Positions 1-61,578 of a DNA stretch of 61,578 nt are shown one piece after another; positions within the stretch are counted from its first letter, which is position 1, and the number at the start of each line of letters is the position of its first letter. The stretch covers positions 1-61,578 of the forward strand of contig CALXJU010000004.1 in NCBI GenBank assembly GCA_944388705.1. Reading direction: 5' to 3'. The notes below the pieces were generated by a model. The model made no database searches. It worked only from the letters and a program-made list of their open reading frames with translations, and had not been told where the DNA came from. This stretch comes from an uncultured Clostridia bacterium (GTDB lineage Bacteria > Bacillota > Clostridia > TANB77 > CAG-508). The position numbers were made by a program, and so were the translations under genes.

Positions 1-5
1 GCGAC

Positions 6-32
6 AAAAAAATCAACCTTTTACAGTTGATT
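6..32 (-). terminator. intrinsic terminator after tRNA-Thr
   Basis: Minus strand: AATCAAC/GTTGATT 7-bp stem, 8-nt loop, then a T-run. Confidence 0.55.
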
Positions 33-69
33 TATCAATACTTTCGTCTGGTGCGACGATTTTACTTAA

Positions 70-145
70 TGGAGCCACTAAGCAGAATCGAACTGCTGGC
101 CTATGGGTTACGAATCCATTGCTCTACCAACTGAGCTATAGTGGC
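70..145 (-). tRNA. tRNA-Thr (anticodon CGT), CCA encoded
   Basis: Reverse complement folds as a cloverleaf: GCCACTA acceptor, GCTC/GAGC D-stem, anticodon loop TTCGTAA, AGCAG/CTGCT T-stem with TTCGATT loop, TAGTGGC-T-CCA 3' end. Confidence 0.85.
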
Positions 146-153
146 ATAAATAT

Positions 154-182
154 ATAATACAAAATTCCTAAAAAAATTTCAA
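154..182 (-). promoter_or_regulatory. sigma-A type promoter for tRNA-Thr
   Basis: Minus strand TTGAAA-17 nt-TATTAT; the -10 ends 8 nt before the tRNA 5' end. Confidence 0.5.
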
Positions 183-225
183 GTATTTAACCAAATTTAC
201 TATATAAATTCTTACATATTTTATC

Positions 226-254
226 TTGAAAAGTACATATATTCATAGTATAAT
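226..254 (+). promoter_or_regulatory. sigma-A type promoter for the CPBP protease gene
   Basis: TTGAAA-17 nt-TATAAT; AGGAAGGAG RBS at 264-272. Confidence 0.55.
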
Positions 255-278
255 ACAAAAATAAGGAAGGAGAAAAAT

Positions 279-1307
279 ATGAAATTAAAAACTAAGAAAA
301 CTCTAATATTATTATTAACAATTATAGTATTATTAATAGATTTATCATATGCTATATGTCTTTATACAGGAATTGTTAATTTAGAAAGTTCTGAAAATTC
401 ATTAATTACAAATAATTCACAAGCATTGTTTTTAACTATATGTGGAGTAGTAAATTTAATTTCTATATTATTTATAATTAAGGATATTTTAAGACACAAA
501 AAAGCAATAATAACATTAAATATAATTCAACTATTTTTTGGAAATTTATTTAATATAATTTCAGGAGTAATTAATATTGTATTATTATCAATGAAAACAA
601 AAGATATAGAAGATGTAAAAAAAGAAAAGAAAGACTTACCAGTTTTAGAAGAAATAAATGAACACAGCAAATTATTATATTTTATTATATTTGTTTTTCT
701 ATTTATAATTTGTTACACCCCTGCAACTGACCTATTACCAATACCTAATACAAAAGTTTCAGCAATAATAACTGTTTCATTATTATATATAATACAAATT
801 TGTAGTTTAGTAATTCCTATGTTAAAAGAACTAAAAAGAGATTTTGTAGCTTTTAAAAATAATTTTAAAATATATATTTCAAATATGTTACCTAGATTTG
901 GAATTATTTTTATTGTATATGCTATCTCTAGTTTAGCATTAGTTTCTTTTGTAGGAAATATATCTACAAATCAAGAAATTATATCACAGTGGCCTATATA
1001 TATTTCCGCATTTTTAGCAATAATTATAGCTCCTTTAACAGAAGAATTAATGTTTAGAGGTTTTATGAAAAAATTTATTAAAAATGACATTTTATTTATT
1101 ATATTGAGTTCACTAATTTTTGGAGGACTTCATATAATGCAATCTGAAAATTTATCACAAATACTATTTATAATACCTTATTCTATATTAGGATTCGCAT
1201 TTTCATTGAATTATGCAAAAACAAAAAATATAGCAAGTAATATATTTTTACATTCTGCTTGGAATTCAATTGCAATTATTGCAATGATTATCACAAAATT
1301 ATTGTAA
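279..1307 (+). CDS. CPBP family intramembrane glutamic endopeptidase (CAAX protease-like)
   Basis: Polytopic membrane protein carrying the EELMFRG and HSAWN motifs typical of the CPBP/Abi family. Confidence 0.8.
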   Translation: MKLKTKKTLILLLTIIVLLIDLSYAICLYTGIVNLESSENSLITNNSQALFLTICGVVNLISILFIIKDILRHKKAIITLNIIQLFFGNLFNIISGVINIVLLSMKTKDIEDVKKEKKDLPVLEEINEHSKLLYFIIFVFLFIICYTPATDLLPIPNTKVSAIITVSLLYIIQICSLVIPMLKELKRDFVAFKNNFKIYISNMLPRFGIIFIVYAISSLALVSFVGNISTNQEIISQWPIYISAFLAIIIAPLTEELMFRGFMKKFIKNDILFIILSSLIFGGLHIMQSENLSQILFIIPYSILGFAFSLNYAKTKNIASNIFLHSAWNSIAIIAMIITKLL

Positions 1308-1319
1308 ATAACATTATAA

Positions 1320-1346
1320 AAAGAGACTACTAAAAGTAATCTCTTT
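1320..1346. terminator. hairpin between convergent genes (bidirectional terminator candidate)
   Basis: AAAGAGACTAC/GTAATCTCTTT, 10 of 11 bp, with T-rich flanks on both strands. Confidence 0.45.
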
Positions 1347-1357
1347 ATAATTTATTT

Positions 1358-2989
1358 TTAAAAATGTTTTCCTCTTCTTTTTGAATATGATTCAAAATAT
1401 TCTTGTGCAATCTCTGCATCTGATTTAACATTTTCTTCTGTTTCAGAAATATCTTTTTCTGCTTCAGAAACTTCATCTTCAATTTCTTGATGTTCTGATA
1501 ATGCTCTATCTAGCTCTTCTCCTCCTGGCAAATCCATATCATCATCATCTCTTCTTGACAATCTAACTTTTATCACAATTGCGACTATTATAATTATTAC
1601 TAGAACTATTATTACTCCTACTATTATTTTTTCTCTTAATCCCCAAGTTGATGGTTTTAACCACTCAACCTTTCCGACTACTGCTTCATCTTGTACATTT
1701 TTATTTACTATAATTTGATATGTCGCATTTTCTCCTGTTTCTGCATTACTTACGAGTATTGTTATTATATTTTCCCCATTTTGTAAGTTTTCATTTCCTG
1801 CGATTTCTATTGTTGCATTTTCATCACTTGCTAATGCCTCTATATCTAATGAACTTAAATCTTCTGTTAATCCTATTGTATACTCATATACATCTTCACT
1901 AAATTTTGGACTTAAATTCTGTCCTTTTACTAGTAATTGTGATAATCCAAAAACTTTTTCTTCATCATCTGTTGGTTCTTCTGGTTCTTCAGTTGCCGTT
2001 GAAGCTATTCGGGTTATTACTAATGTATAAGTTTTCTTCGTTGTACCATCTGGTGCAGTTACTTCTACATTTACTGTATTTTCTCCTTCTTGTAATGTCA
2101 CTTTTCCTGTTCCTGTGATTTTTGCATCTGGATTTACCGCTTCTGCATATACTTCTACTTCTGTTAACTCATTTGGTACTTCTACAGTATATGATGTGTT
2201 ATCTCTCTTAAATCCTGAGAAATCATATTCTGTTGGTCTTATTCCTAAGTTTTTTAACCTTGCTTCTGTTTCATTTTCTGGGTTATCTTCTTCTGCTGTT
2301 AGTCTTGTTATATTCATCGTATATGTTTTTTTAGTAACTCCATCTTCTGCTGTTACTGTTACTTTTACAGTATTTGAGCCTTCTTTAAGATTTACTGTAC
2401 CTGTTCCTGTAACTGTAGCATTTGAATCTACTGGATAAGCATATACTGTTATTCTACTTGTACTATTTGAAACTTCTAAATTATATTCAGTTGTATCTCT
2501 TCTAAATCCTTCAAAATCTTCTGGATTAAATCCTAAATTTTTTAGTCTTGCTTCTGATGATTTAGTCGATGTTGATGGTGGTGTTGTTCCACCTGTATTA
2601 TCAGTAGTACTTGTATTTACACTTACACTTACTGATTGAGGTCCTATGTTTAAATCTTGTCCCGTAGTATCAGCAACAGTTGTTGGAGTTACTGTTATTG
2701 TTGCATTTCCTTCACCTTTTGCTGTACAAGTAACTGTAGCACTTGTATTTTCAATCCAAATTAAATTTTCGCCTGCATCTATATTAGAACTACTTGTTAT
2801 ACTATATTGTCCAATTAATCCTGTTCCATTCACTACAATATTAAATGTTTCTCCAACTGTTACAGAGCTTTTAGAGACTGATACTGAAAAAGATGCTGCT
2901 TCTATATTTGTAGAGAAAATCATTATATTTAATAACATTAATATTATGCACATTAATATAAATTTTGTCTTATTTAATTTCATTAGCAA
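1358..2989 (-). CDS. surface protein: signal peptide, Ig-like domain, three cadherin-like beta-sandwich repeats, C-terminal TM anchor and acidic tail
   Basis: N-terminal signal MLMKLNKTKFILMCIILMLLNIMIF. Three roughly 85-aa repeats run from ARLKNLG to TYT(M/L)xITR. TM segment IIVGVIIVLVIIIIVAIVI lies near the C-terminus. Confidence 0.65.
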   Translation of the reverse strand: MLMKLNKTKFILMCIILMLLNIMIFSTNIEAASFSVSVSKSSVTVGETFNIVVNGTGLIGQYSITSSSNIDAGENLIWIENTSATVTCTAKGEGNATITVTPTTVADTTGQDLNIGPQSVSVSVNTSTTDNTGGTTPPSTSTKSSEARLKNLGFNPEDFEGFRRDTTEYNLEVSNSTSRITVYAYPVDSNATVTGTGTVNLKEGSNTVKVTVTAEDGVTKKTYTMNITRLTAEEDNPENETEARLKNLGIRPTEYDFSGFKRDNTSYTVEVPNELTEVEVYAEAVNPDAKITGTGKVTLQEGENTVNVEVTAPDGTTKKTYTLVITRIASTATEEPEEPTDDEEKVFGLSQLLVKGQNLSPKFSEDVYEYTIGLTEDLSSLDIEALASDENATIEIAGNENLQNGENIITILVSNAETGENATYQIIVNKNVQDEAVVGKVEWLKPSTWGLREKIIVGVIIVLVIIIIVAIVIKVRLSRRDDDDMDLPGGEELDRALSEHQEIEDEVSEAEKDISETEENVKSDAEIAQEYFESYSKRRGKHF

Positions 2990-2996
2990 TTCTCCT

Positions 2997-4718
2997 TTAT
3001 ATTTCTATTGTACTTGTTCCCATTATATAATTTTTTACGGTAACATAATCTCCCGCAGTTATATTTCCGTCTTGATTTACATCTGCACCTGTTCTATAAA
3101 TACCAGTTATATCGGTTGTTCCCATAATATCATTTTTTATATTTACATAATCACCTGCAGTTATATTTCCGTCTCCATTCACATCTCCTAAAACAGAAAC
3201 TACAATTGTGTCATTAATCACACAACCTGTACCAATTTTAGCATCAGCACTTAAAACTTCTCCATTTGCATTTTTTACTACTACACTTTCTCCCATTACT
3301 TTTTTAACTTCTTCTACTGTTGTACTAGGAACTGCTTTAGCTTCATTAGTTGTGTTATCTATTTCTATTTTTTCTTCTGGTGTCATTGGAACTTCTGGTT
3401 CTGTTGGTGTTTCTGGTTGTTCTTGTTCAACTGGAACTAAATACAACTTATATGTACTTTCATAATCATATGTTTCTCTAGCTGCATATCCTCTTGTTCC
3501 ATCTGATTTCATTACTAAATCCCAATATGTACCACCAATTTTTTCTGTACCTTTAGATAATCTAGTTATAATTTCATCTTTATATACCCAGCCAACTGTT
3601 GATGGTCCATTTGGTGCATTTCTTAATCTTAATGAATTTGTAACATTTACTTTTACTAACTCTGTATTTGTTGGATATTCTGTGTCTAATGTTGTTGAAG
3701 GTCTTGGGCTTGCACTAGAAGGCATATTTTTAAATAAAGGTATTATAAATGTATATCCCGCATCTACTGATCCTACTTCTTCAAAAGTTTTTCTTAATGT
3801 TGAACCTTCTGATTGTGCAGCTAAAATATTTGTCATATATTGATGCCAATATAAATTTCCATCTGAATTTTCTACATCAAATTTTTGAAAATATAATGTA
3901 TTTTGACCTTTTGTTATATAACTTGAAGCAATTATTGAAACTCCTCCATCTATTGACTTTTCTAATGTATTCCATCCATTTGCTTCAGCTTTTTTTAATC
4001 CATTTAGTATGACTGCTTCTTTTCCACTTCCACTTGCTCCTATATTAAATACATTATAATATCCAACATATTGTCCATTATATCCTGCTCCAGATGATAA
4101 AGTTGAACCTCCACTTCCTTGTTCTTGTATTATTCTTGCTACTATGTAATATGGATTTACATTATATTTTTGTCCTGCTGATATTATTGCATTTATATAT
4201 GATTCATTGTTTAAAAATGTATTTGCTACCATTGTTCTTATTGTATTAATATCACAATCATAATATGTTAATTCCATAAATTGAAATATGTCTGAATAAT
4301 TTGCAGAATTCCTTGGGTCCATCATATATGCAATTGCTGCCTCTGATGCGCAATGCCAATTTCCACTATCATATGTTTTTCCACCACAAGCCGAACATAT
4401 CCATGCTCCATCATATTTAGCATTATTAGCTGGTACTAAATTTCTTGGTGAACTTCCATGTCCAACATATTCATTTGCTATTGCTTCTGACCATTCTATG
4501 TCAGTATACAATATCTTAAAATTCCAATTTGGATGTTGGCTTTTTAATTGTTGTAATATTTCTTTTATTTGTGGGTATTGATTTGAATCAATTGAATTAA
4601 TATCTGTAGTTGTTGTTTGACTTACCGCAAATACTTTTCCACTCCAGATAAGATTTATTATTATATATGCTACAATTAGTACAAAAATTACTAATATTTT
4701 TCTTATATTTTTCTCCAT
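2997..4718 (-). CDS. secreted peptidoglycan hydrolase: N-acetylglucosaminidase domain + SH3-like domain + C-terminal dockerin repeats
   Basis: Glucosaminidase-like block (YYIVARIIQEQGSGG). SH3b-like segment (LRLRNAPNG...GWVYKDE). Two Ca-loop repeats, DVNGDGNITAGDY and DVNQDGNITAGDY. Start placed at the second ATG (4718) behind the AGAGGTG RBS; the ORF extends to 4754. Confidence 0.75.
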   Translation of the reverse strand: MEKNIRKILVIFVLIVAYIIINLIWSGKVFAVSQTTTTDINSIDSNQYPQIKEILQQLKSQHPNWNFKILYTDIEWSEAIANEYVGHGSSPRNLVPANNAKYDGAWICSACGGKTYDSGNWHCASEAAIAYMMDPRNSANYSDIFQFMELTYYDCDINTIRTMVANTFLNNESYINAIISAGQKYNVNPYYIVARIIQEQGSGGSTLSSGAGYNGQYVGYYNVFNIGASGSGKEAVILNGLKKAEANGWNTLEKSIDGGVSIIASSYITKGQNTLYFQKFDVENSDGNLYWHQYMTNILAAQSEGSTLRKTFEEVGSVDAGYTFIIPLFKNMPSSASPRPSTTLDTEYPTNTELVKVNVTNSLRLRNAPNGPSTVGWVYKDEIITRLSKGTEKIGGTYWDLVMKSDGTRGYAARETYDYESTYKLYLVPVEQEQPETPTEPEVPMTPEEKIEIDNTTNEAKAVPSTTVEEVKKVMGESVVVKNANGEVLSADAKIGTGCVINDTIVVSVLGDVNGDGNITAGDYVNIKNDIMGTTDITGIYRTGADVNQDGNITAGDYVTVKNYIMGTSTIEI

Positions 4719-4858
4719 ATTTACACCTCTTTTGTTTCTTCCAAATTTTATCATGCTTCTTCGACATTAGTATATCATTTTTTACCTTTTTAAGTCAACA
4801 TTAGATGTCAATTTTTTTATTACATTTGTGTTACAATTGTATCATTTGTAACATTTTG

Positions 4859-4887
4859 TTGGAATATATACAAATATGTGATATAAT
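4859..4887 (+). promoter_or_regulatory. sigma-A promoter with extended -10, upstream of the U32 gene
   Basis: TTGGAA-17 nt-TATAAT with TG at -15/-14 (TGaTATAAT). Confidence 0.5.
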
Positions 4888-4903
4888 ATTGTCAAATTTT
4901 GAA

Positions 4904-4998
4904 GGTCTGTCCCCAAATTACCCAAAAGGAAAAAAGAGAACCGTCCCAAAATTGCCAAAAGGGAAAAAACGGGACAGGTCCCAAATTTCCCTGAAAGG
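4904..4998 (+). repeat. family A interspersed repeat, copy A1 (three tandem 32-34 bp units)
   Basis: Units are GGTCTGTCCCC-AAATTACCC-AAAAGG-AAAAAA, GAGAACCGTCCC-AAAATTGCC-AAAAGGG-AAAAAA and CGGGACAGGTCCC-AAATTTCCC-TGAAAGG. The same cores recur at 31698-31832 and 43872-43979. Confidence 0.85.
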
Positions 4999-5005
4999 AG
5001 ATTAT

Positions 5006-7378
5006 ATGATTGAGTTACTTTCACCAGTCGGTGATTTTGAATGTTTAAAAGCTGCCGTACAAAATGGAGCTGATGCAGTATATTTTGGAGCAAATTTATT
5101 TAGTGCAAGAGCATTTGCTTCAAATTTTGATGATAATATTTTAGAAGAAGCGATAAATTATGCAAAAATCCGTGGAGTAAAAACTAATTTGACATTAAAT
5201 ACATTAATAAAAAATAATGAAGTGGCTGATGCAATAAATCTAGCCAAAAAAGCTTATGAATATGGTATTGATGCAATTATTGTTCAAGATTTAGGGCTTG
5301 CACGTTATTTAATTAAAAATTTTCCGGGTTTACATGTACATGGAAGTACTCAAATGTCAGTACATAACCTAAATGGTGTACACAAATTACAAGAACTTGG
5401 ATTTTCAAGAGTAGTACTTTCTCGTGAATTAAGTATTAAAGAAATAGAAGAAATATGTAAAAATTCTGATATAGAAATTGAAGTTTTTGTACATGGTGCA
5501 TTATGTATTTCTTATTCTGGTCAATGCTTATTTTCAAGCATGGTAGGTGGACGTTCTGGAAATCGTGGAAAATGTGCACAGCCTTGTAGATTGCCTTATC
5601 AACTAATAGAAAATAACCAAGCTAATCAAAAAGTTATAGATAATGGTTATTTACTAAGTCCTAGAGATTTATGTGGATTAGAATTTTTACCTCAACTTGT
5701 TAATGCTGGTGTTTCTTGTTTGAAAATTGAAGGTAGAATGAAAACTCCTGAATATGTTGCTACTGTTACTAGAATTTATAGAAAATATTTAGATTTGGCT
5801 ATTTCTGGTCAATCTTTTATAATTGATGAACAAGATAAAAAAGATTTATTACAAGTATTTAATCGTGGTGGTTTTTCTAATGGTCATTTAGGCAATACTC
5901 CTAACAGAAATCTAATTTATAAAGAAAAGCCTAATAATATGGGAATTGAACTTGGTAAAGTTTCTAATTTTAATAATAATAAAGGTCATATTTCTTTCAC
6001 AACTGAATCTACTTTACATATTGGAGATACTATTTCAATTGAAAATAAAAAACACGAAACTTCTTTATATACAATTTCTGAACTTATGATTAAAGACAAA
6101 AATATTAAAGAAGCAAATCCTGGTGATAATATTAAAATTGGTAGAATGAAAGGGTCTATTTATGTTAATGATAAAATATATAAAATTTCAGACAAAAAAC
6201 TTACCTCCTCTGCCCTTGACACTCTTGATAAGGAATTACGAAAAATACCTCTAAATTGTAAATTAGTAGTAAAACACAATTCTCCAATATCAATTAGTTT
6301 ATTAGGTAATAACATAGAAACAACTATAATTTCTGACATTATACCTGTAAATGCAATTAATAATCCTATTACAAAAGAAAGATTGATAGAACAGTTTTCT
6401 AAAACTACTAATACTCCTTTTGAAATATCAAATTTCGAAATTGTTCTAGATGATGGATTATTTATCCAGAGTATTAGTTCTTTAAATGAGTTAAGAAGAC
6501 AAGCTATTTCTGAATATCAACAAAAACTTATTTCTTCTTTTAAAAGAAATAGTATTGAACTTTCTGACTTTTTAGAAAATAGATTTATTAAAACTACTTT
6601 TAATTATAATAAAAAAATTAGTTTATTATTAAATGTTTTAAATACTAATTTTGATTATTCTAATTTACATGATGTTGATAGAATATATATTCCTTTAAAA
6701 TATTTTAGAGCTAAAAAATATGCAAATATTCTAAGTGCTATTACACAAATTTTTGACACTTACATATATATGCCAACTATTGTAAGAAATAATTTAAATA
6801 TTAAAAGTATTGTTAAAAATTACGATATTAAAGGATTTGTACTTTCTAATATTGGAGACTTTGAATTGCTAAAAAACTATTCATCTAAGTATAAATTTAT
6901 CTGTAATTATACTTTTAATATTTACAATGATTTGACTATAAATGAATTAAATGTTGATACAGTAACACTTTCTCCTGAACTTAATAAACTAGATTTACAA
7001 AATATTTATGCAAATAATACTGAACTTATTGTTTATGGAAATACTCCTATTATGAACTCAAATTATTGTTTATTAGGTAAATCTAATAAGTGTTATCCTG
7101 AATGTAAAAAACTTTGCAATTCATCTAATAAATATTTTTTAAAAGATAGACTTGGATTTTTGTTTAGGATTATTCCTGATAATTATGAAACTGTTACTAC
7201 TATTTATAATAGCAAAATCACTTCTATTCCTCATAAGGAAGTTAATATAGATTCAGTTAGAATAGATATTTTAGATGAAAATATTTCAGAAATTAATAAT
7301 ATTATTAGAGTTGTTAAAACAGGAGAAAAATTAGAAGGTAAAAATTATACTAATGGAAATTTTAGCCGAAATGTTTAA
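5006..7378 (+). CDS. U32 family peptidase (collagenase-like)
   Basis: MIELLSPVGDFECLKAAVQNGADAVYFG N-terminus and the U32 signature EVFVHGALCISYSGQC. Start at ATG 5006 behind the AAAGGAG RBS; the upstream part of the ORF track entry is repeat-derived. Confidence 0.85.
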   Translation: MIELLSPVGDFECLKAAVQNGADAVYFGANLFSARAFASNFDDNILEEAINYAKIRGVKTNLTLNTLIKNNEVADAINLAKKAYEYGIDAIIVQDLGLARYLIKNFPGLHVHGSTQMSVHNLNGVHKLQELGFSRVVLSRELSIKEIEEICKNSDIEIEVFVHGALCISYSGQCLFSSMVGGRSGNRGKCAQPCRLPYQLIENNQANQKVIDNGYLLSPRDLCGLEFLPQLVNAGVSCLKIEGRMKTPEYVATVTRIYRKYLDLAISGQSFIIDEQDKKDLLQVFNRGGFSNGHLGNTPNRNLIYKEKPNNMGIELGKVSNFNNNKGHISFTTESTLHIGDTISIENKKHETSLYTISELMIKDKNIKEANPGDNIKIGRMKGSIYVNDKIYKISDKKLTSSALDTLDKELRKIPLNCKLVVKHNSPISISLLGNNIETTIISDIIPVNAINNPITKERLIEQFSKTTNTPFEISNFEIVLDDGLFIQSISSLNELRRQAISEYQQKLISSFKRNSIELSDFLENRFIKTTFNYNKKISLLLNVLNTNFDYSNLHDVDRIYIPLKYFRAKKYANILSAITQIFDTYIYMPTIVRNNLNIKSIVKNYDIKGFVLSNIGDFELLKNYSSKYKFICNYTFNIYNDLTINELNVDTVTLSPELNKLDLQNIYANNTELIVYGNTPIMNSNYCLLGKSNKCYPECKKLCNSSNKYFLKDRLGFLFRIIPDNYETVTTIYNSKITSIPHKEVNIDSVRIDILDENISEINNIIRVVKTGEKLEGKNYTNGNFSRNV

Positions 7379-7462
7379 AAACTTGAATTTCGTAACCTAA
7401 ATTTGACATTTAACGTTTTTTAGAGTATAATAAATTTATTATAATTTTAAAGGAGGATTATT

Positions 7463-7717
7463 ATGCGGGTAACAATCACAGTAGATGTCGACCAAAAATG
7501 CAATTACTTTATAGTGAGAGCTTCACACCTCACTAAAGAAGTAACTGTAAGCACTGCAAAATTTATCAATCGTTTTTTTAAGTATGATTCTGAATTTACA
7601 AACAAATTCATATCTCTTGCTTCTCTTGGTAATAATGAATTAGAAAATATCATTATTACAGACAGAGCTGCACAAGAGATACAAACTCTTCTTGAGTTTA
7701 ACAGGATTGATTCATAA
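7463..7717 (+). CDS. hypothetical small protein (84 aa)
   Basis: ORF with AAGGAGG RBS, followed by a strong terminator; no recognisable motif. Confidence 0.5.
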   Translation: MRVTITVDVDQKCNYFIVRASHLTKEVTVSTAKFINRFFKYDSEFTNKFISLASLGNNELENIIITDRAAQEIQTLLEFNRIDS

Positions 7718-7730
7718 TCCTTCGGTTTCA

Positions 7731-7769
7731 GGGGGCTACAACTTAGGTTGTTAGCCCCTCTTTCTTTTT
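7731..7769 (+). terminator. intrinsic terminator
   Basis: GC-rich stem GGGGCTACAAC/GTTGTTAGCCCC followed by TTTCTTTTT. Confidence 0.75.
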
Positions 7770-8025
7770 ATATTAATAATTTAATCAAAATTAAAAATAC
7801 TGCACCAGGTATTCCCAATATTCCAATTAAAATAGATGTATAAAAATTTAACCCTATATGAAATCCCCATGTTGCACCTATTATATTAATTATATAAATT
7901 AATATTCCACCCAAAATAGAATTAAAAATTAATTTTAAAATCCATTTTATAGGTACAATAAAAATTTTTCCTATAATAAAAAATAAACATATGCAAGATA
8001 TAAATATTAGAATATTTATATTCAT
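7768..8025 (-). CDS. bofA: pro-sigmaK processing inhibitor BofA
   Basis: 85 aa, two TM segments. PIKWILK...GFHIGLNFYTSILIGILGIPGAVFLILIK aligns with recalled B. subtilis BofA (KPLKWIG...GIHVPINLVTTAISGILGIPGIAALVVIK). Confidence 0.88.
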   Translation of the reverse strand: MNINILIFISCICLFFIIGKIFIVPIKWILKLIFNSILGGILIYIINIIGATWGFHIGLNFYTSILIGILGIPGAVFLILIKLLI

Positions 8026-8036
8026 ATTATCACCTC

Positions 8037-8070
8037 AAAAAAATAGTAGTAAATTTTACTACTATTTTTA
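8037..8070 (-). terminator. AT-rich hairpin plus T-run between yaaL and bofA
   Basis: ATAGTAGT/ACTACTAT stem extended by A/T pairs, followed on the minus strand by T-run and the GAGGTG RBS of bofA. Confidence 0.4.
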
Positions 8071-8093
8071 TGTTTTAATTTGGACAAATATTC
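8064..8093 (-). promoter_or_regulatory. candidate sigma-E type (mother cell) promoter for bofA
   Basis: Minus strand GAATATT-14 nt-CATAAAAAT resembles the recalled sigma-E consensus (ATATT-14 nt-CATACA-T). Weak evidence. Confidence 0.25.
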
Positions 8094-8380
8094 TAAACTG
8101 CCATATTATTTTTACTAAATAATCTAAATTTAAATTCATTTACTTTACTTAGCACTAAGCCATTTCTTTTTGCAATTTTTATTAAATAATCTAATTTAGC
8201 TTGATTTGCTTTAATTTGATAAGTATAGTAATCAATTAAATCATCTTCTGCATATTCAAAATTACATCTCGCAACTTTCAATTTTTCTTTTGTATCAATA
8301 ATTGATTGTATAAGTTCTATTCTTTTTTCTTCTTCTGTCTTTCCTTTTAACATCTTTTCTAACAAATACTCTTCTTGCAT
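8093..8380 (-). CDS. yaaL: DUF2508 family protein (YaaL-like)
   Basis: 95 aa helical protein. NFEYAEDDLIDYYTYQIKANQAKLDYLIKIAKRNG fits the DUF2508 pattern, and the position just upstream of bofA matches B. subtilis. Confidence 0.65.
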   Translation of the reverse strand: MQEEYLLEKMLKGKTEEEKRIELIQSIIDTKEKLKVARCNFEYAEDDLIDYYTYQIKANQAKLDYLIKIAKRNGLVLSKVNEFKFRLFSKNNMAV

Positions 8381-8477
8381 ATAGCTCTCCTTTTAATATA
8401 ATTTGTTATTATTTTATGCAAGCGATTTTAATTTTATCCATAAAAAATAGCAAAAATTACAAAATCTTCAAATTTTA

Positions 8478-8506
8478 TTGATATTTACGGATTTTTATTA
8501 TATAAT
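8478..8506 (+). promoter_or_regulatory. sigma-A promoter for serS
   Basis: TTGATA-17 nt-TATAAT. Confidence 0.6.
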
Positions 8507-8541
8507 ATCATTATTATTTTAATAATATCAAGGAGGACAAA

Positions 8542-9828
8542 ATGATAGATATTAGGTTAGTTAGAGATAATCCTGAATTGGTTAAAGAAAATATTAGAAA
8601 AAAATTTCAGGATCACAAACTAGTTTTAGTTGATGAAGTTTTAGAGTTAGACAAAAAAAATAGAGAAGCAAAATTAAATGGTGATAATCTTAGAGCTGAT
8701 AGAAAAAAACTAAGCGAGCAAGTTGGACAACTTATGAAAGCAGGAAAAAAAGAAGAAGCGGAAAAAATCAGACAAGAAGTACAAAAAATTAATGATGCTC
8801 TTGAAGAAAACGAAGAATTAGAAGAAAAATATTCTGAAGAAATTAAATCAAGGATGATGAAGATCCCAAATATTATGGATCCTTTTGTTCCTATTGGAAA
8901 AGATGACAGTGAAAATGTTGAGGTTAAAAGATATGGCGAACCAGTTGTTCCAGATTATGAAATTCCATATCATGCTGATATTTTAAATACATTCAATGGA
9001 TTAGATAAAGAAAGCGCTGGTAGGACAAGTGGTGTAGGATTCTATTACTTAATTGGTGATATTGCTAGATTACATGAAGCAATGCTTGCTTATGCTAGAG
9101 ATTATATGATTGATAATGGATTTACTTATTGTATCCCACCATTTATGATTCGTTCTGATGTTGTTACAGGTGTAATGAGTTTTGAAGAAATGGATGCAAT
9201 GATGTATAAAATTGAAGGAGAAGATTTATTCTTAATTGGTACTTCTGAACATTCTATGATTGGAAAATTTAAAGACCAAATTATAAAAAAAGATGAATTA
9301 CCAATTTGTATGACTTCTTATTCTCCATGTTTTAGAAAAGAAATTGGTTCTCATGGATTAGAAGAAAGAGGTTTATATCGTGTTCATCAATTTGAAAAAC
9401 AAGAAATGATTGTTCTTTGTGAACCAGAAGATTCTATGAATTGGTATAATAAAATGAAAGATTTAAGTATTAAATTATTTAGAAACTTTAATGTTCCAGT
9501 TAGACAATTAGATTGTTGTTCTGGAGATTTAGCAGATTTAAAGGTTAAATCTTGTGATATTGAAGCTTGGAGTCCTAGACAGAAAAAATATTTTGAAGTT
9601 TGTAGTTGTTCTACCTTAGGTGATGCTCAAGCAAGACGTTTAGGGATTCGTGTTAAAGGAGAAAAAGGTAATTACTTTTTACATACTTTAAATAATACTG
9701 TTGTTGCTTCTCCTAGAGGATTAATTGCAGTAATTGAAAATAATTATAATGAAGATGGAAGTATTACTGTACCAGAAGTTTTAAGACCTTATATGGGTGG
9801 AAAAGAAAAGTTAATCCCTACAAAATAA
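8542..9828 (+). CDS. serS: seryl-tRNA synthetase
   Basis: 428 aa with an N-terminal coiled-coil arm and a class II core (FRKEIGSHGLEERGLYRVHQFEKQE; LNNTVVASPR). Confidence 0.93.
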   Translation: MIDIRLVRDNPELVKENIRKKFQDHKLVLVDEVLELDKKNREAKLNGDNLRADRKKLSEQVGQLMKAGKKEEAEKIRQEVQKINDALEENEELEEKYSEEIKSRMMKIPNIMDPFVPIGKDDSENVEVKRYGEPVVPDYEIPYHADILNTFNGLDKESAGRTSGVGFYYLIGDIARLHEAMLAYARDYMIDNGFTYCIPPFMIRSDVVTGVMSFEEMDAMMYKIEGEDLFLIGTSEHSMIGKFKDQIIKKDELPICMTSYSPCFRKEIGSHGLEERGLYRVHQFEKQEMIVLCEPEDSMNWYNKMKDLSIKLFRNFNVPVRQLDCCSGDLADLKVKSCDIEAWSPRQKKYFEVCSCSTLGDAQARRLGIRVKGEKGNYFLHTLNNTVVASPRGLIAVIENNYNEDGSITVPEVLRPYMGGKEKLIPTK

Positions 9829-9837
9829 TCTATAATA

Positions 9838-9862
9838 AAAGTCCTTTTTAAGGGCTTTTTAT
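9838..9862 (+). terminator. intrinsic terminator after serS
   Basis: AAAGTCCTT/AAGGGCTTT stem with one G-U pair, then TTTTT. Confidence 0.55.
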
Positions 9863-9890
9863 TGATTTTGAGCCTTTTTTGTGTTATAAT
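9862..9890 (+). promoter_or_regulatory. sigma-A promoter for purA
   Basis: TTGATT-17 nt-TATAAT. Confidence 0.55.
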
Positions 9891-9959
9891 TTCGGCGTAA
9901 GTTTTTATGGTAACTTGTTTTTTTAAGTAACTATTACATAAAAAAAGAAAGGAGATTTT

Positions 9960-11261
9960 ATGATAACAGCTATTGTTGGTTGTAAATGGGGCGACGAAGG
10001 AAAAGGAAAAGTTGCTTCATATTATGCCAAAGATGCGCAACTTGTATTGCGGACAACAGGAGGAAACAATGCCGGACATACAGTAATCTATAATGGTAAA
10101 ACATTACCATTACATTTAGTACCTGGTGGAATTACTTATCCACAGACTACTTGTATTATTGGTCCTGGTGTAGTAATTGATCCTGCAGTTTTGCTTGATG
10201 AAATTCAGATGCTCAAAGAATACAATATTCCTGATTTTGACGAAAGACTCAAAATCAGCGGAAGGGCTCATGTAATTTTTCCTTATCACAAGGACTTGGA
10301 TGAATTACATGAAAAGTTAAAGAAGCATCCCGTTGGAACTACAAAACGCGGAATAGGTCCAACATATTCTGATAAAGATAACAGAATTGGAATCAGAATA
10401 TATGACCTGCTGTTAGAAGAAACTCAGCTTCGTGAAAAAATCGAAGAAGCTACAATTCTTCACAACCAGAATTTTGCTAACAATGGCATGGCTGACTGTG
10501 TAGTTGACCCAGCTATGTTAGCACATCAATATCATGAATATGGTGAGAGATTAAGGCAGTATATAACAGATATTAATCCCATCATCGCCAATGCTCTTGA
10601 TAATGATGACAAAATTGTTGTAGAAGGTGCTCAGGCATTCAGATTGGATATTGACCATGGAGATTACCCCATGTGTACAAGTTCCAATTGTTCAACATCT
10701 GGTGCACTTTGTGGCGGAGCTTTACCTCCCAATTCTTCAATTGAAGTTATTGGAATTGATAAAGCTTATAACAGCAGAGTAGGAAATGGCCCATTCCCCA
10801 CCAAACAGTCTGGTTCTGTTGCAGATACAATTCGTGAATTAGGTCACGAATATGGTACTACAACCAAACGCCCGCGTGATTGTGGTTGGTACGATTGTTG
10901 TATTAGCAACTCCGCCAAACACATTTTGGGAGTAAATTATCTATGTATCAACCATCTTGATACAATCGGATTAATCGGAAAGAAATTAGGATATATAAAA
11001 ATTTGTGTATCCTACAATTATCAGGGTAAAGTTATAGATTATTATCCTGATGATATCTCTCTTACCGGTGAAGTACCAACTCCTATATATGAGGTTTTAT
11101 CTGGCGGATGGGAAATTGATTCATCATGTAAAACATATGAACAACTTCCCGAATTGGCCAAAAAGTTCATCAGAATTATTGAGAAAAGCTCTCATATTCC
11201 GGTGAAATTCTTAGGAACTGGACCAGCAAATGATGATCTTATCATAAGAGAAGACATCTAA
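9960..11261 (+). CDS. purA: adenylosuccinate synthetase
   Basis: 433 aa with GCKWGDEGKGK P-loop, GGNNAGHTV and GTTKRGIGPTYSDK motifs. GC content is clearly higher than in the neighbouring genes. Confidence 0.9.
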   Translation: MITAIVGCKWGDEGKGKVASYYAKDAQLVLRTTGGNNAGHTVIYNGKTLPLHLVPGGITYPQTTCIIGPGVVIDPAVLLDEIQMLKEYNIPDFDERLKISGRAHVIFPYHKDLDELHEKLKKHPVGTTKRGIGPTYSDKDNRIGIRIYDLLLEETQLREKIEEATILHNQNFANNGMADCVVDPAMLAHQYHEYGERLRQYITDINPIIANALDNDDKIVVEGAQAFRLDIDHGDYPMCTSSNCSTSGALCGGALPPNSSIEVIGIDKAYNSRVGNGPFPTKQSGSVADTIRELGHEYGTTTKRPRDCGWYDCCISNSAKHILGVNYLCINHLDTIGLIGKKLGYIKICVSYNYQGKVIDYYPDDISLTGEVPTPIYEVLSGGWEIDSSCKTYEQLPELAKKFIRIIEKSSHIPVKFLGTGPANDDLIIREDI

Positions 11262-11309
11262 AAATTTTGCAACTATAGTTGTTACCATCAATAAACTTAC
11301 AAGTTACAC

Positions 11310-11352
11310 AAGGAAAGCTTTTCTAATTTTAATATTAGAAATAGCTTTCCTT
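11310..11352 (+). terminator. long hairpin after purA
   Basis: AAGGAAAGCTTTTCTAAT/ATTAGAAATAGCTTTCCTT with one bulge; weak T-tail. Confidence 0.5.
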
Positions 11353-11416
11353 TAATATTGATAATTTTATTTTTTTATAGTATAATATTAACATAATTTA
11401 TATAAAGGAGAATTTT

Positions 11417-12001
11417 ATGATAGTTAAAAACCCTATTTTCGAAGTTTCAGCAGTTAGAGAAAATCAATATCCAAAAAATGGTTTACCAGAAATCGTTTTA
11501 GTTGGAAAATCTAATGTTGGAAAATCAAGTTTTATAAATACAATGCTCAATAGAAAAAAATTAGCAAGAACTAGTAGTGAACCAGGCAAAACTCGTCAAC
11601 TTAATTTTTATAATATTGACAACTTATTTTATTTTGTAGACTTACCTGGTTATGGTTATAGTAAAATGTCTAAACAAGAACAACTTAAGGTTGGAAATTT
11701 TATAGAATATTATTTAAAAAATAGACAAGAAATTTGCTTAATTATCTTTTTAGTTGATATTAGACATGACCCTACTTCAAATGATTTTTTAATGTATGAT
11801 TATGTTATTAGAAGTGGTCTGCCTTGTATGATTTTAGCTAATAAGGCTGATAAAATTGCTAAAACTAAGGTAGATGATTATGTTAAAAATATTCAAAAAC
11901 AACTTAACCCAATTGGAGATATAACTACTCTTCCATTTTCTTCTGAAAGAAAAGTTTATAGTGACGAAGTCTGGAAAATAATTGAAAAACATATTATATA
12001 A
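11417..12001 (+). CDS. engB: ribosome biogenesis GTPase YsxC/EngB
   Basis: G1 GKSNVGKSS, G3 DLPGYG, G4 NKADK; 194 aa. Confidence 0.9.
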   Translation: MIVKNPIFEVSAVRENQYPKNGLPEIVLVGKSNVGKSSFINTMLNRKKLARTSSEPGKTRQLNFYNIDNLFYFVDLPGYGYSKMSKQEQLKVGNFIEYYLKNRQEICLIIFLVDIRHDPTSNDFLMYDYVIRSGLPCMILANKADKIAKTKVDDYVKNIQKQLNPIGDITTLPFSSERKVYSDEVWKIIEKHII

Positions 12002-12196
12002 GCTTAGAGATAAATATATAAAAAACATTACAACATTTTGGATAAGCTAAGATTTTCGAAGAAATTATAAATAAAAACGATGAGCCGCTTTCAATATGAA
12101 ATTGAACATCCCTCATCGTTTTTAATTAATAATTTCTATCTCAAACCTTAGATATACAAAATGTTTTCATTTATTTTATATATTTATCACTAAGCT
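12001..12196. repeat. 196-bp imperfect palindrome filling the whole engB/DUF951 convergent intergenic region
   Basis: Left arm AGCTTAGAGATAAATATATAAAA... and the reverse complement of the right arm, AGCTTAGTGATAAATATATAAAA..., match at 22 of 23 outer positions and at roughly 70-75% over 84/85 nt. Confidence 0.8.
12073..12123. terminator. bidirectional terminator at the palindrome centre
   Basis: AAAAACGATGAG/CTCATCGTTTTT 12-bp stem with an inner TTCAAT/ATTGAA stem and A/T runs on both sides. Confidence 0.65.
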
Positions 12197-12373
12197 TTAT
12201 CTAATTTTTTTTGTAATTATTTTCAATGCCTTAGGTCTTTCTAGAACAACAATATGTCCACAACCTTGGCATTTTAATTTAAAATCAACACCAATTCTAG
12301 TAATTTCCCATAAGTTACTTCCACAAGGATGGGCTTTCTTTGTTTTTACTATATCACCTATTTGATAATCCAT
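12197..12373 (-). CDS. DUF951 family small protein (YyzM-like), 58 aa; absent from the ORF track
   Basis: Hand translation: MDYQIGDIVKTKKAHPCGSNLWEITRIGVDFKLKCQGCGHIVVLERPKALKIITKKIR. The HPCG...C-x2-C-x-H pattern is typical of DUF951. The ATG lies 1 nt after the gltX stop. Confidence 0.8.
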   Translation of the reverse strand: MDYQIGDIVKTKKAHPCGSNLWEITRIGVDFKLKCQGCGHIVVLERPKALKIITKKIR

Positions 12374-12374
12374 A

Positions 12375-14024
12375 CTATTTCTCCATTTCTTTTATGGCTT
12401 TTTGAAATCTATTAATTACATTTTCTTTTCCTAAAACTTTCATAATTTCATACATATCTGGTGTATTTGTTCTTCCTGTTAAAGCAACTCTAAGAACTGT
12501 GCTTACATCTCCGACATGTGCTTTATACATGTCTGGATTTGCTTTAAATTCTTTTACTTCTTTTGCATATCCCATTTCTCCAGCAAGTTCTTTAATTTTG
12601 TCAAACCATGTTTGCTTGTCATCATTTTCATCATAATATTTTTCTATATATAAATTTAATATTTTTTCTATACTTTCTTTATCTGAAATTACTTGATATG
12701 GATATTCTTCGAAATTGTCATCATACATATATTTTATATTTTGTTTTACTTCTGACCATTTTGAAATATCTTTTCTAGGTTTTTTATTTCCTCTTTCAAT
12801 TCCAAGAACTTTTAGTGAATATTCTTTATCTTTTAACATATCTACTAATTCTTTATCATATTTTTGAGCCCATTCTAAAGATTTTTCATAAACTTCTTCT
12901 GCTGTCATTTTTGATATTACTGTTTTTCCTATATCAAGTAATTTTACCATATCAAACAATGCTCCACTTACACTCATTTTATTTAATTGAAAATCAAATT
13001 CTTCGATTGGTTTATCTGGATTTGCTCTTCTCCAATTTTCAAATGTTGAATTAGCTATATTTAATAAATATTCTTTTACAGCATTTACCGGTATTCCTTC
13101 TTCTTTATAATATGATACTGCCGCTTCTGGGTCTTTTCTTTTACTTAATTTACGTTTGTTTCCATTATCATTTTTCATGATTGGTGATATATGTGCATAT
13201 TTTGGTGCCTTAAATCCTAATTCATGGAATAATTGTAAATGTAATGGTACAGACGATAACCATTCATCACTTCTTATTACATGTGTTGTTCTCATCAAAT
13301 GGTCATCAACAGCATGTGCGAAATGATATGTAGGCAATCCATCAGCTTTTATTATTACTATATCTTGGTCATTTTCTGGAAAATCTACATTTCCTTTTAT
13401 TACATCTTTATGTTTTATTTTTCTATCTTCTCTTCCTGGTGATTTAAATCTAATTATATAGTTTTCACCATTTTTTATTTTTTCTGCCATTTCTTCTACT
13501 GTTAAATTTCTACATTTTGCCCATACTCCATAATATCCTGGTCTTATTTTAGCATTTTCTTGTTTTACTCTTCTTTCTTCATCATCTTCTGGAGTACAGA
13601 AACATGGATATGCTTTTCCTTGTTCTAATAAATATTTTGCATATGCCTGATATATTTCTTTTCTTAATGATTGTTTATATGGTCCATATTTTCCTATTTC
13701 CTCTGTATCTGATATCATTCCTTCATCTGGTGCCATATCGAAATCTTTTAATGAGTTTACAATATCTGTTACTCCATTTTCTATTTCTCTTTTTTGATCT
13801 GTATCTTCTATTCTTAAGAAAAATACTCCTCCTGTTTTTCTTGAAGCTTCTATTGCTACTAATGCTTGATATAAGCCTCCTATATGTACAAATCCAGTAG
13901 GACTTGGAGCAAATCTTGATACGATTGCTCCCTCTGGTAAGTTTCTCTCTGGATATTTTTCTTCATAATATGATATTTCCTTTGCATCTGGAAATATTAA
14001 ATCAGCCAACTCTTTATAATTCAT
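12375..14024 (-). CDS. gltX: glutamyl-tRNA synthetase
   Basis: Class I motifs PSPTGFVHIGG (HIGH) and KLSKRK (KMSKS), plus RIEDTD. Confidence 0.9.
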   Translation of the reverse strand: MNYKELADLIFPDAKEISYYEEKYPERNLPEGAIVSRFAPSPTGFVHIGGLYQALVAIEASRKTGGVFFLRIEDTDQKREIENGVTDIVNSLKDFDMAPDEGMISDTEEIGKYGPYKQSLRKEIYQAYAKYLLEQGKAYPCFCTPEDDEERRVKQENAKIRPGYYGVWAKCRNLTVEEMAEKIKNGENYIIRFKSPGREDRKIKHKDVIKGNVDFPENDQDIVIIKADGLPTYHFAHAVDDHLMRTTHVIRSDEWLSSVPLHLQLFHELGFKAPKYAHISPIMKNDNGNKRKLSKRKDPEAAVSYYKEEGIPVNAVKEYLLNIANSTFENWRRANPDKPIEEFDFQLNKMSVSGALFDMVKLLDIGKTVISKMTAEEVYEKSLEWAQKYDKELVDMLKDKEYSLKVLGIERGNKKPRKDISKWSEVKQNIKYMYDDNFEEYPYQVISDKESIEKILNLYIEKYYDENDDKQTWFDKIKELAGEMGYAKEVKEFKANPDMYKAHVGDVSTVLRVALTGRTNTPDMYEIMKVLGKENVINRFQKAIKEMEK

Positions 14025-14054
14025 ATTTTATCCCTCTCTATCTTCTATTATTTT

Positions 14055-15848
14055 TTATACTTCCATTATAATTGGTATAATCATAGGATTTCTCTTTGTT
14101 TTAATAAATAAGTAATCTCTTAGGTTTTCTTTTACTGCTGATTTTATTGTTGCCCAATCACGAACTCCTCTTTCTTCACAAAGTGATATTTCATGTCTTA
14201 CAACACTTTTTACATCATCCATTAGATTTTCTGATTCTCTAACATATACAAAACCTCTTGATATTACGTCTGGTCCTGCTACTACTTCCCCTGTTTGTGA
14301 ATCCATTGTTAATACAATTATTATTAATCCATCTTGTGCTAAATGTTGTCTGTCTCTTAATACAATGTTTCCTACATCTCCAACTCCAAGACCATCTACT
14401 AATACTTTTCCACTTGGTACTGTTGTTGTGAATTTAGCTTCATATTCATTCATTTCTAGTACTCTTCCATTTGTTAGCATAAATATATTATCTGGATTTA
14501 TTCCCATTGATTGAGCTGTCTCACTGTGTGCTCTTAATTGTCTATATTCACCATGTACTGGTATAAAGTATTTTGGTTTTGCTAATGCTAATATTAATTT
14601 TTGGTCTTCTTGACAAGCATGTCCTGATACATGTATATCAGCTAATGCACTATATACTACTTCTGCTCCTAATTGCATTAAATCATCTATTACTTTTGAT
14701 ACATATTTTTCATTTCCTGGTATTGGTGTTGCTGATATTATTATTAAGTCATTTGGTGTTATTTTTACTTTTCTATGGTCTCCTGCAGCCATTCTTGTTA
14801 ATGCTGACATTGGTTCTCCTTGACTTCCTGTTGTTATTATTACTAATTGTTCATCAGTATAACTTCCTATCATATCTATATCTATAAATATATTTTCTGG
14901 ACATTTTATATATCCTAGTTCAACTGATGTTTCAATTATGTTTATCATGCTTCTTCCACATACCGCTATTTTTCTTCCATATTTTACTGCTGAATTTACT
15001 ATTTGTTGAATTCTGTGTACATTTGATGCAAATGTTGCAACTACTATTCTTTTTTTACAATTTAAAAATAGTTTATCAAATACTTCTCCTACAGAACTTT
15101 CTGACATTGTAGAACCTTTTCTTTCAGAGTTTGTACTATCTGACATTAATGCCATTATTCCTTGTTTTCCTAATTCTGCTATTCTTGTAAAATCCATTAG
15201 TTGTCCATCTATTGGTGTATAATCTACTTTGAAGTCTCCTGTGTGTAATATTGTTCCTGCTGGTGTTGTTATTGCTAGCATAACTGAATCAGGTATACTA
15301 TGTGAACTTCTTATAAATTCAATTTTAAAGTTATTTCCTAGTTGTATTGTTTCCCCTTGAGTTACTATATGCATTTCTGTACTTCTTAAAATTTTATGTT
15401 CTTCTAGTTTGTTGCTTATTAATCCTGCTGCTAATCTTGTTGCATATATTGGTGTATTTACTTGCTTTAAGAAATATGGTATTCCCCCTATATGATCTTC
15501 ATGTCCATGTGTTATTACTAATCCTTTTAATTTTTCCTGATTTTTTAATATATATGTTATGTCAGGTATTACTAAATCTATTCCTAACATGTCATCTTCT
15601 GGGAAAGATATACCACAATCTACTACTATCATTTCATCTTCATATTCAAATACTGTTATGTTTTTTCCTATTTCATGTAATCCTCCTAATGGGATTATTT
15701 TTACATTTGATTTTTTGAATATACTTCCTTCTGTTTTTTTACGATTTCTTTTTCTTCCTTGATTTTCTCCTTCTTTTTTGTGATTTCTTTTGTTTTGTGT
15801 TCTTTTTTCTTTTTTTACTTCTTCTTGATTTTTATTTTCCTCTGTCAT
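14055..15848 (-). CDS. rnj: ribonuclease J
   Basis: Metallo-beta-lactamase/beta-CASP protein with HGHEDHIGG; 597 aa with a Lys/Arg-rich N-terminal extension. Confidence 0.9.
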   Translation of the reverse strand: MTEENKNQEEVKKEKRTQNKRNHKKEGENQGRKRNRKKTEGSIFKKSNVKIIPLGGLHEIGKNITVFEYEDEMIVVDCGISFPEDDMLGIDLVIPDITYILKNQEKLKGLVITHGHEDHIGGIPYFLKQVNTPIYATRLAAGLISNKLEEHKILRSTEMHIVTQGETIQLGNNFKIEFIRSSHSIPDSVMLAITTPAGTILHTGDFKVDYTPIDGQLMDFTRIAELGKQGIMALMSDSTNSERKGSTMSESSVGEVFDKLFLNCKKRIVVATFASNVHRIQQIVNSAVKYGRKIAVCGRSMINIIETSVELGYIKCPENIFIDIDMIGSYTDEQLVIITTGSQGEPMSALTRMAAGDHRKVKITPNDLIIISATPIPGNEKYVSKVIDDLMQLGAEVVYSALADIHVSGHACQEDQKLILALAKPKYFIPVHGEYRQLRAHSETAQSMGINPDNIFMLTNGRVLEMNEYEAKFTTTVPSGKVLVDGLGVGDVGNIVLRDRQHLAQDGLIIIVLTMDSQTGEVVAGPDVISRGFVYVRESENLMDDVKSVVRHEISLCEERGVRDWATIKSAVKENLRDYLFIKTKRNPMIIPIIMEV

Positions 15849-16051
15849 TTTATATTTTCTCCTCTCTCTTTCTTTTTGTAAAATGTAATATTGTAATAAT
15901 TTTTTGTAAGGTTAAATAAACATGAACCACCGCTCTTTCATGTTTTTTATTTTTTATTTCGTTTTCCGCTCTTTTTATTATTAACTTTTTTTATCTCTTT
16001 AATACATTTTAACAAAATCTCATTTTTTGCCCTCTTGGCAATCTGTTAATT

Positions 16052-16080
16052 ATTATACCAATTTTTGTTTGATTTGTCAA
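16052..16080 (-). promoter_or_regulatory. sigma-A promoter for the rnj-gltX operon (about 200-nt leader)
   Basis: Minus strand TTGACA-17 nt-TATAAT. Confidence 0.6.
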
Positions 16081-16106
16081 TATTTCTTATTTCACTGCCT
16101 TTTTCA

Positions 16107-16135
16107 TTTACTATTTATGTAAATTATGTTATAAT
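16107..16135 (+). promoter_or_regulatory. candidate sigma-A promoter for purB
   Basis: TTTACT-17 nt-TATAAT. Confidence 0.4.
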
Positions 16136-16228
16136 ATTTCTGTCTCATTAACAAACTATTAAATTTCTAAAGATTTATCAACATGGAAAGGCAATAGTTA
16201 AATAACTTTTAGAAAGGGGAAATTATCA

Positions 16229-17455
16229 ATGGCAAGAGACAACAAAATTGACGCAACAACAACATTAAAGGAGGGATTGGCACTTTGTCCATTAGATGGG
16301 CGGTATTCTCAAATCAGTAAGGATCTTTCTCCGTACTTCTCTGAATATGCTCTGGTAAAAAACAGAGTAAGAGTTGAAGTACTGTGGTTATGCTTCTTGT
16401 TAAAGAATGTCAAAGGTTCTGAAATTTTGGATTCTTTTGACATCAAACGACTTCCGGAGATTATGACTATCTATGAGAATTTTTCTGGAGACTCTTATGT
16501 AAGAGTTAAAGAAATCGAGGCAGACACTAATCATGATGTAAAAGCGGTGGAACTGTTTGTTGCCGAAAAACTTAAAGAAATGGGGTTTGATAATCTTGTT
16601 AGTTTTGTGCATATTGGTTGCACATCAGAGGACATTTCAAATGTTTCTTATGCAACAATGATTTCAGGTGCACTTTTTGCTGTATGGATTCCTGCAGCTG
16701 AAAAACTGATTAATGAATTATCGACAATTGCTGTTTTTCATGCTCACACACCTATGCTTGCACACACTCATGGTCAGCCTGCAACACCAACTACTGTTGG
16801 AAAAGAACTTATGGTATATATATACCGCATGCGTAAATCTTTAGAAAACATTAAATCTATTAAGATTTATGCTAAGTTCAATGGTGCAACTGGTAACTAT
16901 GCAGCAATTTCTGTTGCATTTCCTAATGACAATTGGCAGGTACTTTCAAAGACTTTTATCCAAGATTATTTAGGATTGAATTTTAATCCTATTACAACTC
17001 AAATTGAAAGTCATGACTACATCTGTCACATTGCAGATGGTATTCGCCACTTTAACAATGTCCTTTTGGATTTTGATGTTGATATGTGGCTGTATATCAG
17101 TATGGAGTACTTTAAACAGTTGGTTGTCAGTACAGAGGTTGGTAGTAGCACCATGCCACACAAAGTCAATCCAATTAGATTCGAGAATAGCGAATCTAAT
17201 ATTGACATGTCTAATGCTATTTTTACAGCATTATCCAACAAGTTGCCGCGTTCTCGTATGCAACGTGATTTGTCTGATTCCTCTTCTCAGAGAAACAGAG
17301 GTAAAAACATCTCTAAAGAGGCAATTCATGATTTTATCAAATCTCTTGATATGCTTTCTGATGAAGATAAGTCTACACTTCTTAATTTGACTCCTTCAGA
17401 CTATGTAGGTCTTGCCAGCAAAATTATAGCTGACAATAGCAAAATTTTATTCTAA
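16229..17455 (+). CDS. purB: adenylosuccinate lyase (E. coli-type PurB) with an internal in-frame deletion of about 64 codons; possibly non-functional
   Basis: Aligns along recalled E. coli PurB (PLDGRYS, TNHDVKAVE, HTHGQPATPTT, GSSTMPHKVNPI, MQRDLSDS). It then jumps from ...QRN directly to RGKNISKEAIHDF..., skipping the LGVGIGY...KLKELT segment. Confidence 0.8.
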   Translation: MARDNKIDATTTLKEGLALCPLDGRYSQISKDLSPYFSEYALVKNRVRVEVLWLCFLLKNVKGSEILDSFDIKRLPEIMTIYENFSGDSYVRVKEIEADTNHDVKAVELFVAEKLKEMGFDNLVSFVHIGCTSEDISNVSYATMISGALFAVWIPAAEKLINELSTIAVFHAHTPMLAHTHGQPATPTTVGKELMVYIYRMRKSLENIKSIKIYAKFNGATGNYAAISVAFPNDNWQVLSKTFIQDYLGLNFNPITTQIESHDYICHIADGIRHFNNVLLDFDVDMWLYISMEYFKQLVVSTEVGSSTMPHKVNPIRFENSESNIDMSNAIFTALSNKLPRSRMQRDLSDSSSQRNRGKNISKEAIHDFIKSLDMLSDEDKSTLLNLTPSDYVGLASKIIADNSKILF

Positions 17456-17464
17456 TTAGAAAAT

Positions 17465-17505
17465 AGAGCTGTTTTCGTCATGGAAACAGCTCTTCCCCTT
17501 TATTT
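17465..17505 (+). terminator. intrinsic terminator after purB
   Basis: AGAGCTGTTT/AAACAGCTCT perfect 10-bp stem followed by a T-rich tail. Confidence 0.75.
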
Positions 17506-17559
17506 TATACAGATTTTATGCTATAATATATTATATATTATACCTAAGGAGGTTTTTGT

Positions 17560-17748
17560 ATGAAGTTTACAGTGACAATTCGGTATCCAAATGGAAAGAT
17601 AACAACTTATGAGAATGTTCCTGGATCATTACTAGAATATGGTGCTAGAACTAATTATTGCCGTTTTACAGATAAAGATGGCAAATCACATATTATTATT
17701 GGTGCCATCATAACTTGTGATGAGGAAACTTCAGAAGATGCATTTTGA
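17560..17748 (+). CDS. hypothetical small protein (62 aa)
   Basis: ORF with AAGGAGG RBS and its own GC-rich terminator. Confidence 0.5.
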   Translation: MKFTVTIRYPNGKITTYENVPGSLLEYGARTNYCRFTDKDGKSHIIIGAIITCDEETSEDAF

Positions 17749-17753
17749 TTGCA

Positions 17754-17791
17754 AAAACTGGTGTGCGTGGAAACACGCGCACCAGTTTTTT
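17754..17791 (+). terminator. intrinsic terminator
   Basis: CTGGTGTGCGTG/CACGCGCACCAG stem followed by TTTTTT. Confidence 0.8.
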
Positions 17792-17865
17792 ATTATAAAA
17801 ATCCACTAAGTGGTTGACGAATAAGATTTTAAAATAAACCAATTTACATGCCAAAGCAGTGTAGC

Positions 17866-18243
17866 TTACTTTTTATATATTTTATATTTATCACATAAAT
17901 TTAATGTACTTCTATTAGATATTATTTCTTTTGGTATCATATACATATCAGTTTCTTTTGTTACTACAAATAAATAATCAACATTTGTATCTATAACAGT
18001 TTTATATGTATTTCCTTTAGTTCCTCCACAACTTTTTAATGCTACTTGATAATTTCCATATTTAGTTTTACAAGATGTATATTTTACTTGTACACTCTCT
18101 ATTTTATTATCTTTATCTATTAATAAATCATAATCTTGGGTATCATTAAGTGGAATTGATACTATATATCCATTTGTAGTAAAATACGCTATTGCAATTC
18201 CTAATCCACAGTTTCCTTTTTGTTTATTTGTATAATCTATCAT
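17866..18243 (-). CDS. PD-(D/E)XK endonuclease of the group I intron-associated type (I-Ssp6803I-like family), free-standing
   Basis: 125 aa. KQKGNCGLGIAIAYFTTNGYIVSIPLNDTQDYDLLIDKDNKIESVQVKY fits the family pattern (KG...GY.V..P..D...YDL..D....VQVKY), giving a D-x(n)-(E/Q)-x-K core. Confidence 0.6.
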   Translation of the reverse strand: MIDYTNKQKGNCGLGIAIAYFTTNGYIVSIPLNDTQDYDLLIDKDNKIESVQVKYTSCKTKYGNYQVALKSCGGTKGNTYKTVIDTNVDYLFVVTKETDMYMIPKEIISNRSTLNLCDKYKIYKK

Positions 18244-18259
18244 TTCTTCATCTCCCCAT

Positions 18260-18296
18260 AAAAAAAATAAACTTAGAAGAGTATTCTTCTAAGTTT
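18260..18296 (-). terminator. strong intrinsic terminator immediately after tRNA-Tyr
   Basis: AAACTTAGAAGA/TCTTCTAAGTTT perfect 12-bp stem, 4-nt loop, then A-TTTTTTTT on the minus strand. Confidence 0.8.
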
Positions 18297-18299
18297 GGG

Positions 18300-18600
18300 T
18301 GGTGGACAGGGATGGATTCGAACCATCGTACTCGTATGAGAACAGATTTCTTACTACTATAGTTTTCACTACCATATACATGTTTGTAGTCTGGACTTTC
18401 TCTTCATCTCTTTTAGATGCCTGGTATAAAGTCTCTACACTCGAAATTTCTTTCTAGCTCGGGATTATCATCAGCATTATCTGTTAAGACTTCCCCGAAT
18501 TAGCCAAGTTTTCACTATACAATTCCTTGTATAGGCTGCAATTTCTGCTTGTTCAGCAAAGCATACAGTCTGCCGCCTTTAGCCACTCGGCCACCTGTCC
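18300..18600 (-). tRNA. tRNA-Tyr (anticodon GTA), class II, interrupted by a 215-nt intron in the anticodon loop
   Basis: Exon 1 (18565-18600) is GGACAGGTGGCCGAGTGGCTAAAGGCGGCAGACTGT. Exon 2 (18300-18349) is AAATCTGTTCTCATACGAGTACGATGGTTCGAATCCATCCCTGTCCACCA. Joined, they give an 86-nt tRNA with loop CTGTAAA, a long variable arm and an encoded CCA. Confidence 0.85.
18350..18564 (-). ncRNA. group I intron (IC3-like) inserted between U35 and A36 of tRNA-Tyr
   Basis: The intron follows a U and ends in G. Hairpins fit P2 (CTATACAA/TTGTATAG), P3 (CTTGG/CCAGG), P8 (CATCT/AGATG) and P9 (ACTAC/GTAGT). Core strings AATTCGGGGAAGTCTTAA and GTGTAGAGACT resemble the recalled Azoarcus tRNA-Ile intron. Confidence 0.75.
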
Positions 18601-18633
18601 AAATTTTTTTATTATAAAACTATAATAAAAAAA

Positions 18634-18710
18634 TGGTGCTCCCGCTAGGACTTGAACCTAGGACCCACCGGTTATGAGCCGGTTGCTCTGACCAACTGAG
18701 CTACGGGAGC
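18634..18710 (-). tRNA. tRNA with CAT anticodon: tRNA-Ile2 (lysidine type) or elongator tRNA-Met; not an initiator
   Basis: Cloverleaf GCTCCCG...CGGGAGC-A-CCA with anticodon loop CTCATAA. The paired 1:72 position excludes fMet. The overall sequence resembles recalled B. subtilis tRNA-Ile(CAU). Confidence 0.8.
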
Positions 18711-18751
18711 ATTTCATTTTGTGTTAAGCTTTATTACTTAACGCAAGTCTA

Positions 18752-18780
18752 AGTATAATCTATTTTTGTATCTTTGTCAA
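18752..18780 (-). promoter_or_regulatory. sigma-A promoter of the tRNA operon
   Basis: Minus strand TTGACA-17 nt-TATACT. Confidence 0.6.
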
Positions 18781-18860
18781 TAGTTTTTTCAAAAAAAATC
18801 AAAAATTTTTAATAAAATTGTAAATTAAATAAAAAGAGCATATTATCTATGCCCTTCATT

Positions 18861-19169
18861 TTATAAATTTTCTTTTTTCTTTCCAAAAGTAACTTCTTGG
18901 AATAAGAAATCTTTAACTTTAGTCCAAGTAACTTCTTGATATAAGAAATCATTTATTTCATCTTCAATTTTTTGTTGATATGGTGTAAGTTCAACTTTAA
19001 TTGGATAGAATAGAACTGATTTTAATTTGTTCCAAAATCCTACTTTTGCTGGTAAATTTGCACCAACATTTGCAACATTAGAAACATTTTCATTATTTCC
19101 GTTTACTACTCCAACATCTTCTGTTTTTACTCCTCCAAATACTCCTGGAACTTCTTCTATATTTGCCAT
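18861..19169 (-). CDS. hypothetical protein (102 aa) with an internal DFL(Y/F)QEVT(W/F) duplication
   Basis: ORF with AAAGGAGG RBS; upstream TTGATA-17 nt-TATAAA. Confidence 0.5.
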   Translation of the reverse strand: MANIEEVPGVFGGVKTEDVGVVNGNNENVSNVANVGANLPAKVGFWNKLKSVLFYPIKVELTPYQQKIEDEINDFLYQEVTWTKVKDFLFQEVTFGKKKENL

Positions 19170-19297
19170 AATAAATTCCTCCTTTGTAGTAATAATTCTC
19201 TTCTAACATATTTATATAATAATCTCCCAAAATTATCAAGTATTTTTGGAAATTTTTATATTAAATTTATATTACAATAATATTACAATTGTAACAT

Positions 19298-20587
19298 TTA
19301 TGCTAGGACAAAATCAATATCAGCATTAATAACTTCAACTTCTCTTAATATATTGTCTAAATTTTCATTAGTTTTATATTTCACTAATATATAATTTTGA
19401 GTATGACCTTTATAATATTCTTCATCTCTATCTTCAAATAAAACTTCAACTTTTTTCCCCATTAGACTTGCATTATATTCTTTTTGATTTTTATTAGATA
19501 AATCAATTAATATCTTACTACGTTGTTCTTTAATATTTCCATCAACTTGTTCTTTCATTTCTGCAGCTCTAGTTCCTTTTCTCTTTGAATATGGAAAAAC
19601 ATGCATTTTATAAAATTTAATTTCTTTTAAAAATTCAAAAGTTTTATTAAATTCCTCTTCTGTCTCTCCAGGAAATCCTACGATTACATCAGTAGTAAGA
19701 ATCACATCATCATAATACTTACGTAATCTTTGAACAATTTCTCTAAATTCTTGAGTAGTGTATTTTCTATTCATTCTTTTTAAAGTTTCATCACAACCAC
19801 TTTGTAATGATAGATGAAAATGGTGACACATCTTATCTAATTTTGTCAATCTTTGTACAAATTCTTCTGTTATAATTTTAGGCTCTAATGAACCTAATCT
19901 TATTCTTTGTATTCCATCTATATCATTTAAATTTTCCAAAAGTTCTATTAAGCCATTTTCATTGTTAAAATCTCTACCATATGATGAAATATGTATTCCT
20001 GTTATTACAACCTCTTTAATTCCTTTTTGAGCGATTTTTTTGATTTCTTTTATTATCTCTTCAGGTCGTCTACTTCTTACTCTACCTCTTGCATATGGAA
20101 TTATACAATATGAACAAAATTGATTACATCCATCTTGAATTTTTATAACTGCTCTAGTCTTTTCTGTATAAGTAATTTGACCCATCTCAGAAAATTCTTT
20201 TTGCATTCCAATATCATCTATTTCTACTATTTTTTCTTTATTGTTTATGAATTCTTCCACATATTTGACTATATCTTTTTTTTCTGTATTACCTAATACT
20301 ATATCTATTTCTGGCATTTCTTCCAATTCTTCTTTTGATACTTGTGCATAACAGCCTGTTGCAACAATTATAGCATTCTTATTTTTGTCTTTTACTTTTC
20401 TTAATTCATGTCTTGATTTTCTATCAGATATATTTGTTACTGTACATGTATTTACTACACATATATCTGATATATCATTATTCATATCTACTATTTCATA
20501 TCCTGCTTCTTTAAATTTTTGTATCATTGCATTTGTTTCATATTGATTTACTTTACACCCTAATGTATAAAAACTTACTTTTTTCAT
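19298..20587 (-). CDS. mtaB: tRNA t6A37 methylthiotransferase MtaB (radical SAM)
   Basis: MKKVSFYTLGCKVNQYE N-terminus, CNQFCSYC radical-SAM cluster motif and a C-terminal TRAM-like region. Confidence 0.85.
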   Translation of the reverse strand: MKKVSFYTLGCKVNQYETNAMIQKFKEAGYEIVDMNNDISDICVVNTCTVTNISDRKSRHELRKVKDKNKNAIIVATGCYAQVSKEELEEMPEIDIVLGNTEKKDIVKYVEEFINNKEKIVEIDDIGMQKEFSEMGQITYTEKTRAVIKIQDGCNQFCSYCIIPYARGRVRSRRPEEIIKEIKKIAQKGIKEVVITGIHISSYGRDFNNENGLIELLENLNDIDGIQRIRLGSLEPKIITEEFVQRLTKLDKMCHHFHLSLQSGCDETLKRMNRKYTTQEFREIVQRLRKYYDDVILTTDVIVGFPGETEEEFNKTFEFLKEIKFYKMHVFPYSKRKGTRAAEMKEQVDGNIKEQRSKILIDLSNKNQKEYNASLMGKKVEVLFEDRDEEYYKGHTQNYILVKYKTNENLDNILREVEVINADIDFVLA

Positions 20588-20600
20588 TCATATCCCTTCT

Positions 20601-21482
20601 TTATAATGTTGCTCCTATTATTCCTGCATCATTTTTAAATTTTGCATGTTTAATTATTATATCATCTCTTTTATTAAATAGCAAGTTTCCACTTAATAAG
20701 GCTTTTTTTAGAGGCTCTTTTAATATATCTTCATATTCTGCAAAACTTCCTCCTATACATATTGCTTCTGGTTCAAATATATTTATTATATTTGAAATTC
20801 CTATACTTAAATCTTCTATATAATTATTGATTATATATTTTAATCTTGGTTCTTCACTGTTTTCCTTTAAAAAACTTTTTATTGTATTTCCATCTATTGT
20901 TCCTAAATTGAATTCTTTTGCAATTTTTTCTTTAAATCTTTTAAAACTTGCATATGTTTCAAAACAACCTCTTTTTCCACAATTACACATTATTCCGTTT
21001 TTTTGTATTATTGTATGGCTAAATTCAAATCCTGGAACGTTTTGTGCTTCTAAGAGTTTACCATCAAATATTACTGCTCCACCAATTCCTGTTCCTATAC
21101 ATAAAAATATACTATTTTTATATTCTGCCAATTCTCCATATTTTTGTTCTGCAAGTGCTGCACATTTGGCATCATTTCTCAATCTCATTGGTAATTTAAG
21201 AATACCTTCAAGTTTTGACACAATATCATAATTTTCTATTCCTAAATTTACTGCTTTAATTATTTTATTATTAGAAATTGTACCAGGTACTGCCATTCCA
21301 ATTTCATCTACTTCATTTGTTAATTGCATCTGCATTACTTTTTCTATTACAAATTCTTCTATCTGTTTTTCTATATTAGTTTTTTCTACTATATATTTTT
21401 CTTCTTTACATATGATATTTCCTTTTTCATCTACTACACCAATTCCTATATGACTTCCACCTAAGTCAATTCCTATTTTCAT
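20601..21482 (-). CDS. glcK: ROK family sugar kinase (glucokinase-like)
   Basis: MKIGIDLGGSHIGIGVVD N-terminus and the zinc motif CNCGKRGCFETYAS. Confidence 0.8.
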   Translation of the reverse strand: MKIGIDLGGSHIGIGVVDEKGNIICKEEKYIVEKTNIEKQIEEFVIEKVMQMQLTNEVDEIGMAVPGTISNNKIIKAVNLGIENYDIVSKLEGILKLPMRLRNDAKCAALAEQKYGELAEYKNSIFLCIGTGIGGAVIFDGKLLEAQNVPGFEFSHTIIQKNGIMCNCGKRGCFETYASFKRFKEKIAKEFNLGTIDGNTIKSFLKENSEEPRLKYIINNYIEDLSIGISNIINIFEPEAICIGGSFAEYEDILKEPLKKALLSGNLLFNKRDDIIIKHAKFKNDAGIIGATL

Positions 21483-21496
21483 TTTTTCCCTCCTAA

Positions 21497-21600
21497 TTTT
21501 AAAAGATTTTATATATTACTATGTAATAAGGTCAAGACCCCCGACGAAGACCCAGAATATGTTTTGACCATGGAATAGTAATATATAAAATATTTTAAAA
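21497..21600. repeat. family B palindromic element, copy B1
   Basis: Outer arms of 26 nt (TTTTAAAAGATTTTATATATTACTAT and its complement) pair at 25 of 26. Inner stem is GGTCAA/TTGACC. Loop is GACCCCCGACGAAGACCCAGAATATGTT. Confidence 0.85.
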
Positions 21601-21612
21601 ATACTATGCAAA

Positions 21613-21645
21613 AAGGTATATAACTTTCTTGCAGTCATATACCTT
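21613..21645 (-). terminator. terminator after pilC
   Basis: AAGGTATAT/ATATACCTT stem with T-runs on both strands. Confidence 0.6.
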
Positions 21646-21659
21646 CTTTTTTGCTTTTA

Positions 21660-23003
21660 TTAATTTAGATATGCATCGAATAAGAAACTTCCCATGTATA
21701 CTTGAATTACTGGTACTAATACTACACATACGAAGAATATCAATACTATACCAACAATCGAGTATGCAATCTCTGGCATTACTTTCATAATTCTTTGAAT
21801 TGAATTATCTATATCCATATCCATATATTCTAATAATTTTCCTAACATTTCTGTTAAATCTGTCTGCATTCCTATTTTTAACATCTCTGTTGTCATAGGT
21901 GAGCATAATCCTGATTTTTCAAATGGGTCAATCCATGAATAACCTGTAAGCATATTATTTATTGAAGTTTCTACTATTGATAGCATAACATAATTATTTA
22001 CAACATTTTTACTTACTTCAAGAGCATCTTGAATTCTCATACCATTTTCCATATTTAAATGCATTGCTTTCATTAATCTTGAAAAATCTAGTGAAAATAT
22101 CAATTTTCCAAATATAGGCATTGTATATTTAAAATAATGGAAATTATATTTTCCTTTTGGAGTATTAATATAGAATAATATTCCTCCAACTATTCCAATG
22201 ATGACTAATGTAGGTATATACCAATATTTCATTGCCAATTTTACAAATTCTTGGAACCATAGTGTAATAGCTGGTAACTGTGTTTCTGTACCTAATTCAT
22301 CAAATAGATTTTGAATTTGTGGTATTGCAAATAATGTTCCTCCTATTAATAATATAAATATTATTACAAATTGCAAAACATTTGGTATAATAATACCTTT
22401 TATTCTTTTAGTTATTTTATCATTATCTTCAAGATATGTTACTGCTTGGCCTAATGCATTTGTTAAAGAACCTGATAATTCTCCTACTTTTATCATATTT
22501 ATGTATATATATGGAAATATATCAGCATAATATTCCATTGTTGTATACATATATTCTCCGGCTTCAACTCCTGCTAGTATATCTTCTAAAACTCCTTTTA
22601 GTGTAATATTTTCAGTGCTTTGTATGATTGTACTTAATGCATGAATATTATTGAAATTTGCCTTTTTTAGTAAATAGAAATTTTCTGTAAATATTATTAT
22701 ATCTCTAACTTTTACTTTCTCGGTTGCTGCTAAATATAAATTAATTTTTTCTATTCCTGATAATTGCTTTACATTCTGTCTTGTATTTACTTGTGTTGTA
22801 TTTACATTTTTTAATACATCTTGTATATTTGTAATATTTTTCTTCTTTTTTACTTGTCCTTTATATGCAACCTGAATTACTTCTATTGGAGTTATTCCAT
22901 TATTTTTTAGTTTTTTTACTAGTGTCTGTTTATTAGCTTCTTCTACTTTATTTTTTACAATCAAGCCCTTATCAGTTACTGCTCTATAAACATATACTGG
23001 CAT
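21660..23003 (-). CDS. pilC: type IV pilus platform protein PilC (GspF family)
   Basis: 447 aa, two GspF-like repeats and three TM segments. Confidence 0.85.
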   Translation of the reverse strand: MPVYVYRAVTDKGLIVKNKVEEANKQTLVKKLKNNGITPIEVIQVAYKGQVKKKKNITNIQDVLKNVNTTQVNTRQNVKQLSGIEKINLYLAATEKVKVRDIIIFTENFYLLKKANFNNIHALSTIIQSTENITLKGVLEDILAGVEAGEYMYTTMEYYADIFPYIYINMIKVGELSGSLTNALGQAVTYLEDNDKITKRIKGIIIPNVLQFVIIFILLIGGTLFAIPQIQNLFDELGTETQLPAITLWFQEFVKLAMKYWYIPTLVIIGIVGGILFYINTPKGKYNFHYFKYTMPIFGKLIFSLDFSRLMKAMHLNMENGMRIQDALEVSKNVVNNYVMLSIVETSINNMLTGYSWIDPFEKSGLCSPMTTEMLKIGMQTDLTEMLGKLLEYMDMDIDNSIQRIMKVMPEIAYSIVGIVLIFFVCVVLVPVIQVYMGSFLFDAYLN

Positions 23004-23027
23004 TTTTTTCTCCTTTCATTCTGTTTT

Positions 23028-24140
23028 TTAATTCTTTTGCTCATTTCCCATTTTTATACGTAATTGCATTATTGTTCTATTTAATGTCTCTATATTTTTT
23101 TCTTCTACTTGTATTTTTGCTTGTTCAAGTGTTATTTTATTTTCTACAAATAATTTTGCAATTGAATTTATTAAACTTATACTTCCTTTATCTTGTCCAC
23201 TTTGTATAGCATCTTCAATCTCTGATACACTTATTTTTTCTTTTCTCATAACACCTGCTACTACATTATCAACTACCATTACTTCTGGTACTAATTCTAG
23301 CTTTCCTGAAGTTCCAACTAATAATCTTTGTGATATTACAAGTTTTAATAATGCTGATAATAAATATTTTATTTGCATTTGGTCTCTTACATCATAGAAG
23401 TTTATCATTCTGTCTATTGTTTCTGCACATGATTTTGTATGTAATGTTCCTATTACTAAATGTCCTGATTCTGCCATTTCTATTGCTGCTTCCATTGTAA
23501 CTTTATCTCTAATCTCTCCTATTACTAGTATGTCACAGTCTTCTCTTAATGCATTTTTTACACCATCATGATATGTTAAACAATCCATTCCTTCTCCTAC
23601 TTCTTTTTGTACTATTATCGAATTATGTGATGTATGTTTATATTCTATTGGGCTTTCTAGTGATAATATCTTTTTGTTTTGTGTTTCATTTATATGATTT
23701 ACTAATGCATTTAATGTTGTTGATTTACCAGAGTTTGTTTTTCCTGTTACTAATATTAATCCTTGTGGCTGATAAGTCATTCTTCTTACTATATCAGGAA
23801 CTCCTAAGTCTTCATATTTAGGTAATTCATTTTTTATAATTCTCATTGTACATACTGGCACTCCACCTGAATATGATATATTTACCCTTAAACGAATTCC
23901 ATTATACTCATATGAAGTATCCAATTTTTTTGTTTCATTAAATACATGATCTTTATCTACATTTCCTTTTATAACTGTATCATATAAATCATACATGTCT
24001 TCATCTTTTAGTACTTGTGAACCTTCTAATTCTACTAAAGATCTTGTAATTCTAAGCATTGGTTTTAATCCTGATATCCAATGTATATCTGATGCATCTT
24101 TTTCTATTGCTTTTTCTATGACTTGGTCTATATTAATCAT
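23028..24140 (-). CDS. pilT: type IV pilus retraction ATPase PilT
   Basis: 370 aa with Walker A GKTNSGKST and the GEIRD and GHLVIGTLHT motifs. Confidence 0.85.
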   Translation of the reverse strand: MINIDQVIEKAIEKDASDIHWISGLKPMLRITRSLVELEGSQVLKDEDMYDLYDTVIKGNVDKDHVFNETKKLDTSYEYNGIRLRVNISYSGGVPVCTMRIIKNELPKYEDLGVPDIVRRMTYQPQGLILVTGKTNSGKSTTLNALVNHINETQNKKILSLESPIEYKHTSHNSIIVQKEVGEGMDCLTYHDGVKNALREDCDILVIGEIRDKVTMEAAIEMAESGHLVIGTLHTKSCAETIDRMINFYDVRDQMQIKYLLSALLKLVISQRLLVGTSGKLELVPEVMVVDNVVAGVMRKEKISVSEIEDAIQSGQDKGSISLINSIAKLFVENKITLEQAKIQVEEKNIETLNRTIMQLRIKMGNEQKN

Positions 24141-24161
24141 ATTTTTTCCTCCTTCAAATGA

Positions 24162-25799
24162 CTAAAACAATAATATTTTTCTATTTAATTCATCTAGATT
24201 TGTTATTCCTTCTAGTACTTTATTTATTCCATCTACACATAGTGGTTTATATTTTCCTAATAATGCTTGTTTTTTTATTTCAATACTTGAAGCTCCATTC
24301 ATTATTAATTCTTTTATATCATCATCTATATCTAATATTTCAAATATTCCTATTCTGTCATAATATCCTGTATTATTACAATAATCACATCCGATTGCTT
24401 CATATGTTTTTATGCCTTTTAAGTCAAATTCTGTATTATACCTTTTTCCTATTTTTTCTATTATATTTTTTTCTTCTTGTGTAAATTCTCTTTCTCTTCT
24501 ACATTTTGGACATAATTTTCTTACTAACCTTTGTGATATACTTGTTGCTAATGTACTTGCTATATCATAATCTGGTAATCCTATTTTTCTTAATCTTGTT
24601 ATTACTTCTACTGCATCAATTGTATGTATTGTAGATAATACATAATGTCCTGTTTGTCCAGATTGTATTGCTATTTCTGCTGTTTCTTTATCACGAATTT
24701 CTCCTACTAGTATTATATCTGGATCTTGTCTTAATACTGTTCTTAATGCATCAGAAAATGTTGTCTTTACATCAACTTCTATTTGATTTAACCCATCTAT
24801 ACGAATTTCTACCGGATCTTCTATTGTTGTTATATTTATTTCTGGTCTATTTAAATAATCTATAAAACTATATAATGTTGTTGTTTTACCTTCTCCTGTT
24901 GGTGCTGCTATTACTGTTATACTATTTCTTTTATTTATACTTTTATTTAATTCTGCTTCTGTTCCAGGATATCCTAATTCAAATATATTTCTTATATTTG
25001 AATTTTTCTTTAATAATCTTAATACAAATTTTTCTCCATATACATTTTTCTGTGAAGATACACGTATGTTATAATCGTCATACATCAATATTCTACCATC
25101 TTGTGATTCTTGTTTTTCTTGATGCATATTTGATATTGCTTTCAATCTTCCTATTATTTGTGGTTGTTTATCTTTTGGTAAAGATGTTGCTGTAAATAAT
25201 TCTCCATCTATTCTATATCTTACTCTTACTTCATCTTTTTCTGGTTCTATATGTATATCACTTGCTCTTTTTTCCATAGCTGTTCTTATTACTGAATCTA
25301 CTATTTGTGTAATATTATCATCTTGTCCAAGTCTTCTCATATCTTTATCAGCTGTTCCACCTAGATTTCTTAGAGCTACTTCTATTAGATTTCCAAATGT
25401 TATATATGGTTCTATTACTAACCCTTTATTTAACATTAATAATCTAATTGTATCTATATTTCTTGCATTTGTAGTATCTGCAAAACATACTTTTATCTTA
25501 CCATTTTCTATATCAAAAGGTATTGCTTTATTTCTTCTTGCTATTTCTAATGAAATATAATTAAGTACATCTATTCTTATTTTTTCTGGTGATAATATTA
25601 TACCTTTTACTCCTATAATTTCTCCTATTGCTTCTATTAATACTGTTGAATCACATACATTTAATTCATTTAGTATTTCTCCTATTTTTTTGCTTGAGTC
25701 TCTTTTTTGTTCCTGTAAAGCCATTTCTATATCTGCTTCTGTAACTATTCCTCTTTTTACTAGTTCAATTCCTATTGGTTGACGTTTTCTTACATCCAT
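24162..25799 (-). CDS. pilB: type IV pilus assembly ATPase PilB (GspE family) with N-terminal T2SSE_N/MshEN-like domain
   Basis: Walker A PTGEGKTTT, plus GEIRD and tetracysteine CPKC...CDYC motifs. Start placed at the second ATG (25799), 7 nt after GGAGG; the ORF extends to 25805. Confidence 0.85.
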   Translation of the reverse strand: MDVRKRQPIGIELVKRGIVTEADIEMALQEQKRDSSKKIGEILNELNVCDSTVLIEAIGEIIGVKGIILSPEKIRIDVLNYISLEIARRNKAIPFDIENGKIKVCFADTTNARNIDTIRLLMLNKGLVIEPYITFGNLIEVALRNLGGTADKDMRRLGQDDNITQIVDSVIRTAMEKRASDIHIEPEKDEVRVRYRIDGELFTATSLPKDKQPQIIGRLKAISNMHQEKQESQDGRILMYDDYNIRVSSQKNVYGEKFVLRLLKKNSNIRNIFELGYPGTEAELNKSINKRNSITVIAAPTGEGKTTTLYSFIDYLNRPEINITTIEDPVEIRIDGLNQIEVDVKTTFSDALRTVLRQDPDIILVGEIRDKETAEIAIQSGQTGHYVLSTIHTIDAVEVITRLRKIGLPDYDIASTLATSISQRLVRKLCPKCRREREFTQEEKNIIEKIGKRYNTEFDLKGIKTYEAIGCDYCNNTGYYDRIGIFEILDIDDDIKELIMNGASSIEIKKQALLGKYKPLCVDGINKVLEGITNLDELNRKILLF

Positions 25800-25815
25800 T
25801 TTCATTCCTCCAATC

Positions 25816-26226
25816 TTATTTAGCTACAGTAAATGTAGAACTATAATATTTATCTTGTATTTTCATATTGACATATATTTCTTTCGTATCTTCATTATAG
25901 TAAAATTCACAAAATTCTATATCTTTTGCTATTTTTACTTTCCCTCTATATATGCTTCCATTTTGATAGGTATATTGATTTTGTGTTTGCGAAAATATTA
26001 TATAATTACTTTCACATGTTTCTACTTCATTTCCTTCTATATTTATTTCATCAGTAAAATAACTATTAAATTTTAAGTATTCTGCATTAGCAGCTGTATT
26101 TTCTTCGGCATTGTTTACATTTCTATAAAAGTAAGTTATTATTCTACCTATAAGAAGAACTACAACTGTTAGTGCAATTACATATATCATTATAGATGTT
26201 AGTGTTACACCTTTTTCTGACTTCAT
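25816..26226 (-). CDS. pilin-like protein (minor pilin candidate), Ser at +5
   Basis: MKSEKG/VTLTSIMIYVIALTVVVLLIG prepilin-like leader. Start at the second ATG behind GGAGG; the ORF extends to 26238. Confidence 0.6.
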   Translation of the reverse strand: MKSEKGVTLTSIMIYVIALTVVVLLIGRIITYFYRNVNNAEENTAANAEYLKFNSYFTDEINIEGNEVETCESNYIIFSQTQNQYTYQNGSIYRGKVKIAKDIEFCEFYYNEDTKEIYVNMKIQDKYYSSTFTVAK

Positions 26227-26239
26227 ATTTGCCTCCATG

Positions 26240-26650
26240 CTATATATTTTTTACTAGTGTTTCAATCATTACATTTTCATTATTTTTTCCTTGTTTATAT
26301 GTTATTTCTACTTTTAATGTTTTTACAACTCCTCCATTTTGATAATCTTCAATTAATATTTTATAAGAATATCCATTTGGAATACTTATTTCTTTAGATG
26401 CTAAATTATTTAATTCTTCTATTGTCATTTGATTCTCTTCTGTTGATACTAAGTCATTAAAATTAGTTACTTTTAATGCTTCTATTATTTCTATTGCTAA
26501 ATTAGTTGCTCTAGTTTTCCTTTCTACTCTTGCTGATGTGGATGCCAAATTATAAAATAATCCTGTTATTAATCCAAGAAATACTATTATTACTACTGTT
26601 GCTATTGCTACATCTACACCTGTAAAGCCTCTTTCATCTTTTATTTTCAT
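26240..26650 (-). CDS. pilin-like protein (minor pilin candidate), Asp at +5
   Basis: MKIKDERG/FTGVDVAIATVVIIVFLGLI leader followed by a hydrophobic helix. Confidence 0.6.
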   Translation of the reverse strand: MKIKDERGFTGVDVAIATVVIIVFLGLITGLFYNLASTSARVERKTRATNLAIEIIEALKVTNFNDLVSTEENQMTIEELNNLASKEISIPNGYSYKILIEDYQNGGVVKTLKVEITYKQGKNNENVMIETLVKNI

Positions 26651-26664
26651 TTTAGTCTCCTTTT

Positions 26665-27474
26665 CTAAAATACAAAGTAATAAGTTATAAATGTTTTTAT
26701 AAAAAGTATTATAATATTACTTGCCCCTATATAAAATCCAAATGGTATTTCTGAAATCTTTAATTTTTTATTTCCTGTTTTCTTTTGATTTATTTTTCTA
26801 ATTAATGCATATATCAATATTGCAATTGTTGCCATTATTATTGTTAATATAAATATTTCTGTTTCTGTAAATACAAATATCACATTTAAATACATTAATA
26901 AATTTATTATATAACTATCTTTTGCATAATTTCTTAATAGTATTGTATCAATTGTTAATAATATTACATATATTGCTAGATATATAGCATATCTATATAT
27001 ACTAGTTTCTCCTATTGTATATAGATATATCATATATAATATTGATATGATTATTCCATATGCAAGGACTGATTTATTTATCTTTATATATTCTTTATCT
27101 ATTCCTGATATTAATATTACTGCTGTTATATATAGTGTTGTCAATGTAAATAGTATTAAAGATTGTATATTTAAGTTTTCTATATTGATTCTTAGAGCTA
27201 ATGCTAATACAACAAATATTATTCCACCTAATATCTCTAATATCAAATATCTTATTCTTATTTTTTGTTTACAATTTTTACATTTACCACCTAAAAATAT
27301 ATAACTTAATACTGGAATCAGTTCAAAAAATCCTAATTTATGATTACAATTAGGACAATATGAGTGTTTTTTTATTATATCTATATTTTTTGGAATTCTA
27401 TATACAGCTAATGTGTAAAAACTCCCAAATAATGTTCCAATTATAAATATTATTGCATATAAAAATATGTTCAT
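26665..27474 (-). CDS. pilD: prepilin peptidase (A24 family) PilD
   Basis: CPNCNHKL...GKCKNCKQKI zinc motif, then a polytopic membrane domain. Confidence 0.85.
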   Translation of the reverse strand: MNIFLYAIIFIIGTLFGSFYTLAVYRIPKNIDIIKKHSYCPNCNHKLGFFELIPVLSYIFLGGKCKNCKQKIRIRYLILEILGGIIFVVLALALRINIENLNIQSLILFTLTTLYITAVILISGIDKEYIKINKSVLAYGIIISILYMIYLYTIGETSIYRYAIYLAIYVILLTIDTILLRNYAKDSYIINLLMYLNVIFVFTETEIFILTIIMATIAILIYALIRKINQKKTGNKKLKISEIPFGFYIGASNIIILFIKTFITYYFVF

Positions 27475-27509
27475 TTCCTTGCCCTTCTTTAGTTTAGTTT
27501 TATATTATT

Positions 27510-27539
27510 ACAGGCATATACTTTATTGTATATGCCTGT
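27510..27539 (-). terminator. 12-bp hairpin after the major pilin gene (attenuator or RNA-stabiliser candidate)
   Basis: ACAGGCATATAC/GTATATGCCTGT perfect stem with a 6-nt loop; no strong T-run. Confidence 0.45.
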
Positions 27540-27552
27540 TGTAGTTTTATAG

Positions 27553-28074
27553 TTATTTCATTAGTCTATCTCCGCCATTATATGTATATTCAAATGTAAC
27601 ATCATTTGCACTTATTGTAATTTCAGCAGTTATTGGTGACATAGTTACACCTGCTACTGTTTTACCACTTTGGAATTGTGAATCAGAATATGTTATTGTA
27701 ATAACATGAGATGCTAATTCTACAGTATAACAATCTTCATCATCAATTAATGTTGAATCTGTTATTGTTCCTGGTGCTGTAAGTCCTAAGTCTGTAATTA
27801 TTCTTTTTACAATTTCTGCTTCAGAAGTTGCTGATGTTGAATCATATTCTGGATCTATAGTTGATTTTGATAAAACGATAGTTTTGGCTGAATTAACTGC
27901 CATTTCAATATCTGTTCTTACATCTCCTTCTGTATTTGCAGCTGTTGACTTTTGTGCATTTGTTATAATACCATTTTCACCTGTTAACATTGCTATTGAT
28001 GTTCCTGCTAAGATTAATAAAACTACGATTGTAACAACTAATGCGATTAGTGTTATACCTTTTTGATTTTTCAT
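27553..28074 (-). CDS. major pilin candidate (PilA-like), Ala at +5
   Basis: MKNQKG/ITLIALVVTIVVLLILAG leader. The gene is set apart by a 178-nt upstream gap and a downstream hairpin. Confidence 0.65.
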   Translation of the reverse strand: MKNQKGITLIALVVTIVVLLILAGTSIAMLTGENGIITNAQKSTAANTEGDVRTDIEMAVNSAKTIVLSKSTIDPEYDSTSATSEAEIVKRIITDLGLTAPGTITDSTLIDDEDCYTVELASHVITITYSDSQFQSGKTVAGVTMSPITAEITISANDVTFEYTYNGGDRLMK

Positions 28075-28252
28075 AATAAAATATCTCCCTTCTTTTTCTT
28101 CTGTTTTAACAGAATATTTTTATTTAAATATAAAATTTTAATAACTTAATTTTAGTAAGATAAATTATGAATTTATCTTGAGTATTTTTTAGAAAGTTTC
28201 CCCCCTTTTCTTTTGAATTTCTTTTGTATATATTTAAAATTTAAATATAACC

Positions 28253-28675
28253 TTATTTACTTGATGGATTTTCAAATAATGAACCTCCTGTACCATTGTT
28301 AGATGTTCCTCCATTTGAGTTTCCACTACCTCCTGTATTTCCTGTGTTGTCTCCATTTCCTGGTTCAGTAGGTTCTGATGATACTATAGAAAATGGATTT
28401 GCCTTTCCTGGATTATATTCATTTGTTCTTTCAAAATTGTCTAAGTCTGATGCTGTTATTTCATATGTCATAAGTATTTCTGAAGAATTGTCTTCTACTT
28501 CTGAATTTAATTGTGTTTTTATATCTGCACTCGGAGTATATTCTACACTTTCTGGCACTACTTTATTTGCTGGAATATAATTATATAATGCTACACTCAA
28601 TATTAATAATACCGCTAAACATACTAAAAGTGATATTATTGTTTCTCTAATTATTACTTTTGCCATACTTTTCAT
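28253..28675 (-). CDS. single-pass membrane protein of the pilus cluster with a G/N/S/T-rich tail
   Basis: N-terminal TM segment IISLLVCLAVLLILSVALY; C-terminal GNGDNTGNTGGSGNSNGGTSNNGTGGS. Confidence 0.5.
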   Translation of the reverse strand: MKSMAKVIIRETIISLLVCLAVLLILSVALYNYIPANKVVPESVEYTPSADIKTQLNSEVEDNSSEILMTYEITASDLDNFERTNEYNPGKANPFSIVSSEPTEPGNGDNTGNTGGSGNSNGGTSNNGTGGSLFENPSSK

Positions 28676-28684
28676 TACTCCTTT

Positions 28685-29446
28685 CTATTGTGTATTTGTA
28701 TTACTTGTATTTGAGGTATTTGTATTTCTTGCATTTGTATTAGTGTTTGAATTTGAATTTGTGTTTGTATTTGTACTAGTATTTGAATTTGTGTTAGTGT
28801 TTGTATTACCTGTACTAGAATCTGTATTGTTTCCTATACTTGTAGAATTTGAACTTGTTACATCTGTTATATTAATTTTTATATCTTTACATGTAAATGT
28901 TCCTACTAATACATCTGTTGTTTCACCTGCTACAAGCTTAAAGTTTTCAATTTTAAATACTAAAGTAGAGTCTCTTTCAACATCATATAAGAAATCAACT
29001 ATTTGTATGTATCCTCCTGTAACTGTAAATTTTAAATCATATGTTTTACTAACAGAATTATTTAGTGTTACATCCATTTTTAAGTCTACACCTTGTGCTT
29101 TAGCATGATTTCCCATTGCTACCCATATTTTTTCCATTTCGTATTCTTGTATTTTATTTATAGGTTGACCATTTTCGTCTACACCTAAAGCTAATATTTG
29201 CTCATAATTTTCTTTTTCTGCAACTAATTTTTTATACGCCCCTTCTAATGTTGTAATTTCAGAAGGATATTGTGTAGTTCGCAATTTTGAAGCTTTGTCT
29301 ATTTTTGATTCTAAAATTTCATTTTCCTCTTTAATTGCAGGAATACTATTAATTTTTAATCCTCCTAATTCAATTCCATATACTGCTGTATATACAGCAA
29401 GTGCTAATAATAATATTACTAATAATCCTAATAAAATCTTTCTCAT
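28685..29446 (-). CDS. PilO-like pilus assembly protein with an (N/T/S)-repeat tail
   Basis: N-terminal TM segment plus coiled coil, in the position after pilMN; C-terminal NTNTNTNSNTSTNTNTNSNSNTNTN. Confidence 0.5.
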   Translation of the reverse strand: MRKILLGLLVILLLALAVYTAVYGIELGGLKINSIPAIKEENEILESKIDKASKLRTTQYPSEITTLEGAYKKLVAEKENYEQILALGVDENGQPINKIQEYEMEKIWVAMGNHAKAQGVDLKMDVTLNNSVSKTYDLKFTVTGGYIQIVDFLYDVERDSTLVFKIENFKLVAGETTDVLVGTFTCKDIKINITDVTSSNSTSIGNNTDSSTGNTNTNTNSNTSTNTNTNSNSNTNTNARNTNTSNTSNTNTQ

Positions 29447-31056
29447 GGTAAATCACCTTCTATCGTAACAATTATCATACCACCTTGTTTCATACTGCTT
29501 CCTGAAACAACATTTTGAAGTATATTTTCTGTTTTTAATCTTGTTTTAAAATATCCTAATCCTGGATAGGTTGGAGATTGTGCCACTATTACAATATGTT
29601 TTCCAGTAGTATTTTCTATTGATGTAAGTTGTACACTTTCATCTATTACCTGCATTATCTGATTTAATAAATTTGGTATTAGATTTTTACTTGCATTCAT
29701 ATCACTTATTTTATTATTTACTTCTTCAAGGTCTGAAATTAATGTACTATATTCTGTTGTTTTATTATTTAATGTAGTAGTATCTTTTTGAACTCTTGAT
29801 ATCTGTGCATTAATTTTATTTGTTACACTATCTACTTCTTCTTTTTTATCTTGTATCTGACCTGTTAATAAAATTGAAAATCCACTAAAAATTACAATAA
29901 ATATAACTAGTGATATTATCCCTCTTACTAGCCCCATTTCTTGTTTAGATAATCTATCTCCAAAATCATTAAAATTAAAACTTGAGCCTGAAGACTTTTT
30001 AACTGGTTTTCCACTTTCTTTGGAACCTTTTGTAAATAATCCTTCACTAAATGAAGCTTTTTTAAAATTAATTCCTTTTATTCCCTCTCCTAGCCCTGAT
30101 AATGCTAATGATATAGCTGAATTTACTTCAACATATTCTTTTATATTAACTTCTTTTACAAGCCCTTGTACAAAATATGGTTTTAATATTTCACATTTTA
30201 CTTTTCCTAAATATTCTTGGAAATATAAATCTATATTATTTACACATGAAAGTGTTCCTGTAATATATACCTTATTTATTGTATCTGTACTTTCATTTAT
30301 AATCTTTTGTACTTGTCCAACTATATTGTATAATGTTGGCATTATATCTTCTAAATATCTGCTTTGTTCTTCGACAAAATCTTGTACCTCTGCTGTATAT
30401 ATTGTAGTGTTTTGACATATCTCATACGCTTTTGAATAAGAATTTTCTTTTAAATTTATTTTTTCAAGAATTTCTTTACTTCCTTCATCTAATGTTGTAA
30501 TTTCATATACGTTTCCATCTATAACTGTTGTTATTGTTGTTTTGCCCTCTATATTAACAATCAGTGCATTTTCTTTAGGTGGAAAATTGATTAGATTTGG
30601 TATAGACATTGATACTGGTGCAATTGTCCCAACACGATACCCATCTAATCTTTGCTGGATTTTATTTAGTTCAATTTTATTCTCACTTATATTTATTACT
30701 TTTAACTTTTCTTTATCATCAGCATTATTAACTATTGCATATCTTGTTTCTAATGAATTTGGATTATATCCTTTTTCGTTACAATATGTTTCAAATTCTA
30801 ATCTAATAGCTTTTTCCAAATCTTTTTTATTTAGTAGTGAGAACATGTTAAAATATTGATAAGTCTCTTCTGATAAATTAACACTTATCGGGGTTTTATA
30901 ACTATAAGTTTCTTCAACAATCTGTTTAATTGCTTGAGATATATTAGAATAAAACTTAACACCAAAAGAATCGATTTTTATATTTTCTTTTTCTTTTGAA
31001 ACTTTTGCGTATTTAATTAAATTGTCTTCTATATACAATCCTAAATAACTTGGCAT
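29443..31056 (-). CDS. PilM-PilN fusion protein
   Basis: The N-terminal 340 aa or so are actin-like PilM (MPSYLGLYIEDNLIKYAKV). A TM segment (GIISLVIFIVIFSGFSILL) and a coiled-coil PilN-like region follow. ATGA overlap with the next gene. Confidence 0.65.
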   Translation of the reverse strand: MPSYLGLYIEDNLIKYAKVSKEKENIKIDSFGVKFYSNISQAIKQIVEETYSYKTPISVNLSEETYQYFNMFSLLNKKDLEKAIRLEFETYCNEKGYNPNSLETRYAIVNNADDKEKLKVINISENKIELNKIQQRLDGYRVGTIAPVSMSIPNLINFPPKENALIVNIEGKTTITTVIDGNVYEITTLDEGSKEILEKINLKENSYSKAYEICQNTTIYTAEVQDFVEEQSRYLEDIMPTLYNIVGQVQKIINESTDTINKVYITGTLSCVNNIDLYFQEYLGKVKCEILKPYFVQGLVKEVNIKEYVEVNSAISLALSGLGEGIKGINFKKASFSEGLFTKGSKESGKPVKKSSGSSFNFNDFGDRLSKQEMGLVRGIISLVIFIVIFSGFSILLTGQIQDKKEEVDSVTNKINAQISRVQKDTTTLNNKTTEYSTLISDLEEVNNKISDMNASKNLIPNLLNQIMQVIDESVQLTSIENTTGKHIVIVAQSPTYPGLGYFKTRLKTENILQNVVSGSSMKQGGMIIVTIEGDLP

Positions 31057-31097
31057 TTTGTCCCCCTCGTTCTAAAAAATAAATTACACTTACTTTT

Positions 31098-31125
31098 ATT
31101 TTATCTTTTTTAGACAAAAAGTCAA
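31098..31125 (-). promoter_or_regulatory. sigma-A promoter for the pilus operon
   Basis: Minus strand TTGACT-16 nt-TAAAAT. Confidence 0.5.
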
Positions 31126-31140
31126 TACTTTTGATTAAAA

Positions 31141-31234
31141 TGTAATCTAATTGTATTTTTTGTAATATTTTTGTAATATAATTGTAATATATTTTTGTAT
31201 ATTTATTCATTTTCTGGGAAATACTGTTTGTAAT
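31141..31234. promoter_or_regulatory. phased array of TTGTAAT(AT) direct repeats in the pilM/spoVAC divergent region
   Basis: TGTAAT at 31141, 31161, 31172, 31183 and 31229, with variants at 31152 (TGTATT) and 31196 (TGTATA). Spacing in the core is mostly 9-13 bp. Confidence 0.5.
31197..31225 (+). promoter_or_regulatory. candidate forespore (sigma-F/G type) promoter for spoVA
   Basis: GTATA-15 nt-GGAAATACT fits the recalled sigma-F pattern GywTA-15-GGnrAnAnTw. Confidence 0.3.
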
Positions 31235-31254
31235 ATAATCTTTAGGAGGTAATT

Positions 31255-31698
31255 ATGAAACCATTAGATTCAAAAAAAGAGTATCAGAATTATGTGGAAC
31301 AAAAGTCTCCAAATTCTCCTATATGGAAGAATTGTTTTAATGCTTTTTGGGTTGGAGGTCTTATCTGTTCTATCGGCCAAATTATAATGAGTATATGTAA
31401 ATCTAAAGGATTTTCTGTAGAAATTTCTGGAACTATAGTTTCCATAACTTTAATTGCTCTTAGCGCTTTTCTTACTGGACTTAATATTTTCAATAAAATC
31501 GGAAAATTTGCAGGTGCTGGTTCTTTAATTCCTATAACTGGTTTTGCAAATTCGATTGTTTCTCCTGCTATGGAATATAAATCAGAAGGATATGTCATGG
31601 GTGTTGGTGGAAAAATGTTTACTGTTGCTGGTCCTGTTCTTGTTTTTGGTATTTCTGCTTCAATTATTGTGGGACTTATTTATTTTATATTCATTTAG
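31255..31698 (+). CDS. spoVAC: stage V sporulation protein AC
   Basis: 147 aa membrane protein (NAFWVGGLICSIGQ); adjacent to spoVAD and spoVAEb. Confidence 0.88.
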   Translation: MKPLDSKKEYQNYVEQKSPNSPIWKNCFNAFWVGGLICSIGQIIMSICKSKGFSVEISGTIVSITLIALSAFLTGLNIFNKIGKFAGAGSLIPITGFANSIVSPAMEYKSEGYVMGVGGKMFTVAGPVLVFGISASIIVGLIYFIFI

Positions 31699-31832
31699 GG
31701 AAATTTGGGGACGGTTCTCTTTTTTCCAAAAGGGAAATTTGGGGACGGTTCTTAAATTGCCAAAAAGGAAAAAAGAGAACCGTCCCCATTTTACCCAAAA
31801 GGAAAAATTGGGACAGACATTAAATTTGAAAG
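31698..31832 (+). repeat. family A repeat, copy A2 (two inverted plus two forward units) between spoVAC and spoVAD
   Basis: GGGAAATTTGGGGACGGTTCTC occurs twice, followed by GAGAACCGTCCCC and then TTGGGACAGAC...GAAAGG. The GGGGACGGTTCT/GAGAACCGTCCCC pair can form a hairpin. Confidence 0.85.
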
Positions 31833-31843
31833 GTAGGTAATCT

Positions 31844-32845
31844 ATGAAAAAGTTAGGAAAACAAACTATAAAATTTGATAATCCTCCATGTATAACAGAA
31901 GTTGCTTCTATTGTTGGTCCAAAAGAGGCAAATGGCCCTCTTGCAAAATATTTTGACCAATGCTTAGAAGATGAATTTTGGGGAGAAAAAACATGGGAGA
32001 AATCAGAAAGTAAAATTATAAAAGAAACTGTTAATATGGTAATTGCAAAATCAGGAATTCCAGTAAGTGATATTGAATATTGTTTTGCTGGTGATTTATT
32101 AAATCAGTGTATTTCTTCAAGTTTTGGATTAAGAGAACTTAATATGCCATTTTTAGGTATATTTGGTGCATGTTCTACTTTTGTAGAAGGCTTAAGTTTA
32201 GGTGCAATTATGATAGAAGCTTGTTCTCAAAATGTTTTATGTGCTGCTTCTAGTCATTTTTGTAGTGCTGAAAAACAATTTAGATTTCCTCTTGAATTAG
32301 GAAATCAACGTCCTCAAACATCACAATGGACTGTTACTGGTGCAGGTAGTGCTGTTTTATCAAAAAATGGTTCAGGCCCATATATAACTCATATTACTAG
32401 TGGAAAAATTGTTGATATGGGAATAAAAGATGCTAACAATATGGGTGCTGCTATGGCTCCTGCTGCTTTAGATACTTTAATTTGTCATTTTAAAGATACT
32501 GGTCGCAGTCCGAATTATTATGATGCAATTATTACTGGAGATCTTGGTCATGTTGGAAAAGAAATTTTAATTGAACTTGCTCAATCTCAAGGATATAATA
32601 TAAAATCTAATTATAATGATTGTGGGGTACTAATTTTTGATAGAGAAAAACAAGATACTCACTCTGGTGGAAGTGGTTGTGGTTGTTGTGCCACAGTTTT
32701 TTCTGGGTATTTCTTTAAACAATTGAAAGATAAAAAAATTAAAAGATTATTATTGATTGCTACTGGTGCATTAACTAATTCAACTTCTACACAACAAGGT
32801 GAGTCTATTCCGGGTATTGCACATGCAGTTAGTATTGAGATTTAA
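31844..32845 (+). CDS. spoVAD: stage V sporulation protein AD
   Basis: 333 aa thiolase-like fold (GIFGACSTF) with a typical SpoVAD N-terminus. Confidence 0.9.
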   Translation: MKKLGKQTIKFDNPPCITEVASIVGPKEANGPLAKYFDQCLEDEFWGEKTWEKSESKIIKETVNMVIAKSGIPVSDIEYCFAGDLLNQCISSSFGLRELNMPFLGIFGACSTFVEGLSLGAIMIEACSQNVLCAASSHFCSAEKQFRFPLELGNQRPQTSQWTVTGAGSAVLSKNGSGPYITHITSGKIVDMGIKDANNMGAAMAPAALDTLICHFKDTGRSPNYYDAIITGDLGHVGKEILIELAQSQGYNIKSNYNDCGVLIFDREKQDTHSGGSGCGCCATVFSGYFFKQLKDKKIKRLLLIATGALTNSTSTQQGESIPGIAHAVSIEI

Positions 32846-32862
32846 TTTTAGGAGGTGGTCTT

Positions 32863-33249
32863 ATGGATTGGTTACAAAATATTGATTGGTTTTCTATTTT
32901 AAAATGTTTTGTTACAGGTGGTTTAATTTGTGTTATTGGTCAAATTTTGATTGACAAAACAAAACTTACTCCTGCTAGAATTTTAGTTATTTTTGTTACA
33001 ACAGGTGTTATTCTAGGTGCTCTTGGAATATATCAATATATTGTTGATTTTGCTGGTGCAGGTGCTACAGTTCCTCTTACTGGTTTTGGATATAATTTAG
33101 CAAAAGGTGCTATTAAAGCTGTAAAAGAAGTTGGTATTCTTGGTGCTTTTACTGGTGGTGTTACTGCTGCTGCAGGAGGTATTGCTGCTGCTATCTTTTT
33201 TGGATACATCGCTTCTTTAATCTCCAAACCTAAAATGAAAAAAGAATAG
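32863..33249 (+). CDS. spoVAEb: stage V sporulation protein AEb
   Basis: 128 aa membrane protein (GGLICVIGQILID, GAGATVPLTGFG). Confidence 0.85.
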   Translation: MDWLQNIDWFSILKCFVTGGLICVIGQILIDKTKLTPARILVIFVTTGVILGALGIYQYIVDFAGAGATVPLTGFGYNLAKGAIKAVKEVGILGAFTGGVTAAAGGIAAAIFFGYIASLISKPKMKKE

Positions 33250-33250
33250 C

Positions 33251-33278
33251 TCTTATGGCAAAATAATTTGCCATAAGA
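33251..33278. terminator. bidirectional terminator between spoVA and guaB
   Basis: TCTTATGGCAAA/TTTGCCATAAGA perfect 12-bp stem with T-runs on both strands. Confidence 0.75.
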
Positions 33279-33292
33279 ACTATTTTTTTCAT

Positions 33293-34777
33293 TTACTTAA
33301 GTATAACATCATGTGCTCCGCCTTCTGTAATGCTAACACTTGATACATATGTTAATCTTGCTTTTTCATGTAATTCTGGTATTGTTATCGCACCACAGTT
33401 ACACATTGTAGATTTTATTTTAGCAACTGTTAATTGTAAATTATCTTTTAAAGAACCTGCATATGGAATATAAGAATCAACTCCTTCTTCAAATGAAAGT
33501 TTTTTATCTCCTCCCATATCATATCTTTGCCAATTTCTTGCTCTATTTGAACCTTCTCCCCAATATTCTTTTACATATGTTCCATCTATTTTTAGAACTC
33601 TTGTTGGACTTTCATCAAATCTAGCAAAATAACGTCCCATCATTACAAAATCTGCCCCTAATGCTAAAGCTATTGTAATATGATGGTCATGAACAATTCC
33701 CCCATCTGAGCATATTGGAATATAAATTCCTGTTTCTTTAAAATATTCATCACGTGCTTCTACTACATCTATTAAAGCACTTGCTTGTCCTCTACCAATT
33801 CCTTTTGTTTCTCTAGTTATACATATAGAGCCTCCACCAACTCCAACTTTAATGAAATCTGCTCCTGCTTCTGCAAGATATCTAAATCCTTCTTTATCTA
33901 CAACGTTTCCTGCTCCTATTTTTACATTATCTCCATATTTTTCTCTAACAAACTGAATTGTATTTTTTTGCCATACAGAAAATCCATCTGATGAATCTAT
34001 ACATAATATATCAACACCTGCTTCTACTAATGCTGGTATTCTTTGTTCATAATCTCTTGTGTTAATTCCTGCCCCTACTATATATCTTTTATTGTCATCT
34101 AATAATGAATTTGGATTATGTTTTCTTTCTTCATAGTCTTTTCTAAATACTAGATATCTTAAATTTCCTTCTTTTGTTAATATTGGTAAACATTCTTTTT
34201 TATTTTCCCAAATTATATCATTTGCTTCTGCTAATGTTGTTCCTTCTGGTGCCCATACTATTTTTTCAATTGGTGTCATAAAATTATCTATTGGAGCTTC
34301 CATATCATCTCTTGATATTCTATAGTCTTTATCTGTTACTAGTCCTAATAATTTTCCATTTTCTGTTCCATCTTCTGTTATCATTACTGTTGAATGCCCT
34401 GTTTTTTGAACTAATTCTCTTACTTCTCTTAATGTTGTTCCACTTTTTACATTTGAGTCACTTATTACAAATCCTGCTTTATGTTTTTTTACATTATGTA
34501 CCATTTTTGCTTGCGATTCTATTGATTGCGAACCATATATAAATGCAACTCCTCCTTCTCTTGCAAGTGCAATTCCCATTTCTTCTCCTGATACTGATTG
34601 CATTATTGCTGAAACCATTGGAACATTTGCTGAATATTTTGGTTCTTCTCCTTTTTTATATTTTACTAGTGGTGTTTTTAATGATACATTTGATGGTATA
34701 CATCTTTCATCTGTTAAATTAGGCAATAACAATAACTCATTAAATGTTCTTGATACATCTTCTAATATTTTTGCCAT
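33293..34777 (-). CDS. guaB: IMP dehydrogenase
   Basis: 494 aa with a CBS pair and the catalytic loop [12 protein letters not shown]. Confidence 0.85.
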
Positions 34778-34779
34778 TT

Positions 34780-35376
34780 TTATTCTCCTTTCATTTTTTT
34801 ATTTATTATATCATATATTTGATACCAACTATATGTTCTTATAATGTTTTTTCCTAAAATATTTTCATTATAACTACAATTATATTTTATGACTGGGATT
34901 TTTTCTGATATATTTTTTATATTTGTTGGACTATCTTCAATCATTATTTCTACATTATTTTTTAAACATTGTTCTAATTTTTCTGAATCTGGTGTAAATA
35001 TTAATTTATCATATTCTATATTATTCTCATTTAACCATGTTTTTGTGATTTCTTGTGATTTACCATATTCTTCTTGTGGTAATCCTTCTTCATTTCTTGC
35101 TGTTATTATATATATTTTATTTCCTTCTTTTTTTAGTTTTTTTATTATTTCTGATGCAAATTCTCTTGGTGGATATTGTTTGAAATATTTTATTATATAT
35201 TTATTCCAGAATTTATTTTCTTGTTCTTCTGTCCAACTGAATTTTAATTTTTCCCAATATTCTTGTATATTTATTTTTAGATTTAAATTTTCTTCGATAC
35301 AAAATTTTGTACCATAATCTATTGCAAATCTTTCTAAATCTAGTAAAACTCCATCTATATCTATTCCTATGTTCAT
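34780..35376 (-). CDS. HAD-superfamily 5'(3')-deoxyribonucleotidase-like hydrolase
   Basis: [13 protein letters not shown] (DxDxV motif). Start at the second ATG behind GGAGG; the ORF extends to 35388. Confidence 0.6.
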
Positions 35377-35403
35377 ATTTGCCTCCATTTTTGTAACATA
35401 AAA

Positions 35404-35436
35404 AGGCCTTATTTTAATTTATTAAAATAAAGACCT
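35404..35436 (-). terminator. imperfect hairpin after rplT
   Basis: AGGTCTTTATTTTA/TAAAATAAGGCCT with a short T-run. Confidence 0.4.
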
Positions 35437-35448
35437 CCTTTTCTTTTT

Positions 35449-35799
35449 CTATGCATTTTTTGCTACTTTTGCTATTTCTTCAAATGCTTTTGGATCACTT
35501 ACAGCTATTTCTGCTAACATTTTTCTGTTTATTGTTACATTAGCTTTTTTTAATCCTGCTATTAATTTGCTATATGTTGTTCCATTCATTCTTGCTGCAG
35601 CATTTATTCTTGCTATCCATAATTTTCTGAAATTACTTTTTTTATCTTTTCTTCCAACATATGCATATGCTAATGATTTTAATACTGCTTGATTAGCATT
35701 TCTAAATCTATAGTGTTTTGCTCCATAATATCCTTTTGCTTGTTTTAATACTTTTTTATGTCTTCTTCTTGTTGTCATTGCTGATTTTACTCTTGCCAT
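35449..35799 (-). CDS. rplT: 50S ribosomal protein L20
   Basis: [26 protein letters not shown]. Confidence 0.95.
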
Positions 35800-35823
35800 T
35801 ATTTTTCCCTCCTCATTCTACTA

Positions 35824-36027
35824 TTAGTTACCATATGGTAATAATTTTTTTATTGTATTTTCACATGATTTATCTGCATATGCTCCTGGGCGTCTGCTTG
35901 ATAATTTTTGTCTTTTTGTTTTATTTGCTAATAAGTGTCTTCTATTAGCTGTTGTTCTTTTTACTTTTCCTGTTGCTGTTAATGAATATCTTTTTTTTGC
36001 TGCTTTGTTTGTTTTTAATTTTGGCAT
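35824..36027 (-). CDS. rpmI: 50S ribosomal protein L35
   Basis: [14 protein letters not shown]. Confidence 0.95.
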
Positions 36028-36063
36028 AGCTTTTCGCTCCTTTCAATTGTTTTTTATATATTA

Positions 36064-36582
36064 TTAAGCTTTTTTAGCTAGTATAATAAACATATTTTTA
36101 CCTTCTAGTTTTGGCTTTTTCTCAACTACTGATATATCTTCTAGAGTTGTTATGAATTTATTTAATACATTCTCACCCATTTTTGTATTATTTAATTCTC
36201 TTCCTCTAAATCTTACAGTAATTTTTACTTTATTTCCATCCTCTAGAAATTTTCTTGCATTTTTTGCTTTAAATCCAAAGTCATGTTCTTCAATATTAGG
36301 TGTTATTCTTAGTTCTTTTGTTTCTTGAACTTTTTGTTTTTTCTTAGCTTCTTTTTCTTTTTTTGCTTGTTCAAATTTGTATTTTCCATAATTCATTATT
36401 TTACATACTGGTACTGTTGAATTTGGAGATACTAATACTAAGTCTAATTTTTTGTCACCTGCTAATTCTAGTGCTCTTGATAATGGTACTATTCCCATTT
36501 TTTGTCCATCATCACTTATTAATTGAACTTCTTTGGCTCTTATTTGACCATTTATTGGTAATTCTTGTTTTATATAAAACAC
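36064..36582 (-). CDS. infC: translation initiation factor IF-3
   Basis: INGQIRAKEVQLISDDGQ...PVCKIMNYGKYKFE. The track start is a GTG directly abutting AGGAGG, so the real start is probably the non-canonical ATA at 36573. Confidence 0.9.
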   Translation of the reverse strand: MFYIKQELPINGQIRAKEVQLISDDGQKMGIVPLSRALELAGDKKLDLVLVSPNSTVPVCKIMNYGKYKFEQAKKEKEAKKKQKVQETKELRITPNIEEHDFGFKAKNARKFLEDGNKVKITVRFRGRELNNTKMGENVLNKFITTLEDISVVEKKPKLEGKNMFIILAKKA

Positions 36583-36744
36583 CTCCTGATTTTTTGCTTC
36601 GCTTTTAACGAAAAAAATTGACTTTGTTACAAGTCAATTCCACACAATTATAGATATACATTTTTCATATAAATCTAATTTTTTCTAACCTTTTTCCACA
36701 TAGATAAGGTGAGAAGTGGATAACTTCTTCTTGTAACAGTATTT
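36583..36744 (-). promoter_or_regulatory. infC-rpmI-rplT leader (L20-leader-like) with an attenuator terminator at 36611-36638
   Basis: Leader of about 160 nt after the promoter. ATTGACTT/AAGTCAAT stem plus T7 lies about 30 nt before infC, matching the L20-controlled attenuation known in Bacillus. Confidence 0.45.
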
Positions 36745-36773
36745 ATTATACATTTTTTTCCTAACTTTGTCAA
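36745..36773 (-). promoter_or_regulatory. sigma-A promoter of the infC operon
   Basis: Minus strand TTGACA-17 nt-TATAAT. Confidence 0.65.
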
Positions 36774-36804
36774 TAGTTTTTTGAAATATTGAATAAATTT
36801 TATT

Positions 36805-36846
36805 ATTAACAAAAGCACTCCAAAGAGGACTATCCCCTTTAGAGTG
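36805..36846 (-). terminator. terminator at the end of the glycan locus (overlaps the glf stop)
   Basis: CACTCTAAAG/CTTTGGAGTG, 9 of 10 bp, then CTTTTGTT. Confidence 0.5.
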
Positions 36847-37939
36847 TTTTTGTTAAGTCTAATGCTGCTCTGATAACCTTATCCATATCATAATATTTAT
36901 AATTTCCAAGTCTGCCACCAAAAATAACATTAGGTTCTTTATCAGCTAATTCTCTATATTTTTCAAATAAAGAGTTATTTTTTTCGTCATTGACTGGATA
37001 ATAAGCTTCATCTCCCATTTTCCAATCCATTGGATATTCTTTAGTAATTATTGTACCTTTACATTTATTAAATTCAAAATGTTTATGTTCAATAATTCTA
37101 GTATATTTTTCATTATGGCTTGTATAATTAACAACTGCATTACCTTGATAATCATCAATATCTTCATATATCTCATTTTCGAATTTTAACGAACGCCATT
37201 CTAAGTTTCCAAATTTATAATCAAAATATTCATCTATCATACCAGTATATAGAATTTTATCAGCTAGGCTATTATATTTATCTTTTTCTTTTAAATAATC
37301 AACACCAAGTTCTACATCAGCATCTGCTAATAATTTTTCAATTATAACATTATATCCGCCTTCTGGAATTCCTTGATATCTGTCATTAAAATAATTGTTA
37401 TCATATATAAATCTAACAGGTAATCTTTTTATGATAAATGCTGGTAGTTCTTTACAATCTCTTCCCCATTGTTTTTCTGTATATTCTTTTACTAGTTTCA
37501 TATAAATATCTTTTCCAACTAGAGATATTGCTTGCTCTTCTAAATTTTTAGGTTCTGTTATATTATATTCAGCTTTTTGTTTTTCAATAATTTCTTTTGC
37601 TTGTGCTGGAGTTGCAATTCCCCATAATTTTGAAAATGTATTCATATTAAATGGTAAATTGTAGATTTCTCCTTTATAATTTGCAATTGGAGAATTTATG
37701 TAGTTATTAAATTCTGCAAATTGATTTACATATTCCCATACTTCTTTATCACTTGTATGGAATATATGTGCTCCATATTTGTGAACATTGATTCCATTTA
37801 TTTTTTCACAATAAATATTTCCACCTATATGATTTCTTCTATCTATTACAAGACATTTTTTCCCTTTTTTATTCATTTCATATGCAAATACTGCTCCAAA
37901 TAGACCTGCACCAACTATTAAATAATCATATTTTTTCAT
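36839..37939 (-). CDS. glf: UDP-galactopyranose mutase
   Basis: MKKYDYLIVGAGLFGAVFA FAD-binding fold; 366 aa. Confidence 0.9.
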   Translation of the reverse strand: MKKYDYLIVGAGLFGAVFAYEMNKKGKKCLVIDRRNHIGGNIYCEKINGINVHKYGAHIFHTSDKEVWEYVNQFAEFNNYINSPIANYKGEIYNLPFNMNTFSKLWGIATPAQAKEIIEKQKAEYNITEPKNLEEQAISLVGKDIYMKLVKEYTEKQWGRDCKELPAFIIKRLPVRFIYDNNYFNDRYQGIPEGGYNVIIEKLLADADVELGVDYLKEKDKYNSLADKILYTGMIDEYFDYKFGNLEWRSLKFENEIYEDIDDYQGNAVVNYTSHNEKYTRIIEHKHFEFNKCKGTIITKEYPMDWKMGDEAYYPVNDEKNNSLFEKYRELADKEPNVIFGGRLGNYKYYDMDKVIRAALDLTKTL

Positions 37940-37942
37940 AAC

Positions 37943-38905
37943 TTATACCTCTTTTAACTCAAATATTTTTCTATTTTTCTTGTAGAATTCTTCCATTGCT
38001 TTTGTTTGTGGTCCATATGAGAAATGTCCAGCAATTGTATTTTCTGAAACTACTATTGCTCTACTTTCTATCATGCAATATTCACATATTTGTGCTTCAT
38101 CTCTTCCCATATTAGTTCCTTTTTCAACTACAAACCTTCCCATTGCTTCCCATAAATCTCTTGAGAATAATATTGCTCCTATACTAAATCTTATTGGACA
38201 TATTGAATATGCGAATTCTTCTTGGTCAAATTTTTTAGATAATTCATCTATTTGTCCTATTTCTTTCCACATGAATTTTGCTATTTCTGGATTTTTAATT
38301 ATTTTTTCTTCTCCTCCGCCATCATGATATGGTTTTCCAAATTTCTTTTCAAATTTAGCTATTGTATTTGTCTTTTTTAATACATTAACATTTGAATATC
38401 CATTTATAGGCAATAATGGTGCTACAAATCCTACTCTATAATTACTTTCTTCTTCAACTTTTTTATATGTTTCCATTAATTTTGAGAAAAAGTTCTTTGT
38501 TATAAATATGTCTTCATCTATCTTATATATCATTTTAGCTTTTGGATGTAAATTTATTGCTATATTTTGTACTAATGTTACTTTATTTTGTTTTAAACTT
38601 AAATATGACCATTTATTTTTTTCTGCTATTTTATCTAATTCTTCATTATACAAACCTGATGATACTATACATACATCCATATCTTTTGGCATAAATTTTT
38701 CAAGTCTTACGAATACATCTTCCCATAATATTTTTTTATAGCCAGCTATTATTATACATAAGTTTTTCTTGTCTTTTTTTCTGTCAACAAATTTATATGT
38801 TCCCTTTACTCTCCTTTTAATTTCTTTTTCTTGTTTTTTCTTTTTTAATTTGTTATACTTCTCCATGAATTTCTTGTTTTTTTCTAATTTCACAAATATA
38901 TCCAT
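37943..38905 (-). CDS. hypothetical protein, possible GT-A-like glycosyltransferase
   Basis: Lys-rich N-terminus followed by CIIIAGYK...KIDEDIF (DxD-like). No firm family assignment. Confidence 0.35.
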   Translation of the reverse strand: MDIFVKLEKNKKFMEKYNKLKKKKQEKEIKRRVKGTYKFVDRKKDKKNLCIIIAGYKKILWEDVFVRLEKFMPKDMDVCIVSSGLYNEELDKIAEKNKWSYLSLKQNKVTLVQNIAINLHPKAKMIYKIDEDIFITKNFFSKLMETYKKVEEESNYRVGFVAPLLPINGYSNVNVLKKTNTIAKFEKKFGKPYHDGGGEEKIIKNPEIAKFMWKEIGQIDELSKKFDQEEFAYSICPIRFSIGAILFSRDLWEAMGRFVVEKGTNMGRDEAQICEYCMIESRAIVVSENTIAGHFSYGPQTKAMEEFYKKNRKIFELKEV

Positions 38906-38915
38906 ATTTTACCTC

Positions 38916-39653
38916 TCATATCTTGCAAATTTTTGCATTTATTTTTACATTTTTTATTTCTTTCAGGAAATTTTCCATATCGTCATATGTAACTTCTTTA
39001 AATTCTATCAGATTTTTTTTCAGTGTTTTATATTTTGATTCTGCAAGTCTATGTAGTTTGAATATTTCAACTTGTTGTGGCTTGTACTTTTCAAGTAAGT
39101 CTAATATCCTTTTTTTATTATGTTCTTGCAACGTATATTCTTTTGTAACTGGTATTCTGAAAGTAATATTATGTTTTTGTTCAAAAAGTTTTTTAATATT
39201 TTTATAATATAATTCAATATCACCATTTAATACTTTTTTCGCTTCAGAATTATCTAAAATTTTAATATCAACTATAAATTCATCAACATATTTTAAAGCA
39301 ATTTCTAGTAAACTAGTTGGTACAAATAAAGCGGTTTCTATACAAATATTAATATTTTGCTGTTTAAGTCTTTTTAATAATGGTTCTAATTTGTCAAATT
39401 GTAATAACGGCTCTCCTCCAGAAAAAGTAACTCCTCCTCCTGATTTATAAAACTTTTCATCTTTTAAAATTTCTTTTTCTAACTCATCTAGTTCTATATC
39501 ATAACCAAATTCACCTTGAATTTCATATTTTATATTTTCAGGATTTGCACACCATGGACAGCAAATACTACAACCTTTTAAAAATACAGTAGTTCTTATT
39601 CCAGGACCATCTTGAAGCGAAAATCTTTGAATATTAGTAACTCTTACCTTCAT
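38916..39653 (-). CDS. glycyl-radical enzyme activating protein (radical SAM)
   Basis: CSICCPWCANPE (CX3CX2C) near the N-terminus; 245 aa; 20-nt overlap with the upstream GRE gene. Confidence 0.85.
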   Translation of the reverse strand: MKVRVTNIQRFSLQDGPGIRTTVFLKGCSICCPWCANPENIKYEIQGEFGYDIELDELEKEILKDEKFYKSGGGVTFSGGEPLLQFDKLEPLLKRLKQQNINICIETALFVPTSLLEIALKYVDEFIVDIKILDNSEAKKVLNGDIELYYKNIKKLFEQKHNITFRIPVTKEYTLQEHNKKRILDLLEKYKPQQVEIFKLHRLAESKYKTLKKNLIEFKEVTYDDMENFLKEIKNVKINAKICKI

Positions 39654-41655
39654 TTTTTAAAGCCCTTTCTATTAACACATTTTTATATTCTTCTGGCAAG
39701 TCATTAAAGTATGCGCTAAATCCCCAAACTCTTACTATTAAATTAGGAAATTCTTCTGGATGTTCTTTTGCTTTTATTAATGTTTCACTACTTACTACAT
39801 TCATCTGCATTTGAAAAAATCCAACATCTATACTTAATATTAAAAAATCTGTAAATTTTTCAAAATTATTTTCCATAAAACTTGGTGTTACCATGAAGTC
39901 TATAACATTACCATTAAATCTATTTCCACTATAATCTATTTTTGACGCAAATTGAATTAACTCAGTATATGGGTTTGATGTTATATCTGATGAAATGTGT
40001 ACAATAAATGCATCACCTTTTTTTCTTCCATCTAATGAAGCTTCAAAATCTTTTGATTCATCTATATATGATGGTGCACTTAGTCCAAACTTTAATTTTC
40101 CACCTATCCTATTTGTTTTATTTTCTAGCATTTCGTCTACCCATTTAGTTATCATATTTGTAATTTCTAATACTTTATCATCATCTTTTCCATATCTAAT
40201 TCCTTGGTCTTTTAGTTGAATATTTTCATTGTTTTCAAAATTATTTTTTCTCAACTCATTTAATTCACTTAATGTATATTTTTTGTCTTGAAATACAAAT
40301 TTGTTTATATTTATAATTGAATTTACTGTATTTGCAAGTGATACAGAAGTAGCCCCATAATTATTATATATTGCTCCCCCTTCTGTAACATCTATTTCGA
40401 CTTGATTACAGTGTGGTATAAATAAAGACATTACTGGATCTGTTTCAAATTTTCTTGCATCTAATTCAGCAAAAAATTCATCTATATATTTTTCTAAATA
40501 AGTTTTGTATTTTTCCATTAATTGTTCTTGATTTTTAATCTCTTCTAAGTTTTCTTTATTAAGCATTTCAGTAAATGGTTTCAAAAATACTATTGTTTTC
40601 ATATTATTTTGGTCAAATGATTTTCCTGTAATTAATGGCTCCCAACATGCTGCTGTAACATAACTATATGCATCTTTTTCATCATATCCGAAATTTATTA
40701 ATTGTGGAATTACTACTTCATCATTTGAAAATAGTGGACATCCTATTCCTGTTTTTATACATTTTACTGATGTTTCCATCAATTCTCTTGGCATATTTTT
40801 TGCAACTCTTAATAATACTTTTGGGTCTGGTAGTTGAAGTTTTTCTGTTTCTTCTATAAACATATATGTTAAATCATTGCAAAAGTATTCTCCATTAGGT
40901 TCTTTTCCTCCTAATATGATTACTTGTCCTGTGTCACCTAACAATGCATTACTTTTAAACCAAAAGTTCTCATGCAATAATTTCATAAATTCATTTATTA
41001 AGCTTCGTGCTTCTTCTTTTGTAATCTTATTTTCTTTTATATCTTTTTTATAATATTTATCTAAAATTTTGTCAAGTCTTCCTAATCCATTTAAATGATG
41101 TCCAGTCTGCCATACAATTTGATTATAAAATAATATTCTTTGTAATGCTTCTTGAAATCCATCAGCTTTTTTATTTTTTATATTTTCTAAATTATTAGCA
41201 ACTTGCTCATTTGGAGCTATTTTTTTCTCTTTTTCTATTAATTCTTCTATTCCTAATAATAGTTGTTTTTGATTTTCTTTATATTCCCCATCCTTCATGT
41301 TTTCATTTTCTTTTTGCATTTCTTCTAAACTTTTTTCTAATCCAATTTCATAATCAATTGTAGTGTTCTCAATTTCAAAATTTTTGATGTTTAAAATTTT
41401 TAATGGGTCAAGATAATATATAAATCTGTCACTATTTCTTTTTATTTTTAACTTTTGAAATATTTTTCTAATTTGCATTCCCTTTGATAGTTTTGTACTT
41501 GGCATATAAAATTTAAATATTCCTTTTAATGCAAATAAAATAGTTTTGGTCATATTTCTATATTTTCTATTATATTTATAAACTATTACTGTAAAATTTG
41601 ATAATTTCTCGCTTTTATTAATTATCTTATTAATTAATTCTATAATTTTATTCAT
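39634..41655 (-). CDS. glycyl radical enzyme (PFL-like superfamily), short form, Cys-x-Glu type active site
   Basis: C-terminal glycyl radical motif IVRVWGFSAYFNDL. Cys loop VTAACWEPLITGK resembles GCVEP of GRE eliminases. Also ILGGKEPNGEYFCNDLTY and CPLFSNDEVVIP blocks. Confidence 0.8.
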   Translation of the reverse strand: MNKIIELINKIINKSEKLSNFTVIVYKYNRKYRNMTKTILFALKGIFKFYMPSTKLSKGMQIRKIFQKLKIKRNSDRFIYYLDPLKILNIKNFEIENTTIDYEIGLEKSLEEMQKENENMKDGEYKENQKQLLLGIEELIEKEKKIAPNEQVANNLENIKNKKADGFQEALQRILFYNQIVWQTGHHLNGLGRLDKILDKYYKKDIKENKITKEEARSLINEFMKLLHENFWFKSNALLGDTGQVIILGGKEPNGEYFCNDLTYMFIEETEKLQLPDPKVLLRVAKNMPRELMETSVKCIKTGIGCPLFSNDEVVIPQLINFGYDEKDAYSYVTAACWEPLITGKSFDQNNMKTIVFLKPFTEMLNKENLEEIKNQEQLMEKYKTYLEKYIDEFFAELDARKFETDPVMSLFIPHCNQVEIDVTEGGAIYNNYGATSVSLANTVNSIININKFVFQDKKYTLSELNELRKNNFENNENIQLKDQGIRYGKDDDKVLEITNMITKWVDEMLENKTNRIGGKLKFGLSAPSYIDESKDFEASLDGRKKGDAFIVHISSDITSNPYTELIQFASKIDYSGNRFNGNVIDFMVTPSFMENNFEKFTDFLILSIDVGFFQMQMNVVSSETLIKAKEHPEEFPNLIVRVWGFSAYFNDLPEEYKNVLIERALKNEGKSY

Positions 41656-43111
41656 TCACAGTTCCCTTTCCTAGTTTATTTTTTACTGTTACGACAACTT
41701 GATTTATTATGTCATTTAAGAATTTATCTTTCAATATTAATAATATTACAAAATAAATGATTGCTCCTATTGCAATTAAAATAAATGTATTTAATATACT
41801 TGGTGATATTAGTTTAGAAATATTTAATACTATTACATACATTATTAATCCACTTATTAGATATTTTATTGATAATTTTAATACATCTAAAATTTTTATG
41901 TCTTTTCTCATATATATAAAATGTACACCTAATATTGTAAATTCTGCTAATACTGATGAAATTGCTGCTCCAACTGTTCCTATTAAATTTATTAATATAA
42001 AATTAAATATTACATTTACAATTGCACCTATTGTTACTGATATTGTGTAATTTTTTTGTTGTTTTGTTTGTATTAAATATTGAATTCCTGTTACATTATT
42101 TAGTCCTATAGCTAATAATATTGGGCTTGTTGCAATTAATAATTGTATAACTGGTTCATATCCCTCTCCATAAAACCATGGTACTAAATTGCTTGATACA
42201 GCCATTATACCTAGAGTTATAGGTATTCCTAACATCCACACTATATTAAATGCTTGCATTAAATATTTTTTTACATCTTCTTTTTTATTTTCTGCAAATG
42301 CATTTGCTATTCTTGAATTCATTACTGTTCCTAATGCCGTTACTACTAACATTGCTGTTTTTACTATTTTTTGAGCTTGCTCATAAAACCCTACATCTGA
42401 CATATTATTAGTAATGTTTCCTATCATAGTTTTATCTAATACTACATATATTTGTGTTGCAATTTGTGGTACAAATAATGATAATACTGGTTTTATATGT
42501 TTTTTAAATTCTAATGTTTTTAATGATATTTTTTGCAACATTTTTGGTAAATATAACCACATTGTTGCATTTCCTAATGCATTTGCTAATACATATATCA
42601 ACATGTATTTCCATAAATCTGCTTGTGTTTTTACAAATACAAATATACATACTAAACTTAAGATTTTTACTACTAAGTTTCTTATTACAGTTTTGCCAAA
42701 ATCTTCAATTCCTTGATAATACCAACTTATATCAAGTGCATTTGCTAATAATTCTAATAATAAGATTGTATAATATGTTGTATATTGTCCTCTTATACAA
42801 AATGTTATATAAAATGTTACTGATGCTATAGTTAGTGTTATAAATCTTGTTATTACAATCTCCCAAAATGTTTTACTTTGTTTTGTTTGATTATTTTGAA
42901 CATATGCTATTTCTCTTTGTCCATACATTGCAATCCCTAGTGTTCCAAATAAAACAAAATATGTTACTATTGATAATGTATAACCATATATCCCAATGTT
43001 TTCTGCTCCTAATACTCTTGATAAATATGGTGTTGTTATTAATGGTAATACAATTGTTAACATCTGATATATTAAGTTATATATGTAATTTTTTGCTATG
43101 CTTTTTTTCAC
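41648..43111 (-). CDS. wzx: Wzx-type oligosaccharide flippase (MOP superfamily)
   Basis: 487 aa with about 12-14 TM segments and a typical polysaccharide-biosynthesis-protein N-terminus; GTG start. Confidence 0.75.
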   Translation of the reverse strand: MKKSIAKNYIYNLIYQMLTIVLPLITTPYLSRVLGAENIGIYGYTLSIVTYFVLFGTLGIAMYGQREIAYVQNNQTKQSKTFWEIVITRFITLTIASVTFYITFCIRGQYTTYYTILLLELLANALDISWYYQGIEDFGKTVIRNLVVKILSLVCIFVFVKTQADLWKYMLIYVLANALGNATMWLYLPKMLQKISLKTLEFKKHIKPVLSLFVPQIATQIYVVLDKTMIGNITNNMSDVGFYEQAQKIVKTAMLVVTALGTVMNSRIANAFAENKKEDVKKYLMQAFNIVWMLGIPITLGIMAVSSNLVPWFYGEGYEPVIQLLIATSPILLAIGLNNVTGIQYLIQTKQQKNYTISVTIGAIVNVIFNFILINLIGTVGAAISSVLAEFTILGVHFIYMRKDIKILDVLKLSIKYLISGLIMYVIVLNISKLISPSILNTFILIAIGAIIYFVILLILKDKFLNDIINQVVVTVKNKLGKGTVNE

Positions 43112-43133
43112 TTTTGTTACATTCCTTTCTGCT

Positions 43134-45158
43134 TTATCTTACAAGTACTTTTTGTATTGTTCTAATTGCAATTTGTGGTAATACTTTTTGTTCTGTATTA
43201 TATACTGGCATTTCTTTTATTTTTAAATGATTATTTTTTTCAAGCCATACACTTAATAATCTTTCTGATAAAAATCCAAATATTCTTTTATCATAATCTG
43301 TATATTTTGAAATATCTACTCTTTTTTCTAATTCAAATAAAATGTCAAATAACCATTTATAGTATTCATCAAATATTTCTTTTCGAGAAATAAACATATT
43401 GTATAAATATAATTTTCTTCCATTTGCAATTTTATCAAATGCTTCTATATATTCTGGATGTTTTTCTTGTATAATTTCTCTACATTTTTCAAAATCTTCT
43501 ATATGATGAAATTTCCCATATGCATTTTTTACAGTATATTTCACAATTCTTTCTTTTTCTGGTAGTATTATATCATATTTTTCTAATATTTCTTCTATAT
43601 CTTTTTTATTTAATATATTTTCTTTGCTATTATTGTTTTTCTTTTTAAAGAAATATCTTCTATAATGTGTAAGCCCTGTAATATCTGATTTGTCATTTTT
43701 CCATATCCAATATGCTGCTGTTAATTCACAAAAGTTTGGATTTTTTTCTGCTATATTGTCACCTGTGTTATCACGTACTTTTGTGAAACTTTCTTTTTTC
43801 CCTACTTGTATTGGTGTATATATTTCTTCTTTTGGAAATTCTGCTTCTTTGTGTGATACTATGTAAACTTTGGAAAAAAAGGGGACGGTTCTCTTTTTTC
43901 CCTTTTGGCAAATTGGGGACGGTTCTCTTTTTTCCTTTTGGGCAAAAAGAGAACCGTCCCCTTTTTTCCCTTTTTGCTCATATAGTTTTATATATTCTTG
44001 AAATTTTAATCTTTTATCATATTTTTTAGATGCTTGCAAACATTGTTCTGTTTTTTTAGGTTTGCCTTTTAAATCTTTAACAATTTTTAACACAGAGTCT
44101 ACATCTCCTTGTTCTACAACAAATCCCCATTCTTTATCAACACTTTCTACACTTCCACCTGTTTTATATGTAATTATTGGTGTTCCACATGCTATTGATT
44201 CTAAATTTGTTGTTGGAAAGTTTTCTTCATATGTAGGATTGAAAAATATATCTGCAGTTGTATAAAGTTCTGCTAATTGTTCAATATTTTCTGTTCTTGA
44301 TATTCCTATTATATTTTTAGGTAATTTTTTTAATTGTCTTTTATTCAAACCTACTAATACTATTTGGAAATCATCACTTAGTTTTTCTGATAATCTTATA
44401 AATGATTCTAATCCTTTTCTTTTTTCCCAAACACTTGCAACTCCAAGTATTATAAATTTATTTTCAATATTATGTTTTTTTCTGAAATCTCCTTTTGTTG
44501 GTTTGAAGTTTTGAAGATTTATTCCATTGTTTATTACAACTACTTCTTTATCTTTTAAATATGATTGTTTTACTAAATCTGCTAACCATTGTGATGGTGT
44601 TACTAATGTTAAGTTTTTTATATTATTAAATAATCTTTTTTTCTTTTCATAATTTATTTTTGAGTTATCAAATATTAAACTTGGTGGATATGTTGTTTTT
44701 TGTGGACATTTTTCACATCCTGTTTTCCATTTATCACATTTTGCATAATCAAAATATGTGCAATGTCCTGTTATTGCCCAACAATTATGCATTGTGTAAA
44801 TTACAGGTTTATCTATTTTTGCTAAATATTCTAATAGTACTTCTATATTTATATAATATCCTAATAAACTATGTAATTGTATTATATCTGGGTCATATTC
44901 TTCTATTTTTTTGATTAGTTTTTTTGTTGCATGTGTTGATAAAAAAGCACTATTATCAAATATCATAGATATTCCTATGTGAAATAAGTTATTTATTTTT
45001 CCACATATTTTTATTGTTTTTACACCTTCTGGTGCTCCTCTTCTTCCATATGCAATTATTCCTTCATGTCCATTTTCTTCTAATACATTATATAAGTCTA
45101 CTGCTATTTTTCCAGTACTACAATTTCCACATACTGCATTTATTTGTAAAACTTTCAT
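43134..45158 (-). CDS. bifunctional glycosyltransferase: GT4 domain fused to a DUF4422 domain through a repeat-encoded linker
   Basis: MKVLQINAV... GT4 (about 400 aa, ENFPTTNLESIACGTPIITY), linker KGKKGDGSLFAQKEKREPSPICQKGKKRTVPFFS, then a DUF4422-like domain (VYIVSHKEAEFPKEEIYTPIQVG). Start at ATG 45158 behind AAAGGAGAAG. Confidence 0.75.
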   Translation of the reverse strand: MKVLQINAVCGNCSTGKIAVDLYNVLEENGHEGIIAYGRRGAPEGVKTIKICGKINNLFHIGISMIFDNSAFLSTHATKKLIKKIEEYDPDIIQLHSLLGYYINIEVLLEYLAKIDKPVIYTMHNCWAITGHCTYFDYAKCDKWKTGCEKCPQKTTYPPSLIFDNSKINYEKKKRLFNNIKNLTLVTPSQWLADLVKQSYLKDKEVVVINNGINLQNFKPTKGDFRKKHNIENKFIILGVASVWEKRKGLESFIRLSEKLSDDFQIVLVGLNKRQLKKLPKNIIGISRTENIEQLAELYTTADIFFNPTYEENFPTTNLESIACGTPIITYKTGGSVESVDKEWGFVVEQGDVDSVLKIVKDLKGKPKKTEQCLQASKKYDKRLKFQEYIKLYEQKGKKGDGSLFAQKEKREPSPICQKGKKRTVPFFSKVYIVSHKEAEFPKEEIYTPIQVGKKESFTKVRDNTGDNIAEKNPNFCELTAAYWIWKNDKSDITGLTHYRRYFFKKKNNNSKENILNKKDIEEILEKYDIILPEKERIVKYTVKNAYGKFHHIEDFEKCREIIQEKHPEYIEAFDKIANGRKLYLYNMFISRKEIFDEYYKWLFDILFELEKRVDISKYTDYDKRIFGFLSERLLSVWLEKNNHLKIKEMPVYNTEQKVLPQIAIRTIQKVLVR
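43872..43979 (-). repeat. family A repeat, copy A3, lying inside the coding sequence
   Basis: GGGGACGGTTCTCTTTTTTCC occurs twice, followed by GAGAACCGTCCCC on the plus strand. The units match A1 and A2. Confidence 0.85.
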
Positions 45159-45186
45159 ATCTTCTCCTTTTTTTATGTTTATACTT

Positions 45187-45277
45187 GTATTTATATATAT
45201 TACTATTGAATAAGCAAAGACCCCCGACGAAGACCCCAAATATGTTTTTGCTATGAAATAGTAATATATATAAATAC
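45187..45277. repeat. family B palindromic element, copy B2
   Basis: Perfect 20-bp arms GTATTTATATATATTACTAT/ATAGTAATATATATAAATAC. Inner stem AGCAAA/TTTGCT. Loop GACCCCCGACGAAGACCCCAAATATGTT. Confidence 0.85.
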
Positions 45278-45290
45278 ATAAAAATATAAA

Positions 45291-47150
45291 TTATATATTA
45301 ATTTTTATTTCACACTGTTCTGAAAATAAATCTAAGTTTGGATTAAAATATGGGTCTCCTTTTTCTAATTCATCTTTCCATTTACTTTCGAACAATTTAA
45401 TTTCTCCATTAAATCTCTCTAATTTTTCTGGTGTATCTTCATAACCTCTTGACTTAGATTCATAATGAAATAATCTAGCAAAAGGTGTATAAACAACTAA
45501 CTTTTGAAGTTTACGTATTTTCATACAGAAATCCACATCATTAAATGCTACTTTAAATTTTTCGTCAAGTCCTTCTACTTTTTCATATAGTTCTTTTTTG
45601 GTCATAAGGCAAGCTGCTGTAACTGCTGAATAGTTATTAATTACTGCCACTCTTCCAAAATAGCCTGGATTTTTATCAGCAATTAATCTGTTTACATGTC
45701 CTGCAATTCCACCCATTCCAACTACAACACCTGCATGTTGAACTGTTTTATCACTATAAAGTAGTTTTGCTCCTACTATTCCAACATCTTCTCTTTGACA
45801 TATTGATAGCATTTCTTCAAGCCAATCTTTTGTTATTACTTTTATATCATTATTTAGTAGCAATAAATATTCACCATTTGCATATGTAACTCCAAAATTG
45901 TTTATTTTTGAATAATTAAATTCTCCTTCATATTTTATAATTTTTGCAAATGACTTTATTTTCTCATAATATTTAAATGTACTTTTTTTGGTACTATTAT
46001 TTTCTACAATTATAATTTCATAATTTTTATATGTTGATTTTAATATTGAATTTATTGCTCTTTTTAAGTATTTTACAGAGTCTTTATTTGGTATTATTAT
46101 TGATATTAATGGTTCTCCTATTACTTTATATTTAATTCTATATGAACCTAATGGTTTTATACTTTCTACTTTTTCAATAGGAAGTTCTAACCTTTTACAA
46201 TGTTCTTCTATTGCTCTTCTTCCTGCTTCTATTGCATAATTTTTTGTTTCCATATTTTGAGCAGTTGAAGTAGAGTGTATTCTCCAATGATATAATATAT
46301 CTGGAATATGTTCTATTTTATTAGTGTTTTCTGTAATTCTTAATATTAAATCATAATCTTGTGCACCATCAAATTCTTTTCTAAAGCCTCCAATTTTTTC
46401 AACTAATGTTTTTCTTATTACACTAAGATGACAAATATAGTTATTGCTTCTTAAAAAATCTGGTGAAAAGTCTGGTTTGAAAAATGGATAAAATCTATTT
46501 TCTACATTTCCTTCAAATTTATCTTCATCACTATATATAAAGTCTGTTTCTGGTTTTTCATTTAATTTTTTCACAACTTCATTTAATGCATTTGGTGCAA
46601 TTATATCATCATGGTCAACTAATGCTAGAAATTCTCCTGAAGCCATTTGTATTGCTTCATTTGAATTTTCTGATATTCCTTTATTTTCTTCTAGTCTTTT
46701 ATATTTTAATCTTTTATCATTTATATTTTTCACATATTCTAATTGTGTTTCACTAGCATCTACAAGGCAAACTTCCCAATTTGTATAAGTTTGCTCTTGT
46801 AGACTTTTTATATAATCTATGAAAAATTCTTTTGGTGTATTATATAATGGTGTTATTATACTTATTAATGGCTCATATTTAAATTCTTTATTTTCTTTTA
46901 TTGTAGCTTTTTCAGAAATCCATCTATTATATTTTTCTTCTTGATATTCTTTACTTTCAGGTACTACTAATTTATAAAATGAATATTTAAAACCTTTTAA
47001 AAATCCTATTTCTTTTACTTTTTTGATAAACATTTTTCTGTTTTCTTTGTTTTTTAACATTCTATAAATATATTGTATTGCTCTTCTTCTAATACTTCCT
47101 ATTGGCATTAAAAAATTTATAATAGAATTTTTTATGTTTGTTATTTTCAT
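45291..47150 (-). CDS. two-domain GT2 glycosyltransferase
   Basis: Two GT-A modules (ISIITPLYNTPKEF...DHDD and ISIIIPNKDSVKYL...NNDI). Confidence 0.75.
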   Translation of the reverse strand: MKITNIKNSIINFLMPIGSIRRRAIQYIYRMLKNKENRKMFIKKVKEIGFLKGFKYSFYKLVVPESKEYQEEKYNRWISEKATIKENKEFKYEPLISIITPLYNTPKEFFIDYIKSLQEQTYTNWEVCLVDASETQLEYVKNINDKRLKYKRLEENKGISENSNEAIQMASGEFLALVDHDDIIAPNALNEVVKKLNEKPETDFIYSDEDKFEGNVENRFYPFFKPDFSPDFLRSNNYICHLSVIRKTLVEKIGGFRKEFDGAQDYDLILRITENTNKIEHIPDILYHWRIHSTSTAQNMETKNYAIEAGRRAIEEHCKRLELPIEKVESIKPLGSYRIKYKVIGEPLISIIIPNKDSVKYLKRAINSILKSTYKNYEIIIVENNSTKKSTFKYYEKIKSFAKIIKYEGEFNYSKINNFGVTYANGEYLLLLNNDIKVITKDWLEEMLSICQREDVGIVGAKLLYSDKTVQHAGVVVGMGGIAGHVNRLIADKNPGYFGRVAVINNYSAVTAACLMTKKELYEKVEGLDEKFKVAFNDVDFCMKIRKLQKLVVYTPFARLFHYESKSRGYEDTPEKLERFNGEIKLFESKWKDELEKGDPYFNPNLDLFSEQCEIKINI

Positions 47151-47177
47151 TTTATCCCTTCTCTCGCTACAAATAAA

Positions 47178-48704
47178 TTATATGAAAAATGTTGTCATCA
47201 TTGCTAGATATACACCAAAATTGGCAATTAGTGATACATTTGTTAATTCATGTTCTTGTATATTAATTCGTTTTTTATTTATAAATAATATTGCAAGTAA
47301 CAATAATGGTACAAAATATCTTCCTTGTACTCCAACTATTACTCCATTTTTGAAGCTTGTATTATATACATACATTGCTGTACTTATTAATACATATGAT
47401 AATACGATTATTCCTGCTGGAATAAATTTTTGCATAAATGTTGTTTTTTCTTTATTTTCATCACTTAATAATGAGATTATTGTAATTATTATATATGCAA
47501 GTGGTATTATTGTATATGGTGATACTTGATTATGACATAAGAAATGTCCTGCAAACATATTTGTTGCATAATCAAAACATGAATCTATTGTTGTTCTAAA
47601 TAGTACAAATAAATATCCTATTGGATTTGTATATATCCATGTGTTTGTATTTGTTGCTTCTCCTACATCTACACTTATATCTGCTGTTTTCATCCACCAT
47701 ATTGCTGATATTATACCTAATATTATAAATATTGCTAAAAATCCATATTTTCTTTTTGTGTTTTTGAAGCATTCTTTAGGTATTAATAGTAATAGTCCTA
47801 TTACAGGTAAATATGCCATTTTTGATATTGCTATTATAAATGTAAGAATTGCAAATATGACATAATCTAATTTTTTTATTTTTTCTTTTGTATGTCTATA
47901 ATACATTACATAACTTAACATTAAAAATGTAGACACAAGTACTATATTATCTGCTGAAAAACTTGCTGAATATGATATTACAACTGGCGAAAGTAATACT
48001 ATTGTTGCAAATAATTTGTGTGATGGTAATTTTTTTATTCCCCATCCTAATAGTAATACTGTAATTACCAATCCTGTAAGTCGTCCTAACATTGCTGTTA
48101 TATATGGTCTTAAATTAAAGAGCATTCCTATTTTTACTCCAAGTGCTTGTGGGAAATAGCTTGTACCATGATATGTTCCAACTGTATTTATAATAGTTGT
48201 TTTTTCTGGTTCTAATTCAATTTGCATCATTTCTCTTACATCATAGTATTTTTTATATTCTCTTCTTTTTGTTTCACTATTTAATTGTACCATATCAACA
48301 AATGATTGTGGTATTTCTGTTGTATACCCCATCTCTGTTACTGGAGAGATTATTTCTCCTTTTGCTACTTGATATGTTCTATAAAAATGTGCAGGTTCAT
48401 CACTTTGTGCAAATAATGGTATTACAAATATGTATATTCCACCAATTATAAGTGCAAGTATAATATACGCAATATGCATTTCTACTTTTTTAAATAATTT
48501 TTTTGAAACAATTGTTAATGCTATTATTACTATTCCTATTAGTACTGAAGCTATTAAAAAATATTTTAAATGATTTCCTCCTAATAATCCTTGATTTTCT
48601 AGATTTACTTTTAAGTCTAAATAATATGTTCCTATAAATAATAAGATTGCTATTACATAATATAAAATTCTACAACTTACTATTTTCTTTAATATTTTTT
48701 CCAT
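47178..48704 (-). CDS. DUF2142 family polytopic membrane protein (GT-C-like)
   Basis: AQSDEPAHFYR motif in the first external loop and many TM segments. Start at ATG 48704 behind GAGGA; the ORF extends to 48716. Confidence 0.65.
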   Translation of the reverse strand: MEKILKKIVSCRILYYVIAILLFIGTYYLDLKVNLENQGLLGGNHLKYFLIASVLIGIVIIALTIVSKKLFKKVEMHIAYIILALIIGGIYIFVIPLFAQSDEPAHFYRTYQVAKGEIISPVTEMGYTTEIPQSFVDMVQLNSETKRREYKKYYDVREMMQIELEPEKTTIINTVGTYHGTSYFPQALGVKIGMLFNLRPYITAMLGRLTGLVITVLLLGWGIKKLPSHKLFATIVLLSPVVISYSASFSADNIVLVSTFLMLSYVMYYRHTKEKIKKLDYVIFAILTFIIAISKMAYLPVIGLLLLIPKECFKNTKRKYGFLAIFIILGIISAIWWMKTADISVDVGEATNTNTWIYTNPIGYLFVLFRTTIDSCFDYATNMFAGHFLCHNQVSPYTIIPLAYIIITIISLLSDENKEKTTFMQKFIPAGIIVLSYVLISTAMYVYNTSFKNGVIVGVQGRYFVPLLLLAILFINKKRINIQEHELTNVSLIANFGVYLAMMTTFFI

Positions 48705-48705
48705 T

Positions 48706-49632
48706 TTAATCCTCATTTCTCTTGAATTGATTTAAAATTAATTCATATTGTTGTTTGTGTTTTTTTACTATTACATCTAATATTACACCACATATAAATG
48801 ATAATATTGCTGATAACATTATAAATCCTCCAACTATTAATGTTGGAAATCTTAATACAAGTCCTGTTTTAAAATAATCATTAAATACTGGTATTACAAA
48901 TATTAATGCTATTATTGTAAGTATTATTGCAACTATATTAAAGAAGAAAAATGGTTTATATTCTTTAAATAGTGTTGCTATCATTTTTAATACTTTAAAT
49001 CCATCTTTATATGTGTTTAATTTTGATACACTTCCTTCTGGTCTATCTCTATATGTTACTGGCACTTCTTGTATTAGAAAATTCTTATCTACTGCATGTA
49101 TTGTCATTTCTGTTTCTATTTCAAATCCTTTTGATAATACTGGATATGTTTTTACAAATTCATAACTAAATGCTCTATATCCTGTCATTATATCTTTTAT
49201 TTTGTTTTTAAATAATTTGTTTATTAAAAATCTTACTATTCTATTTCCAAAATTGTGGAATGGTCTTTTATTTTCTGTAAAATATGTTGATGATAGTCTA
49301 TCTCCTACTACCATATCTGCTTTTCCTTCTAATACTAGAGCACACATTTTTCTAGCATCTTCTGCTGGATATGTGTCATCTCCATCTACCATTAAATAGC
49401 AGTCTGCGTCTATTTGTCTGAACATACTGCGAATTACATTTCCTTTTCCTTGTCTATATTCATATTTAACTATTGCTCCTGCTTTTCTTGCTATTTCATC
49501 ACTTCCATCTGTTGAGTTATTGTCATATACATATATATCTGCTTCTGGCAATTCTTTTTTGAAGTCTTTTACTACTTTTTCTATTGTTTTACTTTCATTA
49601 TAACATGGTATTAATACTGCTATTTTTGACAT
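48706..49632 (-). CDS. GtrB/CsbB-like polyprenyl-phosphate glycosyltransferase (GT2 with two C-terminal TM segments)
   Basis: IAVLIPCYNES...MVDGDDTY followed by two C-terminal TM helices. Confidence 0.75.
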   Translation of the reverse strand: MSKIAVLIPCYNESKTIEKVVKDFKKELPEADIYVYDNNSTDGSDEIARKAGAIVKYEYRQGKGNVIRSMFRQIDADCYLMVDGDDTYPAEDARKMCALVLEGKADMVVGDRLSSTYFTENKRPFHNFGNRIVRFLINKLFKNKIKDIMTGYRAFSYEFVKTYPVLSKGFEIETEMTIHAVDKNFLIQEVPVTYRDRPEGSVSKLNTYKDGFKVLKMIATLFKEYKPFFFFNIVAIILTIIALIFVIPVFNDYFKTGLVLRFPTLIVGGFIMLSAILSFICGVILDVIVKKHKQQYELILNQFKRNED

Positions 49633-49672
49633 CTTTTCCTCCTTAAATTACTTCAATTTTAAATATTTTCTA

Positions 49673-49765
49673 TTTGAAGAAATATATAACTATTCCATAG
49701 CCGAAACATAGCTGGGGTTTTCGTACCAGGGTCGGCTTTATTACATAGTTATATATTTCTTCAAA
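49673..49765. repeat. family B palindromic element, copy B3 (inverted relative to B1 and B2)
   Basis: Perfect 21-bp arms TTTGAAGAAATATATAACTAT/ATAGTTATATATTTCTTCAAA. Inner stem AGCCGA/TCGGCT. Loop (reverse complement) CCCTGGTACGAAAACCCCAGCTATGTT. Confidence 0.85.
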
Positions 49766-49821
49766 TTAGAAGTATTATTTAAAATGTAACTATATAATAA
49801 TGAATGTTCACTTAGTATTTT

Positions 49822-51930
49822 TTATCTAAAAATTGTAATACTATGGTTTTGGGTCCTTAATTTTAACTCTTCTGGTACTAATTTAATTTTTACTGTATCA
49901 TAATCTATTCCATCTAGTTTTTTCTCATAATTAATTGCTTTTCCATCTGATTTAAGATGTAATGTATCAATTATCTGTTCTTGTCCATTTTTAGAAGCTA
50001 CTACATTAACTGTAACAGTATCTTGTAGGTCTTTATTTAAATATCTTCCATTTATCGTAACGTTAAAATTTATTTTGCCCTCTTGAGGTGTTAATGTTAG
50101 TTCATTTTCATCATATGTTAACATTTCTAAAGTATTATGTGCATTTTCATCATATTTTACTTTTACTATATAAATATAATCAACATTATCTAAAAAGCTA
50201 ACATTTGTAAGAGTATCTACCACTTCAGTAATTTGGAAATGATATCTATTTAAATAATCTAATGTATCTTTTAATTTAAATTCATATATTGGCATATAAA
50301 TATCATTATTTAATACTAAATCCCAATACATTTTGTAAGTTTTTTCTGTTTTTCCCATTTTAGTTCCTATTTGCAGTTCAACTAGTCTATCATCTACATT
50401 AAGTAATGATGTTACACCACTATCATCTGCTAATACTCCCCAAACTCCATCTATATCATATTTTTCATTTGTTCTATCTTTTAATAATATTGTTTTCTTT
50501 ACATTTTGTTTCCAATTTGCAATAGCTGATTCTGAATTATTAAAAAATATTTGTATATAATTTCCTCCGCTTCTACTATATACTACATATTTATATAATC
50601 CGGCGAATGAGCTTCCACATATTATTGCTGACATTAATACTGTTATTACTAATTTACTATTTTTAAATGCATTTATTAATATATAAATACATGCTATACT
50701 TGCAAATATAGGTATTATTCCTGCATATCTTGTATAACCTATTATAAATAGTTCCCAAACAAAATATAAATACATTAATAAAATATAAAATGTTAAATAT
50801 TTTTTATTTATTTGTTGTTTTTTTATTAATTTTTTATATACAACTTCATATATTATTCCAATTATTATTATTGCATATCCTATAGCAAACATTAAATCAG
50901 TATTTGCTGTTTCATATGCATTTCTTGGCCTTTTTATAATGTAAAATGGCCATAATAAAAATTCTAATATATTTTTTGGTCCATATCTGTCATCAGCCCA
51001 ATTTTCTTGCATGAAATATTCTGATTTAAATATTGCATTATAATATGGAAATACTGGACTTCCTGTTTGTATAATTGCATCTACTGCATATGGTAATAAT
51101 GGTATTACAAATGTTATTACTAATAGCAAATAATCATATATTTTTATATTTTTTATATCTTTTATATTTATTATTAATAAATATACTAATGGTCCTAATA
51201 TATAGATTGCATTTGTTAGTTTAGTACATACTGCTAGTCCTACTACATATGCTAATATATATAATCTCGTTTTTTCTTTGAATATATCTTTTCCTTCAAA
51301 AAAGATTACATACATTACTTCTAATAATAATGCTAATGAAAAATTATCTATGTAATATGTACCTAATTGTTCTAATATTATAAATACTCCTAGTGGTAGT
51401 ATTGATAATAATGATATATATTTTTCGTCAATTTTATTTTCTAATATTTTCATTAAATATTTTTTTATTTGATAATATATTATAACAATTAGAAAATATC
51501 CAGGTAAAGTTCCTAATCTAAATCCTAATAATGCTCTAAACATATAAAATACTCTATCTGCAATAGGATATACAAATGATGTTAATGTTCTTCCTGGGAA
51601 AAAGTTTTCATTTATTTTATCTGCAAATGGATTTTCTTGCAAATATAAATGATAACTATAGGTATCCCAAAATGTATCTGGATATATTATTGTTAATCCT
51701 GTTATTACTAGTATTATTGCTAAAAACACTAAATCAAATTTATGAAAATTAGTTTCTACTTTTATTTTTTTCTTTTTTATTAATAATGTTACAATTGTTG
51801 CATTTATAATTAATGCTATTATATTTCCTACAATATAATTTGCTTTAAAAAAATATATTAAATTATCACATATTACTACTTGTGTTAATAATATTATTAA
51901 TATCAATAAGTATAAATTAATTTTTTTCAT
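49822..51930 (-). CDS. large polytopic membrane protein with a C-terminal extracytoplasmic domain (GT-C-like candidate)
   Basis: About 14 TM segments then a soluble region of about 240 aa. Start at ATG 51930, 8 nt after AGGAGA; the ORF extends to 51936. Confidence 0.5.
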   Translation of the reverse strand: MKKINLYLLILIILLTQVVICDNLIYFFKANYIVGNIIALIINATIVTLLIKKKKIKVETNFHKFDLVFLAIILVITGLTIIYPDTFWDTYSYHLYLQENPFADKINENFFPGRTLTSFVYPIADRVFYMFRALLGFRLGTLPGYFLIVIIYYQIKKYLMKILENKIDEKYISLLSILPLGVFIILEQLGTYYIDNFSLALLLEVMYVIFFEGKDIFKEKTRLYILAYVVGLAVCTKLTNAIYILGPLVYLLIINIKDIKNIKIYDYLLLVITFVIPLLPYAVDAIIQTGSPVFPYYNAIFKSEYFMQENWADDRYGPKNILEFLLWPFYIIKRPRNAYETANTDLMFAIGYAIIIIGIIYEVVYKKLIKKQQINKKYLTFYILLMYLYFVWELFIIGYTRYAGIIPIFASIACIYILINAFKNSKLVITVLMSAIICGSSFAGLYKYVVYSRSGGNYIQIFFNNSESAIANWKQNVKKTILLKDRTNEKYDIDGVWGVLADDSGVTSLLNVDDRLVELQIGTKMGKTEKTYKMYWDLVLNNDIYMPIYEFKLKDTLDYLNRYHFQITEVVDTLTNVSFLDNVDYIYIVKVKYDENAHNTLEMLTYDENELTLTPQEGKINFNVTINGRYLNKDLQDTVTVNVVASKNGQEQIIDTLHLKSDGKAINYEKKLDGIDYDTVKIKLVPEELKLRTQNHSITIFR

Positions 51931-53878
51931 CCTCATTTTCTCCTAAGTTCCATACTCTTTTTAAGAATTCATATCTTTTTTGAATTTCTTCCTCATGCCA
52001 TTCTGTCATTTCAAACATTTTTCTGATTTCTCCATGAATTCTTACAATTTCATCAAAATGTTTTTGTTTTTTTGTTACACTTGTTACATTATTTCCATGT
52101 AATCTGTAGTAATTTAATGGTTTATTACAAAATGCTATATCACCTTTTGCCATTACACTTACATAAAATAACCAGTCTCCTGCTTGTTTATATTCAATTA
52201 TTTTTCCAAATATATCATCATAATTGTCCTTTTTAATTAAACATGATGATACATTTGCAATTATACAATTTAAAAATGTATAATTTTTAATTTCTTCCAT
52301 TCCATTATCAACAAAATCACTATCCCAATGACCTGTTTTTCTTATATCTATTTCTGGTTTTATTGTTGGTAATATTATTTTATCCCATGCATTTATAAAT
52401 GCTGTATCTGCATATGATATGTATATATTTTTATTTTGTTTTATTGGTCTTATTATGTTTTCTAATAGTGTTTTGTCACAACAATCGTCTGCTTCTGCTA
52501 TCCATACATAATCTCCTTCTGCTAATGCAAAACCTTTTTTCCATTGTTTAAATGCACATCCTGAGTTTTCTTCATTATATATTTTTTGAACTTTTATATA
52601 TGGTGATATTTTATCTACAATTTGGTCTATTAGATTTCTACTATTGTCTTTTGAGCAGTCATCTAATATTATTAATTCATGGATTTTTTCTGTTTGTGCT
52701 AATATACTATATATACGTGGTAACATGAAATTTTCATAATTATAATTTGGTATTATTACTGATACTTTGATTTCTCCATCTTTTTTCTTTGATTGTTTTT
52801 TTGCTAATTTTTCTAAATCTTTTATTTCTATATATCTTCTTATTACTGTTCTTTTTGTAATTTTTCTGATTACATCTTTTACTTTTTCTTTTGTCTTGTC
52901 CATTCCATTTCTATGTTCAATTGTTTCATTTGCAAGTGTTGCATTTGCTCTTTTTAAACATGACACCATATCTTTATAAAATTTTCTTTCTTGTTTTGGT
53001 TGTTCTTTTATAAATTTTTTGATATATGGATTTTTATATAATTCATATTTTTTCTGTTTTTCCATAAATCTAACTAATAATTTTTGTCTCTTTTTATAGT
53101 TTTTTTGTTTTGGAATTACTACTAAATACAATAACAATACTTGTTGATATAATATTGCATCTATATATTTTTTATCATATTCTATTCTTTGAAAACATGT
53201 TGCAATAGAATCAAACATTTCTAGCCTTTTTATTGATACTTCTTCATTTTGTACTGAATTTTCTCTTTGCATATAAAAATATTTAATTCCTTCTACATAT
53301 GCTACTTTTTTAGCATTTATTATTGCAGGTAATATTGATGCAACATCTTCATTTATTTTTCCTTCTAAAAAAGGATATTTTTTTAATAATTCTTTTTTAA
53401 ATATTTTGTTACATGGAGAGGCAGCTAGTCCATTATTTACTAAATTGAACTTGTTAACTTCTCCAATACATGCTTTTGAAAGTATTGCTGGTTGTGCATT
53501 TTTTTCATATGTTATCTCTATATCTGTTGCTACTAAATCAGCATCTTCTTCTTGTGCTTTTTGCATAAGTTTTTCATAATAATCTTTTACAATATAATCA
53601 TCAGAATCTATAAATCCTATATATTCTCCTTTTGATTTTCTTATTGCTAAATTTCTTGCATATGCTGCACCTTTGTTTTTATCATTTTTGAAAACTTTTA
53701 GATTAGAATATTTATTTTGTAGTTTTTCTAATATTTGTACAGTATTGTCTTTTGAACCATCATCTACTGCAATTATTTCAATGTTTTTGTATGTTTGCTC
53801 TTCTACTGATTGTATACATCTTTCTATATATTTTTCTATATTATAACATGGTATTATTACTGTAATTAATTTATCCAT
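51917..53878 (-). CDS. two-domain GT2 glycosyltransferase
   Basis: MDKLITVIIPCYN...DSDD and VSVIIPNYNYENF...EADD modules. Start at the second ATG; the ORF extends to 53887. Confidence 0.75.
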   Translation of the reverse strand: MDKLITVIIPCYNIEKYIERCIQSVEEQTYKNIEIIAVDDGSKDNTVQILEKLQNKYSNLKVFKNDKNKGAAYARNLAIRKSKGEYIGFIDSDDYIVKDYYEKLMQKAQEEDADLVATDIEITYEKNAQPAILSKACIGEVNKFNLVNNGLAASPCNKIFKKELLKKYPFLEGKINEDVASILPAIINAKKVAYVEGIKYFYMQRENSVQNEEVSIKRLEMFDSIATCFQRIEYDKKYIDAILYQQVLLLYLVVIPKQKNYKKRQKLLVRFMEKQKKYELYKNPYIKKFIKEQPKQERKFYKDMVSCLKRANATLANETIEHRNGMDKTKEKVKDVIRKITKRTVIRRYIEIKDLEKLAKKQSKKKDGEIKVSVIIPNYNYENFMLPRIYSILAQTEKIHELIILDDCSKDNSRNLIDQIVDKISPYIKVQKIYNEENSGCAFKQWKKGFALAEGDYVWIAEADDCCDKTLLENIIRPIKQNKNIYISYADTAFINAWDKIILPTIKPEIDIRKTGHWDSDFVDNGMEEIKNYTFLNCIIANVSSCLIKKDNYDDIFGKIIEYKQAGDWLFYVSVMAKGDIAFCNKPLNYYRLHGNNVTSVTKKQKHFDEIVRIHGEIRKMFEMTEWHEEEIQKRYEFLKRVWNLGENEDEKN

Positions 53879-53935
53879 TTTTTTCATTCCTTTCTTAAGG
53901 CTCCAACCCAGGTTGGAAAAGAATTAAATTTATAA

Positions 53936-55591
53936 TTATTTTTCAACCTTCTTTCTCCTTAAAAATCTTGTCCATTTATAAAATCTACTATTTTTTAATT
54001 TTTTTATTTCTTCTACTAATCTTTCGTTTTCTTCTGAAATTTTATCTTTTTCATTTGAAATTTCTTGTATTTGCAAATATGCTTGTTCTAGCTGTTTTTT
54101 ATATTTCATTTTTATATCTTCTATACTTGTTATTGCATTCCATTTTTCTGAATAGAATTTTAAAATTTTAGGGTCTACAATCTCTTCTTGTAATTTAATT
54201 TCTTCTTTTTCAAATTGTTCTATTTTTTCTTGTGTAATATTATATTTTTTATACAATTCTTCTATTGTAATCTTATTTTTCAAATAATTATGTTGGAAAA
54301 ACAAACTTTTTATTGACCTATACATTATTTGTTCTATTGATGCCTCTTCTTTATACCATTCTTGGTCAAATACAATATATTCATTTCCATCGTAAAATAC
54401 ATTTTGAAATACTAAGTCTATAAATCCTTGTTTTAAGTTTTTATACCACTTGTCCAACTCTTGAATGAATTCTTCTTTTTTATCTTGTTCTAATAGTCGT
54501 GCTAGATATTCATCCATTGTAGGTTTATTTATAAATTGACTTAATATTTTACCATCTTGAAATTTTTCACATGTAGTATATCCTAATTGTTGTAATTTTT
54601 CTATATTTTTTTGGATATTCTCTATATGTTTTTTCCCTTGTTCTCCATATGCTTCTTTTGTTACCTTTTCTGATGTAATTTTTGTTATTATTTTATATTG
54701 TTTTTGCCTCATATTACTGAAATTTACATACCACACATTTGATGTATCTGTTTTTGAAATTTCTATAAGGTAACTATTTGTAAAAAAGTCAAATTTTGAA
54801 TTTTTTATAGCATATTCCATAAAATCTGTTTCATTAAATAATATTTCTTCATCTTCTCTATAATATATATTATATCTGCTTCTTTTTGGCAAGTATTCAT
54901 CAGTATAAATCATATTTGTCAAATTATAATTTGGTACTGGATAATAAAATTTATATTTTGGAAATTGTTTTAGCATATTTTCTAATTCTGTTTTTCCATA
55001 TAATTTATAATCTTTTTCCACATAATTTTTGTAATTTGCAAAAGGTACTTCTTTATTATTTCTTGTTGAACCTGCTAAATATTTTACTCCAAATTTATTA
55101 TCTATTGCAACTAGCATTTTTCCTTCTTCTGATAATTGCATATATGACCATTCTAGCATTTCTTTTAAATTCTTAAATCCTAATTTTTTTGCATATTCTC
55201 CTGTTCCAATTATTATTATATAGTCATATTTTTCTGGTAACTTTAATTCTTTTAGATTATCACATAAAATTAATTTTACATTTTCTTTTATTCTTTTTTT
55301 TATACATTCTATTTTTTCTTTTGTAAATTCTATAGAAGTCACTTCTGGTGTGATTTTTACTAATTCTTGTGTTATTTCTCCATAATTTGCTCCAATTTCT
55401 AATATTTTTTTATTAGGTTCAAAAGGATACCATTTTATAATATTAGTTCTCATTTCTGAAAATATATTTACTATATTTGTTCTTGTGTCTTTTTCAATTA
55501 TTTTTTCATATTGTTCAGGTTTATATTTCTCTATATAGTTTTTTATGTCTTTTTCATAGTCACCATATATATCTTTATTATAATCTATCAT
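53936..55591 (-). CDS. SAM methyltransferase + kinase-like middle domain + C-terminal coiled coil (WbdD-like chain terminator candidate)
   Basis: Motif I ILEIGANYGEIT. The middle region ends IDLVFQNVFYDGNEYIVFDQEW. The coiled coil is about 100 aa, ending in the basic amphipathic RFYKWTRFLRRKK. Confidence 0.55.
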   Translation of the reverse strand: MIDYNKDIYGDYEKDIKNYIEKYKPEQYEKIIEKDTRTNIVNIFSEMRTNIIKWYPFEPNKKILEIGANYGEITQELVKITPEVTSIEFTKEKIECIKKRIKENVKLILCDNLKELKLPEKYDYIIIIGTGEYAKKLGFKNLKEMLEWSYMQLSEEGKMLVAIDNKFGVKYLAGSTRNNKEVPFANYKNYVEKDYKLYGKTELENMLKQFPKYKFYYPVPNYNLTNMIYTDEYLPKRSRYNIYYREDEEILFNETDFMEYAIKNSKFDFFTNSYLIEISKTDTSNVWYVNFSNMRQKQYKIITKITSEKVTKEAYGEQGKKHIENIQKNIEKLQQLGYTTCEKFQDGKILSQFINKPTMDEYLARLLEQDKKEEFIQELDKWYKNLKQGFIDLVFQNVFYDGNEYIVFDQEWYKEEASIEQIMYRSIKSLFFQHNYLKNKITIEELYKKYNITQEKIEQFEKEEIKLQEEIVDPKILKFYSEKWNAITSIEDIKMKYKKQLEQAYLQIQEISNEKDKISEENERLVEEIKKLKNSRFYKWTRFLRRKKVEK

Positions 55592-55602
55592 TTTCATCCC
55601 TT

Positions 55603-56583
55603 CTATCTTTTTCCTAATATTTTTAATATTAGATGTCTAATTTTAAATGGTATATTTGTAATTAGCGGTAAATTCAATATCATAAAATTTTCTATATAAT
55701 AACTGAATTTTTCAGTTTTATATAATTTATGAAATATTGTCCAACCTTTAAAATTTAAGTATTTTTTTGTTTTTAACATTTCAAAATATTGTAAAGCTTT
55801 TTTGTTTTGCTCTTTTAGTTCCTCTGTAAAGATTTTGTCATGTTTTACATATGTTGTAAATAATCCTAATTTTACTTCTATAAATAAATTTCTTACATCT
55901 TCTAACTTAGTAAATTTATGTGATATTTTATCTGTCCCTACTTGATTATTCCCATGTTGTCTATATTTTATAGTTTTTTCATCTAAATATGCAACTTTTC
56001 CTTTGTTTGCCATAACACATGCTATCCATGTATCATGTATTACATATTTTGAATCTGTTGGTAAAGGTAATATGTATTCAAAATATTTATTTTTTGCCAT
56101 TAATGTACAACCTGTTACACAATTATATAAATATTGCATTCTATAATCATTATACTTTTTTATTTTTCTTGATAATAACATATAATCATTAAATGATGGG
56201 TAAATTTGTTCAAGTTTTTCATTAACTACTTCTAAGTCTGTAAATACTAAGTCTGCATCAGTTTCTTTTAACTTGTTATATGTATGCTCTACTTTTGTTG
56301 GTAACCAATAATCATCTTGGTCTGCAAACATATATACCTTATTTTCTACTTTTGATAATAAAAATTCAAAGTTTTTTACATATCCTAAATTATTTTCTTG
56401 AAAATATGTTATTATTCTTTTATCATTATATTTTTTTAATATTTCTCTAGTTTTATCTTTTGAACAGTCATCTGATATGATTAGTCTAAAATTTGTATAT
56501 GTCTGATTTAATATACTATCAATCTGTTCTTTTAGATATTTTTCACCATTGTATGTTGCAAGTAATATATCTATTTGTTCCAT
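55603..56583 (-). CDS. GT2 family glycosyltransferase
   Basis: IDILLATYNGEKYLKEQIDSILNQTY...SDDCS...DQDD. Confidence 0.75.
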   Translation of the reverse strand: MEQIDILLATYNGEKYLKEQIDSILNQTYTNFRLIISDDCSKDKTREILKKYNDKRIITYFQENNLGYVKNFEFLLSKVENKVYMFADQDDYWLPTKVEHTYNKLKETDADLVFTDLEVVNEKLEQIYPSFNDYMLLSRKIKKYNDYRMQYLYNCVTGCTLMAKNKYFEYILPLPTDSKYVIHDTWIACVMANKGKVAYLDEKTIKYRQHGNNQVGTDKISHKFTKLEDVRNLFIEVKLGLFTTYVKHDKIFTEELKEQNKKALQYFEMLKTKKYLNFKGWTIFHKLYKTEKFSYYIENFMILNLPLITNIPFKIRHLILKILGKR

Positions 56584-56594
56584 ATTTTACCTCT

Positions 56595-57464
56595 TTATTC
56601 CACAGTTATTGTTATGTCTCCATCTTTTGCTACATAATTTGTTTTTACACCTAGGTTTTCCATCCATTTTCTAGTTTCTAATGTTTTAAATGTTCCTGTT
56701 ACATTGTCCCACAACCATTGTGGTGATTGCCATAAACAAATTTCTGGTTCTACTAATTTATAAAATTCTTCTGTTGCTCCTGATTGTCCATGATGTGACA
56801 TTTGTACTATATCACTTTTTAAATTTTTTCCATATTTTTTTATTAATTTTTCTGAAGCTTCTGGACCTATATCTCCTAACATTAATATAGTTTTATCATT
56901 TACATGTATTTTAAATACCATACTTGAATTATTTATAGCATTATATGTTATTTCTGGATTTGCAGTTTGCAAAATCTCTACATATATATTTTTTCCTATT
57001 TTTATTTTATCACCAATTTGTGGCGTTTTTGCTTTTTCTTTTATTTTTTCATTTTGTATTGCCCTATAAAATTCTTCTGCTTCATATGCTCTATTAGGTT
57101 CATTTTCATTATACCATTCTTGAGAATTTATACTATAATATATGTTTTCTATTTTTATATCACTATTTTCTACTATATCTATAAATGCTCCTACATGGTC
57201 TTTATGTGGATGAGTTATAAACCAATAGTCTACTTTATTTCCATATTTTTGAATATACTGTTTTAAAGTTTCTGCTTCTATCTTTAAGCCTCCATCTATT
57301 ACAATTGTTTTATTATTACTTGTTTTGATTATATAACTCATCATGCTATTATCACTTCTCGCAGAAATTTGTGTTAATTCTATATGTGCTTTTTTATTTA
57401 GCATTATTATTGATACTATTGTTAGAATTATTAGAAATACTATTATTATTTTTTTCTTTTTCAT
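56595..57464 (-). CDS. membrane-anchored MBL-fold hydrolase (ComEC C-terminal-domain-like)
   Basis: N-terminal anchor KKKKIIIVFLIILTIVSIIML, plus HPHKDHVG and MSHHGQ motifs. Confidence 0.65.
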   Translation of the reverse strand: MKKKKIIIVFLIILTIVSIIMLNKKAHIELTQISARSDNSMMSYIIKTSNNKTIVIDGGLKIEAETLKQYIQKYGNKVDYWFITHPHKDHVGAFIDIVENSDIKIENIYYSINSQEWYNENEPNRAYEAEEFYRAIQNEKIKEKAKTPQIGDKIKIGKNIYVEILQTANPEITYNAINNSSMVFKIHVNDKTILMLGDIGPEASEKLIKKYGKNLKSDIVQMSHHGQSGATEEFYKLVEPEICLWQSPQWLWDNVTGTFKTLETRKWMENLGVKTNYVAKDGDITITVE

Positions 57465-58746
57465 TTTTTTCCTCTTTTTTTATTGTGATTTTTGTATCTA
57501 ATTTTGCCATTCCTACACATTCTTTATTTGATATTATTTCTATTAATAAAGCTTCATATTTTCTATTTAATACCTCTAAATCTCCATTTGCATTTATATG
57601 TGTACAACTAAATGATAGTGTATATTTATTTGGTGCAAGTGGTAATTTTTGTTCAAATTCTACTTCTACTACATCACCTTTTTTGAATTTGCCTGGATAG
57701 ATTTTTTCTATCATTGTATTTGTTCCAGCTACTTCTATTCCATTAAAATCTTTTATTGTCATTGTAAATATTGGGTTATCGACTTCTTCGTTAAATTTTA
57801 TTTTTGATTTTAATATTACTGGTTTTTCATTATCTATTATATTTAAGAAATTATGTTTTTCATCAAATATTCCATAATCTATTACTTCTGCTTTTAAATT
57901 TCCATATTCAATTATATTTGGATTTTCATTAAAATGAGATTTCCAAGTATCTTTTTCTTTACCTTTCACAAAATCTTTTGCTTGTGTTTCTCCTTTTTTT
58001 GGTGCATTTCCTGTTATTATTTTTTTATATAGTTCTACACCTTCTTTTACTTCTCCGTCAAAAGTTTTTGTTCCATTTTCTAATATTATTACTCTTGTAC
58101 AATTTTTTAATATATCTGCAACACTATGTGTTACAAATAATATTGTTTTTCCTTTTTCTTTAAATTCCTGGAATTTTTTGAAACATTTTAATTGAAATGC
58201 CATATCTCCTACTGATAATACTTCATCTACTATTAAAATATCTGGGTCTACATTTATTGCACAAGCAAATGCTAATCTTGCAAACATTCCTGATGAATAT
58301 GTTTTTACTGGTTGGTATAAGTGTTCTCCTATGTCTGCAAAATTTATTACATCTTGTTTTGTTGCCTCAATTTGTTCTTTTGTTAACCCCATTACTTGTC
58401 CATGTTGATATATGTTTTCTTCTCCTGTTAATTCTGAATTAAATGCTGCTCCTAATTCTAATAGTGAACTTATTTTTCCATTTACTTTTAATGTTCCTGA
58501 TGTTGGTACTACTACTCCTGTTATTATTTTTAATAATGTTGATTTTCCTGCACCATTTTTTCCAAGTATTCCTAATACTTCTCCTTTTTGTACGTTTAAG
58601 TCTAAATCATTTAATGCTCTAAATGTGTCATGTTTTTGGTAAAATGGAAATATTGTTTCTATAAGTCTTGCTTTTTTGTTTTTATACATTTTATATTCTT
58701 TTCTTAATTTATTTATTTCGATTACATTTTCTGTTTTTTTACTCAT
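57394..58746 (-). CDS. wzt: ABC transporter ATP-binding protein Wzt/TagH type with a C-terminal glycan-binding (Wzt_C-like) domain
   Basis: Walker A GKNGAGKST, signature YSSGM, Walker B ILIVDE, then a beta-rich extension of about 190 aa and an N/S-rich tail. Confidence 0.8.
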   Translation of the reverse strand: MSKKTENVIEINKLRKEYKMYKNKKARLIETIFPFYQKHDTFRALNDLDLNVQKGEVLGILGKNGAGKSTLLKIITGVVVPTSGTLKVNGKISSLLELGAAFNSELTGEENIYQHGQVMGLTKEQIEATKQDVINFADIGEHLYQPVKTYSSGMFARLAFACAINVDPDILIVDEVLSVGDMAFQLKCFKKFQEFKEKGKTILFVTHSVADILKNCTRVIILENGTKTFDGEVKEGVELYKKIITGNAPKKGETQAKDFVKGKEKDTWKSHFNENPNIIEYGNLKAEVIDYGIFDEKHNFLNIIDNEKPVILKSKIKFNEEVDNPIFTMTIKDFNGIEVAGTNTMIEKIYPGKFKKGDVVEVEFEQKLPLAPNKYTLSFSCTHINANGDLEVLNRKYEALLIEIISNKECVGMAKLDTKITIKKEEKNEKEKNNNSISNNSNNSINNNAK

Positions 58747-58774
58747 TTTAAGCTCAATGTTCTCCTCTCATCTT

Positions 58775-60598
58775 TTATATTCTTTTTAAAATATAATCTT
58801 TTTCATTTTCTAATTCTAATTTAAATTTACATGTTTCATCTATTTTTATTGTTTTTGTTTTAGGTAATATAATATATTGTACATCACATTTTTCAATCAT
58901 TTCATTTATTTTATCTGTATCATAATTTGGTTCTTCACTATTGTATATTGAAAGATATAGTTGTTTATATTCACTCTCTGGATTATTTATTATTGCTCTT
59001 GAATGCATTAATATTATTTTACTCGTATATTGTCTCATCATACATGAATGCCATGGTTCATCAGGTGCTACTACTTTTACTTTTTCTTCTGAATTTATTT
59101 TTATATATTCTGCTTCATTTAATATGTATTGTGGTATTTTTTTGAATGTTTCAAATTTTGCAAATCCCGCTTCTTCTCTATAAAAGTATTTTCCGCTTAC
59201 AATTATTATTAATACTATTGAAGCTGTATATATAATTTTATTTTTCTTTCCTTCTAGTGTGCCATAAATTAATGTTGAAGCTACTACTATTGAAAGTTCC
59301 ATTGGGAACAATAAAAATAGTCTCCAATATGTTACTGTTGTTACAACTTTTACATAAATATTTTGTAATAGTGGATTAACAACTAATAAACATATTAATA
59401 TTGGTAAATATACACATAAATTTTTTTGTTCTTTTGTTCCTTTTAAATATATAACCAAAATACTTATTAAGTATAAACTTAATACAATTTTTCCGTCACC
59501 TAAAAATGAGTTAAATGAGTTTAATTGGTTAAATGTTTCTGTTTGTGTTATAGCTTCTAATCCCATTTCTTTTGTCATTGCAAGTATTATATATAATACA
59601 CTTATTACCAATATTGGTATTAATAATAATAAACTTTTTTTGAATTGTTTAAAATCTTTATTTATTAATATTATTAGCATAAATAATCCATATACTAATG
59701 ACATAAACCATACTGTTATTGGATTACATGCTATTGATGTTATATATGAAAGTGTTAATATTATATAATCTTCTTTTGTAAAATTTTTATAGTCTAAAAA
59801 TTTATATATTACAAATGGCATTATTATATTTATTAATATTGATTTTCCTTGATATATTCTTTCTAATAAATATGTTCCTTTAAATCTTGCTGATGTTCCA
59901 CTAAATAAGAATAATATTGCTAATATTAATAATGCTATTGGTACATTTTCTTTTTTTAATAATTTCTTTAGCACTAAATAATATGCCATATATGAAATTG
60001 TTATATATATTATTAAATATGCTGTATGAAATAATGTAGGCGTACTTAATCCAAATGTTCTTGCAGTAAATCCTCCCCATATTTCCCATGTATTTAATAT
60101 ATATTTATTATCAAATGTTGATTCTTCTCTTCCTGTTGATGGGTCTGTTTCATACATTGTTTCTAATTCTCTTGCTTCATTTGCCCAGGTTATGTAAAAT
60201 GCATCATCTGCATTTTCTTTAAACACAAATGTTGAACTAAATAGTTGAAATCCTATTACTAGTATTGGTAATATCCAAAGAACTGTTGTTAGATTTTTTT
60301 CTATCTTTATTTTTGCATTATATCTTGTTTCTTTTCTTTTTATAATAAATGATAATATTATATTTGCTATATTTAATACTATAAAAATATAATATAAAAT
60401 TTTTGTATGTCCTTTTGCAAATATTATAAATGGTAGATTTATTATTTCAAATATTGCAAAATTTAATATAAATCCATATATGATTGTACTACTTATTTCT
60501 GTTTCTTTACTCTTTATGAACTTTTTTATTAATATACCACTTCTATAATATAGAAACATTGTATATATTACTACTAATATGATTTTTACTATTTCCAT
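58775..60598 (-). CDS. large polytopic membrane protein (GT-C-like or polymerase candidate)
   Basis: 607 aa, about 13 TM segments then a soluble C-terminal domain; GGAGG RBS. Confidence 0.45.
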   Translation of the reverse strand: MEIVKIILVVIYTMFLYYRSGILIKKFIKSKETEISSTIIYGFILNFAIFEIINLPFIIFAKGHTKILYYIFIVLNIANIILSFIIKRKETRYNAKIKIEKNLTTVLWILPILVIGFQLFSSTFVFKENADDAFYITWANEARELETMYETDPSTGREESTFDNKYILNTWEIWGGFTARTFGLSTPTLFHTAYLIIYITISYMAYYLVLKKLLKKENVPIALLILAILFLFSGTSARFKGTYLLERIYQGKSILINIIMPFVIYKFLDYKNFTKEDYIILTLSYITSIACNPITVWFMSLVYGLFMLIILINKDFKQFKKSLLLLIPILVISVLYIILAMTKEMGLEAITQTETFNQLNSFNSFLGDGKIVLSLYLISILVIYLKGTKEQKNLCVYLPILICLLVVNPLLQNIYVKVVTTVTYWRLFLLFPMELSIVVASTLIYGTLEGKKNKIIYTASIVLIIIVSGKYFYREEAGFAKFETFKKIPQYILNEAEYIKINSEEKVKVVAPDEPWHSCMMRQYTSKIILMHSRAIINNPESEYKQLYLSIYNSEEPNYDTDKINEMIEKCDVQYIILPKTKTIKIDETCKFKLELENEKDYILKRI

Positions 60599-60619
60599 TT
60601 TTCCTCCATTTTGTTGGTT

Positions 60620-61411
60620 TTATAGTACATCTGCGAAATCTTTTTTTGTTCTTTTAAATACTGAATTTCCCCATATAAACATTAATATTGTTATTATCCA
60701 AAATGCTATTGTAAACATTCCATGGTTTGCAAATATTATATCTTCTGACATAAATACTTGTCTAAATGTTGTTACTAAATATGTAAATGGCGTACATTTC
60801 ATTATTGTTAATATTATTTCATGTTCTGCAAGCATATCTAAGTTCCAAATTACTGGTGTGAACCAGAAAAATAGTTGCATTACTATTCCTAATAAGTTTC
60901 CAAAATCTGGTACTACTGTTGTTACTGCTGATGTAAATCTCGTAAATGCTATTATAAAACAATATGCTGATATTATTACATATATTAATGTTAATACATT
61001 TGGTAAATATCCATATATTAAACATATTACTACTGCTAGTACTATTAAAAATAGCCCTACAAAACTTGATGCTACTATTGATATTGTTGGTATTATATCT
61101 ACTGGAAATACTACTTTTTTTACTAGATAACTATATGTTCTTATTGAGTTACTTGCTGTTAATATACTGTCATTCATCCATTGCCACATTGCCATTCCTG
61201 GGAAAAACCATACTGCATATGGATATTGTCCACTACTCCCTGTTTTTAATATAAATTGAAATACTATCGCATATGTTATCATAAATACAAATGGTTGCAA
61301 AAATCCCCATATTGCTCCTAAACTTGTATTTGCAAATCTATTTTTAAAGTCATTTCTTCCTAATTGCCATATTAGTTTTCTATTTTTTATTACTGTTTTT
61401 ATAAATTCCAT
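60620..61411 (-). CDS. wzm: ABC-2 type polysaccharide/teichoic acid export permease (Wzm/TagG)
   Basis: 263 aa, six TM segments, FKNRFANTSLGAIWGFLQP N-terminal motif; paired with wzt. Confidence 0.8.
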   Translation of the reverse strand: MEFIKTVIKNRKLIWQLGRNDFKNRFANTSLGAIWGFLQPFVFMITYAIVFQFILKTGSSGQYPYAVWFFPGMAMWQWMNDSILTASNSIRTYSYLVKKVVFPVDIIPTISIVASSFVGLFLIVLAVVICLIYGYLPNVLTLIYVIISAYCFIIAFTRFTSAVTTVVPDFGNLLGIVMQLFFWFTPVIWNLDMLAEHEIILTIMKCTPFTYLVTTFRQVFMSEDIIFANHGMFTIAFWIITILMFIWGNSVFKRTKKDFADVL

Positions 61412-61446
61412 TTTTCTCTCCTATTTTTGGTTTAAAAGTCACATAT

Positions 61447-61475
61447 ATTTTATATATTTTTTACCTATTTGTCAA
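61447..61475 (-). promoter_or_regulatory. sigma-A promoter at the head of the glycan locus
   Basis: Minus strand TTGACA-17 nt-TAAAAT. Confidence 0.55.
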
Positions 61476-61578
61476 TTGTTTTTGGGCTTTTAATTGATTT
61501 CATATGATTCATTTATGATAATGTCTTAATAAATCATTTAGGAAAATGTCTTAATTTTAAAATTTATGATATAAGTAT

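Follow-up and report, generated by a model that had tools for sequence, protein, structure and literature searches.

The window, that is, the whole stretch of 61,578 nucleotides that was analysed, carries one copy of a small open reading frame (ORF) and one tRNA-Tyr gene, which lie next to each other on the minus strand. The features of this locus, from the upstream to the downstream end, are as follows:

18752..18780, minus strand: promoter-like site TTGACA-17-TATACT, with 11/12 consensus matches and a putative promoter function
18634..18710, minus strand: tRNA-Met(CAT), the first gene of the tRNA-Tyr transcription unit (tRNA scan)
18565..18600, minus strand: tRNA-Tyr(GTA), 5' exon (ARAGORN with the intron option)
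18350..18564, minus strand: ORF-less, probable group I intron of 215 nt in the anticodon loop (RF00028, ARAGORN i(37,215), intronless alleles)
18300..18349, minus strand: tRNA-Tyr(GTA), 3' exon with the CCA encoded (ARAGORN with the intron option)
18259..18296, minus strand: hairpin resembling an intrinsic terminator (12 pairs, 18296..18269) with a T-run to ~18259, between tRNA-Tyr and the ORF
18251..18257, minus strand: SD-like motif GGGGAGA, 7 nt 5' of the ATG (sequence reading)
17866..18243, minus strand: free-standing PD-(D/E)XK endonuclease gene of 125 aa (PF11645), with its ATG at 18243 and its stop at 17868-17866

The ORF is free-standing: it lies outside the intron, which contains no ORF (18564..18350), and behind the terminator hairpin of tRNA-Tyr. 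The original prediction had described this arrangement with a distance of 57 nt from the tRNA; the placement held, and the count was corrected, the spacer from the tRNA-Tyr 3' end to the ORF start being 56 nt. The accompanying claim that the ORF has no promoter of its own was also borne out, since a minus-strand scan between the operon promoter-like site (18780..18752) and the ORF found no promoter-like site, which leaves the promoter-like site of the tRNA operon as the sole upstream candidate for driving the ORF. Among 65 related loci, an SD-like motif stands before the ORF in 61 and a spacer hairpin with T-run is present in 54, and the SD-like stretch differs among strains whose ORF is identical.

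The ORF protein matched PF11645 (PDDEXK_5) over residues 6-109 with E=4.7e-19 and 69.2 bits, well above the cut-off of 26.1. The sole sequence match in the PDB was I-Ssp6803I (2OST), with E=1.2e-4 for the single sequence and E=1.7e-13 with a family profile of 50 sequences (chain residues 3-119). An AlphaFold2 model based on just 16 closely related sequences reached a pLDDT of 49 and was discarded, and the alignment of 50 sequences was used instead, which gave a model with a mean pLDDT of 94.2. With this model, the top Foldseek match in the PDB was 2OST_A (E=3.9e-8, TM 0.79, 27% identity), followed by the far weaker matches MepB, EcoRV, Hjc resolvases and the SPARDA nuclease domain. D39 and Q52-V-K54 of the ORF protein align with 'YD ... 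VQVK' of 2OST, and D39 and K54 are putative catalytic residues by comparison with I-Ssp6803I. Membership in the I-Ssp6803I family, as originally proposed, is established by the PF11645 match, by the best match of the predicted fold and by the conserved D...QxK motif; for the product itself we infer nuclease activity, a target, homing and read-through expression. Among the PADLOC defence-system models, none matched the ORF protein except 'HEase' (E=1.5e-6), and no partner genes of the ORF were found. The NCBIfam search gave nothing meaningful, and the PHROGs match was a family of unknown function and nothing else. A maturase or another RNA-level role for the protein was considered and found no support.

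The insertion in tRNA-Tyr matched RF00028 with 42.1 bits (E=1.2e-9 for a searched stretch of 321 nt), short of the gathering score of 50; in Rfam searches of 2.5 kb and 36 kb the speed filters kept the intron from being detected, and the 321-nt search alone found it. The 5' exon of tRNA-Tyr ends in U and the intron ends in G, and the insertion point falls between the second and third anticodon bases, with an ambiguity of 1 nt. The core blocks are conserved in 61 introns, and the spliced tRNA-Tyr sequence was compared over 70 loci. Moreover, five loci (L047, L053, L071, L081 and L093) have a tRNA-Tyr in which precisely the intron segment is missing, and these exact intronless alleles define the intron borders. 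A splice-like joint (18348-18564), at which exactly 215 nt are skipped, was seen in contigs of 4 gut metatranscriptomes; these contigs carry the variable-loop variant of another species, and the joint recurs in DNA metagenomes, so that it does not prove splicing in this organism. One further metatranscriptome contig (926 nt, depth ~12) spans 17599 to 18578 and thus covers the ORF, the terminator, the unspliced intron and the 5' exon, which is compatible with read-through, with DNA carry-over as another possible source. Standard tRNA and Rfam scans miss the split tRNA-Tyr, so that carrier genomes may seem to be without tRNA-Tyr; for annotation, the locus adds a tRNA-Tyr(GTA) with intron that such scans overlook. 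In a literature search of incomplete coverage we found no paper on a group I intron in a bacterial tRNA-Tyr, which makes tRNA-Tyr a host gene that we did not find described for bacterial tRNA introns.

In the protein database, 1732 homologs of the ORF were found at E<=1e-3, the best 120 of which have at least 71% identity and are almost all metagenome proteins, with one protein from a Clostridia MAG; an all-against-library search gave 1340 clusters at 50% identity. A scan with one genome per species found 161 relatives, and the best 80 of these 161, with 64-78% identity, were analysed; all of these 80 come from uncultured gut Clostridia MAGs. The context 5' of their ORFs was distributed as follows:

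59/80 loci: adjacent intron-bearing tRNA-Tyr (3 of them on contigs that start within the intron)
2/80 loci: intron-bearing tRNA-Tyr at a distance of 1.1-2.0 kb
5/80 loci: intronless tRNA-Tyr at a distance of 50-73 nt
12/80 loci: intact tRNA-Tyr absent
2/80 loci: contig too short to judge

The ORF therefore follows tRNA-Tyr at a distance of no more than 700 nt, in most cases 50-110 nt, in 64 of the 80 loci, namely the 59 with an adjacent intron-bearing and the 5 with an intronless gene. The flanking protein genes vary between genera, and tRNA-Tyr and the ORF thus form a conserved unit. At all 12 loci without an intact tRNA-Tyr, which hold ectopic copies of the ORF, the series '...CACCA, hairpin, T-run' is found immediately 5' of the ORF: L039, L052 and L083 retain a decayed tRNA-Tyr 3' end, and the other 9 have a short promoter-driven unit with a GCACCA end before the ORF, which matched nothing in Rfam and gave no consensus fold that was convincing.

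Homologs also occur in phages. A tblastn search against GenBank phages returned 57 records with 33-50% identity, and in 8 of 9 distinct phage lineages the homolog lies in a tRNA array on the same strand, namely in a T5-like coliphage, Bacillus phage BCP12, Vibrio phage River4, a Klebsiella phage, Acinetobacter phage CP14, Pseudomonas phage KoPa-4, a Felixounavirus and a 735-kb uncultured phage. Among 80 IMG/VR loci with 38-63% identity, tRNAs were present in 78, all on the strand of the ORF, and a tRNA was located at most 100 nt from the ORF in 67; after de-duplication by clustering at 80% identity, 44 of the 54 clusters were tRNA-adjacent. The adjacent tRNAs were tRNA-Tyr (19) or tRNA-Ser (13) in 32/60 cases, compared with 59/460 in the background (p=7e-14). 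The phage tRNAs near the homologs showed no standard group I intron, and a search of viral contigs for the intron core pattern was negative. We found no paper that describes the adjacency of phage PF11645 homologs to tRNA-Tyr and tRNA-Ser, within a literature coverage that is incomplete.

Between close relatives, the ORF is present or absent at one and the same locus (L208/L289, L269/L302, L035/L301, L216/L194 and L057/L193), which, together with its intergenic position, is the pattern by which free-standing homing endonucleases are recognised. For example, L208 and L289 are 100% identical in tRNA, intron and terminator, and a block of ~395 nt, consisting of the RBS and the ORF, is absent from L289; L302, when compared with L269, keeps the last ~40 nt of the ORF. 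In the two ORF-less alleles that were examined in detail, the last 10-40 nt of the ORF are kept, clearly in L302 and probably in L289, and this remnant of the 3' end indicates deletions and not virgin target sites. When the window was compared with L001 of the same species, the ORF was identical at 378/378 nt and the intron at 214/215, compared with 95.0% for the neighbouring MtaB gene (52 differences in 1039 nt; Fisher p=1.5e-7 for ORF versus MtaB) and 91.5% for the gene beyond MtaB. The spacer matched at 44 of its 56 positions, with the changes concentrated in the hairpin loop and the RBS, and L004 displayed the same pattern as L001. The ORF island is thus 100% identical between strains and its flanks differ by 3-8%, which fits a cassette that has spread recently and whose expression signals are turning over; as the region is mosaic in general, the adenylosuccinate-lyase gene being 79-88% identical between strains, the low divergence of the island could also stem from ordinary recombination.

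The reading that we prefer, with a probability of roughly 0.55, is that of a free-standing cassette whose homing endonuclease belongs to the I-Ssp6803I family; it would be specialised on tRNA loci, with the tRNA operon providing low-level expression. In its favour are the family and fold of the protein, the active-site motif kept in mostly intact copies with a low dN/dS, the conserved position behind tRNA-Tyr, the tRNA association of the phage homologs, and the presence, absence and replacement of the ORF as a block, including its ectopic copies. The product would be a small site-specific PD-(D/E)XK DNA endonuclease, and its compact selfish cassette (RBS and ORF, ~395 nt) would sit right behind the tRNA-Tyr terminator. 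Being promoterless, the cassette would probably yield its low level of product via read-through of the tRNA-Met/tRNA-Tyr transcript, as the anatomy of the locus suggests, and repair off a cassette-bearing copy would spread the cassette and the linked tRNA region.

A possible but rather doubtful alternative is strict collaborative (trans) homing, in which the endonuclease would cut the intronless tRNA-Tyr in the anticodon loop, where the intron inserts, and the ORF-less intron would protect its own genome and be mobilised together with the neighbouring ORF. The sequence of the anticodon arm, CAGACTGTAAATCTG, is nearly palindromic about the insertion site, which would suit an enzyme acting as a symmetric oligomer, and the founder enzyme I-Ssp6803I is specific for the anticodon region. 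An intron-bearing gene precedes 59 of the 64 ORFs adjacent to tRNA-Tyr, and in L286, which belongs to an unrelated GC-richer lineage, a 45%-identical homolog is again found beside an intron-bearing tRNA-Tyr, preceding a tRNA-Ala and the tRNA-Tyr. Moreover, a compensatory change of C:G to T:A in the anticodon stem, the sole anticodon-stem variant seen, occurs in L081 and L093, that is, in 2/5 intronless and 0/62 intron-bearing loci (p=0.005); the variant could also reflect release from the pairing constraint of the intron itself.

Strict collaboration is further weakened by the loci at which the ORF and the intron are found apart. In L047, L053 and L071, the ORF is intact with all motif residues and lies 67-73 nt from a tRNA-Tyr that has no intron and whose anticodon arm is unchanged; in L053 and L071 this tRNA gene equals the spliced gene of intron-bearing relatives over its whole length. 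The intronless loci are scattered on the ORF tree, which indicates several independent events. In phage T4, however, SegB sites within the phage's own tRNA genes are tolerated (PMC2330249), and the coexistence of the ORF with an intronless tRNA-Tyr is therefore not decisive. In the opposite direction, the ORF has been lost on intron-bearing backgrounds: a metagenome scan seeded with the conserved intron core gave 109 loci with sufficient flank, in which the ORF was downstream in 66 and absent in 43, and ~33 of these 43 are intron-bearing tRNA-Tyr loci, so that about one third of such loci are without the ORF. L208 and L269 share an intron that is 100% identical, and their ORF alleles are 73% identical at the nucleotide level, with unrelated spacers and terminators. 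In addition, the phage homologs adjoin intronless tRNA-Tyr or tRNA-Ser and the intron core is absent from the viral contigs. From the phage homologs beside intronless tRNAs and the separation of ORF and intron we conclude that, as far as sequence comparison can tell, the constant partner of the ORF family is the tRNA gene, especially tRNA-Tyr, and that the link to the intron is not strict. The original prediction had likened the locus to collaborative homing and had called for a survey of co-occurrence. The layout of an ORF-less intron beside a free-standing ORF did recur, in 59/80 species, but the co-occurrence was broken by the 5 intronless loci and by the intron loci without ORF; the occurrence of the ORF independently of any intron, which had been named as evidence against the proposal, was found in part, at these 5 loci and in the phage homologs. 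Under the preferred reading of a tRNA-specialised cassette, the group I intron would be a separate element on the same tRNA-Tyr gene, and the two would travel together mostly by physical linkage. [quoted passage not shown]

The long-term behaviour of the ORF bears on a third explanation, namely that it encodes a domesticated, host-serving nuclease that has a role at the tRNA locus, in nucleic-acid metabolism or in defence and is no longer mobile, which we regard as unlikely. At least 80 species have the ORF in intact form, and 91 of 94 copies are intact. D34, Q36, D37, D39 and K54 are invariant in the 94 copies and Q52 is kept in 93 of them; the motif residues are also kept in the ORFs beside an intronless tRNA-Tyr, and an alignment of 16 family members has 47 invariant positions. 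With a pairwise median dN/dS of 0.225, the ORF is, by this measure, under purifying selection. Its divergence is akin to that of MtaB: between the window and L007 the identity is 81% for the ORF and 75% for the neighbouring MtaB, and the corresponding values in two further syntenic genomes are 77/77 and 69/74. Over long times, the comparison thus looks like vertical inheritance with constraint, and purifying selection over the long term, which is unusual for a purely selfish homing-endonuclease gene, counts against such a gene. The structural neighbours past 2OST, which include the Hjc resolvases and the SPARDA nuclease domain, would suit a host role as well. However, the ORF is dispensable, about one third of the intron-bearing tRNA-Tyr loci being without it, some of them on near-identical backgrounds, and it acts as a swappable cassette. 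Further, its nearest relatives outside the clade are located in the tRNA arrays of lytic phages, a classic home of homing-endonuclease genes, and the lack of partner genes with 'HEase' as the lone defence-model match does not favour a defence role either.

That the ORF is an inactive relic, left by a homing-endonuclease gene in the course of decay, is very improbable: the truncated or extended copies in L061, L075 and L047 and the ORF-less alleles that arose by deletion would fit the decay phase of a homing cycle in some lineages, but the ORF of the window has its full length and all conserved residues, and the share of intact copies, the dN/dS and the nucleotide identity of 100% across strains all speak against decay.

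Returning to the tRNA-specialised cassette, we tentatively suggest, as a speculation that may well prove wrong, that PF11645 is a lineage specialised on tRNA genes which reads near-palindromic tRNA-arm DNA, with the tRNA-Tyr intron serving as its immunity element in gut Clostridia. If this were true, the locus would represent a cellular collaborative-homing pair before the intron captures the ORF, and hence a living intermediate towards mobile tRNA introns of the I-Ssp6803I type, and the preference of the phage homologs for tRNA-Tyr and tRNA-Ser would reflect a target specificity for tRNA genes with a long variable arm.

To our knowledge, the PD-(D/E)XK homing endonucleases have so far comprised essentially one characterised enzyme, which is intron-encoded. 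The analysis shows that PF11645 is widespread as a free-standing gene tied to tRNA genes, mostly downstream of tRNA-Tyr in ~80 species of gut Clostridia, and also in the tRNA arrays of many unrelated phages beside tRNA-Tyr or tRNA-Ser; in the literature covered, which is incomplete, we found no paper on a chromosomal free-standing PF11645 gene tied to tRNA-Tyr. The family offers a testable system for studying the convergence of endonuclease genes and ORF-less introns on a common target, and a pool of small (~125 aa) candidate sequence-specific nucleases.

Several known systems resemble parts of this arrangement. Gut jumbo (Jug) phages contain stand-alone PDDEXK_5 genes that were counted as homing endonucleases (PMC12880540); these belong to the Pfam family of the window ORF and are likewise stand-alone, but they were reported as a count alone, without tRNA context, target or bacterial chromosomal counterpart (PMC12880540). 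Phage T4 SegB is a free-standing GIY-YIG homing endonuclease in a tRNA gene cluster; its target is a motif conserved in tRNA genes, the tRNA region linked to it is spread by its action, and its own genome keeps potential sites (PMC2330249). SegB and the window ORF are alike in being free-standing endonuclease genes amid tRNA genes and co-oriented with them, and they differ in fold, GIY-YIG being unrelated to PD-(D/E)XK. The endonucleases F-TflI, F-TflII and F-TflIV of the T5 tRNA region are further free-standing examples.

Free-standing (intronless) and collaborative homing are also known already (PMC3984707). In cyanophages, for example, a free-standing endonuclease gene adjoins the intron-bearing psbA gene (Zeng, Bonocora and Shub 2009, cited in PMC3984707), and in phage collaborative pairs the enzyme was shown to cut the intron insertion site (PMC3984707). 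The present case differs from such pairs in being cellular, in having a tRNA as host gene and in that the ORF and the intron separate both ways. The best-matching known enzyme in sequence and structure (27% identity) is the PD-(D/E)XK homing endonuclease I-Ssp6803I (PMC3384342, PMC3424549), which shares with the window ORF the PF11645 family and the association with a tRNA gene whose anticodon loop is interrupted by a group I intron. It differs in length (151 aa versus 125 aa), in its tRNA gene (tRNA-fMet versus tRNA-Tyr) and in its hosts (cyanobacteria versus gut Clostridia); above all, I-Ssp6803I is encoded within the Synechocystis tRNA-fMet intron, whereas the window ORF lies outside the intron, behind the tRNA terminator, and has relatives that persist beside intronless tRNA genes.

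The tRNA-Tyr gene of the window (18300-18600) and its intron were undetected by default ARAGORN and by Rfam searches over longer stretches of 2.5 kb and 36 kb, and therefore automated annotation may call tRNA-Tyr absent in these genomes. In the chicken-gut metagenomes (runs X25 and X26), intronless tRNA-Tyr DNA with near-identical exons, recognized by the joint 18348/18564, reached 7-20 times the level of the window's own species. Given this abundance, potential intronless alleles of tRNA-Tyr coexist with that species in the chicken-gut community.

A 20-nt pattern from the core of the tRNA-Tyr intron, matched against metagenome contigs, also recovered group I introns inserted at that same point of the anticodon loop in other tRNA genes, at the following loci:
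tRNA-Leu (TAA): L187, L209 and L248
tRNA-Leu (AAG): L217
tRNA-Thr (TGT): L244
The endonuclease ORF was downstream of the intron-bearing tRNA gene in 0/5 of these loci. In a GC-richer lineage (L286:54-900), a homolog with 45% identity lies ahead of tRNA-Ala(TGC), with an intron-bearing tRNA-Tyr coming next, which is an independent co-occurrence of the endonuclease family with the tRNA-Tyr intron.

At nine related loci without tRNA-Tyr, a short unit (about 70 or 135 nt long) that carries a promoter-like site of its own stands before the ORF:
Group A (L018, L064, L065, L069 and L087): unit 70-175 nt upstream of the ORF
Group B (L051, L055, L079 and L086): unit 70-175 nt upstream of the ORF
The units of both groups end in GCACCA, after which the usual hairpin terminator comes next, and they gave no tRNA call, no Rfam match and no convincing consensus fold.

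On the 3' side of the endonuclease gene, two features were located:
17560-17748, plus strand: conserved 62-aa ORF, converging on the endonuclease gene
17763-17782: its own terminator
This ORF was present only in strain-level relatives and had no NCBIfam family match. In two chicken-gut metatranscriptome assemblies, 5 nt stood in place of the 61 nt that begin at the endonuclease stop codon (window 17809-17871), a strain variant that alters the endonuclease C-terminus and the 3' flank. Further along, the adenylosuccinate-lyase gene (16229-17455, plus strand) is strongly mosaic across strains (79-100% amino acid identity) and encodes 408 aa versus 470-472 aa in the strain-level relatives L001 and L004; about 190 extra nt lie within it at window position about 17297 in L001, L004 and L005; apart from this stretch, identity to the window is 96-100% for L004 and L005 and 82-84% for L001.

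Among phage homologs (loci L103-L182 and L094-L102), the ORF ended 0-13 nt ahead of a tRNA-Tyr or tRNA-Ser gene or started 4-92 nt past one. Among the tRNAs adjoining these homologs, tRNA-Leu, the third long-arm tRNA, was without enrichment, and Tyr and Ser taken together were enriched four-fold.

Follow-up and report, generated by a model that had tools for sequence, protein, structure and literature searches.

Can a tRNA gene whose anticodon is divided by 215 nt of additional sequence still yield a functional tRNA, and why does a small nuclease-like open reading frame (ORF) lie directly behind it? Both questions are raised by a locus on the minus strand of the window, the whole stretch of 61,578 nucleotides analysed here. 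We propose that a tRNA-Tyr(GUA) gene is, very probably, split by an ORF-less group I intron that would excise itself to leave an 86-nt tRNA, with an apparently mobile endonuclease cassette located downstream.

A chromosomal tRNA-Tyr gene split within its anticodon

Exon 1 (18600–18565, minus strand, 36 nt), read from the sequence and with ARAGORN, comprises the acceptor 5′ strand, the D arm, the anticodon-stem 5′ strand and the loop nucleotides C32, U33, G34 and U35; its terminal CUGU is also the exon strand of the intron helix P1. Exon 2 (18349–18300, minus strand, 50 nt) starts with AAAUCUGU and supplies A36, A37 and A38, the anticodon-stem 3′ strand, the long variable arm, the T arm, the acceptor 3′ strand, A73 and an encoded CCA, with which it ends. 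Joined at the junction GGCAGACUGU/AAAUCUGUU, the two exons were called by ARAGORN as an 86-nt class II tRNA-Tyr(gta) whose variable arm is long, in agreement with the original prediction of such a tRNA-Tyr(GUA), which held in all its coordinates and elements. With introns allowed, the same program read the genomic sequence as tRNA-Tyr(gta) i(37,215); its default run missed the gene.

The split gene is the second of a two-tRNA unit. The first gene, tRNA-Met(CAU) (18634..18710, minus strand; ARAGORN; Rfam tRNA, 73.4 bits), lies directly upstream of tRNA-Tyr in 90 of 112 intron-containing and 17 of 18 intron-less relatives. Upstream of the pair is a promoter-like site, TTGACA-17-TATACT (18752..18780, minus strand), which agrees with the consensus at 11 of 12 positions and is a pattern match only, and a terminator-like 12-bp hairpin with a T-run (18269..18296, minus strand) separates tRNA-Tyr from the endonuclease ORF. 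Relatives have an equivalent hairpin before the ORF as well. Sister species carry an uninterrupted tRNA-Tyr gene at the orthologous tRNA-Met/tRNA-Tyr position, with an exon identity of 92–98%, and housekeeping genes of the chromosome (MtaB, RNase J, GltX, PurB and type IV pilus genes) surround the locus. Taken together, these features show that the split gene is the regular tRNA-Tyr(GUA) gene on the chromosome of an uncultured gut Clostridia bacterium with a low GC content, in line with the proposed AT-rich Firmicute host. We rejected a phage origin, as distant blastn searches against phages gave short matches only (50–95 nt, 13–23% of the query), and a plasmid origin, as megablast of the locus against plasmids gave no match. 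Because five independent metagenome assemblies share the arrangement of tRNA-Met, tRNA-Tyr i(37,215) and ORF, an assembly artefact was ruled out. The intron-less tRNA-Tyr pattern matches listed came mostly from Burkholderiales.

The insert folds as a group I intron

The 215-nt insert (18564–18350, minus strand) starts with AUGC, ends with UAAG and contains no ORF. The Rfam model Intron_gpI (RF00028) matched positions 18568–18374 over its whole length (1–253 of 253) with 42.1 bits and an E value of 1.9e-9 in a 521-nt search. The covariance search suggested with the original prediction thus returned a significant full-length match, although below the Rfam gathering cut-off of 50 bits, which is why a default Rfam scan reports no intron. 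From the window alone, the junction has a one-base ambiguity (CUGU/A...G/A versus CUGUA/...GA/, with slashes at the splice sites); because G is the first intron base in 59 of 112 homologues, we placed the junction at U−1 and ωG.

All secondary-structure elements lie on the minus strand. The intron side of P1, with the internal guide GCAG (18539–18536), is accompanied by a P1 extension hairpin (18560–18544) and followed by P2, which has a GGAA loop (18534–18515). P3 (18508–18504 with 18424–18420) encloses P4–P5–P5a (18498–18459) and P6/P6a, which has a GAAA loop (18458–18439); P7 (18435–18429 with 18398–18393), P8 (18419–18405) and P9/P9a/P9b, again with a GAAA loop (18390–18353), lead to ωG at 18350, which is G251 of the pre-tRNA. 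By inspection, the architecture is compatible with subgroup IC3: P2 is present, there is no P5abc extension, P2 and P9 are GNRA-capped and the core strings are Azoarcus-like. The motifs AAUUCGGGGAAGUCUUAA and GUGUAGAGACU are both in the intron, and the Azoarcus-type strings originally cited for comparison match the Ile2 seed given in the supplement of Williams 2020 (bioRxiv 10.1101/2020.01.27.920355). The GC content of the intron is 37%, and so AT-rich an intron may depend on high Mg2+ or on a helper protein inside the cell.

The same tRNA-Tyr site is occupied by homologues in at least 119 species genomes from uncultured gut Clostridia; ARAGORN called tRNA-Tyr i(37) in 117 of these, with introns of 214–250 nt that all lack an ORF. 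No fewer than 120 stretches of DNA from bacterial genomes contain the core motif pair AATTCGGGGAA...GTGTAGAGACT; for about 100 of these, ARAGORN (introns allowed) reports a tRNA gene interrupted by an insert spanning the motif. We assessed covariation over 67 pairs in 112 distinct intron sequences. Pairing was possible in 97.7% of the P1–P9 cells of these 112 sequences versus 35–43% in slid controls that ignore phylogeny, and compensatory changes on both sides occurred in 25 of the 67 pairs, a level of covariation reached by none of 500 shuffles, which likewise ignore phylogeny. The helices with compensatory changes are P2 (7/8), P3 (3/5), P5/P5a, P6a (4/4), P8, P9a and P9b, and the P3–P8 core with its P3/P7 pseudoknot is maintained by covariation. 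Across the 112 sequences, P4 is invariant or close to it. P7 and P1 never vary, the U·G splice-site pair (CUGU with GCAG) being present in 112 of 112, as is ωG. The 5′ splice-site U, ωG, P2, P3, P8 and P9 had all been proposed at the outset, and each is confirmed by the covariation set; the proposal of a 215-nt group I intron between positions 35 and 36 is borne out by the Rfam match, ARAGORN and the covariation in homologues. Taken together, these data identify the insert between U35 and A36 as a small group I intron of the IC3-like type seen in bacterial tRNA genes.

A dead intron relic within a tRNA pseudogene, with tRNA-Tyr supplied by another gene, would accord with the Rfam score under the gathering cut-off. 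We consider this extremely unlikely. Both exons are intact, the catalytic core, the U·G pair and ωG are invariant, and the helices are kept by compensatory changes in more than 110 species; moreover, the locus is the orthologue of a normal tRNA-Tyr gene. A comparison by eye, which is weak evidence, found no assembly with both an intron-containing and an intron-less tRNA-Tyr gene among the matches listed.

Proposed splicing route

From the sequence, structure, conservation, covariation and orthology, which are directly seen, we infer that splicing occurs and is autocatalytic. The primary transcript would probably run from the promoter upstream of tRNA-Met to the hairpin after tRNA-Tyr. The exon CUGU and the intron guide GCAG would form P1 with a U·G wobble at the splice site, and the intron would fold into a P3–P8 core with the P3/P7 pseudoknot. 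An exogenous guanosine would then attack after U35 in the first transesterification, and the freed 3′ OH of U35 would attack after ωG in the second, assisted by a 2-bp P10 (AA/UU), to give the 86-nt tRNA-Tyr as the splicing product. Anticodon-loop modification and aminoacylation would be possible only after splicing. In this route the anticodon itself is assembled by the predicted splicing, and should the genome have no other tRNA-Tyr gene, the decoding of tyrosine codons would depend on a ribozyme. The intron is fixed or common across a clade of abundant uncultured gut Clostridia (the at least 119 species genomes noted above), and because default ARAGORN and the Rfam gathering cut-off both miss the locus, such genomes appear to lack tRNA-Tyr.

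A free-standing endonuclease gene follows the tRNA gene

The ORF downstream (17866..18243, minus strand) encodes a protein of 125 amino acids and has a GGGGAG ribosome-binding site. It starts 56 nt past the tRNA CCA, beyond the terminator hairpin, and is not intron-encoded. The protein scored 69.2 bits (cut-off 26.1; E = 4.7e-19) with Pfam PF11645 (PDDEXK_5), a domain present in 120 of 120 relatives listed (120 of a total of 1732), and matched the PDB entry 2OST (I-Ssp6803I) with an E value of 1.2e-4. An AlphaFold model built with an alignment of database homologues (pLDDT 86, pTM 0.82) had 2OST chains A–D as its top four Foldseek matches, with TM scores of 0.70–0.76. The residues D37, D39, Q52 and K54 do not vary and line up with YDL...VQVK of 2OST. 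Fold and motifs together place the protein in the I-Ssp6803I PD-(D/E)XK family, as a predicted homing-endonuclease-like enzyme with predicted cleavage activity. Amino acid identity is 60–78% across many species and the median dN/dS among intact copies is 0.21, which suggests that the gene is under purifying selection.

This constraint would also be expected of a domesticated protein, serving as a splicing helper or in another nuclease role and not as a selfish homing enzyme. We regard domestication as very unlikely, given that the distribution is patchy, with 10 decayed copies and about half of the intron-containing genomes entirely without the gene, that ectopic paralogues exist and that the DNA is 100% identical between strains with diverged flanks.

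The endonuclease gene behaves as a mobile cassette with a patchy distribution

At the 106 intron-containing loci listed, the ORF was intact in 46, decayed in 10 and absent from 50, and this state is patchy within every intron subtype. The ORF, intact or decayed, was thus present at 56 of 106 intron-containing loci versus 0 of 17 intron-less loci listed. A scan that started from the ORF placed 56 of 60 listed tRNA-Tyr-adjacent copies beside an intron-containing gene. The other four follow an intron-less tRNA-Tyr gene (L387, L393, L413 and L423); their catalytic residues are intact, and three of the four loci have a canonical anticodon arm. The association of intron and ORF in these counts is semi-quantitative, being drawn from the matches listed in two DNA scans with phylogeny ignored.

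The boundaries of the ORF are sharp. It forms a precise cassette of about 400 nt, from ribosome-binding site to stop codon, just past the terminator T-run, and on intron-containing genes an exact indel, located 40 nt past the tRNA, distinguishes ORF-plus from ORF-minus alleles. Ectopic copies (L396, L379, L402 and L425) have tRNA-Tyr 3′ fragments just upstream, and Rfam searches, even at E ≤ 1, found neither an intron nor a known RNA beside them. In one strain the ORF is identical at 378 of 378 nt with flanks that are about 91% identical, and a block that starts at tRNA-Met, takes in the intron and extends to the ORF is nearly identical between strains, with flanks diverged by 9–30%. These comparisons indicate that the endonuclease gene behaves as a discrete mobile cassette, which was most likely exchanged recently between strains along with the tRNA/intron block.

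How the intron and the endonuclease might travel

One account of this joint distribution is collaborative homing, an established concept for F-CphI and psbA (PMC6083498). The endonuclease would cut intron-less tRNA-Tyr in the pseudo-palindromic DNA of the anticodon arm, where the intron inserts or close by, just as I-Ssp6803I cuts tRNA-fMet; the intron would shield its own genome by splitting the site, and repair would copy the intron and the endonuclease gene together. The ORF belongs to a family whose I-Ssp6803I member has a 23-bp pseudo-palindromic target (PMC3384342), it is enriched beside intron-containing genes in both scans, and the near-identical tRNA-Met–intron–ORF block amid diverged flanks is what joint copying would leave. 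However, the expectation that the endonuclease never lies beside an uninterrupted target fails for 4 of the 60 listed copies, three of them with a canonical anticodon arm, and the ORF-plus and ORF-minus alleles separated by the precise indel are both found on intron-containing genes. Because of the four ORF-plus intron-less loci, strict collaborative homing was demoted as the main reading of the ORF, and we now think it doubtful.

Alternatively, the endonuclease may target the ORF-less allele near its own insertion point, in the tRNA-Tyr 3′ end, the terminator or the downstream spacer. The intron, 90–300 bp away, would hitch-hike, either merely co-converted or linked and vertically inherited. 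The exact boundaries of the cassette just after the T-run, the ORF-plus intron-less loci, the tRNA-Tyr 3′ fragments upstream of ectopic copies and the patchy ORF state in all intron subtypes favour such homing near the insertion point, whereas enrichment beside intron-containing alleles then needs linkage or shared ancestry. We regard it as a serious possibility that falls somewhat short of probable. More generally, we suggest tentatively that the ORF-less tRNA-Tyr intron and the free-standing endonuclease could form a two-part mobile unit that spreads in this gut Clostridia clade by double-strand-break repair. If so, the collaborative homing hitherto described in phages would have a cellular counterpart here, based on a tRNA gene and a PD-(D/E)XK enzyme, with a homing endonuclease caught outside an intron, as a possible intermediate to or from the intron-encoded state. 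With its presence/absence polymorphism, decayed copies, ectopic copies and signature of recent inter-strain transfer, the locus is a well-sampled natural case in which to study how introns that lack an ORF and endonuclease genes end up travelling together.

Comparison with known systems

The original prediction took the host gene and insertion site to be undescribed, and in this respect it was pre-empted. The Williams preprint already lists a class, Tyr.4Ug, at the same site, so that the tRNA-Tyr group I intron described here is not a first but belongs to a class catalogued computationally in 2020. In the preprint, the four classical tRNA intron classes are expanded to 21, the classical bacterial ones are all filed as IC3, a threshold of 18–20 bits is used, and the Rfam model employed is noted to have 12 seeds, all of them non-bacterial. 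Beyond the preprint, we found no tRNA-Tyr group I introns in the peer-reviewed literature; the only intron cases named in the tRNAscan-SE 2.0 paper are fMet and Ile2.

The seed of the class, Mba143.Tyr.4Ug, has the P1 strands CUGUAA...UUGCAG and shares with the window intron the host tRNA-Tyr, insertion after the fourth anticodon-loop base (CUGU/), U−1, ωG, the UUGCAG guide in P1, the P2 to P9 architecture and GNRA loops. Global identity is only 63%, however; the J3/4–P4 and P7 flanks diverge (CUAAUUCGGGGAA versus GAUAACGGUGAAA), and an additional P1-loop hairpin sets the two apart. By this comparison we assign the window intron to a new lineage of the already catalogued Tyr.4Ug class. The passages of the preprint on Tyr.4Ug contain no experiments and mention no adjacent endonuclease gene.

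The IC3 intron of Azoarcus pre-tRNA-Ile(CAU) is similar in size (about 205–215 nt), in having no ORF, in its GNRA-capped P2, P6a and P9 and in the core strings AAUUCGG(C/G)GAA and GUGUAGAGACU. It differs in its host (Ile2) and insertion site (loop position 5); identity is 56%, and the window intron is much more AT-rich. Set beside the Azoarcus intron, self-splicing of the window intron is a prediction. The closest relatives outside the tRNA-Tyr set are introns that this gut Clostridia clade carries in tRNA-Thr(UGU) (L006, L010, L013, L043, L055 and L115, among others); their identity is 70–78% across the full intron and reaches as much as 83% between P3 and ωG. They come from the same kind of metagenome-assembled genomes as the tRNA-Tyr introns, and one such genome has both (L084 and L131). 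Unlike the tRNA-Tyr intron, they are inserted after loop position 5, have a GCA guide and a long intron-internal P1, and end in UAUG and not UAAG. No I-Ssp6803I-like ORF was found within the tRNA-Thr intron loci.

For the endonuclease, the nearest parallel is the tRNA-fMet intron of Synechocystis PCC 6803 with I-Ssp6803I (2OST), which likewise combines a group I intron in the anticodon loop and a small PD-(D/E)XK enzyme of PF11645 that has the same fold and the shared motifs PLxD...YDL...VQVK. The I-Ssp6803I gene lies inside its intron, whereas the Clostridia gene lies outside the tRNA gene, after the terminator, and the two proteins are about 26% identical; homologues of I-Ssp6803I have been described as mostly cyanobacterial (PMC3384342). 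The arrangement itself resembles those of the cyanophage S-PM2 psbA intron with F-CphI and of phage T4 mobE with the nrdB intron, in which an intron with no ORF or a defunct one adjoins a free-standing endonuclease gene. The phage cases involve protein-coding genes and Endo VII-type or HNH enzymes, in contrast to the bacterial chromosome, tRNA gene and PD-(D/E)XK enzyme of the Clostridia case; and the blocking of cleavage by the intron, the defining trait of collaborative homing, is challenged here by the four loci at which the ORF follows an intron-less tRNA-Tyr gene.

An intron-split tRNA-Tyr gene

On the minus strand, a 36-nt exon 1 (18600–18565; 3′ end ...GCAGACUGU) and a 50-nt exon 2 (18349–18300; beginning AAAUCUGU and ending in CCA) join into 86 nt, called as tRNA-Tyr(gta) by ARAGORN, in which the acceptor stem has 7 bp, the variable arm is long, the T-loop reads TTCGAAT, and A73 and the CCA end are both present in the gene. 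When permitted to place introns, the program reads the genomic sequence as tRNA-Tyr(gta) i(37,215). Both the original prediction that the exons form a canonical tRNA-Tyr(GTA) and the coordinates and sequence elements it gave for 18600–18300 are thereby reproduced exactly. In default mode the program reports just tRNA-Met (18634–18710) and tRNA-Thr (70–145), and the split gene is therefore invisible to routine annotation. The same arrangement, with the 215-nt intron, was found in five independent metagenome assemblies.

At gathering thresholds, an Rfam search of the window returned two ordinary tRNAs and no intron. The Intron_gpI model (RF00028), proposed with the original prediction as a check, matched over its whole length (1–253) at 18568–18374 on the minus strand when 521 nt were searched in E-value mode (E = 1.9e-9), although the score of 42.1 bits lies under the gathering score of 50. 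The 301-nt precursor folds better than its shuffles (z = −3.9).

Covariation supports a group I ribozyme fold

The secondary structure was drawn for the window's own intron and is given here in positions of the pre-tRNA, each of which is subtracted from 18601 to obtain the window coordinate. P1 pairs 33–37 with 61–65, U36.G62 marking the splice site, and its loop holds a hairpin (41–46 with 52–57). P2 (67–74 with 79–86) is closed by a GGAA loop and is followed by P3 (93–97 with 177–181), P4 (103–108 with 137–142), P5 (111–113 with 132–134), P5a (118–120 with 127–129), P6 (143–145 with 160–162) and P6a (147–150 with 155–158; GAAA loop). P7 joins 166 and 168–172 to 203–208, leaving A167 bulged; P8 (182–186 with 192–196), P9 (211–215 with 244–248), P9a (219–221 with 226–228) and P9b (229–233 with 238–242; GAAA loop) complete the fold, and omega-G is position 251.

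Pairs were counted in an alignment of 112 distinct pre-tRNAs (67 pairs), with controls that ignore shared ancestry. Standard pairs fill 97.7% of cells, compared with 35–43% when the 3′ partners are slid by 1–3 columns, and both sides have changed in 25 of the 67 pairs (429 cells); none of 500 column shuffles, which disregard kinship, reached the observed covariation score. Compensatory changes maintain P2, P3, P5a, P6a, P8, P9a and P9b across the 112 sequences, in which P1 (CUGU/GCAG, including the U.G), P7 and omega-G are invariant. The 5′ splice-site U and omega-G that had been taken as signs of a group I intron are thus both invariant, and the proposed helices P2, P3, P8 and P9 are present in the fold, with compensatory changes in P2, P3, P8, P9a and P9b. 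Given the effect size and how many pairs have changed on both sides, there can be little doubt that these sequences preserve a folded ribozyme. Because intron base 1 is G in 59 and A in 53 of the sequences, the one-base ambiguity of the window's junction is removed, and the predicted junction is set at U-1/omega-G, with U35 and A36 of the anticodon on either side. We infer that P10 is limited to about 2 bp, formed by exon AA with the UU 5′ of the guide. Judged by its sequence and that of its homologues, the insert is a genuine group I intron, maintained in evolution, which interrupts the anticodon of tRNA-Tyr(GUA).

Distribution and genomic setting

At least 120 DNA stretches of the genome collection, from many bacterial phyla, contain the core motifs AATTCGGGGAA-N(35-65)-GTGTAGAGACT; in about 100 of these, the motif falls within the insert of a split tRNA gene called by ARAGORN in its intron-permitting mode. 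The IC3-type core lies within predicted split genes for many tRNAs in loci L001–L120, the raw ARAGORN isotype and position calls covering Leu, Met/fMet/Ile2, Arg, Thr, Phe, Ser, Asp, Asn, Ile and Ala; the phyla include Saccharibacteria and other Patescibacteria. A junction-specific pattern (the tRNA-Tyr D arm and anticodon arm, then NNNCTTTG) matches at least 119 species-representative genomes, and those listed are nearly all gut 'Clostridia bacterium' or 'Clostridium sp. CAG:354/508/567/575' MAGs. Among the 119 listed, ARAGORN gives tRNA-Tyr(gta) i(37) for 117; the introns of these 117 genes measure 214–250 nt, and none contains an ORF.

An intron-less tRNA-Tyr with exons 92–98% identical is present in at least 19 sister genomes. 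tRNA-Met(CAU) directly precedes tRNA-Tyr in 90 of 112 intron-containing and 17 of 18 intron-less loci, and each 8-kb locus of either kind carries one tRNA-Tyr. By its common neighbour and single copy, the interrupted gene is the orthologue of the normal tRNA-Tyr, not an extra copy. A near-consensus promoter predicted by pattern matching (TTGACA-17-TATACT; 18780–18752, minus strand) precedes tRNA-Met, and a terminator-like 12-bp hairpin with a T-run (18296–18269, minus strand) lies 3′ of tRNA-Tyr. The GC content is about 23–31% and the neighbours are chromosomal (MtaB, RNase J, GltX, PurB, ROK kinase and type IV pilus genes); a plasmid search with the locus gave no match, and a phage search only short ones. 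In the type IV pilus cluster (PilB, PilT, PilC), a PilB/GspE-type ATPase (24162–25805, minus strand) has an N-terminal stretch resembling a c-di-GMP-binding motif of the MshE type, scoring 35.5 bits where the cut-off is 38.

A free-standing endonuclease gene beside the intron

The most interesting part of the locus adjoins the predicted interval. A 125-aa ORF (18243–17866, minus strand) starts 56 nt past the tRNA CCA, just beyond the terminator. It matches Pfam PDDEXK_5 (PF11645; E = 4.7e-19) and, by sequence, the I-Ssp6803I structure 2OST (E = 1.2e-4); the structures closest to an AlphaFold model (pLDDT 86, pTM 0.82) are the four 2OST chains (TM 0.70–0.76), and D37, D39, Q52 and K54, the residues of the motif, do not vary. 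Several lines of evidence, from sequence and modelled structure, thus point to an I-Ssp6803I-family PD-(D/E)XK endonuclease gene. At E<=1e-5 there are 1732 relatives in the protein database, and none of the 120 listed has a name beyond 'hypothetical protein'.

Of the 106 intron-containing loci whose downstream sequence is long enough, 46 have an intact homologue that begins about 55–90 nt past the tRNA, 10 have a copy decayed by stop codons or to fragments and 50 lack it; none of 17 intron-less loci in this census carries it (Fisher p = 2e-5, uncorrected). The state of the ORF is patchy inside every exon and intron subtype. Intact copies have a median dN/dS of 0.21 and are under purifying selection. 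One ORF-bearing relative's locus (L143) is colinear with three that lack the gene (L005, L223 and L164), apart from a single cassette some 400 nt long. The cassette extends from a ribosome-binding site as far as the stop codon, and its insertion point lies 40 nt beyond the tRNA, directly past the terminator T-run.

Comparison of the window with another assembly, L433, revealed a mosaic. Identity is about 91% across MtaB, a 102-aa ORF and the promoter region. It is 100% in tRNA-Met and the two tRNA-Tyr exons; a single mismatch separates the 215-nt introns, and the endonuclease ORF is identical at 378 of 378 nt. The 85 nt beyond the ORF are 96% identical, after which identity drops to 70–84%. 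Such a pattern is what would be left by recent gene conversion or homing of the tRNA–intron–endonuclease block. Inside the block, divergent patches are confined to the terminator loop and the ribosome-binding site of the endonuclease gene (GGGGAGATGAAG in the window, ATTGGAGCGAAA in L433), with differences clustered at 18246–18256 and 18280–18283; they may reflect tuning of endonuclease expression. The region just downstream of the cassette is polymorphic for indels, since the otherwise identical assembly L434 has 191 extra bases at about 17297, inside the purB ORF (16229–17455, plus strand), and a 62-aa ORF (17560–17748, plus strand) is missing from the related assemblies L433 and L437, both with an identical endonuclease gene.

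Possible targets of the endonuclease

A protein-based search confirmed 133 endonuclease loci. In the best 80 of these, the ORF directly follows an intron-containing tRNA-Tyr in 53, lies 0.5–1.1 kb after one in 3, follows an intron-less tRNA-Tyr in 4, stands in other contexts in 11 and is too near a contig end in 9. It is possible, if short of an even chance, that the endonuclease targets its own insertion region, the intron being co-converted or linked. That it targets the intron insertion site seems rather unlikely. The simplest form of collaborative homing, in which an intron protects its host from its own endonuclease (PMC6083498), is disfavoured by the four loci with an intron-less tRNA-Tyr (L387, L393, L413 and L423), in each of which the endonuclease (about 1501–1860) has intact catalytic motifs; three of the four have a canonical anticodon arm.

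Ectopic copies have 3′ pieces of tRNA-Tyr immediately upstream in four loci: GAGTACGATGGTTCGAATCCATCCCTGTCCACCA at about 1390–1425 in L396, and GTACGATTGTCCTGCCCACCA about 100 nt upstream of the ORF in L379, L402 and L425. These 3′-half fragments run from the variable arm onward or lack the T arm, as though exon 2 had been dragged along during cassette movement. Other ectopic ORFs are preceded by conserved non-coding elements with a GGCACCA 3′ end and a terminator hairpin, which lie some 190 nt ahead of the ORF (at 1501) in L391, L395, L421 and L428 and some 75 nt ahead of it in L370, L411 and L429; one group has its own promoter-like TTGCCA...TATGTT. The elements had no Rfam match even at E<=1, and could be novel small RNAs or strongly diverged tRNA remnants.

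Relation to known introns and endonucleases

The original prediction named four host classes of bacterial tRNA group I introns, a set that a 2020 preprint by K. P. Williams extends to 21, and the host and insertion site had been thought undescribed. This does not hold: the Mba143.Tyr.4Ug seed of that preprint's alignment is a tRNA-Tyr intron after the fourth anticodon-loop base, with U-1, omega-G and P1 CUGUAA...UUGCAG (bioRxiv 10.1101/2020.01.27.920355), and both are therefore already catalogued. We found a tRNA-Tyr group I intron in the literature in that preprint, a computational catalogue, alone. The window's intron is of a different lineage, 63% identical to this seed and 56% to the Azoarcus-type Ile2 seed. 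To tRNA-Thr(UGU) introns of the same clade it is 70–78% identical (<=83% from P3 to omega-G); one MAG, Lapin-027__bin8, holds Thr and Tyr introns together (L084, L131). These likenesses suggest that the intron moved between tRNA genes in the clade, with a change of guide sequence. The Thr introns, inserted after anticodon-loop position 5, occur in the same gut Clostridia (L006, L010, L013, L040, L043, L045, L055, L058, L084, L115 and L117).

Taken together, the window presents not a new kind of intron or host, but a new lineage, and a very widespread one, within the class already catalogued in 2020, beside a free-standing I-Ssp6803I-family cassette with signs of recent mobility. I-Ssp6803I itself is a tetrameric homing endonuclease, encoded in the Synechocystis tRNA-fMet intron, that targets a 23-bp pseudo-palindrome, and its close homologues are reported to be mostly cyanobacterial (PMC3384342). 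In contrast to that intron-encoded enzyme, the window's gene lies outside both the intron and the tRNA gene.

Follow-up and report, generated by a model that had tools for sequence, protein, structure and literature searches.

A clade-confined family of interspersed hairpin repeats in AT-rich gut Clostridia, probably spread as non-autonomous elements

Three spacers in a 61,578-nucleotide stretch of DNA from an uncultured Clostridia bacterium (the window) each hold a long palindrome of the same build, in which the stems differ from copy to copy and still pair, and the question they raise is what such a hairpin is kept or copied for. The original prediction read the compensated stems as selection on a hairpin and offered a MITE, a transcriptional insulator or processing site, and a protein-binding hairpin as possible roles. 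A MITE is the best fit among these, given dozens of clade-confined copies, sites occupied by the element in one species but not in another, and no preference of orientation. We propose that the family, here called B, is a non-autonomous hairpin repeat that is copied or mobilised as a folded single strand, with any effects on RNA coming as side effects, a reading to which we assign a probability of about 60%. On the best reading, it belongs to the MITE/REPIN/Correia kind and has spread in a narrow clade of uncultured Clostridia of the gut that are AT-rich and form spores.

The window, at 26.5% G+C, is an ordinary chromosomal stretch of spore-forming Clostridia, with a type IV pilus cluster, serS, purA, gltX, RNase J, IMPDH, L20/IF3, SpoVAC/AD and a Glf/glycosyltransferase locus, and with no transposase among the genes of its 61.6 kb. 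Sequencing runs that contain DNA of the B1 region are mostly chicken-gut metagenomes, and the organism of the window occurs in chicken gut. In independent assemblies of the window species, B1, B2 and B3 recur at the same sites and do not vary, so that the three copies, which are fixed in the species, are not assembly artefacts.

Architecture of the hairpin

B1 spans positions 21497..21600 with its loop sense on the plus strand and scores 122.5 bits against a covariance model of the family. The left outer arm of 26 nt (21497..21522) pairs with the right arm (21575..21600) at 25 of 26 positions, the exception being a single G/A mismatch. Inward from the left arm follow the 5' side of an internal loop, GTAATAA (21523..21529; family consensus KDAATAA), the 5' half of the inner stem, GGTCAA (21530..21535; alignment columns 44-49, which pair with 78-83), and a 28-nt apical loop of type 1, GACCCCCGACGAAGACCCAGAATATGTT (21536..21563), with 54% G+C against 26.5% for the window. 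The 3' half of the inner stem, TTGACC (21564..21569), doubles as a -35-like hexamer in a copy-specific promoter-like motif and is followed by the 3' side of the internal loop, ATGGA (21570..21574; family consensus ATGRA).

B2 (45186..45278, plus strand, 103.2 bits) has arms at 45186-45206 and 45258-45278, an inner stem AGCAAA/TTTGCT (45213-45218 and 45247-45252) and a loop near-identical to that of B1 (45219-45246). B3 (49673..49765, 98.6 bits) has its loop sense on the minus strand, with arms at 49673-49693 and 49745-49765, an inner stem AGCCGA/TCGGCT (49699-49704 and 49732-49737) and a 27-nt type-3 loop, CCCTGGTACGAAAACCCCAGCTATGTT in its own sense (49705-49731), which is related to the loop of B1 and B2. 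The shared architecture is in coordinates and sequence as the original prediction had described it, including an inner stem that is different in each copy and complementary in all. Its account of the arms needs one correction: pairing at 25/26 in B1 and 21/21 in B3 stands, whereas B2 pairs at 21/21 from 45186 rather than at 20/20 from 45187.

All three copies are among the longest inverted repeats of the window (entries I3, I6 and I5 of an inverted-repeat search). The hairpins are predicted to fold at -30.7, -33.1 and -39.3 to -41.1 kcal/mol. Relative to dinucleotide shuffles, none of 200 of which folds as well, their z-scores lie between -5 and -10. Built from 44 copies and run with filters off, the covariance model recovers exactly B1-B3 in the window; among other distinct sites, generic hairpins come next, at no more than 29.5 bits, and the opposite strands of the three copies score 41-43 bits.

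The minimal unit of the family is 94 nt long and consists of a 21-nt arm, an internal-loop side of 6-7 nt, a 6-bp inner stem and a C-rich loop of about 28 nt, followed by the inner stem complement, a 5-nt internal-loop side and the arm complement; the overall span across the family is about 94-105 bp. Most copies share a 21-nt core arm, [C/G]AAAA(G/A)TT(T/A)ATATAT(T/A)ACTAT, and the consensus arm starts with AAAAAG and finishes with CTTTTT. The impression that outer arms differ among copies therefore needs qualifying, in that the window trio is atypical in the outer part and most family copies have the core in common. What is kept while the stems vary is the asymmetric internal loop, KDAATAA opposite ATGRA, together with two C-rich pentamers of the apical loop (GACCY ... 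RRCCC) and a following (Y)AGMWATRTT.

The loop was also thought to be conserved, which is so for the pentamers and the 3' part and not for the 5' half, which varies among loop types; at least four such types exist for the part that separates the pentamers. The apparent conservation is inflated, because the copies were ascertained by a loop pattern, and three extra copies outside that pattern (L016:3893, L035:5131 and L017:4284) have loops that are variant or largely deleted. Conservation of a G+C-rich loop in a genome of 26.5% G+C is an observation against the mobile reading and could reflect a host function. Among the family copies and their flanks, we found neither the outer palindrome lacking the inner module nor the inner module in another context. 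A short direct repeat, ATGGAATA, lies on both sides of the inner module, for which a separate nested insertion was considered.

Copies, insertion sites and nested palindromes

We scanned one genome for each of 185,579 species with the loop pattern ACCC-N3-4-ACGAARACCC-N4-TATGTT and obtained 46 loci, one of them an archaeal chance match. The remaining 45 are in six MAGs of uncultured gut bacteria with the label Clostridia or Clostridium and in one labelled Lachnospiraceae, with about 24 matches in CAKOXV01 and about 14 in CALXXZ01. All evidence taken together gives at least 25 copies in MAG CAKOXV and at least 15 in MAG CALXXZ, spread over many contigs, and one CALXXZ01 locus (L010) equals B1 exactly, flanks included. 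The three window copies thus have some 45 further relatives, confined to a clade. A pattern of the arms only, chosen to avoid ascertainment through the loop and run against a metagenome collection, gave 117 chance AT-rich palindromes and 3 B-like elements among the 120 matches listed, and these three revealed the fourth loop type.

The loop pattern has no match in IMG/VR, where a looser pattern gives a single chance match, in a giant-virus MAG, and a phage or virus origin accordingly finds no support. Rfam 15 at gathering thresholds reports two tRNAs only in the window, and an E-value search of seven copy-bearing loci found RNase P elsewhere and no family at the copies. A sub-threshold match of such loci to a plant miRNA precursor, on both strands and at 70 bits versus 211, is spurious and was caused by a long AT-rich palindrome. 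Since no Rfam family reaches its gathering threshold on the copies, a known RNA family is ruled out. A literature search with the loop and the family-A core sequences returned no relevant paper; family B is undescribed by sequence and of an ordinary kind.

B1 lies in a 177-nt spacer between a pilC-like T2SSF gene (21660-23003) and a ROK kinase gene (20601-21482), both on the minus strand, with its left arm 14 nt from the ROK start codon and abutting the ROK ribosome-binding site. B2 and B3 are inside the glycosyltransferase cluster, again between minus-strand genes: B2 between those for a GT2 glycosyltransferase (45291-47150) and a GT4/DUF4422 protein (43134-45158), and B3 between those for a 704-aa protein (49822-51936) and a GT2 enzyme (48706-49632). 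That all three occupy gaps between co-directional minus-strand genes, in spacers of 132-189 nt and with B3 inverted, agrees with the original prediction. Throughout the family the copies are intergenic and lie in either orientation. Simple copies at unique sites are found between co-directional genes in 15 cases, between convergent genes in 6 and between divergent genes in none. The absence of simple copies from divergent spacers is a further observation against the mobile reading that could reflect a host function.

This distribution bears on the main rival explanation, in which B is a cis-acting RNA hairpin whose pairing and loop are maintained by host selection, the long stem serving to terminate or attenuate transcription in both directions, to be processed by RNase III or to stabilise the 3' ends of mRNAs. 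Such a role would suit the placement of every copy in a transcribed-looking spacer beside at least one gene 3' end and the lack of divergent sites for simple copies, although large composites do sit between divergent genes in four cases. It would not suit the orientation of the loop, which among copies between co-directional genes is sense in 15 and antisense in 13, that is, random, though the asymmetric loops are the most conserved part of the element. We consider this explanation unlikely and return to it with the covariation and transcription data.

Site occupancy also varies between related species, as the mobile reading leads one to expect and a host-selected RNA hairpin does not. B fills one site in L044 where the orthologous spacer of L034 is empty and about 13 nt long, and another in L029 that is empty in L031; L031 in turn carries a composite of about 420 nt at a place where L029 shows a terminator hairpin and nothing more. 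The window, L010 and strains at 92% ROK identity all have the B1 site occupied, and B1 is absent from relatives at 75-77% ROK identity (L059-L061), whose spacers of 57-95 nt hold ordinary hairpins. One site is common to two species (L022 and L033). In L018 a composite stands where L012 has an ordinary terminator hairpin, which makes one more pair with and without the element and would also speak for the RNA-hairpin explanation. Insertion polymorphism, which the original prediction had suggested looking for, is thus present as filled and empty sites between species and absent within the window species. Gain and loss are indistinguishable at these sites, and the activity may be ancient.

The flanks contain little that would mark a mechanism of insertion. 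Just outside the 21-nt arms there is no conservation among copies, and we found no conserved flanking tetranucleotide resembling GTAG at the 5' foot. No consistent direct repeat flanks the copies as a target-site duplication would; divergence between filled and empty sites, together with the AT-richness of the flanks, prevents the boundaries from being placed. An all-against-all BLASTP comparison of ORFs from 47 sources found no recurrent neighbour protein. Neither a transposase nor a parent IS lies within 4-8 kb of about 50 copies or in the window, and no gene for a RAYT (a Y1 HUH transposase) occurs in windows of up to 8 kb around copies. Within these stretches the copies thus give no sign of being termini of a known IS element, which the original prediction had named as a refutation.

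Many copies are nested in other palindromic repeats. In CAKOXV, a larger "shell" palindrome carries B at its apex in 17-22 copies, and the 264-nt core of this composite has a mean identity of 93% among 17 CAKOXV01 copies. B is flipped relative to the shell once (L043), and shells lacking B exist at the orthologous site in L040 and at 12000-12197 of the window. The empty apex of L040 reads GAGGAATGTTCA-ATTTCAC-ATTGAAAGAGGC, and filled apices read ...CACGTC-[B]-GGACTAAGTG... In CALXXZ01, a third family, with the core GGGGACGGTCC, brackets 10 of 14 B copies with its inverted doublets; this family is also represented in the window at 31690-31804 and 43863-43980. The CAKOXV01 composites have further outer arms of at least 45 nt, with an identity of 0.61 between copies (0.55 when shuffled) and a complementarity of 0.89 within a copy. 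Among simple copies, a copy-specific extension of the arms exceeds a mismatched-flank control in 6 of 15. Such arms may stem from insertion at the apex of older palindromes, from outward growth by template switching or from regeneration of one arm from the other.

Variable stems, a conserved asymmetric internal loop, a C-rich apical loop and apex-in-apex nesting point to structure-specific recognition by a putative enzyme. In a narrower form of the mobile reading, the B hairpin would be the recognition module for such an enzyme, which would mobilise single-stranded DNA, read the internal loop and the paired C-rich pentamers in the folded strand, aim insertions at hairpin apices and let one arm be regenerated from the other. 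This would lead to nested palindromes, to copy-specific outer arms that are self-complementary and to a near absence of uncompensated intermediates. We regard this narrower form as distinctly unlikely.

Covariation, exchange between copies and transcription

Covariation was assessed on 44 distinct aligned copies with two helices and 35 pairs. The helix cells pair in 90.2% of cases, compared with 43-49% when partners are slid by 1-3 columns, and 23 of the 35 pairs change on both sides. For covariation the alignment scores 0.281, whereas shuffled alignments score 0.098 and none of 500 reached 0.281. With more copies aligned, then, statistical covariation is strong, with double-sided changes in both helices, as the original prediction required. 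One-sided intermediates are nearly absent from this alignment, and double transversions from A-U to U-A are frequent. Apart from one invariant G/T position, mismatches are rare and divide into about 5 independent G·T and 4-5 A·C; this even split favours neither strand as RNA, and the mismatches are too few to pick one.

How this covariation arose can be seen in part from individual loci. In MAG CALXXZ a single loop is combined with two stems, GCAAAG/TTTGC in 5 copies and GCCAAG/TTGGC in at least 5, so that compensated variants have been amplified as sub-families. At the pilC-ROK site orthologous to that of B1, two strains with 92% ROK identity (L057 and L058) have kept the outer arms of B1 and have as their inner module GGCCGA ... 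GACCCTGGTACGAAAGCCCCAGCTATGTT ... TCGGCC, which is the inner stem and loop of the B3 type. At least part of the compensation is therefore replacement of a whole module from another copy, as opposed to selection acting step by step at the site. The arms of these two strains have accumulated single uncompensated changes. We conclude that at least some, and perhaps much, of the covariation came about as different master copies were amplified and copies exchanged parts with one another.

The argument that leads from compensated stems to an RNA hairpin selected by the host is accordingly weakened, by the random orientation, the lack of a G·U bias on either strand, the near absence of one-sided intermediates and the module swap, and such selection is not needed to explain the covariation. 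An explanation with neither mobility nor function has been considered too, in which old palindromes are kept perfect and extended only by template switching and arm-to-arm conversion. It would account for the scarcity of one-sided intermediates and the frequent double transversions, for the arm extensions of simple copies and for the composite arms of CAKOXV, which match their partner within a copy better than their counterparts in other copies. It leaves unexplained the roughly 50 dispersed copies with near-identical cores (0.93 identity over the 264-nt composite core) and the lineage-specific sites, and at the orthologous B1 site single arm mutations stay uncorrected. We consider it very improbable.

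Recognition of a structure in DNA would be compatible with several of these observations. A recombinase acting on a folded strand in the manner of attC, or a chromosome-organising protein, might recognise the internal and apical loops, and KDAATAA/ATGRA and the two C-rich pentamers do stay constant as the stems change, orientation does not depend on transcription, and modules are exchanged between copies. The copies are nevertheless dispersed singly among housekeeping genes on many contigs and form no cassette arrays, they have GTTTTTG/GTTTTGA where an attC core would have GTTRRRY, no integrase is next to them, and one copy persists that has lost most of its loop. We judge a structure-specific DNA site of this sort improbable.

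We favour a non-autonomous repeat that is copied as a folded single strand. Most simply, the strand would be single-stranded DNA exposed during replication and used by a mobilising or copying machinery, for which the internal and apical loops could serve as sequence determinants. Amplification would be limited to variants whose arms still pair, and this limit, along with exchanges among copies and template switches inside the palindrome, could produce covariation in the absence of selection at the level of the host. Once inserted, a copy would drift slowly. Copies placed in the short spacers of clusters of co-directional genes would be co-transcribed with their neighbours, and a perfect duplex of at least 21 bp might then act as a determinant for RNase III or for stability, as a side effect. 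Insertions in short operon spacers, such as the pilC-ROK spacer and those of the glycosyltransferase cluster, could affect mRNA processing.

Transcription data bear on the RNA-hairpin explanation from both sides. In two chicken-gut metatranscriptomes, contigs enter each element from both flanks at similar depths of about 7-14; these are assembled contigs, which break at the repeated core and there add up the depth of all copies, so that they speak of coverage and not of transcript ends, and carry-over of DNA is possible. The coverage of the elements by RNA contigs and their very stable folds are in line with a hairpin that works in RNA, and the consensus arm AAAAAG...CTTTTT resembles a bidirectional terminator. 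The similar depth upstream and downstream fits co-transcription without strong termination, as weak evidence, and lends no support to an insulator or terminator role for the window copies. Nor does the terminator scan, in which the feet of the B1, B2 and B3 hairpins are free of terminator-like sites. Its sole match lies within the apical loop of B2, on the minus strand at 45237-45217, and is a weak G-T-rich stem of 9 pairs, 3 of them G-C, followed by TGCTTATTCA. The family consensus has a single G-C pair next to TTTTT, and the window copies have no T-tract after the stem. A separate hairpin with a T-tract ends pilC, and B1 lies downstream of it. With the T-tract missing at the stem foot, the window copies do not qualify as intrinsic terminators.

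Outward promoters had been proposed for B1. Motifs of the form TTGACC-N16/18-TAAAAT do occur there, one per strand, with the minus-strand motif facing the ROK gene; B2 and B3 have none, orthologues at 92% ROK identity have GGCCGA/TCGGCC and not TTGACC, and the count of promoter-like motifs is no higher than in shuffled sequence. A promoter as a feature of the family is ruled out by its absence from B2 and B3 and its loss in orthologues. These motifs had also lent some colour to an independent small-RNA gene family, whose C-rich loop would pair with G-rich ribosome-binding sites. C-rich sRNAs of Firmicutes have C-rich seed regions, which the loop, with ACCCCC ... ACCC, resembles. Promoter-like motifs are missing from B2 and B3, and those of B1 depend on an inner stem whose sequence changes even between orthologues. 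The window hairpins are not followed by a terminator, half of the copies would expose the G-rich complement, and the elements sit inside very short operon spacers. We find this idea barely credible.

If our reading is true, family B is a previously undescribed family of interspersed repeats, part of a nested system of three families in poorly known, AT-rich gut Clostridia. As an annotation feature it would help to avoid mistaking such hairpins for terminators, sRNAs or riboswitches, and it could serve as a strain or lineage marker. The repeats are also a source of assembly breaks, with RNA and DNA contigs alike breaking at the repeated core.

Comparison with known hairpin repeats

Family B has several of the properties of a MITE: its elements are shorter than 300 bp, non-coding and free of ORFs, with inverted arms of 21-26 nt, dispersed copies and presence or absence that differs between species. 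The REP, REPIN and BIME elements of Proteobacteria resemble it closely in behaviour. They too are short intergenic palindromes in tens to hundreds of copies, mostly near gene 3' ends; their hairpin is the replicating unit, changes in the stem are compensated, there is no obvious target-site duplication, and BIMEs form mosaic or nested combinations with other repeat motifs. Two inverted units with compensated stem variation, a feature of REPINs, are seen in B, with the double-sided changes reported above (23/35 pairs). REP and REPIN elements are mobilised by RAYT, an HUH transposase similar to those of IS200/IS605. B differs in that no RAYT or TnpA was found within 8 kb or less of copies, in its Gram-positive Clostridia host, in its AT-rich arms of 21-26 bp, in a conserved apical loop of 27-28 nt where REPINs have a short variable spacer, and in the lack of a conserved 5' tetranucleotide of the GTAG type.

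Correia elements (CREE/NEMIS) of Neisseria share with B a length of about 100-150 bp, inverted repeats of about 26 bp, and intergenic positions in either orientation; they are co-transcribed with their neighbours, as B probably is, and some of their copies create promoters. According to De Gregorio, Mazzone and colleagues, transcribed Correia hairpins are reportedly substrates of RNase III. Correia elements duplicate a TA target and contain an IHF site, whereas neither a consistent TA duplication nor such a site was apparent in B, and they lack the conserved G+C-rich loop and the covarying inner stem that B has. RUP and BOX of Streptococcus pneumoniae, bcr1 of the Bacillus cereus group and ERIC/IRU are likewise non-coding elements of 100-150 nt, restricted to a clade and predicted to form stable hairpins, and compensated substitutions between copies have been reported for ERIC. 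These families have no sequence similarity to B, which has no Rfam match, and RUP is tied to the termini of IS630-Spn1, whereas no parent IS was found near B copies.

Integron attC sites, such as the Vibrio cholerae repeats, are, like B, imperfect palindromes of 60-140 nt that are very similar within one chromosome, and they are recognised as a folded single strand through unpaired or extrahelical features rather than through sequence, as B may be. B has no cassette arrays, no fixed orientation, no R''/R' core (RYYYAAC / GTTRRRY) and no integrase nearby; its identity as an integron attC is ruled out by the absent core and by single dispersed copies in either orientation. For the nesting, the closest precedent is that of IS1397 and ISKpn1. 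These are full-length IS3-family elements with transposases, whereas B is 94 nt long and non-coding, and they provide an example of a mobile element that targets the apex of a palindrome, a habit that would place B where we find it, nested in the shell or between pairs of the GGGGACGGTCC family.

The B1 site and its surroundings in related genomes

Orthologues of B1, the hairpin repeat lying between pilC and a ROK kinase gene at 21497-21600, occupy L057 2374-2493 and L058 2376-2495, loci from two strains with 92% ROK identity to the window. Both share the site and outer arms of B1 but carry an inner stem and loop of the type found in B3, the inverted copy at 49673-49765; the difference is an exchange of an inner module of ~40 nt between paralogous copies. 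One arm in L058 carries an uncompensated A-to-G change, and the position of the single arm mismatch in B1 is perfectly paired there.

L010, a contig of the B-rich MAG CALXXZ01, was compared with window positions 19100-25900. The segment comprising pilC and B1 (21433-22930) is 100% identical between the two, whereas proteins of the flanking genes share only 84-94% identity. This pattern suggests mosaicism or a recent exchange of the segment.

Separate from B1, and upstream of it, is a minus-strand hairpin at 21609-21647 (AAGGTATATGAC...GTTATATACCTT, followed by TTTTT), which immediately follows the stop codon of pilC and is kept in the 92%-related strains. This hairpin looks like the terminator of pilC itself.

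B elements at the apex of the shell family

A further palindromic repeat family, termed the shell, is represented in the window by a copy at 12000-12197, between the convergent genes for a GTPase (11417-12001) and gltX (12375-14024). The outer arms of this copy consist of AAGCTTAGAGATAAATATATAAAAAACATT... and the complement, and its inner hairpin reads AAAACGATGAGCCGCTTTCAAT-ATGAAAT-TGAACATCCCTCATCGTTTT. The apex of the family bears a B element in the MAG CAKOXV01 and lacks one both in the window copy and at locus L040.

The CAKOXV01 composites share a 264-nt core of shell plus B with 0.93 identity between copies, flanked on either side by outer arms of ~45-60 nt with 40% G+C. These outer arms are nearly unique to each copy, with a between-copy identity of 0.61 compared to 0.55 in shuffled sequence, and their within-copy complementarity is 0.89. 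Copy-specific outer arms were recorded in CAKOXV01 at L003, L008, L009, L011, L012, L014, L015, L027, L031, L034, and L037, among others. One of the ~22 composites (L043 969-1089, CAKOXV01) has its B core reversed relative to its own shell palindrome, an arrangement that fits either a flip/flop via arm-arm recombination or an independent insertion.

Atypical copies and a spurious Rfam match

At L017 4284-4356, a B copy has lost most of its apical loop (AAAGCC-ATAGATATGTT-TCGGCT); the arms and inner stem remain intact despite this deletion. Elsewhere, L016 994-1194 matched the plant miRNA precursor family MIR8562 in Rfam on both strands, but its 70 bits fall well short of the gathering threshold of 211. 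We rejected this identity as an artefact of the ~220-nt AT-rich composite palindrome that surrounds the B copy.

A third repeat family and its in-frame copy

Inverted, REP-like units of GGGGACGGTTCTC, with the core GGGGACGGTCC/GGACCGTCCCC, constitute a third family, found upstream of spoVAD at 31690-31804. Inverted doublets of these units flank 10 of the 14 B copies in CALXXZ01. A further copy of this palindromic family (43863-43980) lies in frame inside the minus-strand ORF 43134-45158, which specifies a 674-aa protein, and encodes ...KGKKGDGSLFAQKEKREPSPICQKGKKRTVPFFS... exactly between the GT4 glycosyltransferase domains (residues 18-379) and a DUF4422 domain (430-642). This copy may have inserted in frame in the manner of Rickettsia palindromic elements; alternatively, it may have joined two formerly separate genes.

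Follow-up and report, generated by a model that had tools for sequence, protein, structure and literature searches.

A short glycyl radical enzyme branch with its own activase in surface-glycan loci of gut anaerobes and methanogens

Why should a glycyl radical enzyme (GRE) and its activase be encoded within a gene cluster for surface-glycan synthesis? The characterised PFL-like GREs are all bacterial and all catabolic, with roles in the metabolism of pyruvate, glycerol, choline, hydroxyproline, sulfonates, aromatic acids, hydrocarbons and anhydro-sugars (PMC13450708). Here we analysed a 61,578-nucleotide stretch of DNA from an uncultured Clostridia bacterium (hereafter the window), in which such a pair lies among glycosyltransferase (GT) genes. 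The pair represents a short, previously undescribed GRE branch with its own activase, found in surface-glycan clusters of gut anaerobes and methanogens; given this location and the occasional fusion to a GT, the enzyme most likely tailors a cell-envelope sugar and does not serve fermentation.

The open reading frame at 39634–41655 (minus strand) belongs to the GRE superfamily, in a short clade of its PFL-like branch. Its 673-aa product, which an earlier note on this DNA had already read as a GRE with RVWGFSAYF near its C-terminus, matches PF02901 (PFL-like; E 9e-74, residues 137–525 on profile positions 221–637 of 647) and PF01228 (Gly_radical; E 1e-12, residues 564–651). The AF2 model (pLDDT 92.7, pTM 0.92) has the ten-stranded PFL-like barrel, with Foldseek giving a probability of 1.00 for over 40 GRE chains and TM of 0.74–0.80 to GRE eliminases and isomerases. 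To the barrel are added the other hallmarks of the superfamily: an RVxG glycine domain, a cysteine in the Cys loop, and a radical SAM activase with a CX3CX2C motif.

Two loops carry the predicted radical chemistry, and what we say of individual active-site residues rests on HMMER alignments to solved GREs. The glycine loop, R642-V-W-G645-F-S-A-Y-F (39706–39732, minus strand), holds the putative radical site G645, which is invariant in family alignments A1, A2 and A4; RVWGF occurs in 77 of 83 family sequences, where other GREs have RVAGY or RVSGY. The Cys loop, A335-A-C337-W-E339-P340 (40636–40653, minus strand), lines up with G-C-V-E of glycerol dehydratase (C433/E435) and with the corresponding loop of PflD, including its catalytic Cys; here C337 would carry the thiyl radical and E339 would act as the base. 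ACWE is kept in 78 of the 83 sequences, and the Cys, Glu and Gly remain conserved as the family diverges to 32% identity. The loop had been likened to that of GRE dehydratases and set apart from the Cys-Cys of PFL. The latter holds for the A-C-W-E loop, and the former holds for the CXE motif but not for classical diol dehydratase function, for reasons given below.

As had also been noted, the protein is some 100–170 aa shorter than solved GREs (764–850 aa). Most of the missing length is at the N-terminus: position 77 of the family profile aligns to glycerol dehydratase residue 145. The N-terminal 75 residues (41431–41655, minus strand) are strongly basic, with a net charge of +17 versus −26 for the remainder of the protein, and include a helical segment, with residues 1–18 forming an amphipathic helix; the basic character is kept among relatives (median +14 in the window clade, +13 in Methanobrevibacter). 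This segment is possibly a membrane or partner tether. A basic, amphipathic N-terminus, together with the GT2 and Wzx domains that are fused N-terminally in some relatives (see below), fits action at the membrane.

The adjacent gene (38916–39653, minus strand) encodes a 245-aa radical SAM protein of the PFL-AE type without a ferredoxin insert (TIGR02494, PF04055, PF13353). The 20-nt overlap of the two genes and the CX3CX2C motif were both as previously described, the motif being C28-x3-C32-x2-C35 at 39549–39572. The protein reaches 207 bits with TIGR02494 (glycyl-radical enzyme activating protein; curated cutoff 174), with profile positions ~50–100 left unmatched. Such an activase accompanies the GRE in 70 of 80 related loci; it is missing from six (L051, L052, L058, L073, L075, L077) in which the sequence continues for 3.7 kb or more past the GRE gene. 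A hidden activase domain in a 659-aa HAD-like neighbour (c33) was considered and rejected, as the CX3CX2C motif is absent.

Is this a known enzyme in an unusual place? The earlier note held that mapping to a known catabolic GRE, with conserved non-glycan neighbourhoods elsewhere, would count against a glycan role, and no such mapping was found. The GRE passed none of the NCBIfam equivalog models for GD/PFL2, CutC, HypD, HpfG, HpsG and PFL, the best being TIGR01774 at 261 bits versus a cutoff of 678, with 177 versus 1050 for CutC, 173 versus 1100 for HypD, and 45 versus 994 for the PFL equivalog TIGR01255. PDB sequence and fold searches place it equidistant from every solved GRE class, at 19–25% identity. 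Thus we rejected assignment to any known GRE function. A June 2026 review of GREs makes no mention of polysaccharide, glycan, UDP or nucleotide sugar, in agreement with the earlier remark that no characterised GRE was known to be devoted to surface glycans; nor is the family described in the literature that we searched on glycyl radical or pyruvate formate enzymes with glycans, galactofuranose (Galf), glycosyltransferases or Methanobrevibacter.

In the window the pair is part of one long minus-strand glycan operon, with a flippase upstream and a GT-A glycosyltransferase and glf downstream. It had been placed between Wzx and glf, which is correct with one addition: a GT gene (37943–38905) lies between activase and glf. 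The further claim of glycosyltransferases on both sides, on one strand and with minimal gaps, is confirmed by minus-strand GT2, GT4 and DUF4422 genes. The Wzx-type (MOP) flippase gene (41648–43111; PF01943, E 4e-27) shares 8 nt with the start of the GRE gene, which in 33 related loci likewise has such a flippase gene immediately upstream. Beyond it lies a bifunctional glycosyltransferase (43134–45239) that joins GT4 (PF00534) to DUF4422 (PF14393, E 6.5e-86), a domain which in WbbM is GT111, a UDP-Galf transferase (PMC12269835). Next come a double GT2 glycosyltransferase (45291–47150; PF00535 in two stretches) and, beyond one intervening gene, an AglJ-like GT2 resembling polyprenyl-phosphate hexose synthases (48706–49632; PF00535, with 237 bits to TIGR04182, below its cutoff of 325). 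The intervening gene encodes a DUF2142 membrane protein (47178–48716; PF09913, E 1e-47), which we take to be a GT-C-like partner of a polyprenyl-phosphate-sugar side-chain system.

Pfam scans of the remaining glycan operon (49822–61411, minus strand throughout) identified a 704-aa ORF of unknown kind (49822–51936), a double GT2 (51917–53887), a 553-aa methyltransferase-domain protein (53936–55597), a GT2 (55603–56583), a metallo-beta-lactamase fold protein (56595–57464), a Wzt ABC ATPase with a Wzt_C domain (57394–58746), a DUF6077 protein (58775–60598) and a Wzm ABC-2 permease (60620–61411).

Downstream, the activase is separated by 10 nt from the GT gene, and this by 3 nt from glf. The latter encodes UDP-galactopyranose mutase, Glf (36839–37939, minus strand; TIGR00031 at 426 bits, cutoff 304; PF03275, E 7e-82), and the operon ends just past it at an intrinsic terminator-like hairpin (36816–36846, minus strand; 14-bp stem, then a T run). 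A promoter for infC matching the consensus at 12 of 12 positions lies beyond this hairpin, at 36773–36745. The GT, c7, is a 320-aa GT-A fold protein on the minus strand without a Pfam family: none of its 775 homologues has a Pfam domain, D130-E-D132 is invariant, and its AF2 model (pLDDT 93.9) matches GT-A glycosyltransferases in Foldseek (TM 0.40–0.47). A role for c7 as a transferase devoted to the product of the GRE was considered and rejected, since c7 adjoins glf in loci without the GRE as well as in those with it.

Glycan context is not peculiar to the window. We sampled the neighbourhoods of family members at 80 loci in other genomes, from Clostridia, Bacilli, Lachnospiraceae, a spirochaete and Methanobrevibacter, and found glycan genes in 76, the remaining four being contigs shorter than 6.6 kb. 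The neighbourhood comparison that the earlier note had called for thus shows recurrence across bacterial phyla and in Methanobrevibacter, where the GRE sits on genuine Methanobrevibacter chromosomes. Only the activase is a more frequent neighbour than GT2 genes (65 of the 80 loci); Wzx occurs in 47 and Glf in 41. The activase apart, no other non-glycosyltransferase enzyme was consistently linked to the GRE among the 80 loci, which fits a redox-neutral reaction. Two otherwise similar loci (L089, L090) lack the pair, so it looks like an optional decoration. In Methanobrevibacter, the genes that follow the activase (c20, c39, c31, c40) were excluded from the module, being housekeeping genes (tRNA modification, NAC). 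Cultured carriers include [Clostridium] aerotolerans, Murimonas intestini, Pilosibacter fragilis and Breznakiella homolactica.

These neighbourhoods bear on the view that a catabolic or fermentative pair merely travels with glycan loci, or that the protein is a catalytically dead structural relic. The nearest relatives are indeed all catabolic enzymes, and the six loci without an activase point the same way, but no locus has a transporter, aldehyde dehydrogenase or microcompartment context, the operon genes overlap their neighbours, in-frame GT2 fusions are conserved, Gly, Cys and Glu are kept, and the activase scores above its curated cutoff. We consider this view very improbable.

If the GRE tailors an envelope sugar, which sugar is it? 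Glf lies within 10 kb of the GRE in 24 of 36 fully sampled loci (GRE loci only, so that the enrichment is qualitative), and either Glf or DUF4422 is present in 28. At least five gene orders include Glf (GRE-AE-Glf, GRE-AE-c7-Glf, Glf-Wzx-GRE, Glf-DUF4422-GRE and fusion-AE-x-Glf), a variety that argues for selected linkage and not inherited synteny. Natural fusions point in the same direction. In-frame GT2-GRE proteins, ~988 aa in length, form 42 protein clusters (90% identity), and fused GT2 or Wzx domains are N-terminal to the GRE part. The GT2 part best matches the GlfT1 galactofuranosyltransferase model (8e-22 versus 2.7e-11 for the next model), although at 78 bits it is far under the curated cutoff of 330. 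Glf, GlfT2-like or DUF4422 genes occur in three of the four distinct fusion contexts that we looked at. The Wzx-GRE fusion is a lead only, because it comes from a single 10.9-kb contig.

Could Glf be just a frequent neighbour, with the GRE acting on another activated sugar (UDP-Glc, UDP-GlcNAc or UDP-Gal pyranose) and radically deoxygenating it to a keto-deoxy sugar? Neither Glf nor DUF4422 lies within 10 kb in eight of the 36 full loci, five of which also lack cytidylyltransferase and LicD genes, and fusion context L083 has no Glf within 10 kb. The prominence of GT2 among the neighbours is in keeping with such a reaction, and the invariant residues are polar, rich in Asn, Asp, Gln, His and Ser, and would suit any sugar. 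Yet the GRE has Glf as a neighbour in several rearranged gene orders and across distant clades, the spirochaete and the archaea among them, and the fused GT2 is closest to GlfT1; moreover, Glf apart, the window has no gene for modifying a nucleotide sugar, and among the loci no reductase or aminotransferase that might act next is conserved. We regard a sugar other than Galf as unlikely.

A polyol or polyol phosphate substituent (glycerol phosphate, ribitol phosphate or their CDP forms), with dehydration of the terminal 1,2-diol of a teichoic-acid-like decoration, is a still less probable substrate in our judgement. Glycerol and propanediol are the classical GRE dehydratase substrates (PMC13450708, section 5.6), and genes for IspD-like/TagD-like cytidylyltransferases (nine of the 36 full loci) or LicD (five of 36) do occur, mainly in Lachnospiraceae. 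However, both are absent from the window and most loci, and the active-site invariants are identical in loci with and without them, so that a single substrate is expected. The earlier proposal of a glycan building-block role is supported by the glycan loci and the fusion clusters, though the comparative data favour galactofuranose over CDP-alditols as the probable substrate.

The active site argues against a polyol too. C337-W-E339 has the CXE motif of 1,2-eliminases (as described in PMC13450708, section 5.6), but the family has neither the acid pair of diol dehydratases nor a match above cutoff to a curated eliminase equivalog. His164 and Asp447 of glycerol dehydratase, thought to protonate the leaving hydroxyl in that enzyme, align to Asn97 and Asn351, both invariant or nearly so across the family, which is thus not a classical diol dehydratase. 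Hydroxyl elimination would then need another acid, for which the conserved D241, H553 and D586 are candidates on alignment grounds; alternatively, a different group may leave. Tyr339 of glycerol dehydratase is replaced by Gly243, as it is by Gly in PflD, which fits a larger pocket.

We return to galactofuranose. On balance, and with moderate confidence, we think that the GRE and its activase are an accessory module that tailors a Galf-containing glycan in strict anaerobes, probably by redox-neutral 1,2-elimination or isomerisation. We infer the following course, including its substrate, site of hydrogen abstraction and leaving group. Under anoxia, the activase would place a radical on G645, which would move to C337; C337 would then take a hydrogen atom from a hydroxyl-bearing sugar carbon, E339 would deprotonate the hydroxyl, and the ketyl radical would expel the neighbouring oxygen substituent. 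C337 would then hand the hydrogen back to yield a deoxy-keto or deoxy-aldehydo sugar, neither an added cofactor nor an added reductant being needed. The likeliest target would be the Galf unit made via Glf, the exocyclic C5–C6 diol of which is a glycerol-like 1,2-diol. UDP-Galf may be the form acted upon; we favour a Galf residue freshly added to a polyprenyl-linked glycan, which would be modified at the cytoplasmic membrane face before export. We know of no 5-deoxy or 6-deoxy-5-keto hexofuranose glycan from these organisms.

A fuller and distinctly more tentative version is that this may be the first biosynthetic PFL-like GRE, membrane-associated, converting Galf (probably polyprenyl-linked) to an undescribed deoxy-keto or deoxy-aldehydo hexofuranose of the envelope, and passed horizontally between gut Firmicutes, spirochaetes and Methanobrevibacter. 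If true, glycyl radical chemistry would extend to biosynthesis, and a PFL-like GRE could for the first time be given a role in archaea. Abundant gut anaerobes and methanogens would then be expected to carry a new sugar modification on their surfaces, which might affect immune recognition, phage receptors and serotype-like diversity. Its synthesis would be confined to anoxic conditions, an unusual environmental gating of envelope chemistry. The single-polypeptide GT2-GRE fusions and the cultured carriers would offer a tractable test system.

How does the family compare with known systems? Among solved structures, PflD/YbiW is closest by sequence, the PflD structures 8id0 and 8yjo being the best matches (8id0: E 1e-49 by phmmer, 1.9e-74 by profile search). 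GRE isomerases (PflD, YbiW, HplG) pair a CXE motif with cleavage of a ring C-O or C-N bond in a sugar or hydroxyproline. The CXE Cys loop is common to the family and PflD/YbiW, as is the Gly at the glycerol dehydratase Tyr339 position (the T-G of 'PTGY' versus 'DTGQ'). PflD/YbiW, too, use carbohydrate substrates, in redox-neutral reactions without a partner enzyme, and PflD cleaves the ring C-O bond of a sugar phosphate (PMC13450708, section 5.7); 1,5-anhydromannitol-6-P and 1,5-anhydroglucitol-6-P are converted to 1-deoxyfructose-6-P (PMC13450708). PflD is, however, only ~23% identical to the family and retains the His and Asp; PflD/YbiW are ~765–810 aa and catabolic ('anhydroglycolysis'), whereas family members are ~640–700 aa, with a different N-terminus, in biosynthetic glycan operons.

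By structure, the best matches are B12-independent glycerol dehydratase and 1,2-propanediol dehydratase (1r8w, E 3e-36; 5i2g, TM 0.79), which share the CXE motif and act on 1,2-diols like that of the galactofuranose side chain. Their loops differ (G-C-V-E-P and RVAGY, versus A-C-W-E-P and RVWGF in the family), and the family loci have neither a microcompartment nor an aldehyde-processing setting. Eliminase activases typically contain a ferredoxin insert; the window's activase does not, and in its 245-aa size and lack of extra clusters it resembles PFL-AE (TIGR02493, 135 bits). PFL itself shares the barrel fold and glycyl radical domain, but not the family's loop, which lacks the Cys-Cys pair, nor its genomic context, which is not one of central metabolism.

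Among glycan enzymes, WbdD-type terminators are non-radical tailoring enzymes that work with GTs in ABC- or Wzx-dependent pathways. WbbM (GT111 + GT8) likewise couples a GT to a second catalytic domain, near exporter genes and for galactofuranose-containing polymers (PMC12269835). These systems have no glycyl radical, whereas in the family's fusions the second domain is a radical enzyme that is sensitive to oxygen and has an activase of its own.

The glycyl radical enzyme (GRE) of the window is a 673-aa protein encoded on the minus strand (39634–41655). It matches both PF02901 (E = 9e-74, residues 137–525 against profile positions 221–637 of 647) and PF01228 (E = 1e-12), the searches the earlier note had called for, and its motifs AACWEP and RVWGFSAYF start at residues 335 and 642. 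Its gene overlaps by 20 nt that of the activase (AE), a 245-aa radical SAM protein (38916–39653, minus strand; C28-x3-C32-x2-C35) which passes the curated cutoff of TIGR02494, the model for glycyl-radical enzyme activating proteins (207 bits, cutoff 174), but is without the ferredoxin-like insert that most eliminase activases have. At its start, the GRE gene overlaps that of Wzx by 8 nt; 3' of the activase, gaps of 10 nt and then 3 nt lead to the gene for a 320-aa protein and to glf, directly after which a 14-bp terminator hairpin ends the operon. The earlier note's factual statements on the pair and its surroundings (ORFs, domains, motifs, overlap and neighbours) were all borne out. The window is chromosomal DNA of ~26% GC from a Clostridia-like spore former, on which serS, purA, gltX, infC and genes for RNase J, type IV pili, SpoVAD and IMPDH are also found, and the GRE of the nearest genome, an uncultured Clostridia MAG (L001), is 94% identical. 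The minus-strand stretches 1358–4754 and 19298–31056 hold proteins with cadherin-like and dockerin domains and a type IV pilus cluster; three ORFs of this cluster have no family match (27553–28074, 28685–29446 and 29443–31056).

The minus strand carries every gene from 36.8 to 61.4 kb. With increasing coordinate, i.e. from the operon 3' end to its 5' end, these encode Glf (UDP-galactopyranose mutase), the 320-aa GT-A glycosyltransferase (37943–38905), the activase, the GRE, Wzx, a GT4+DUF4422 protein, a double GT2, a DUF2142 protein, an AglJ-like polyprenyl-phosphate-sugar GT2, a 704-aa ORF (49822–51936) without Pfam or NCBIfam match, a second double GT2, a methyltransferase-domain protein, a GT2, a metallo-beta-lactamase-fold protein, Wzt with a Wzt_C domain, a DUF6077 protein and Wzm. 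DUF4422 corresponds to GT111, the galactofuranosyltransferase domain of WbbM (PMC12269835). Besides the Wzx flippase, the operon encodes a Wzm/Wzt ABC exporter as well as a polyprenyl-phosphate-sugar GT2 and a DUF2142 membrane protein (47178–49632; 57394–61411), from which we infer a main chain made via the ABC route, plus side-chain or second-polymer branches.

This glycan context recurs. At E < 1e-10 the GRE has over 1500 relatives, the best 120 of which are nearly all 654–696 aa long and almost never named. Scanning a single genome for each species yielded 123 relatives, and 80 loci were kept, from Clostridia and Bacilli MAGs, Lachnospiraceae, Muribaculaceae, Eggerthellaceae, Selenomonas, the spirochaete Breznakiella homolactica and 14 Methanobrevibacter MAGs; the cultured [Clostridium] aerotolerans, Murimonas intestini and Pilosibacter fragilis are also represented. 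When all ORFs were clustered and the clusters annotated with Pfam, the activase was present in 69 of the 80 loci (70 by tblastn), GT2 in 65, Wzx in 47, Glf in 41, DUF4422 in 27, GT4 in 20 and the 320-aa protein in 18, with Bac_transf, acyltransferase_3, LicD, cytidylyltransferases, pyruvyl transferase and CapD-like dehydratases as further neighbours. At least one glycan gene accompanies the GRE in 76 of the 80, the other four being contigs shorter than 6.6 kb, and a catabolic GRE context was found in none. The neighbourhood comparison proposed in the earlier note therefore places this subfamily in glycan loci rather than in the conserved catabolic surroundings that would have spoken against a sugar or polyol role; it appears very improbable that the GRE is catabolic and hitch-hikes with these loci, or that it is dead.

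In Methanobrevibacter, the GRE–AE pair has a glycan cluster (glmS, Glf, Wzx, GT2, DUF4422, GT8) on one side and genes for archaeosine tRNA-guanine transglycosylase and archaeal NAC on the other; these contigs are truly archaeal, and their GREs form a single clade with ~53% identity to the window clade. The GRE of a contig labelled Anaeroplasmataceae (L049, JAEDCM010000047.1) is 96% identical to that of one Methanobrevibacter MAG (L047), probably through mis-binning, or else very recent transfer. Another Methanobrevibacter MAG has its activase in two ORFs of 73 and 194 aa (L027:12066–12840), and six loci have no activase within them (L051, L052 and L058, from Methanobrevibacter; L073, L075 and L077). 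In Lachnospiraceae loci (L045:9462–9896, L053:9482–9907 and 13 others), the gene immediately upstream of that for the GRE encodes a ~130–170-aa protein with a GxGxxG Rossmann-like motif and a weak 2-Hacid_dh_C match. Proteins of ~660–690 aa with an N-terminal HAD-like DxDxT and an uncharacterised C-terminal part recur beside the GRE or in fusion loci (L075:4581–6560, L077:11913–13892, L070:11929–13914 and L081:3191–5254).

Of the 36 loci that extend 8 kb or more to both sides of the GRE, 24 have Glf and 28 have Glf or DUF4422; these are raw counts, and the link to galactofuranose is qualitative. Glf lies a few genes from the GRE in several orders (GRE-AE-Glf, GRE-AE-GT-Glf, Glf-Wzx-GRE, Glf-DUF4422-GRE, fusion-AE-x-Glf), spread over different clades, spirochaete and archaea included. 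Beside these patterns, some other UDP-sugar seems an unlikely substrate. A CDP-alditol or polyol phosphate, which we consider less likely again, finds its sole support in the cytidylyltransferase or LicD genes of a minority of loci.

The 320-aa family (775 homologues, none with a Pfam domain, 'hypothetical' in databases) has an invariant D130-E-D132 motif and a confidently modelled GT-A fold (pLDDT 93.9; Foldseek TM 0.40–0.47 to K4CP, GnT-I, hyaluronan synthase and TarP), and is probably an unclassified galactofuranosyltransferase family. It tracks Glf rather than the GRE, and two comparison loci (L089, L090) have Glf, the 320-aa protein and Wzx without the GRE; the GRE–AE pair therefore appears to behave as an optional module added to galactofuranose (Galf)-containing glycan loci.

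Among 1.8 billion cluster representatives, short GREs (630–720 aa) form ~100 clusters at 50% identity, and canonical GREs (~790–800 aa) first appear at ~208 bits. Three representatives of ~988 aa (P0256, P0265, P0280) carry a GT2 domain N-terminal to the GRE. This fusion is real and conserved: it comprises 42 clusters at 90% identity (982–1001 aa, 47–100% identical to P0256) from NCBI, JGI, ENA and Logan, on contigs of up to 549 kb. The best model for its GT2 domain is the galactofuranosyltransferase GlfT1 (8e-22 against 2.7e-11 for the next), at a score under the curated cutoff. The fusion gene adjoins Wzm and Wzt, with the activase next, and Glf occurs together with GlfT2-like or DUF4422 genes in three of four distinct fusion contexts. 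In the predicted polypeptides P0297 and P0336 a Wzx domain precedes the GRE; P0297 (L087:1139–4516) comes from one 10.9-kb contig only, where a frameshift or assembly artefact is possible, and the Wzx–GRE fusion is a lead. Directly after the activase in GT2–GRE loci are large three-part proteins (4Fe-4S ferredoxin, FrhB/FdhB C-terminal flavoprotein, polysaccharide pyruvyl transferase; L081:13857–16493, L083:13828–16065, L085:13731–16280), which may be a reductive pyruvylation module, a lactyl-ether module or an electron source.

Judged from sequence, the GRE has a complete catalytic apparatus and its own activase, is coupled to glycosyltransferases and exporters by operon and fusion, and is linked to Glf. 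In the mechanism we propose, the activase would create a radical at G645; the C337 thiyl radical would take hydrogen from a sugar carbon that carries a hydroxyl, which E339 would deprotonate; the ketyl radical would expel a vicinal oxygen substituent, and C337 would return the hydrogen. Overall this would amount to a redox-neutral dehydration or isomerisation, which fits with the finding that, the activase apart, no non-glycosyltransferase enzyme is consistently linked across the 80 loci. Galf offers an obvious glycerol-like handle in its exocyclic 5,6-diol and would give a 5-deoxy-6-aldehyde or a 6-deoxy-5-ulose. The first 75 residues of the GRE have a net charge of +17 and the remainder is acidic; this basic N-terminus is kept in the window clade and Methanobrevibacter and missing in one Lachnospiraceae clade, the one with the small Rossmann-like gene. 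We favour action on a lipid-linked intermediate at the membrane because the N-terminus is basic, GT2 and Wzx occur fused to the GRE and the gene lies beside those of exporters; UDP-Galf as substrate is equally compatible with the data.

In a June 2026 review of GRE classes and substrates the terms polysaccharide, glycan, UDP and nucleotide sugar do not occur; the review also states that every characterised PFL-like GRE comes from bacteria (PMC13450708). Our full-text search found no description of the short glycan-locus family, which may be published outside the literature covered. The AF2 model is confident (pLDDT 92.7, pTM 0.92) and superposes on all GRE eliminases and isomerases with no clear favourite (TM 0.74–0.80, 19–25% identity); the N-terminus is ~70–90 residues shorter than those of solved GREs. 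The CXE motif, by which both classes are defined, is retained in the family, within loops (A-C-W-E-P, R-V-W-G-F) bearing two family-specific Trp, and the polar residues D241, Q244, N350, H553, S555, N583 and D586 persist down to 32% identity. Among solved structures, PflD (8id0, 8yjo) is the best match in sequence, followed by glycerol dehydratase and CutC. His164 and Asp447 of glycerol dehydratase, also His and Asp in PflD, are replaced by Asn97 and Asn351; with this pair lost, another conserved acid (D241, H553 or D586) would therefore act, or the leaving group would be no simple hydroxyl. Tyr339 of glycerol dehydratase is replaced by Gly243, as in PflD; PflD and YbiW are GRE isomerases, defined only recently, and open the ring C–O bond of anhydro-sugar phosphates (PMC13450708, section 5.7).
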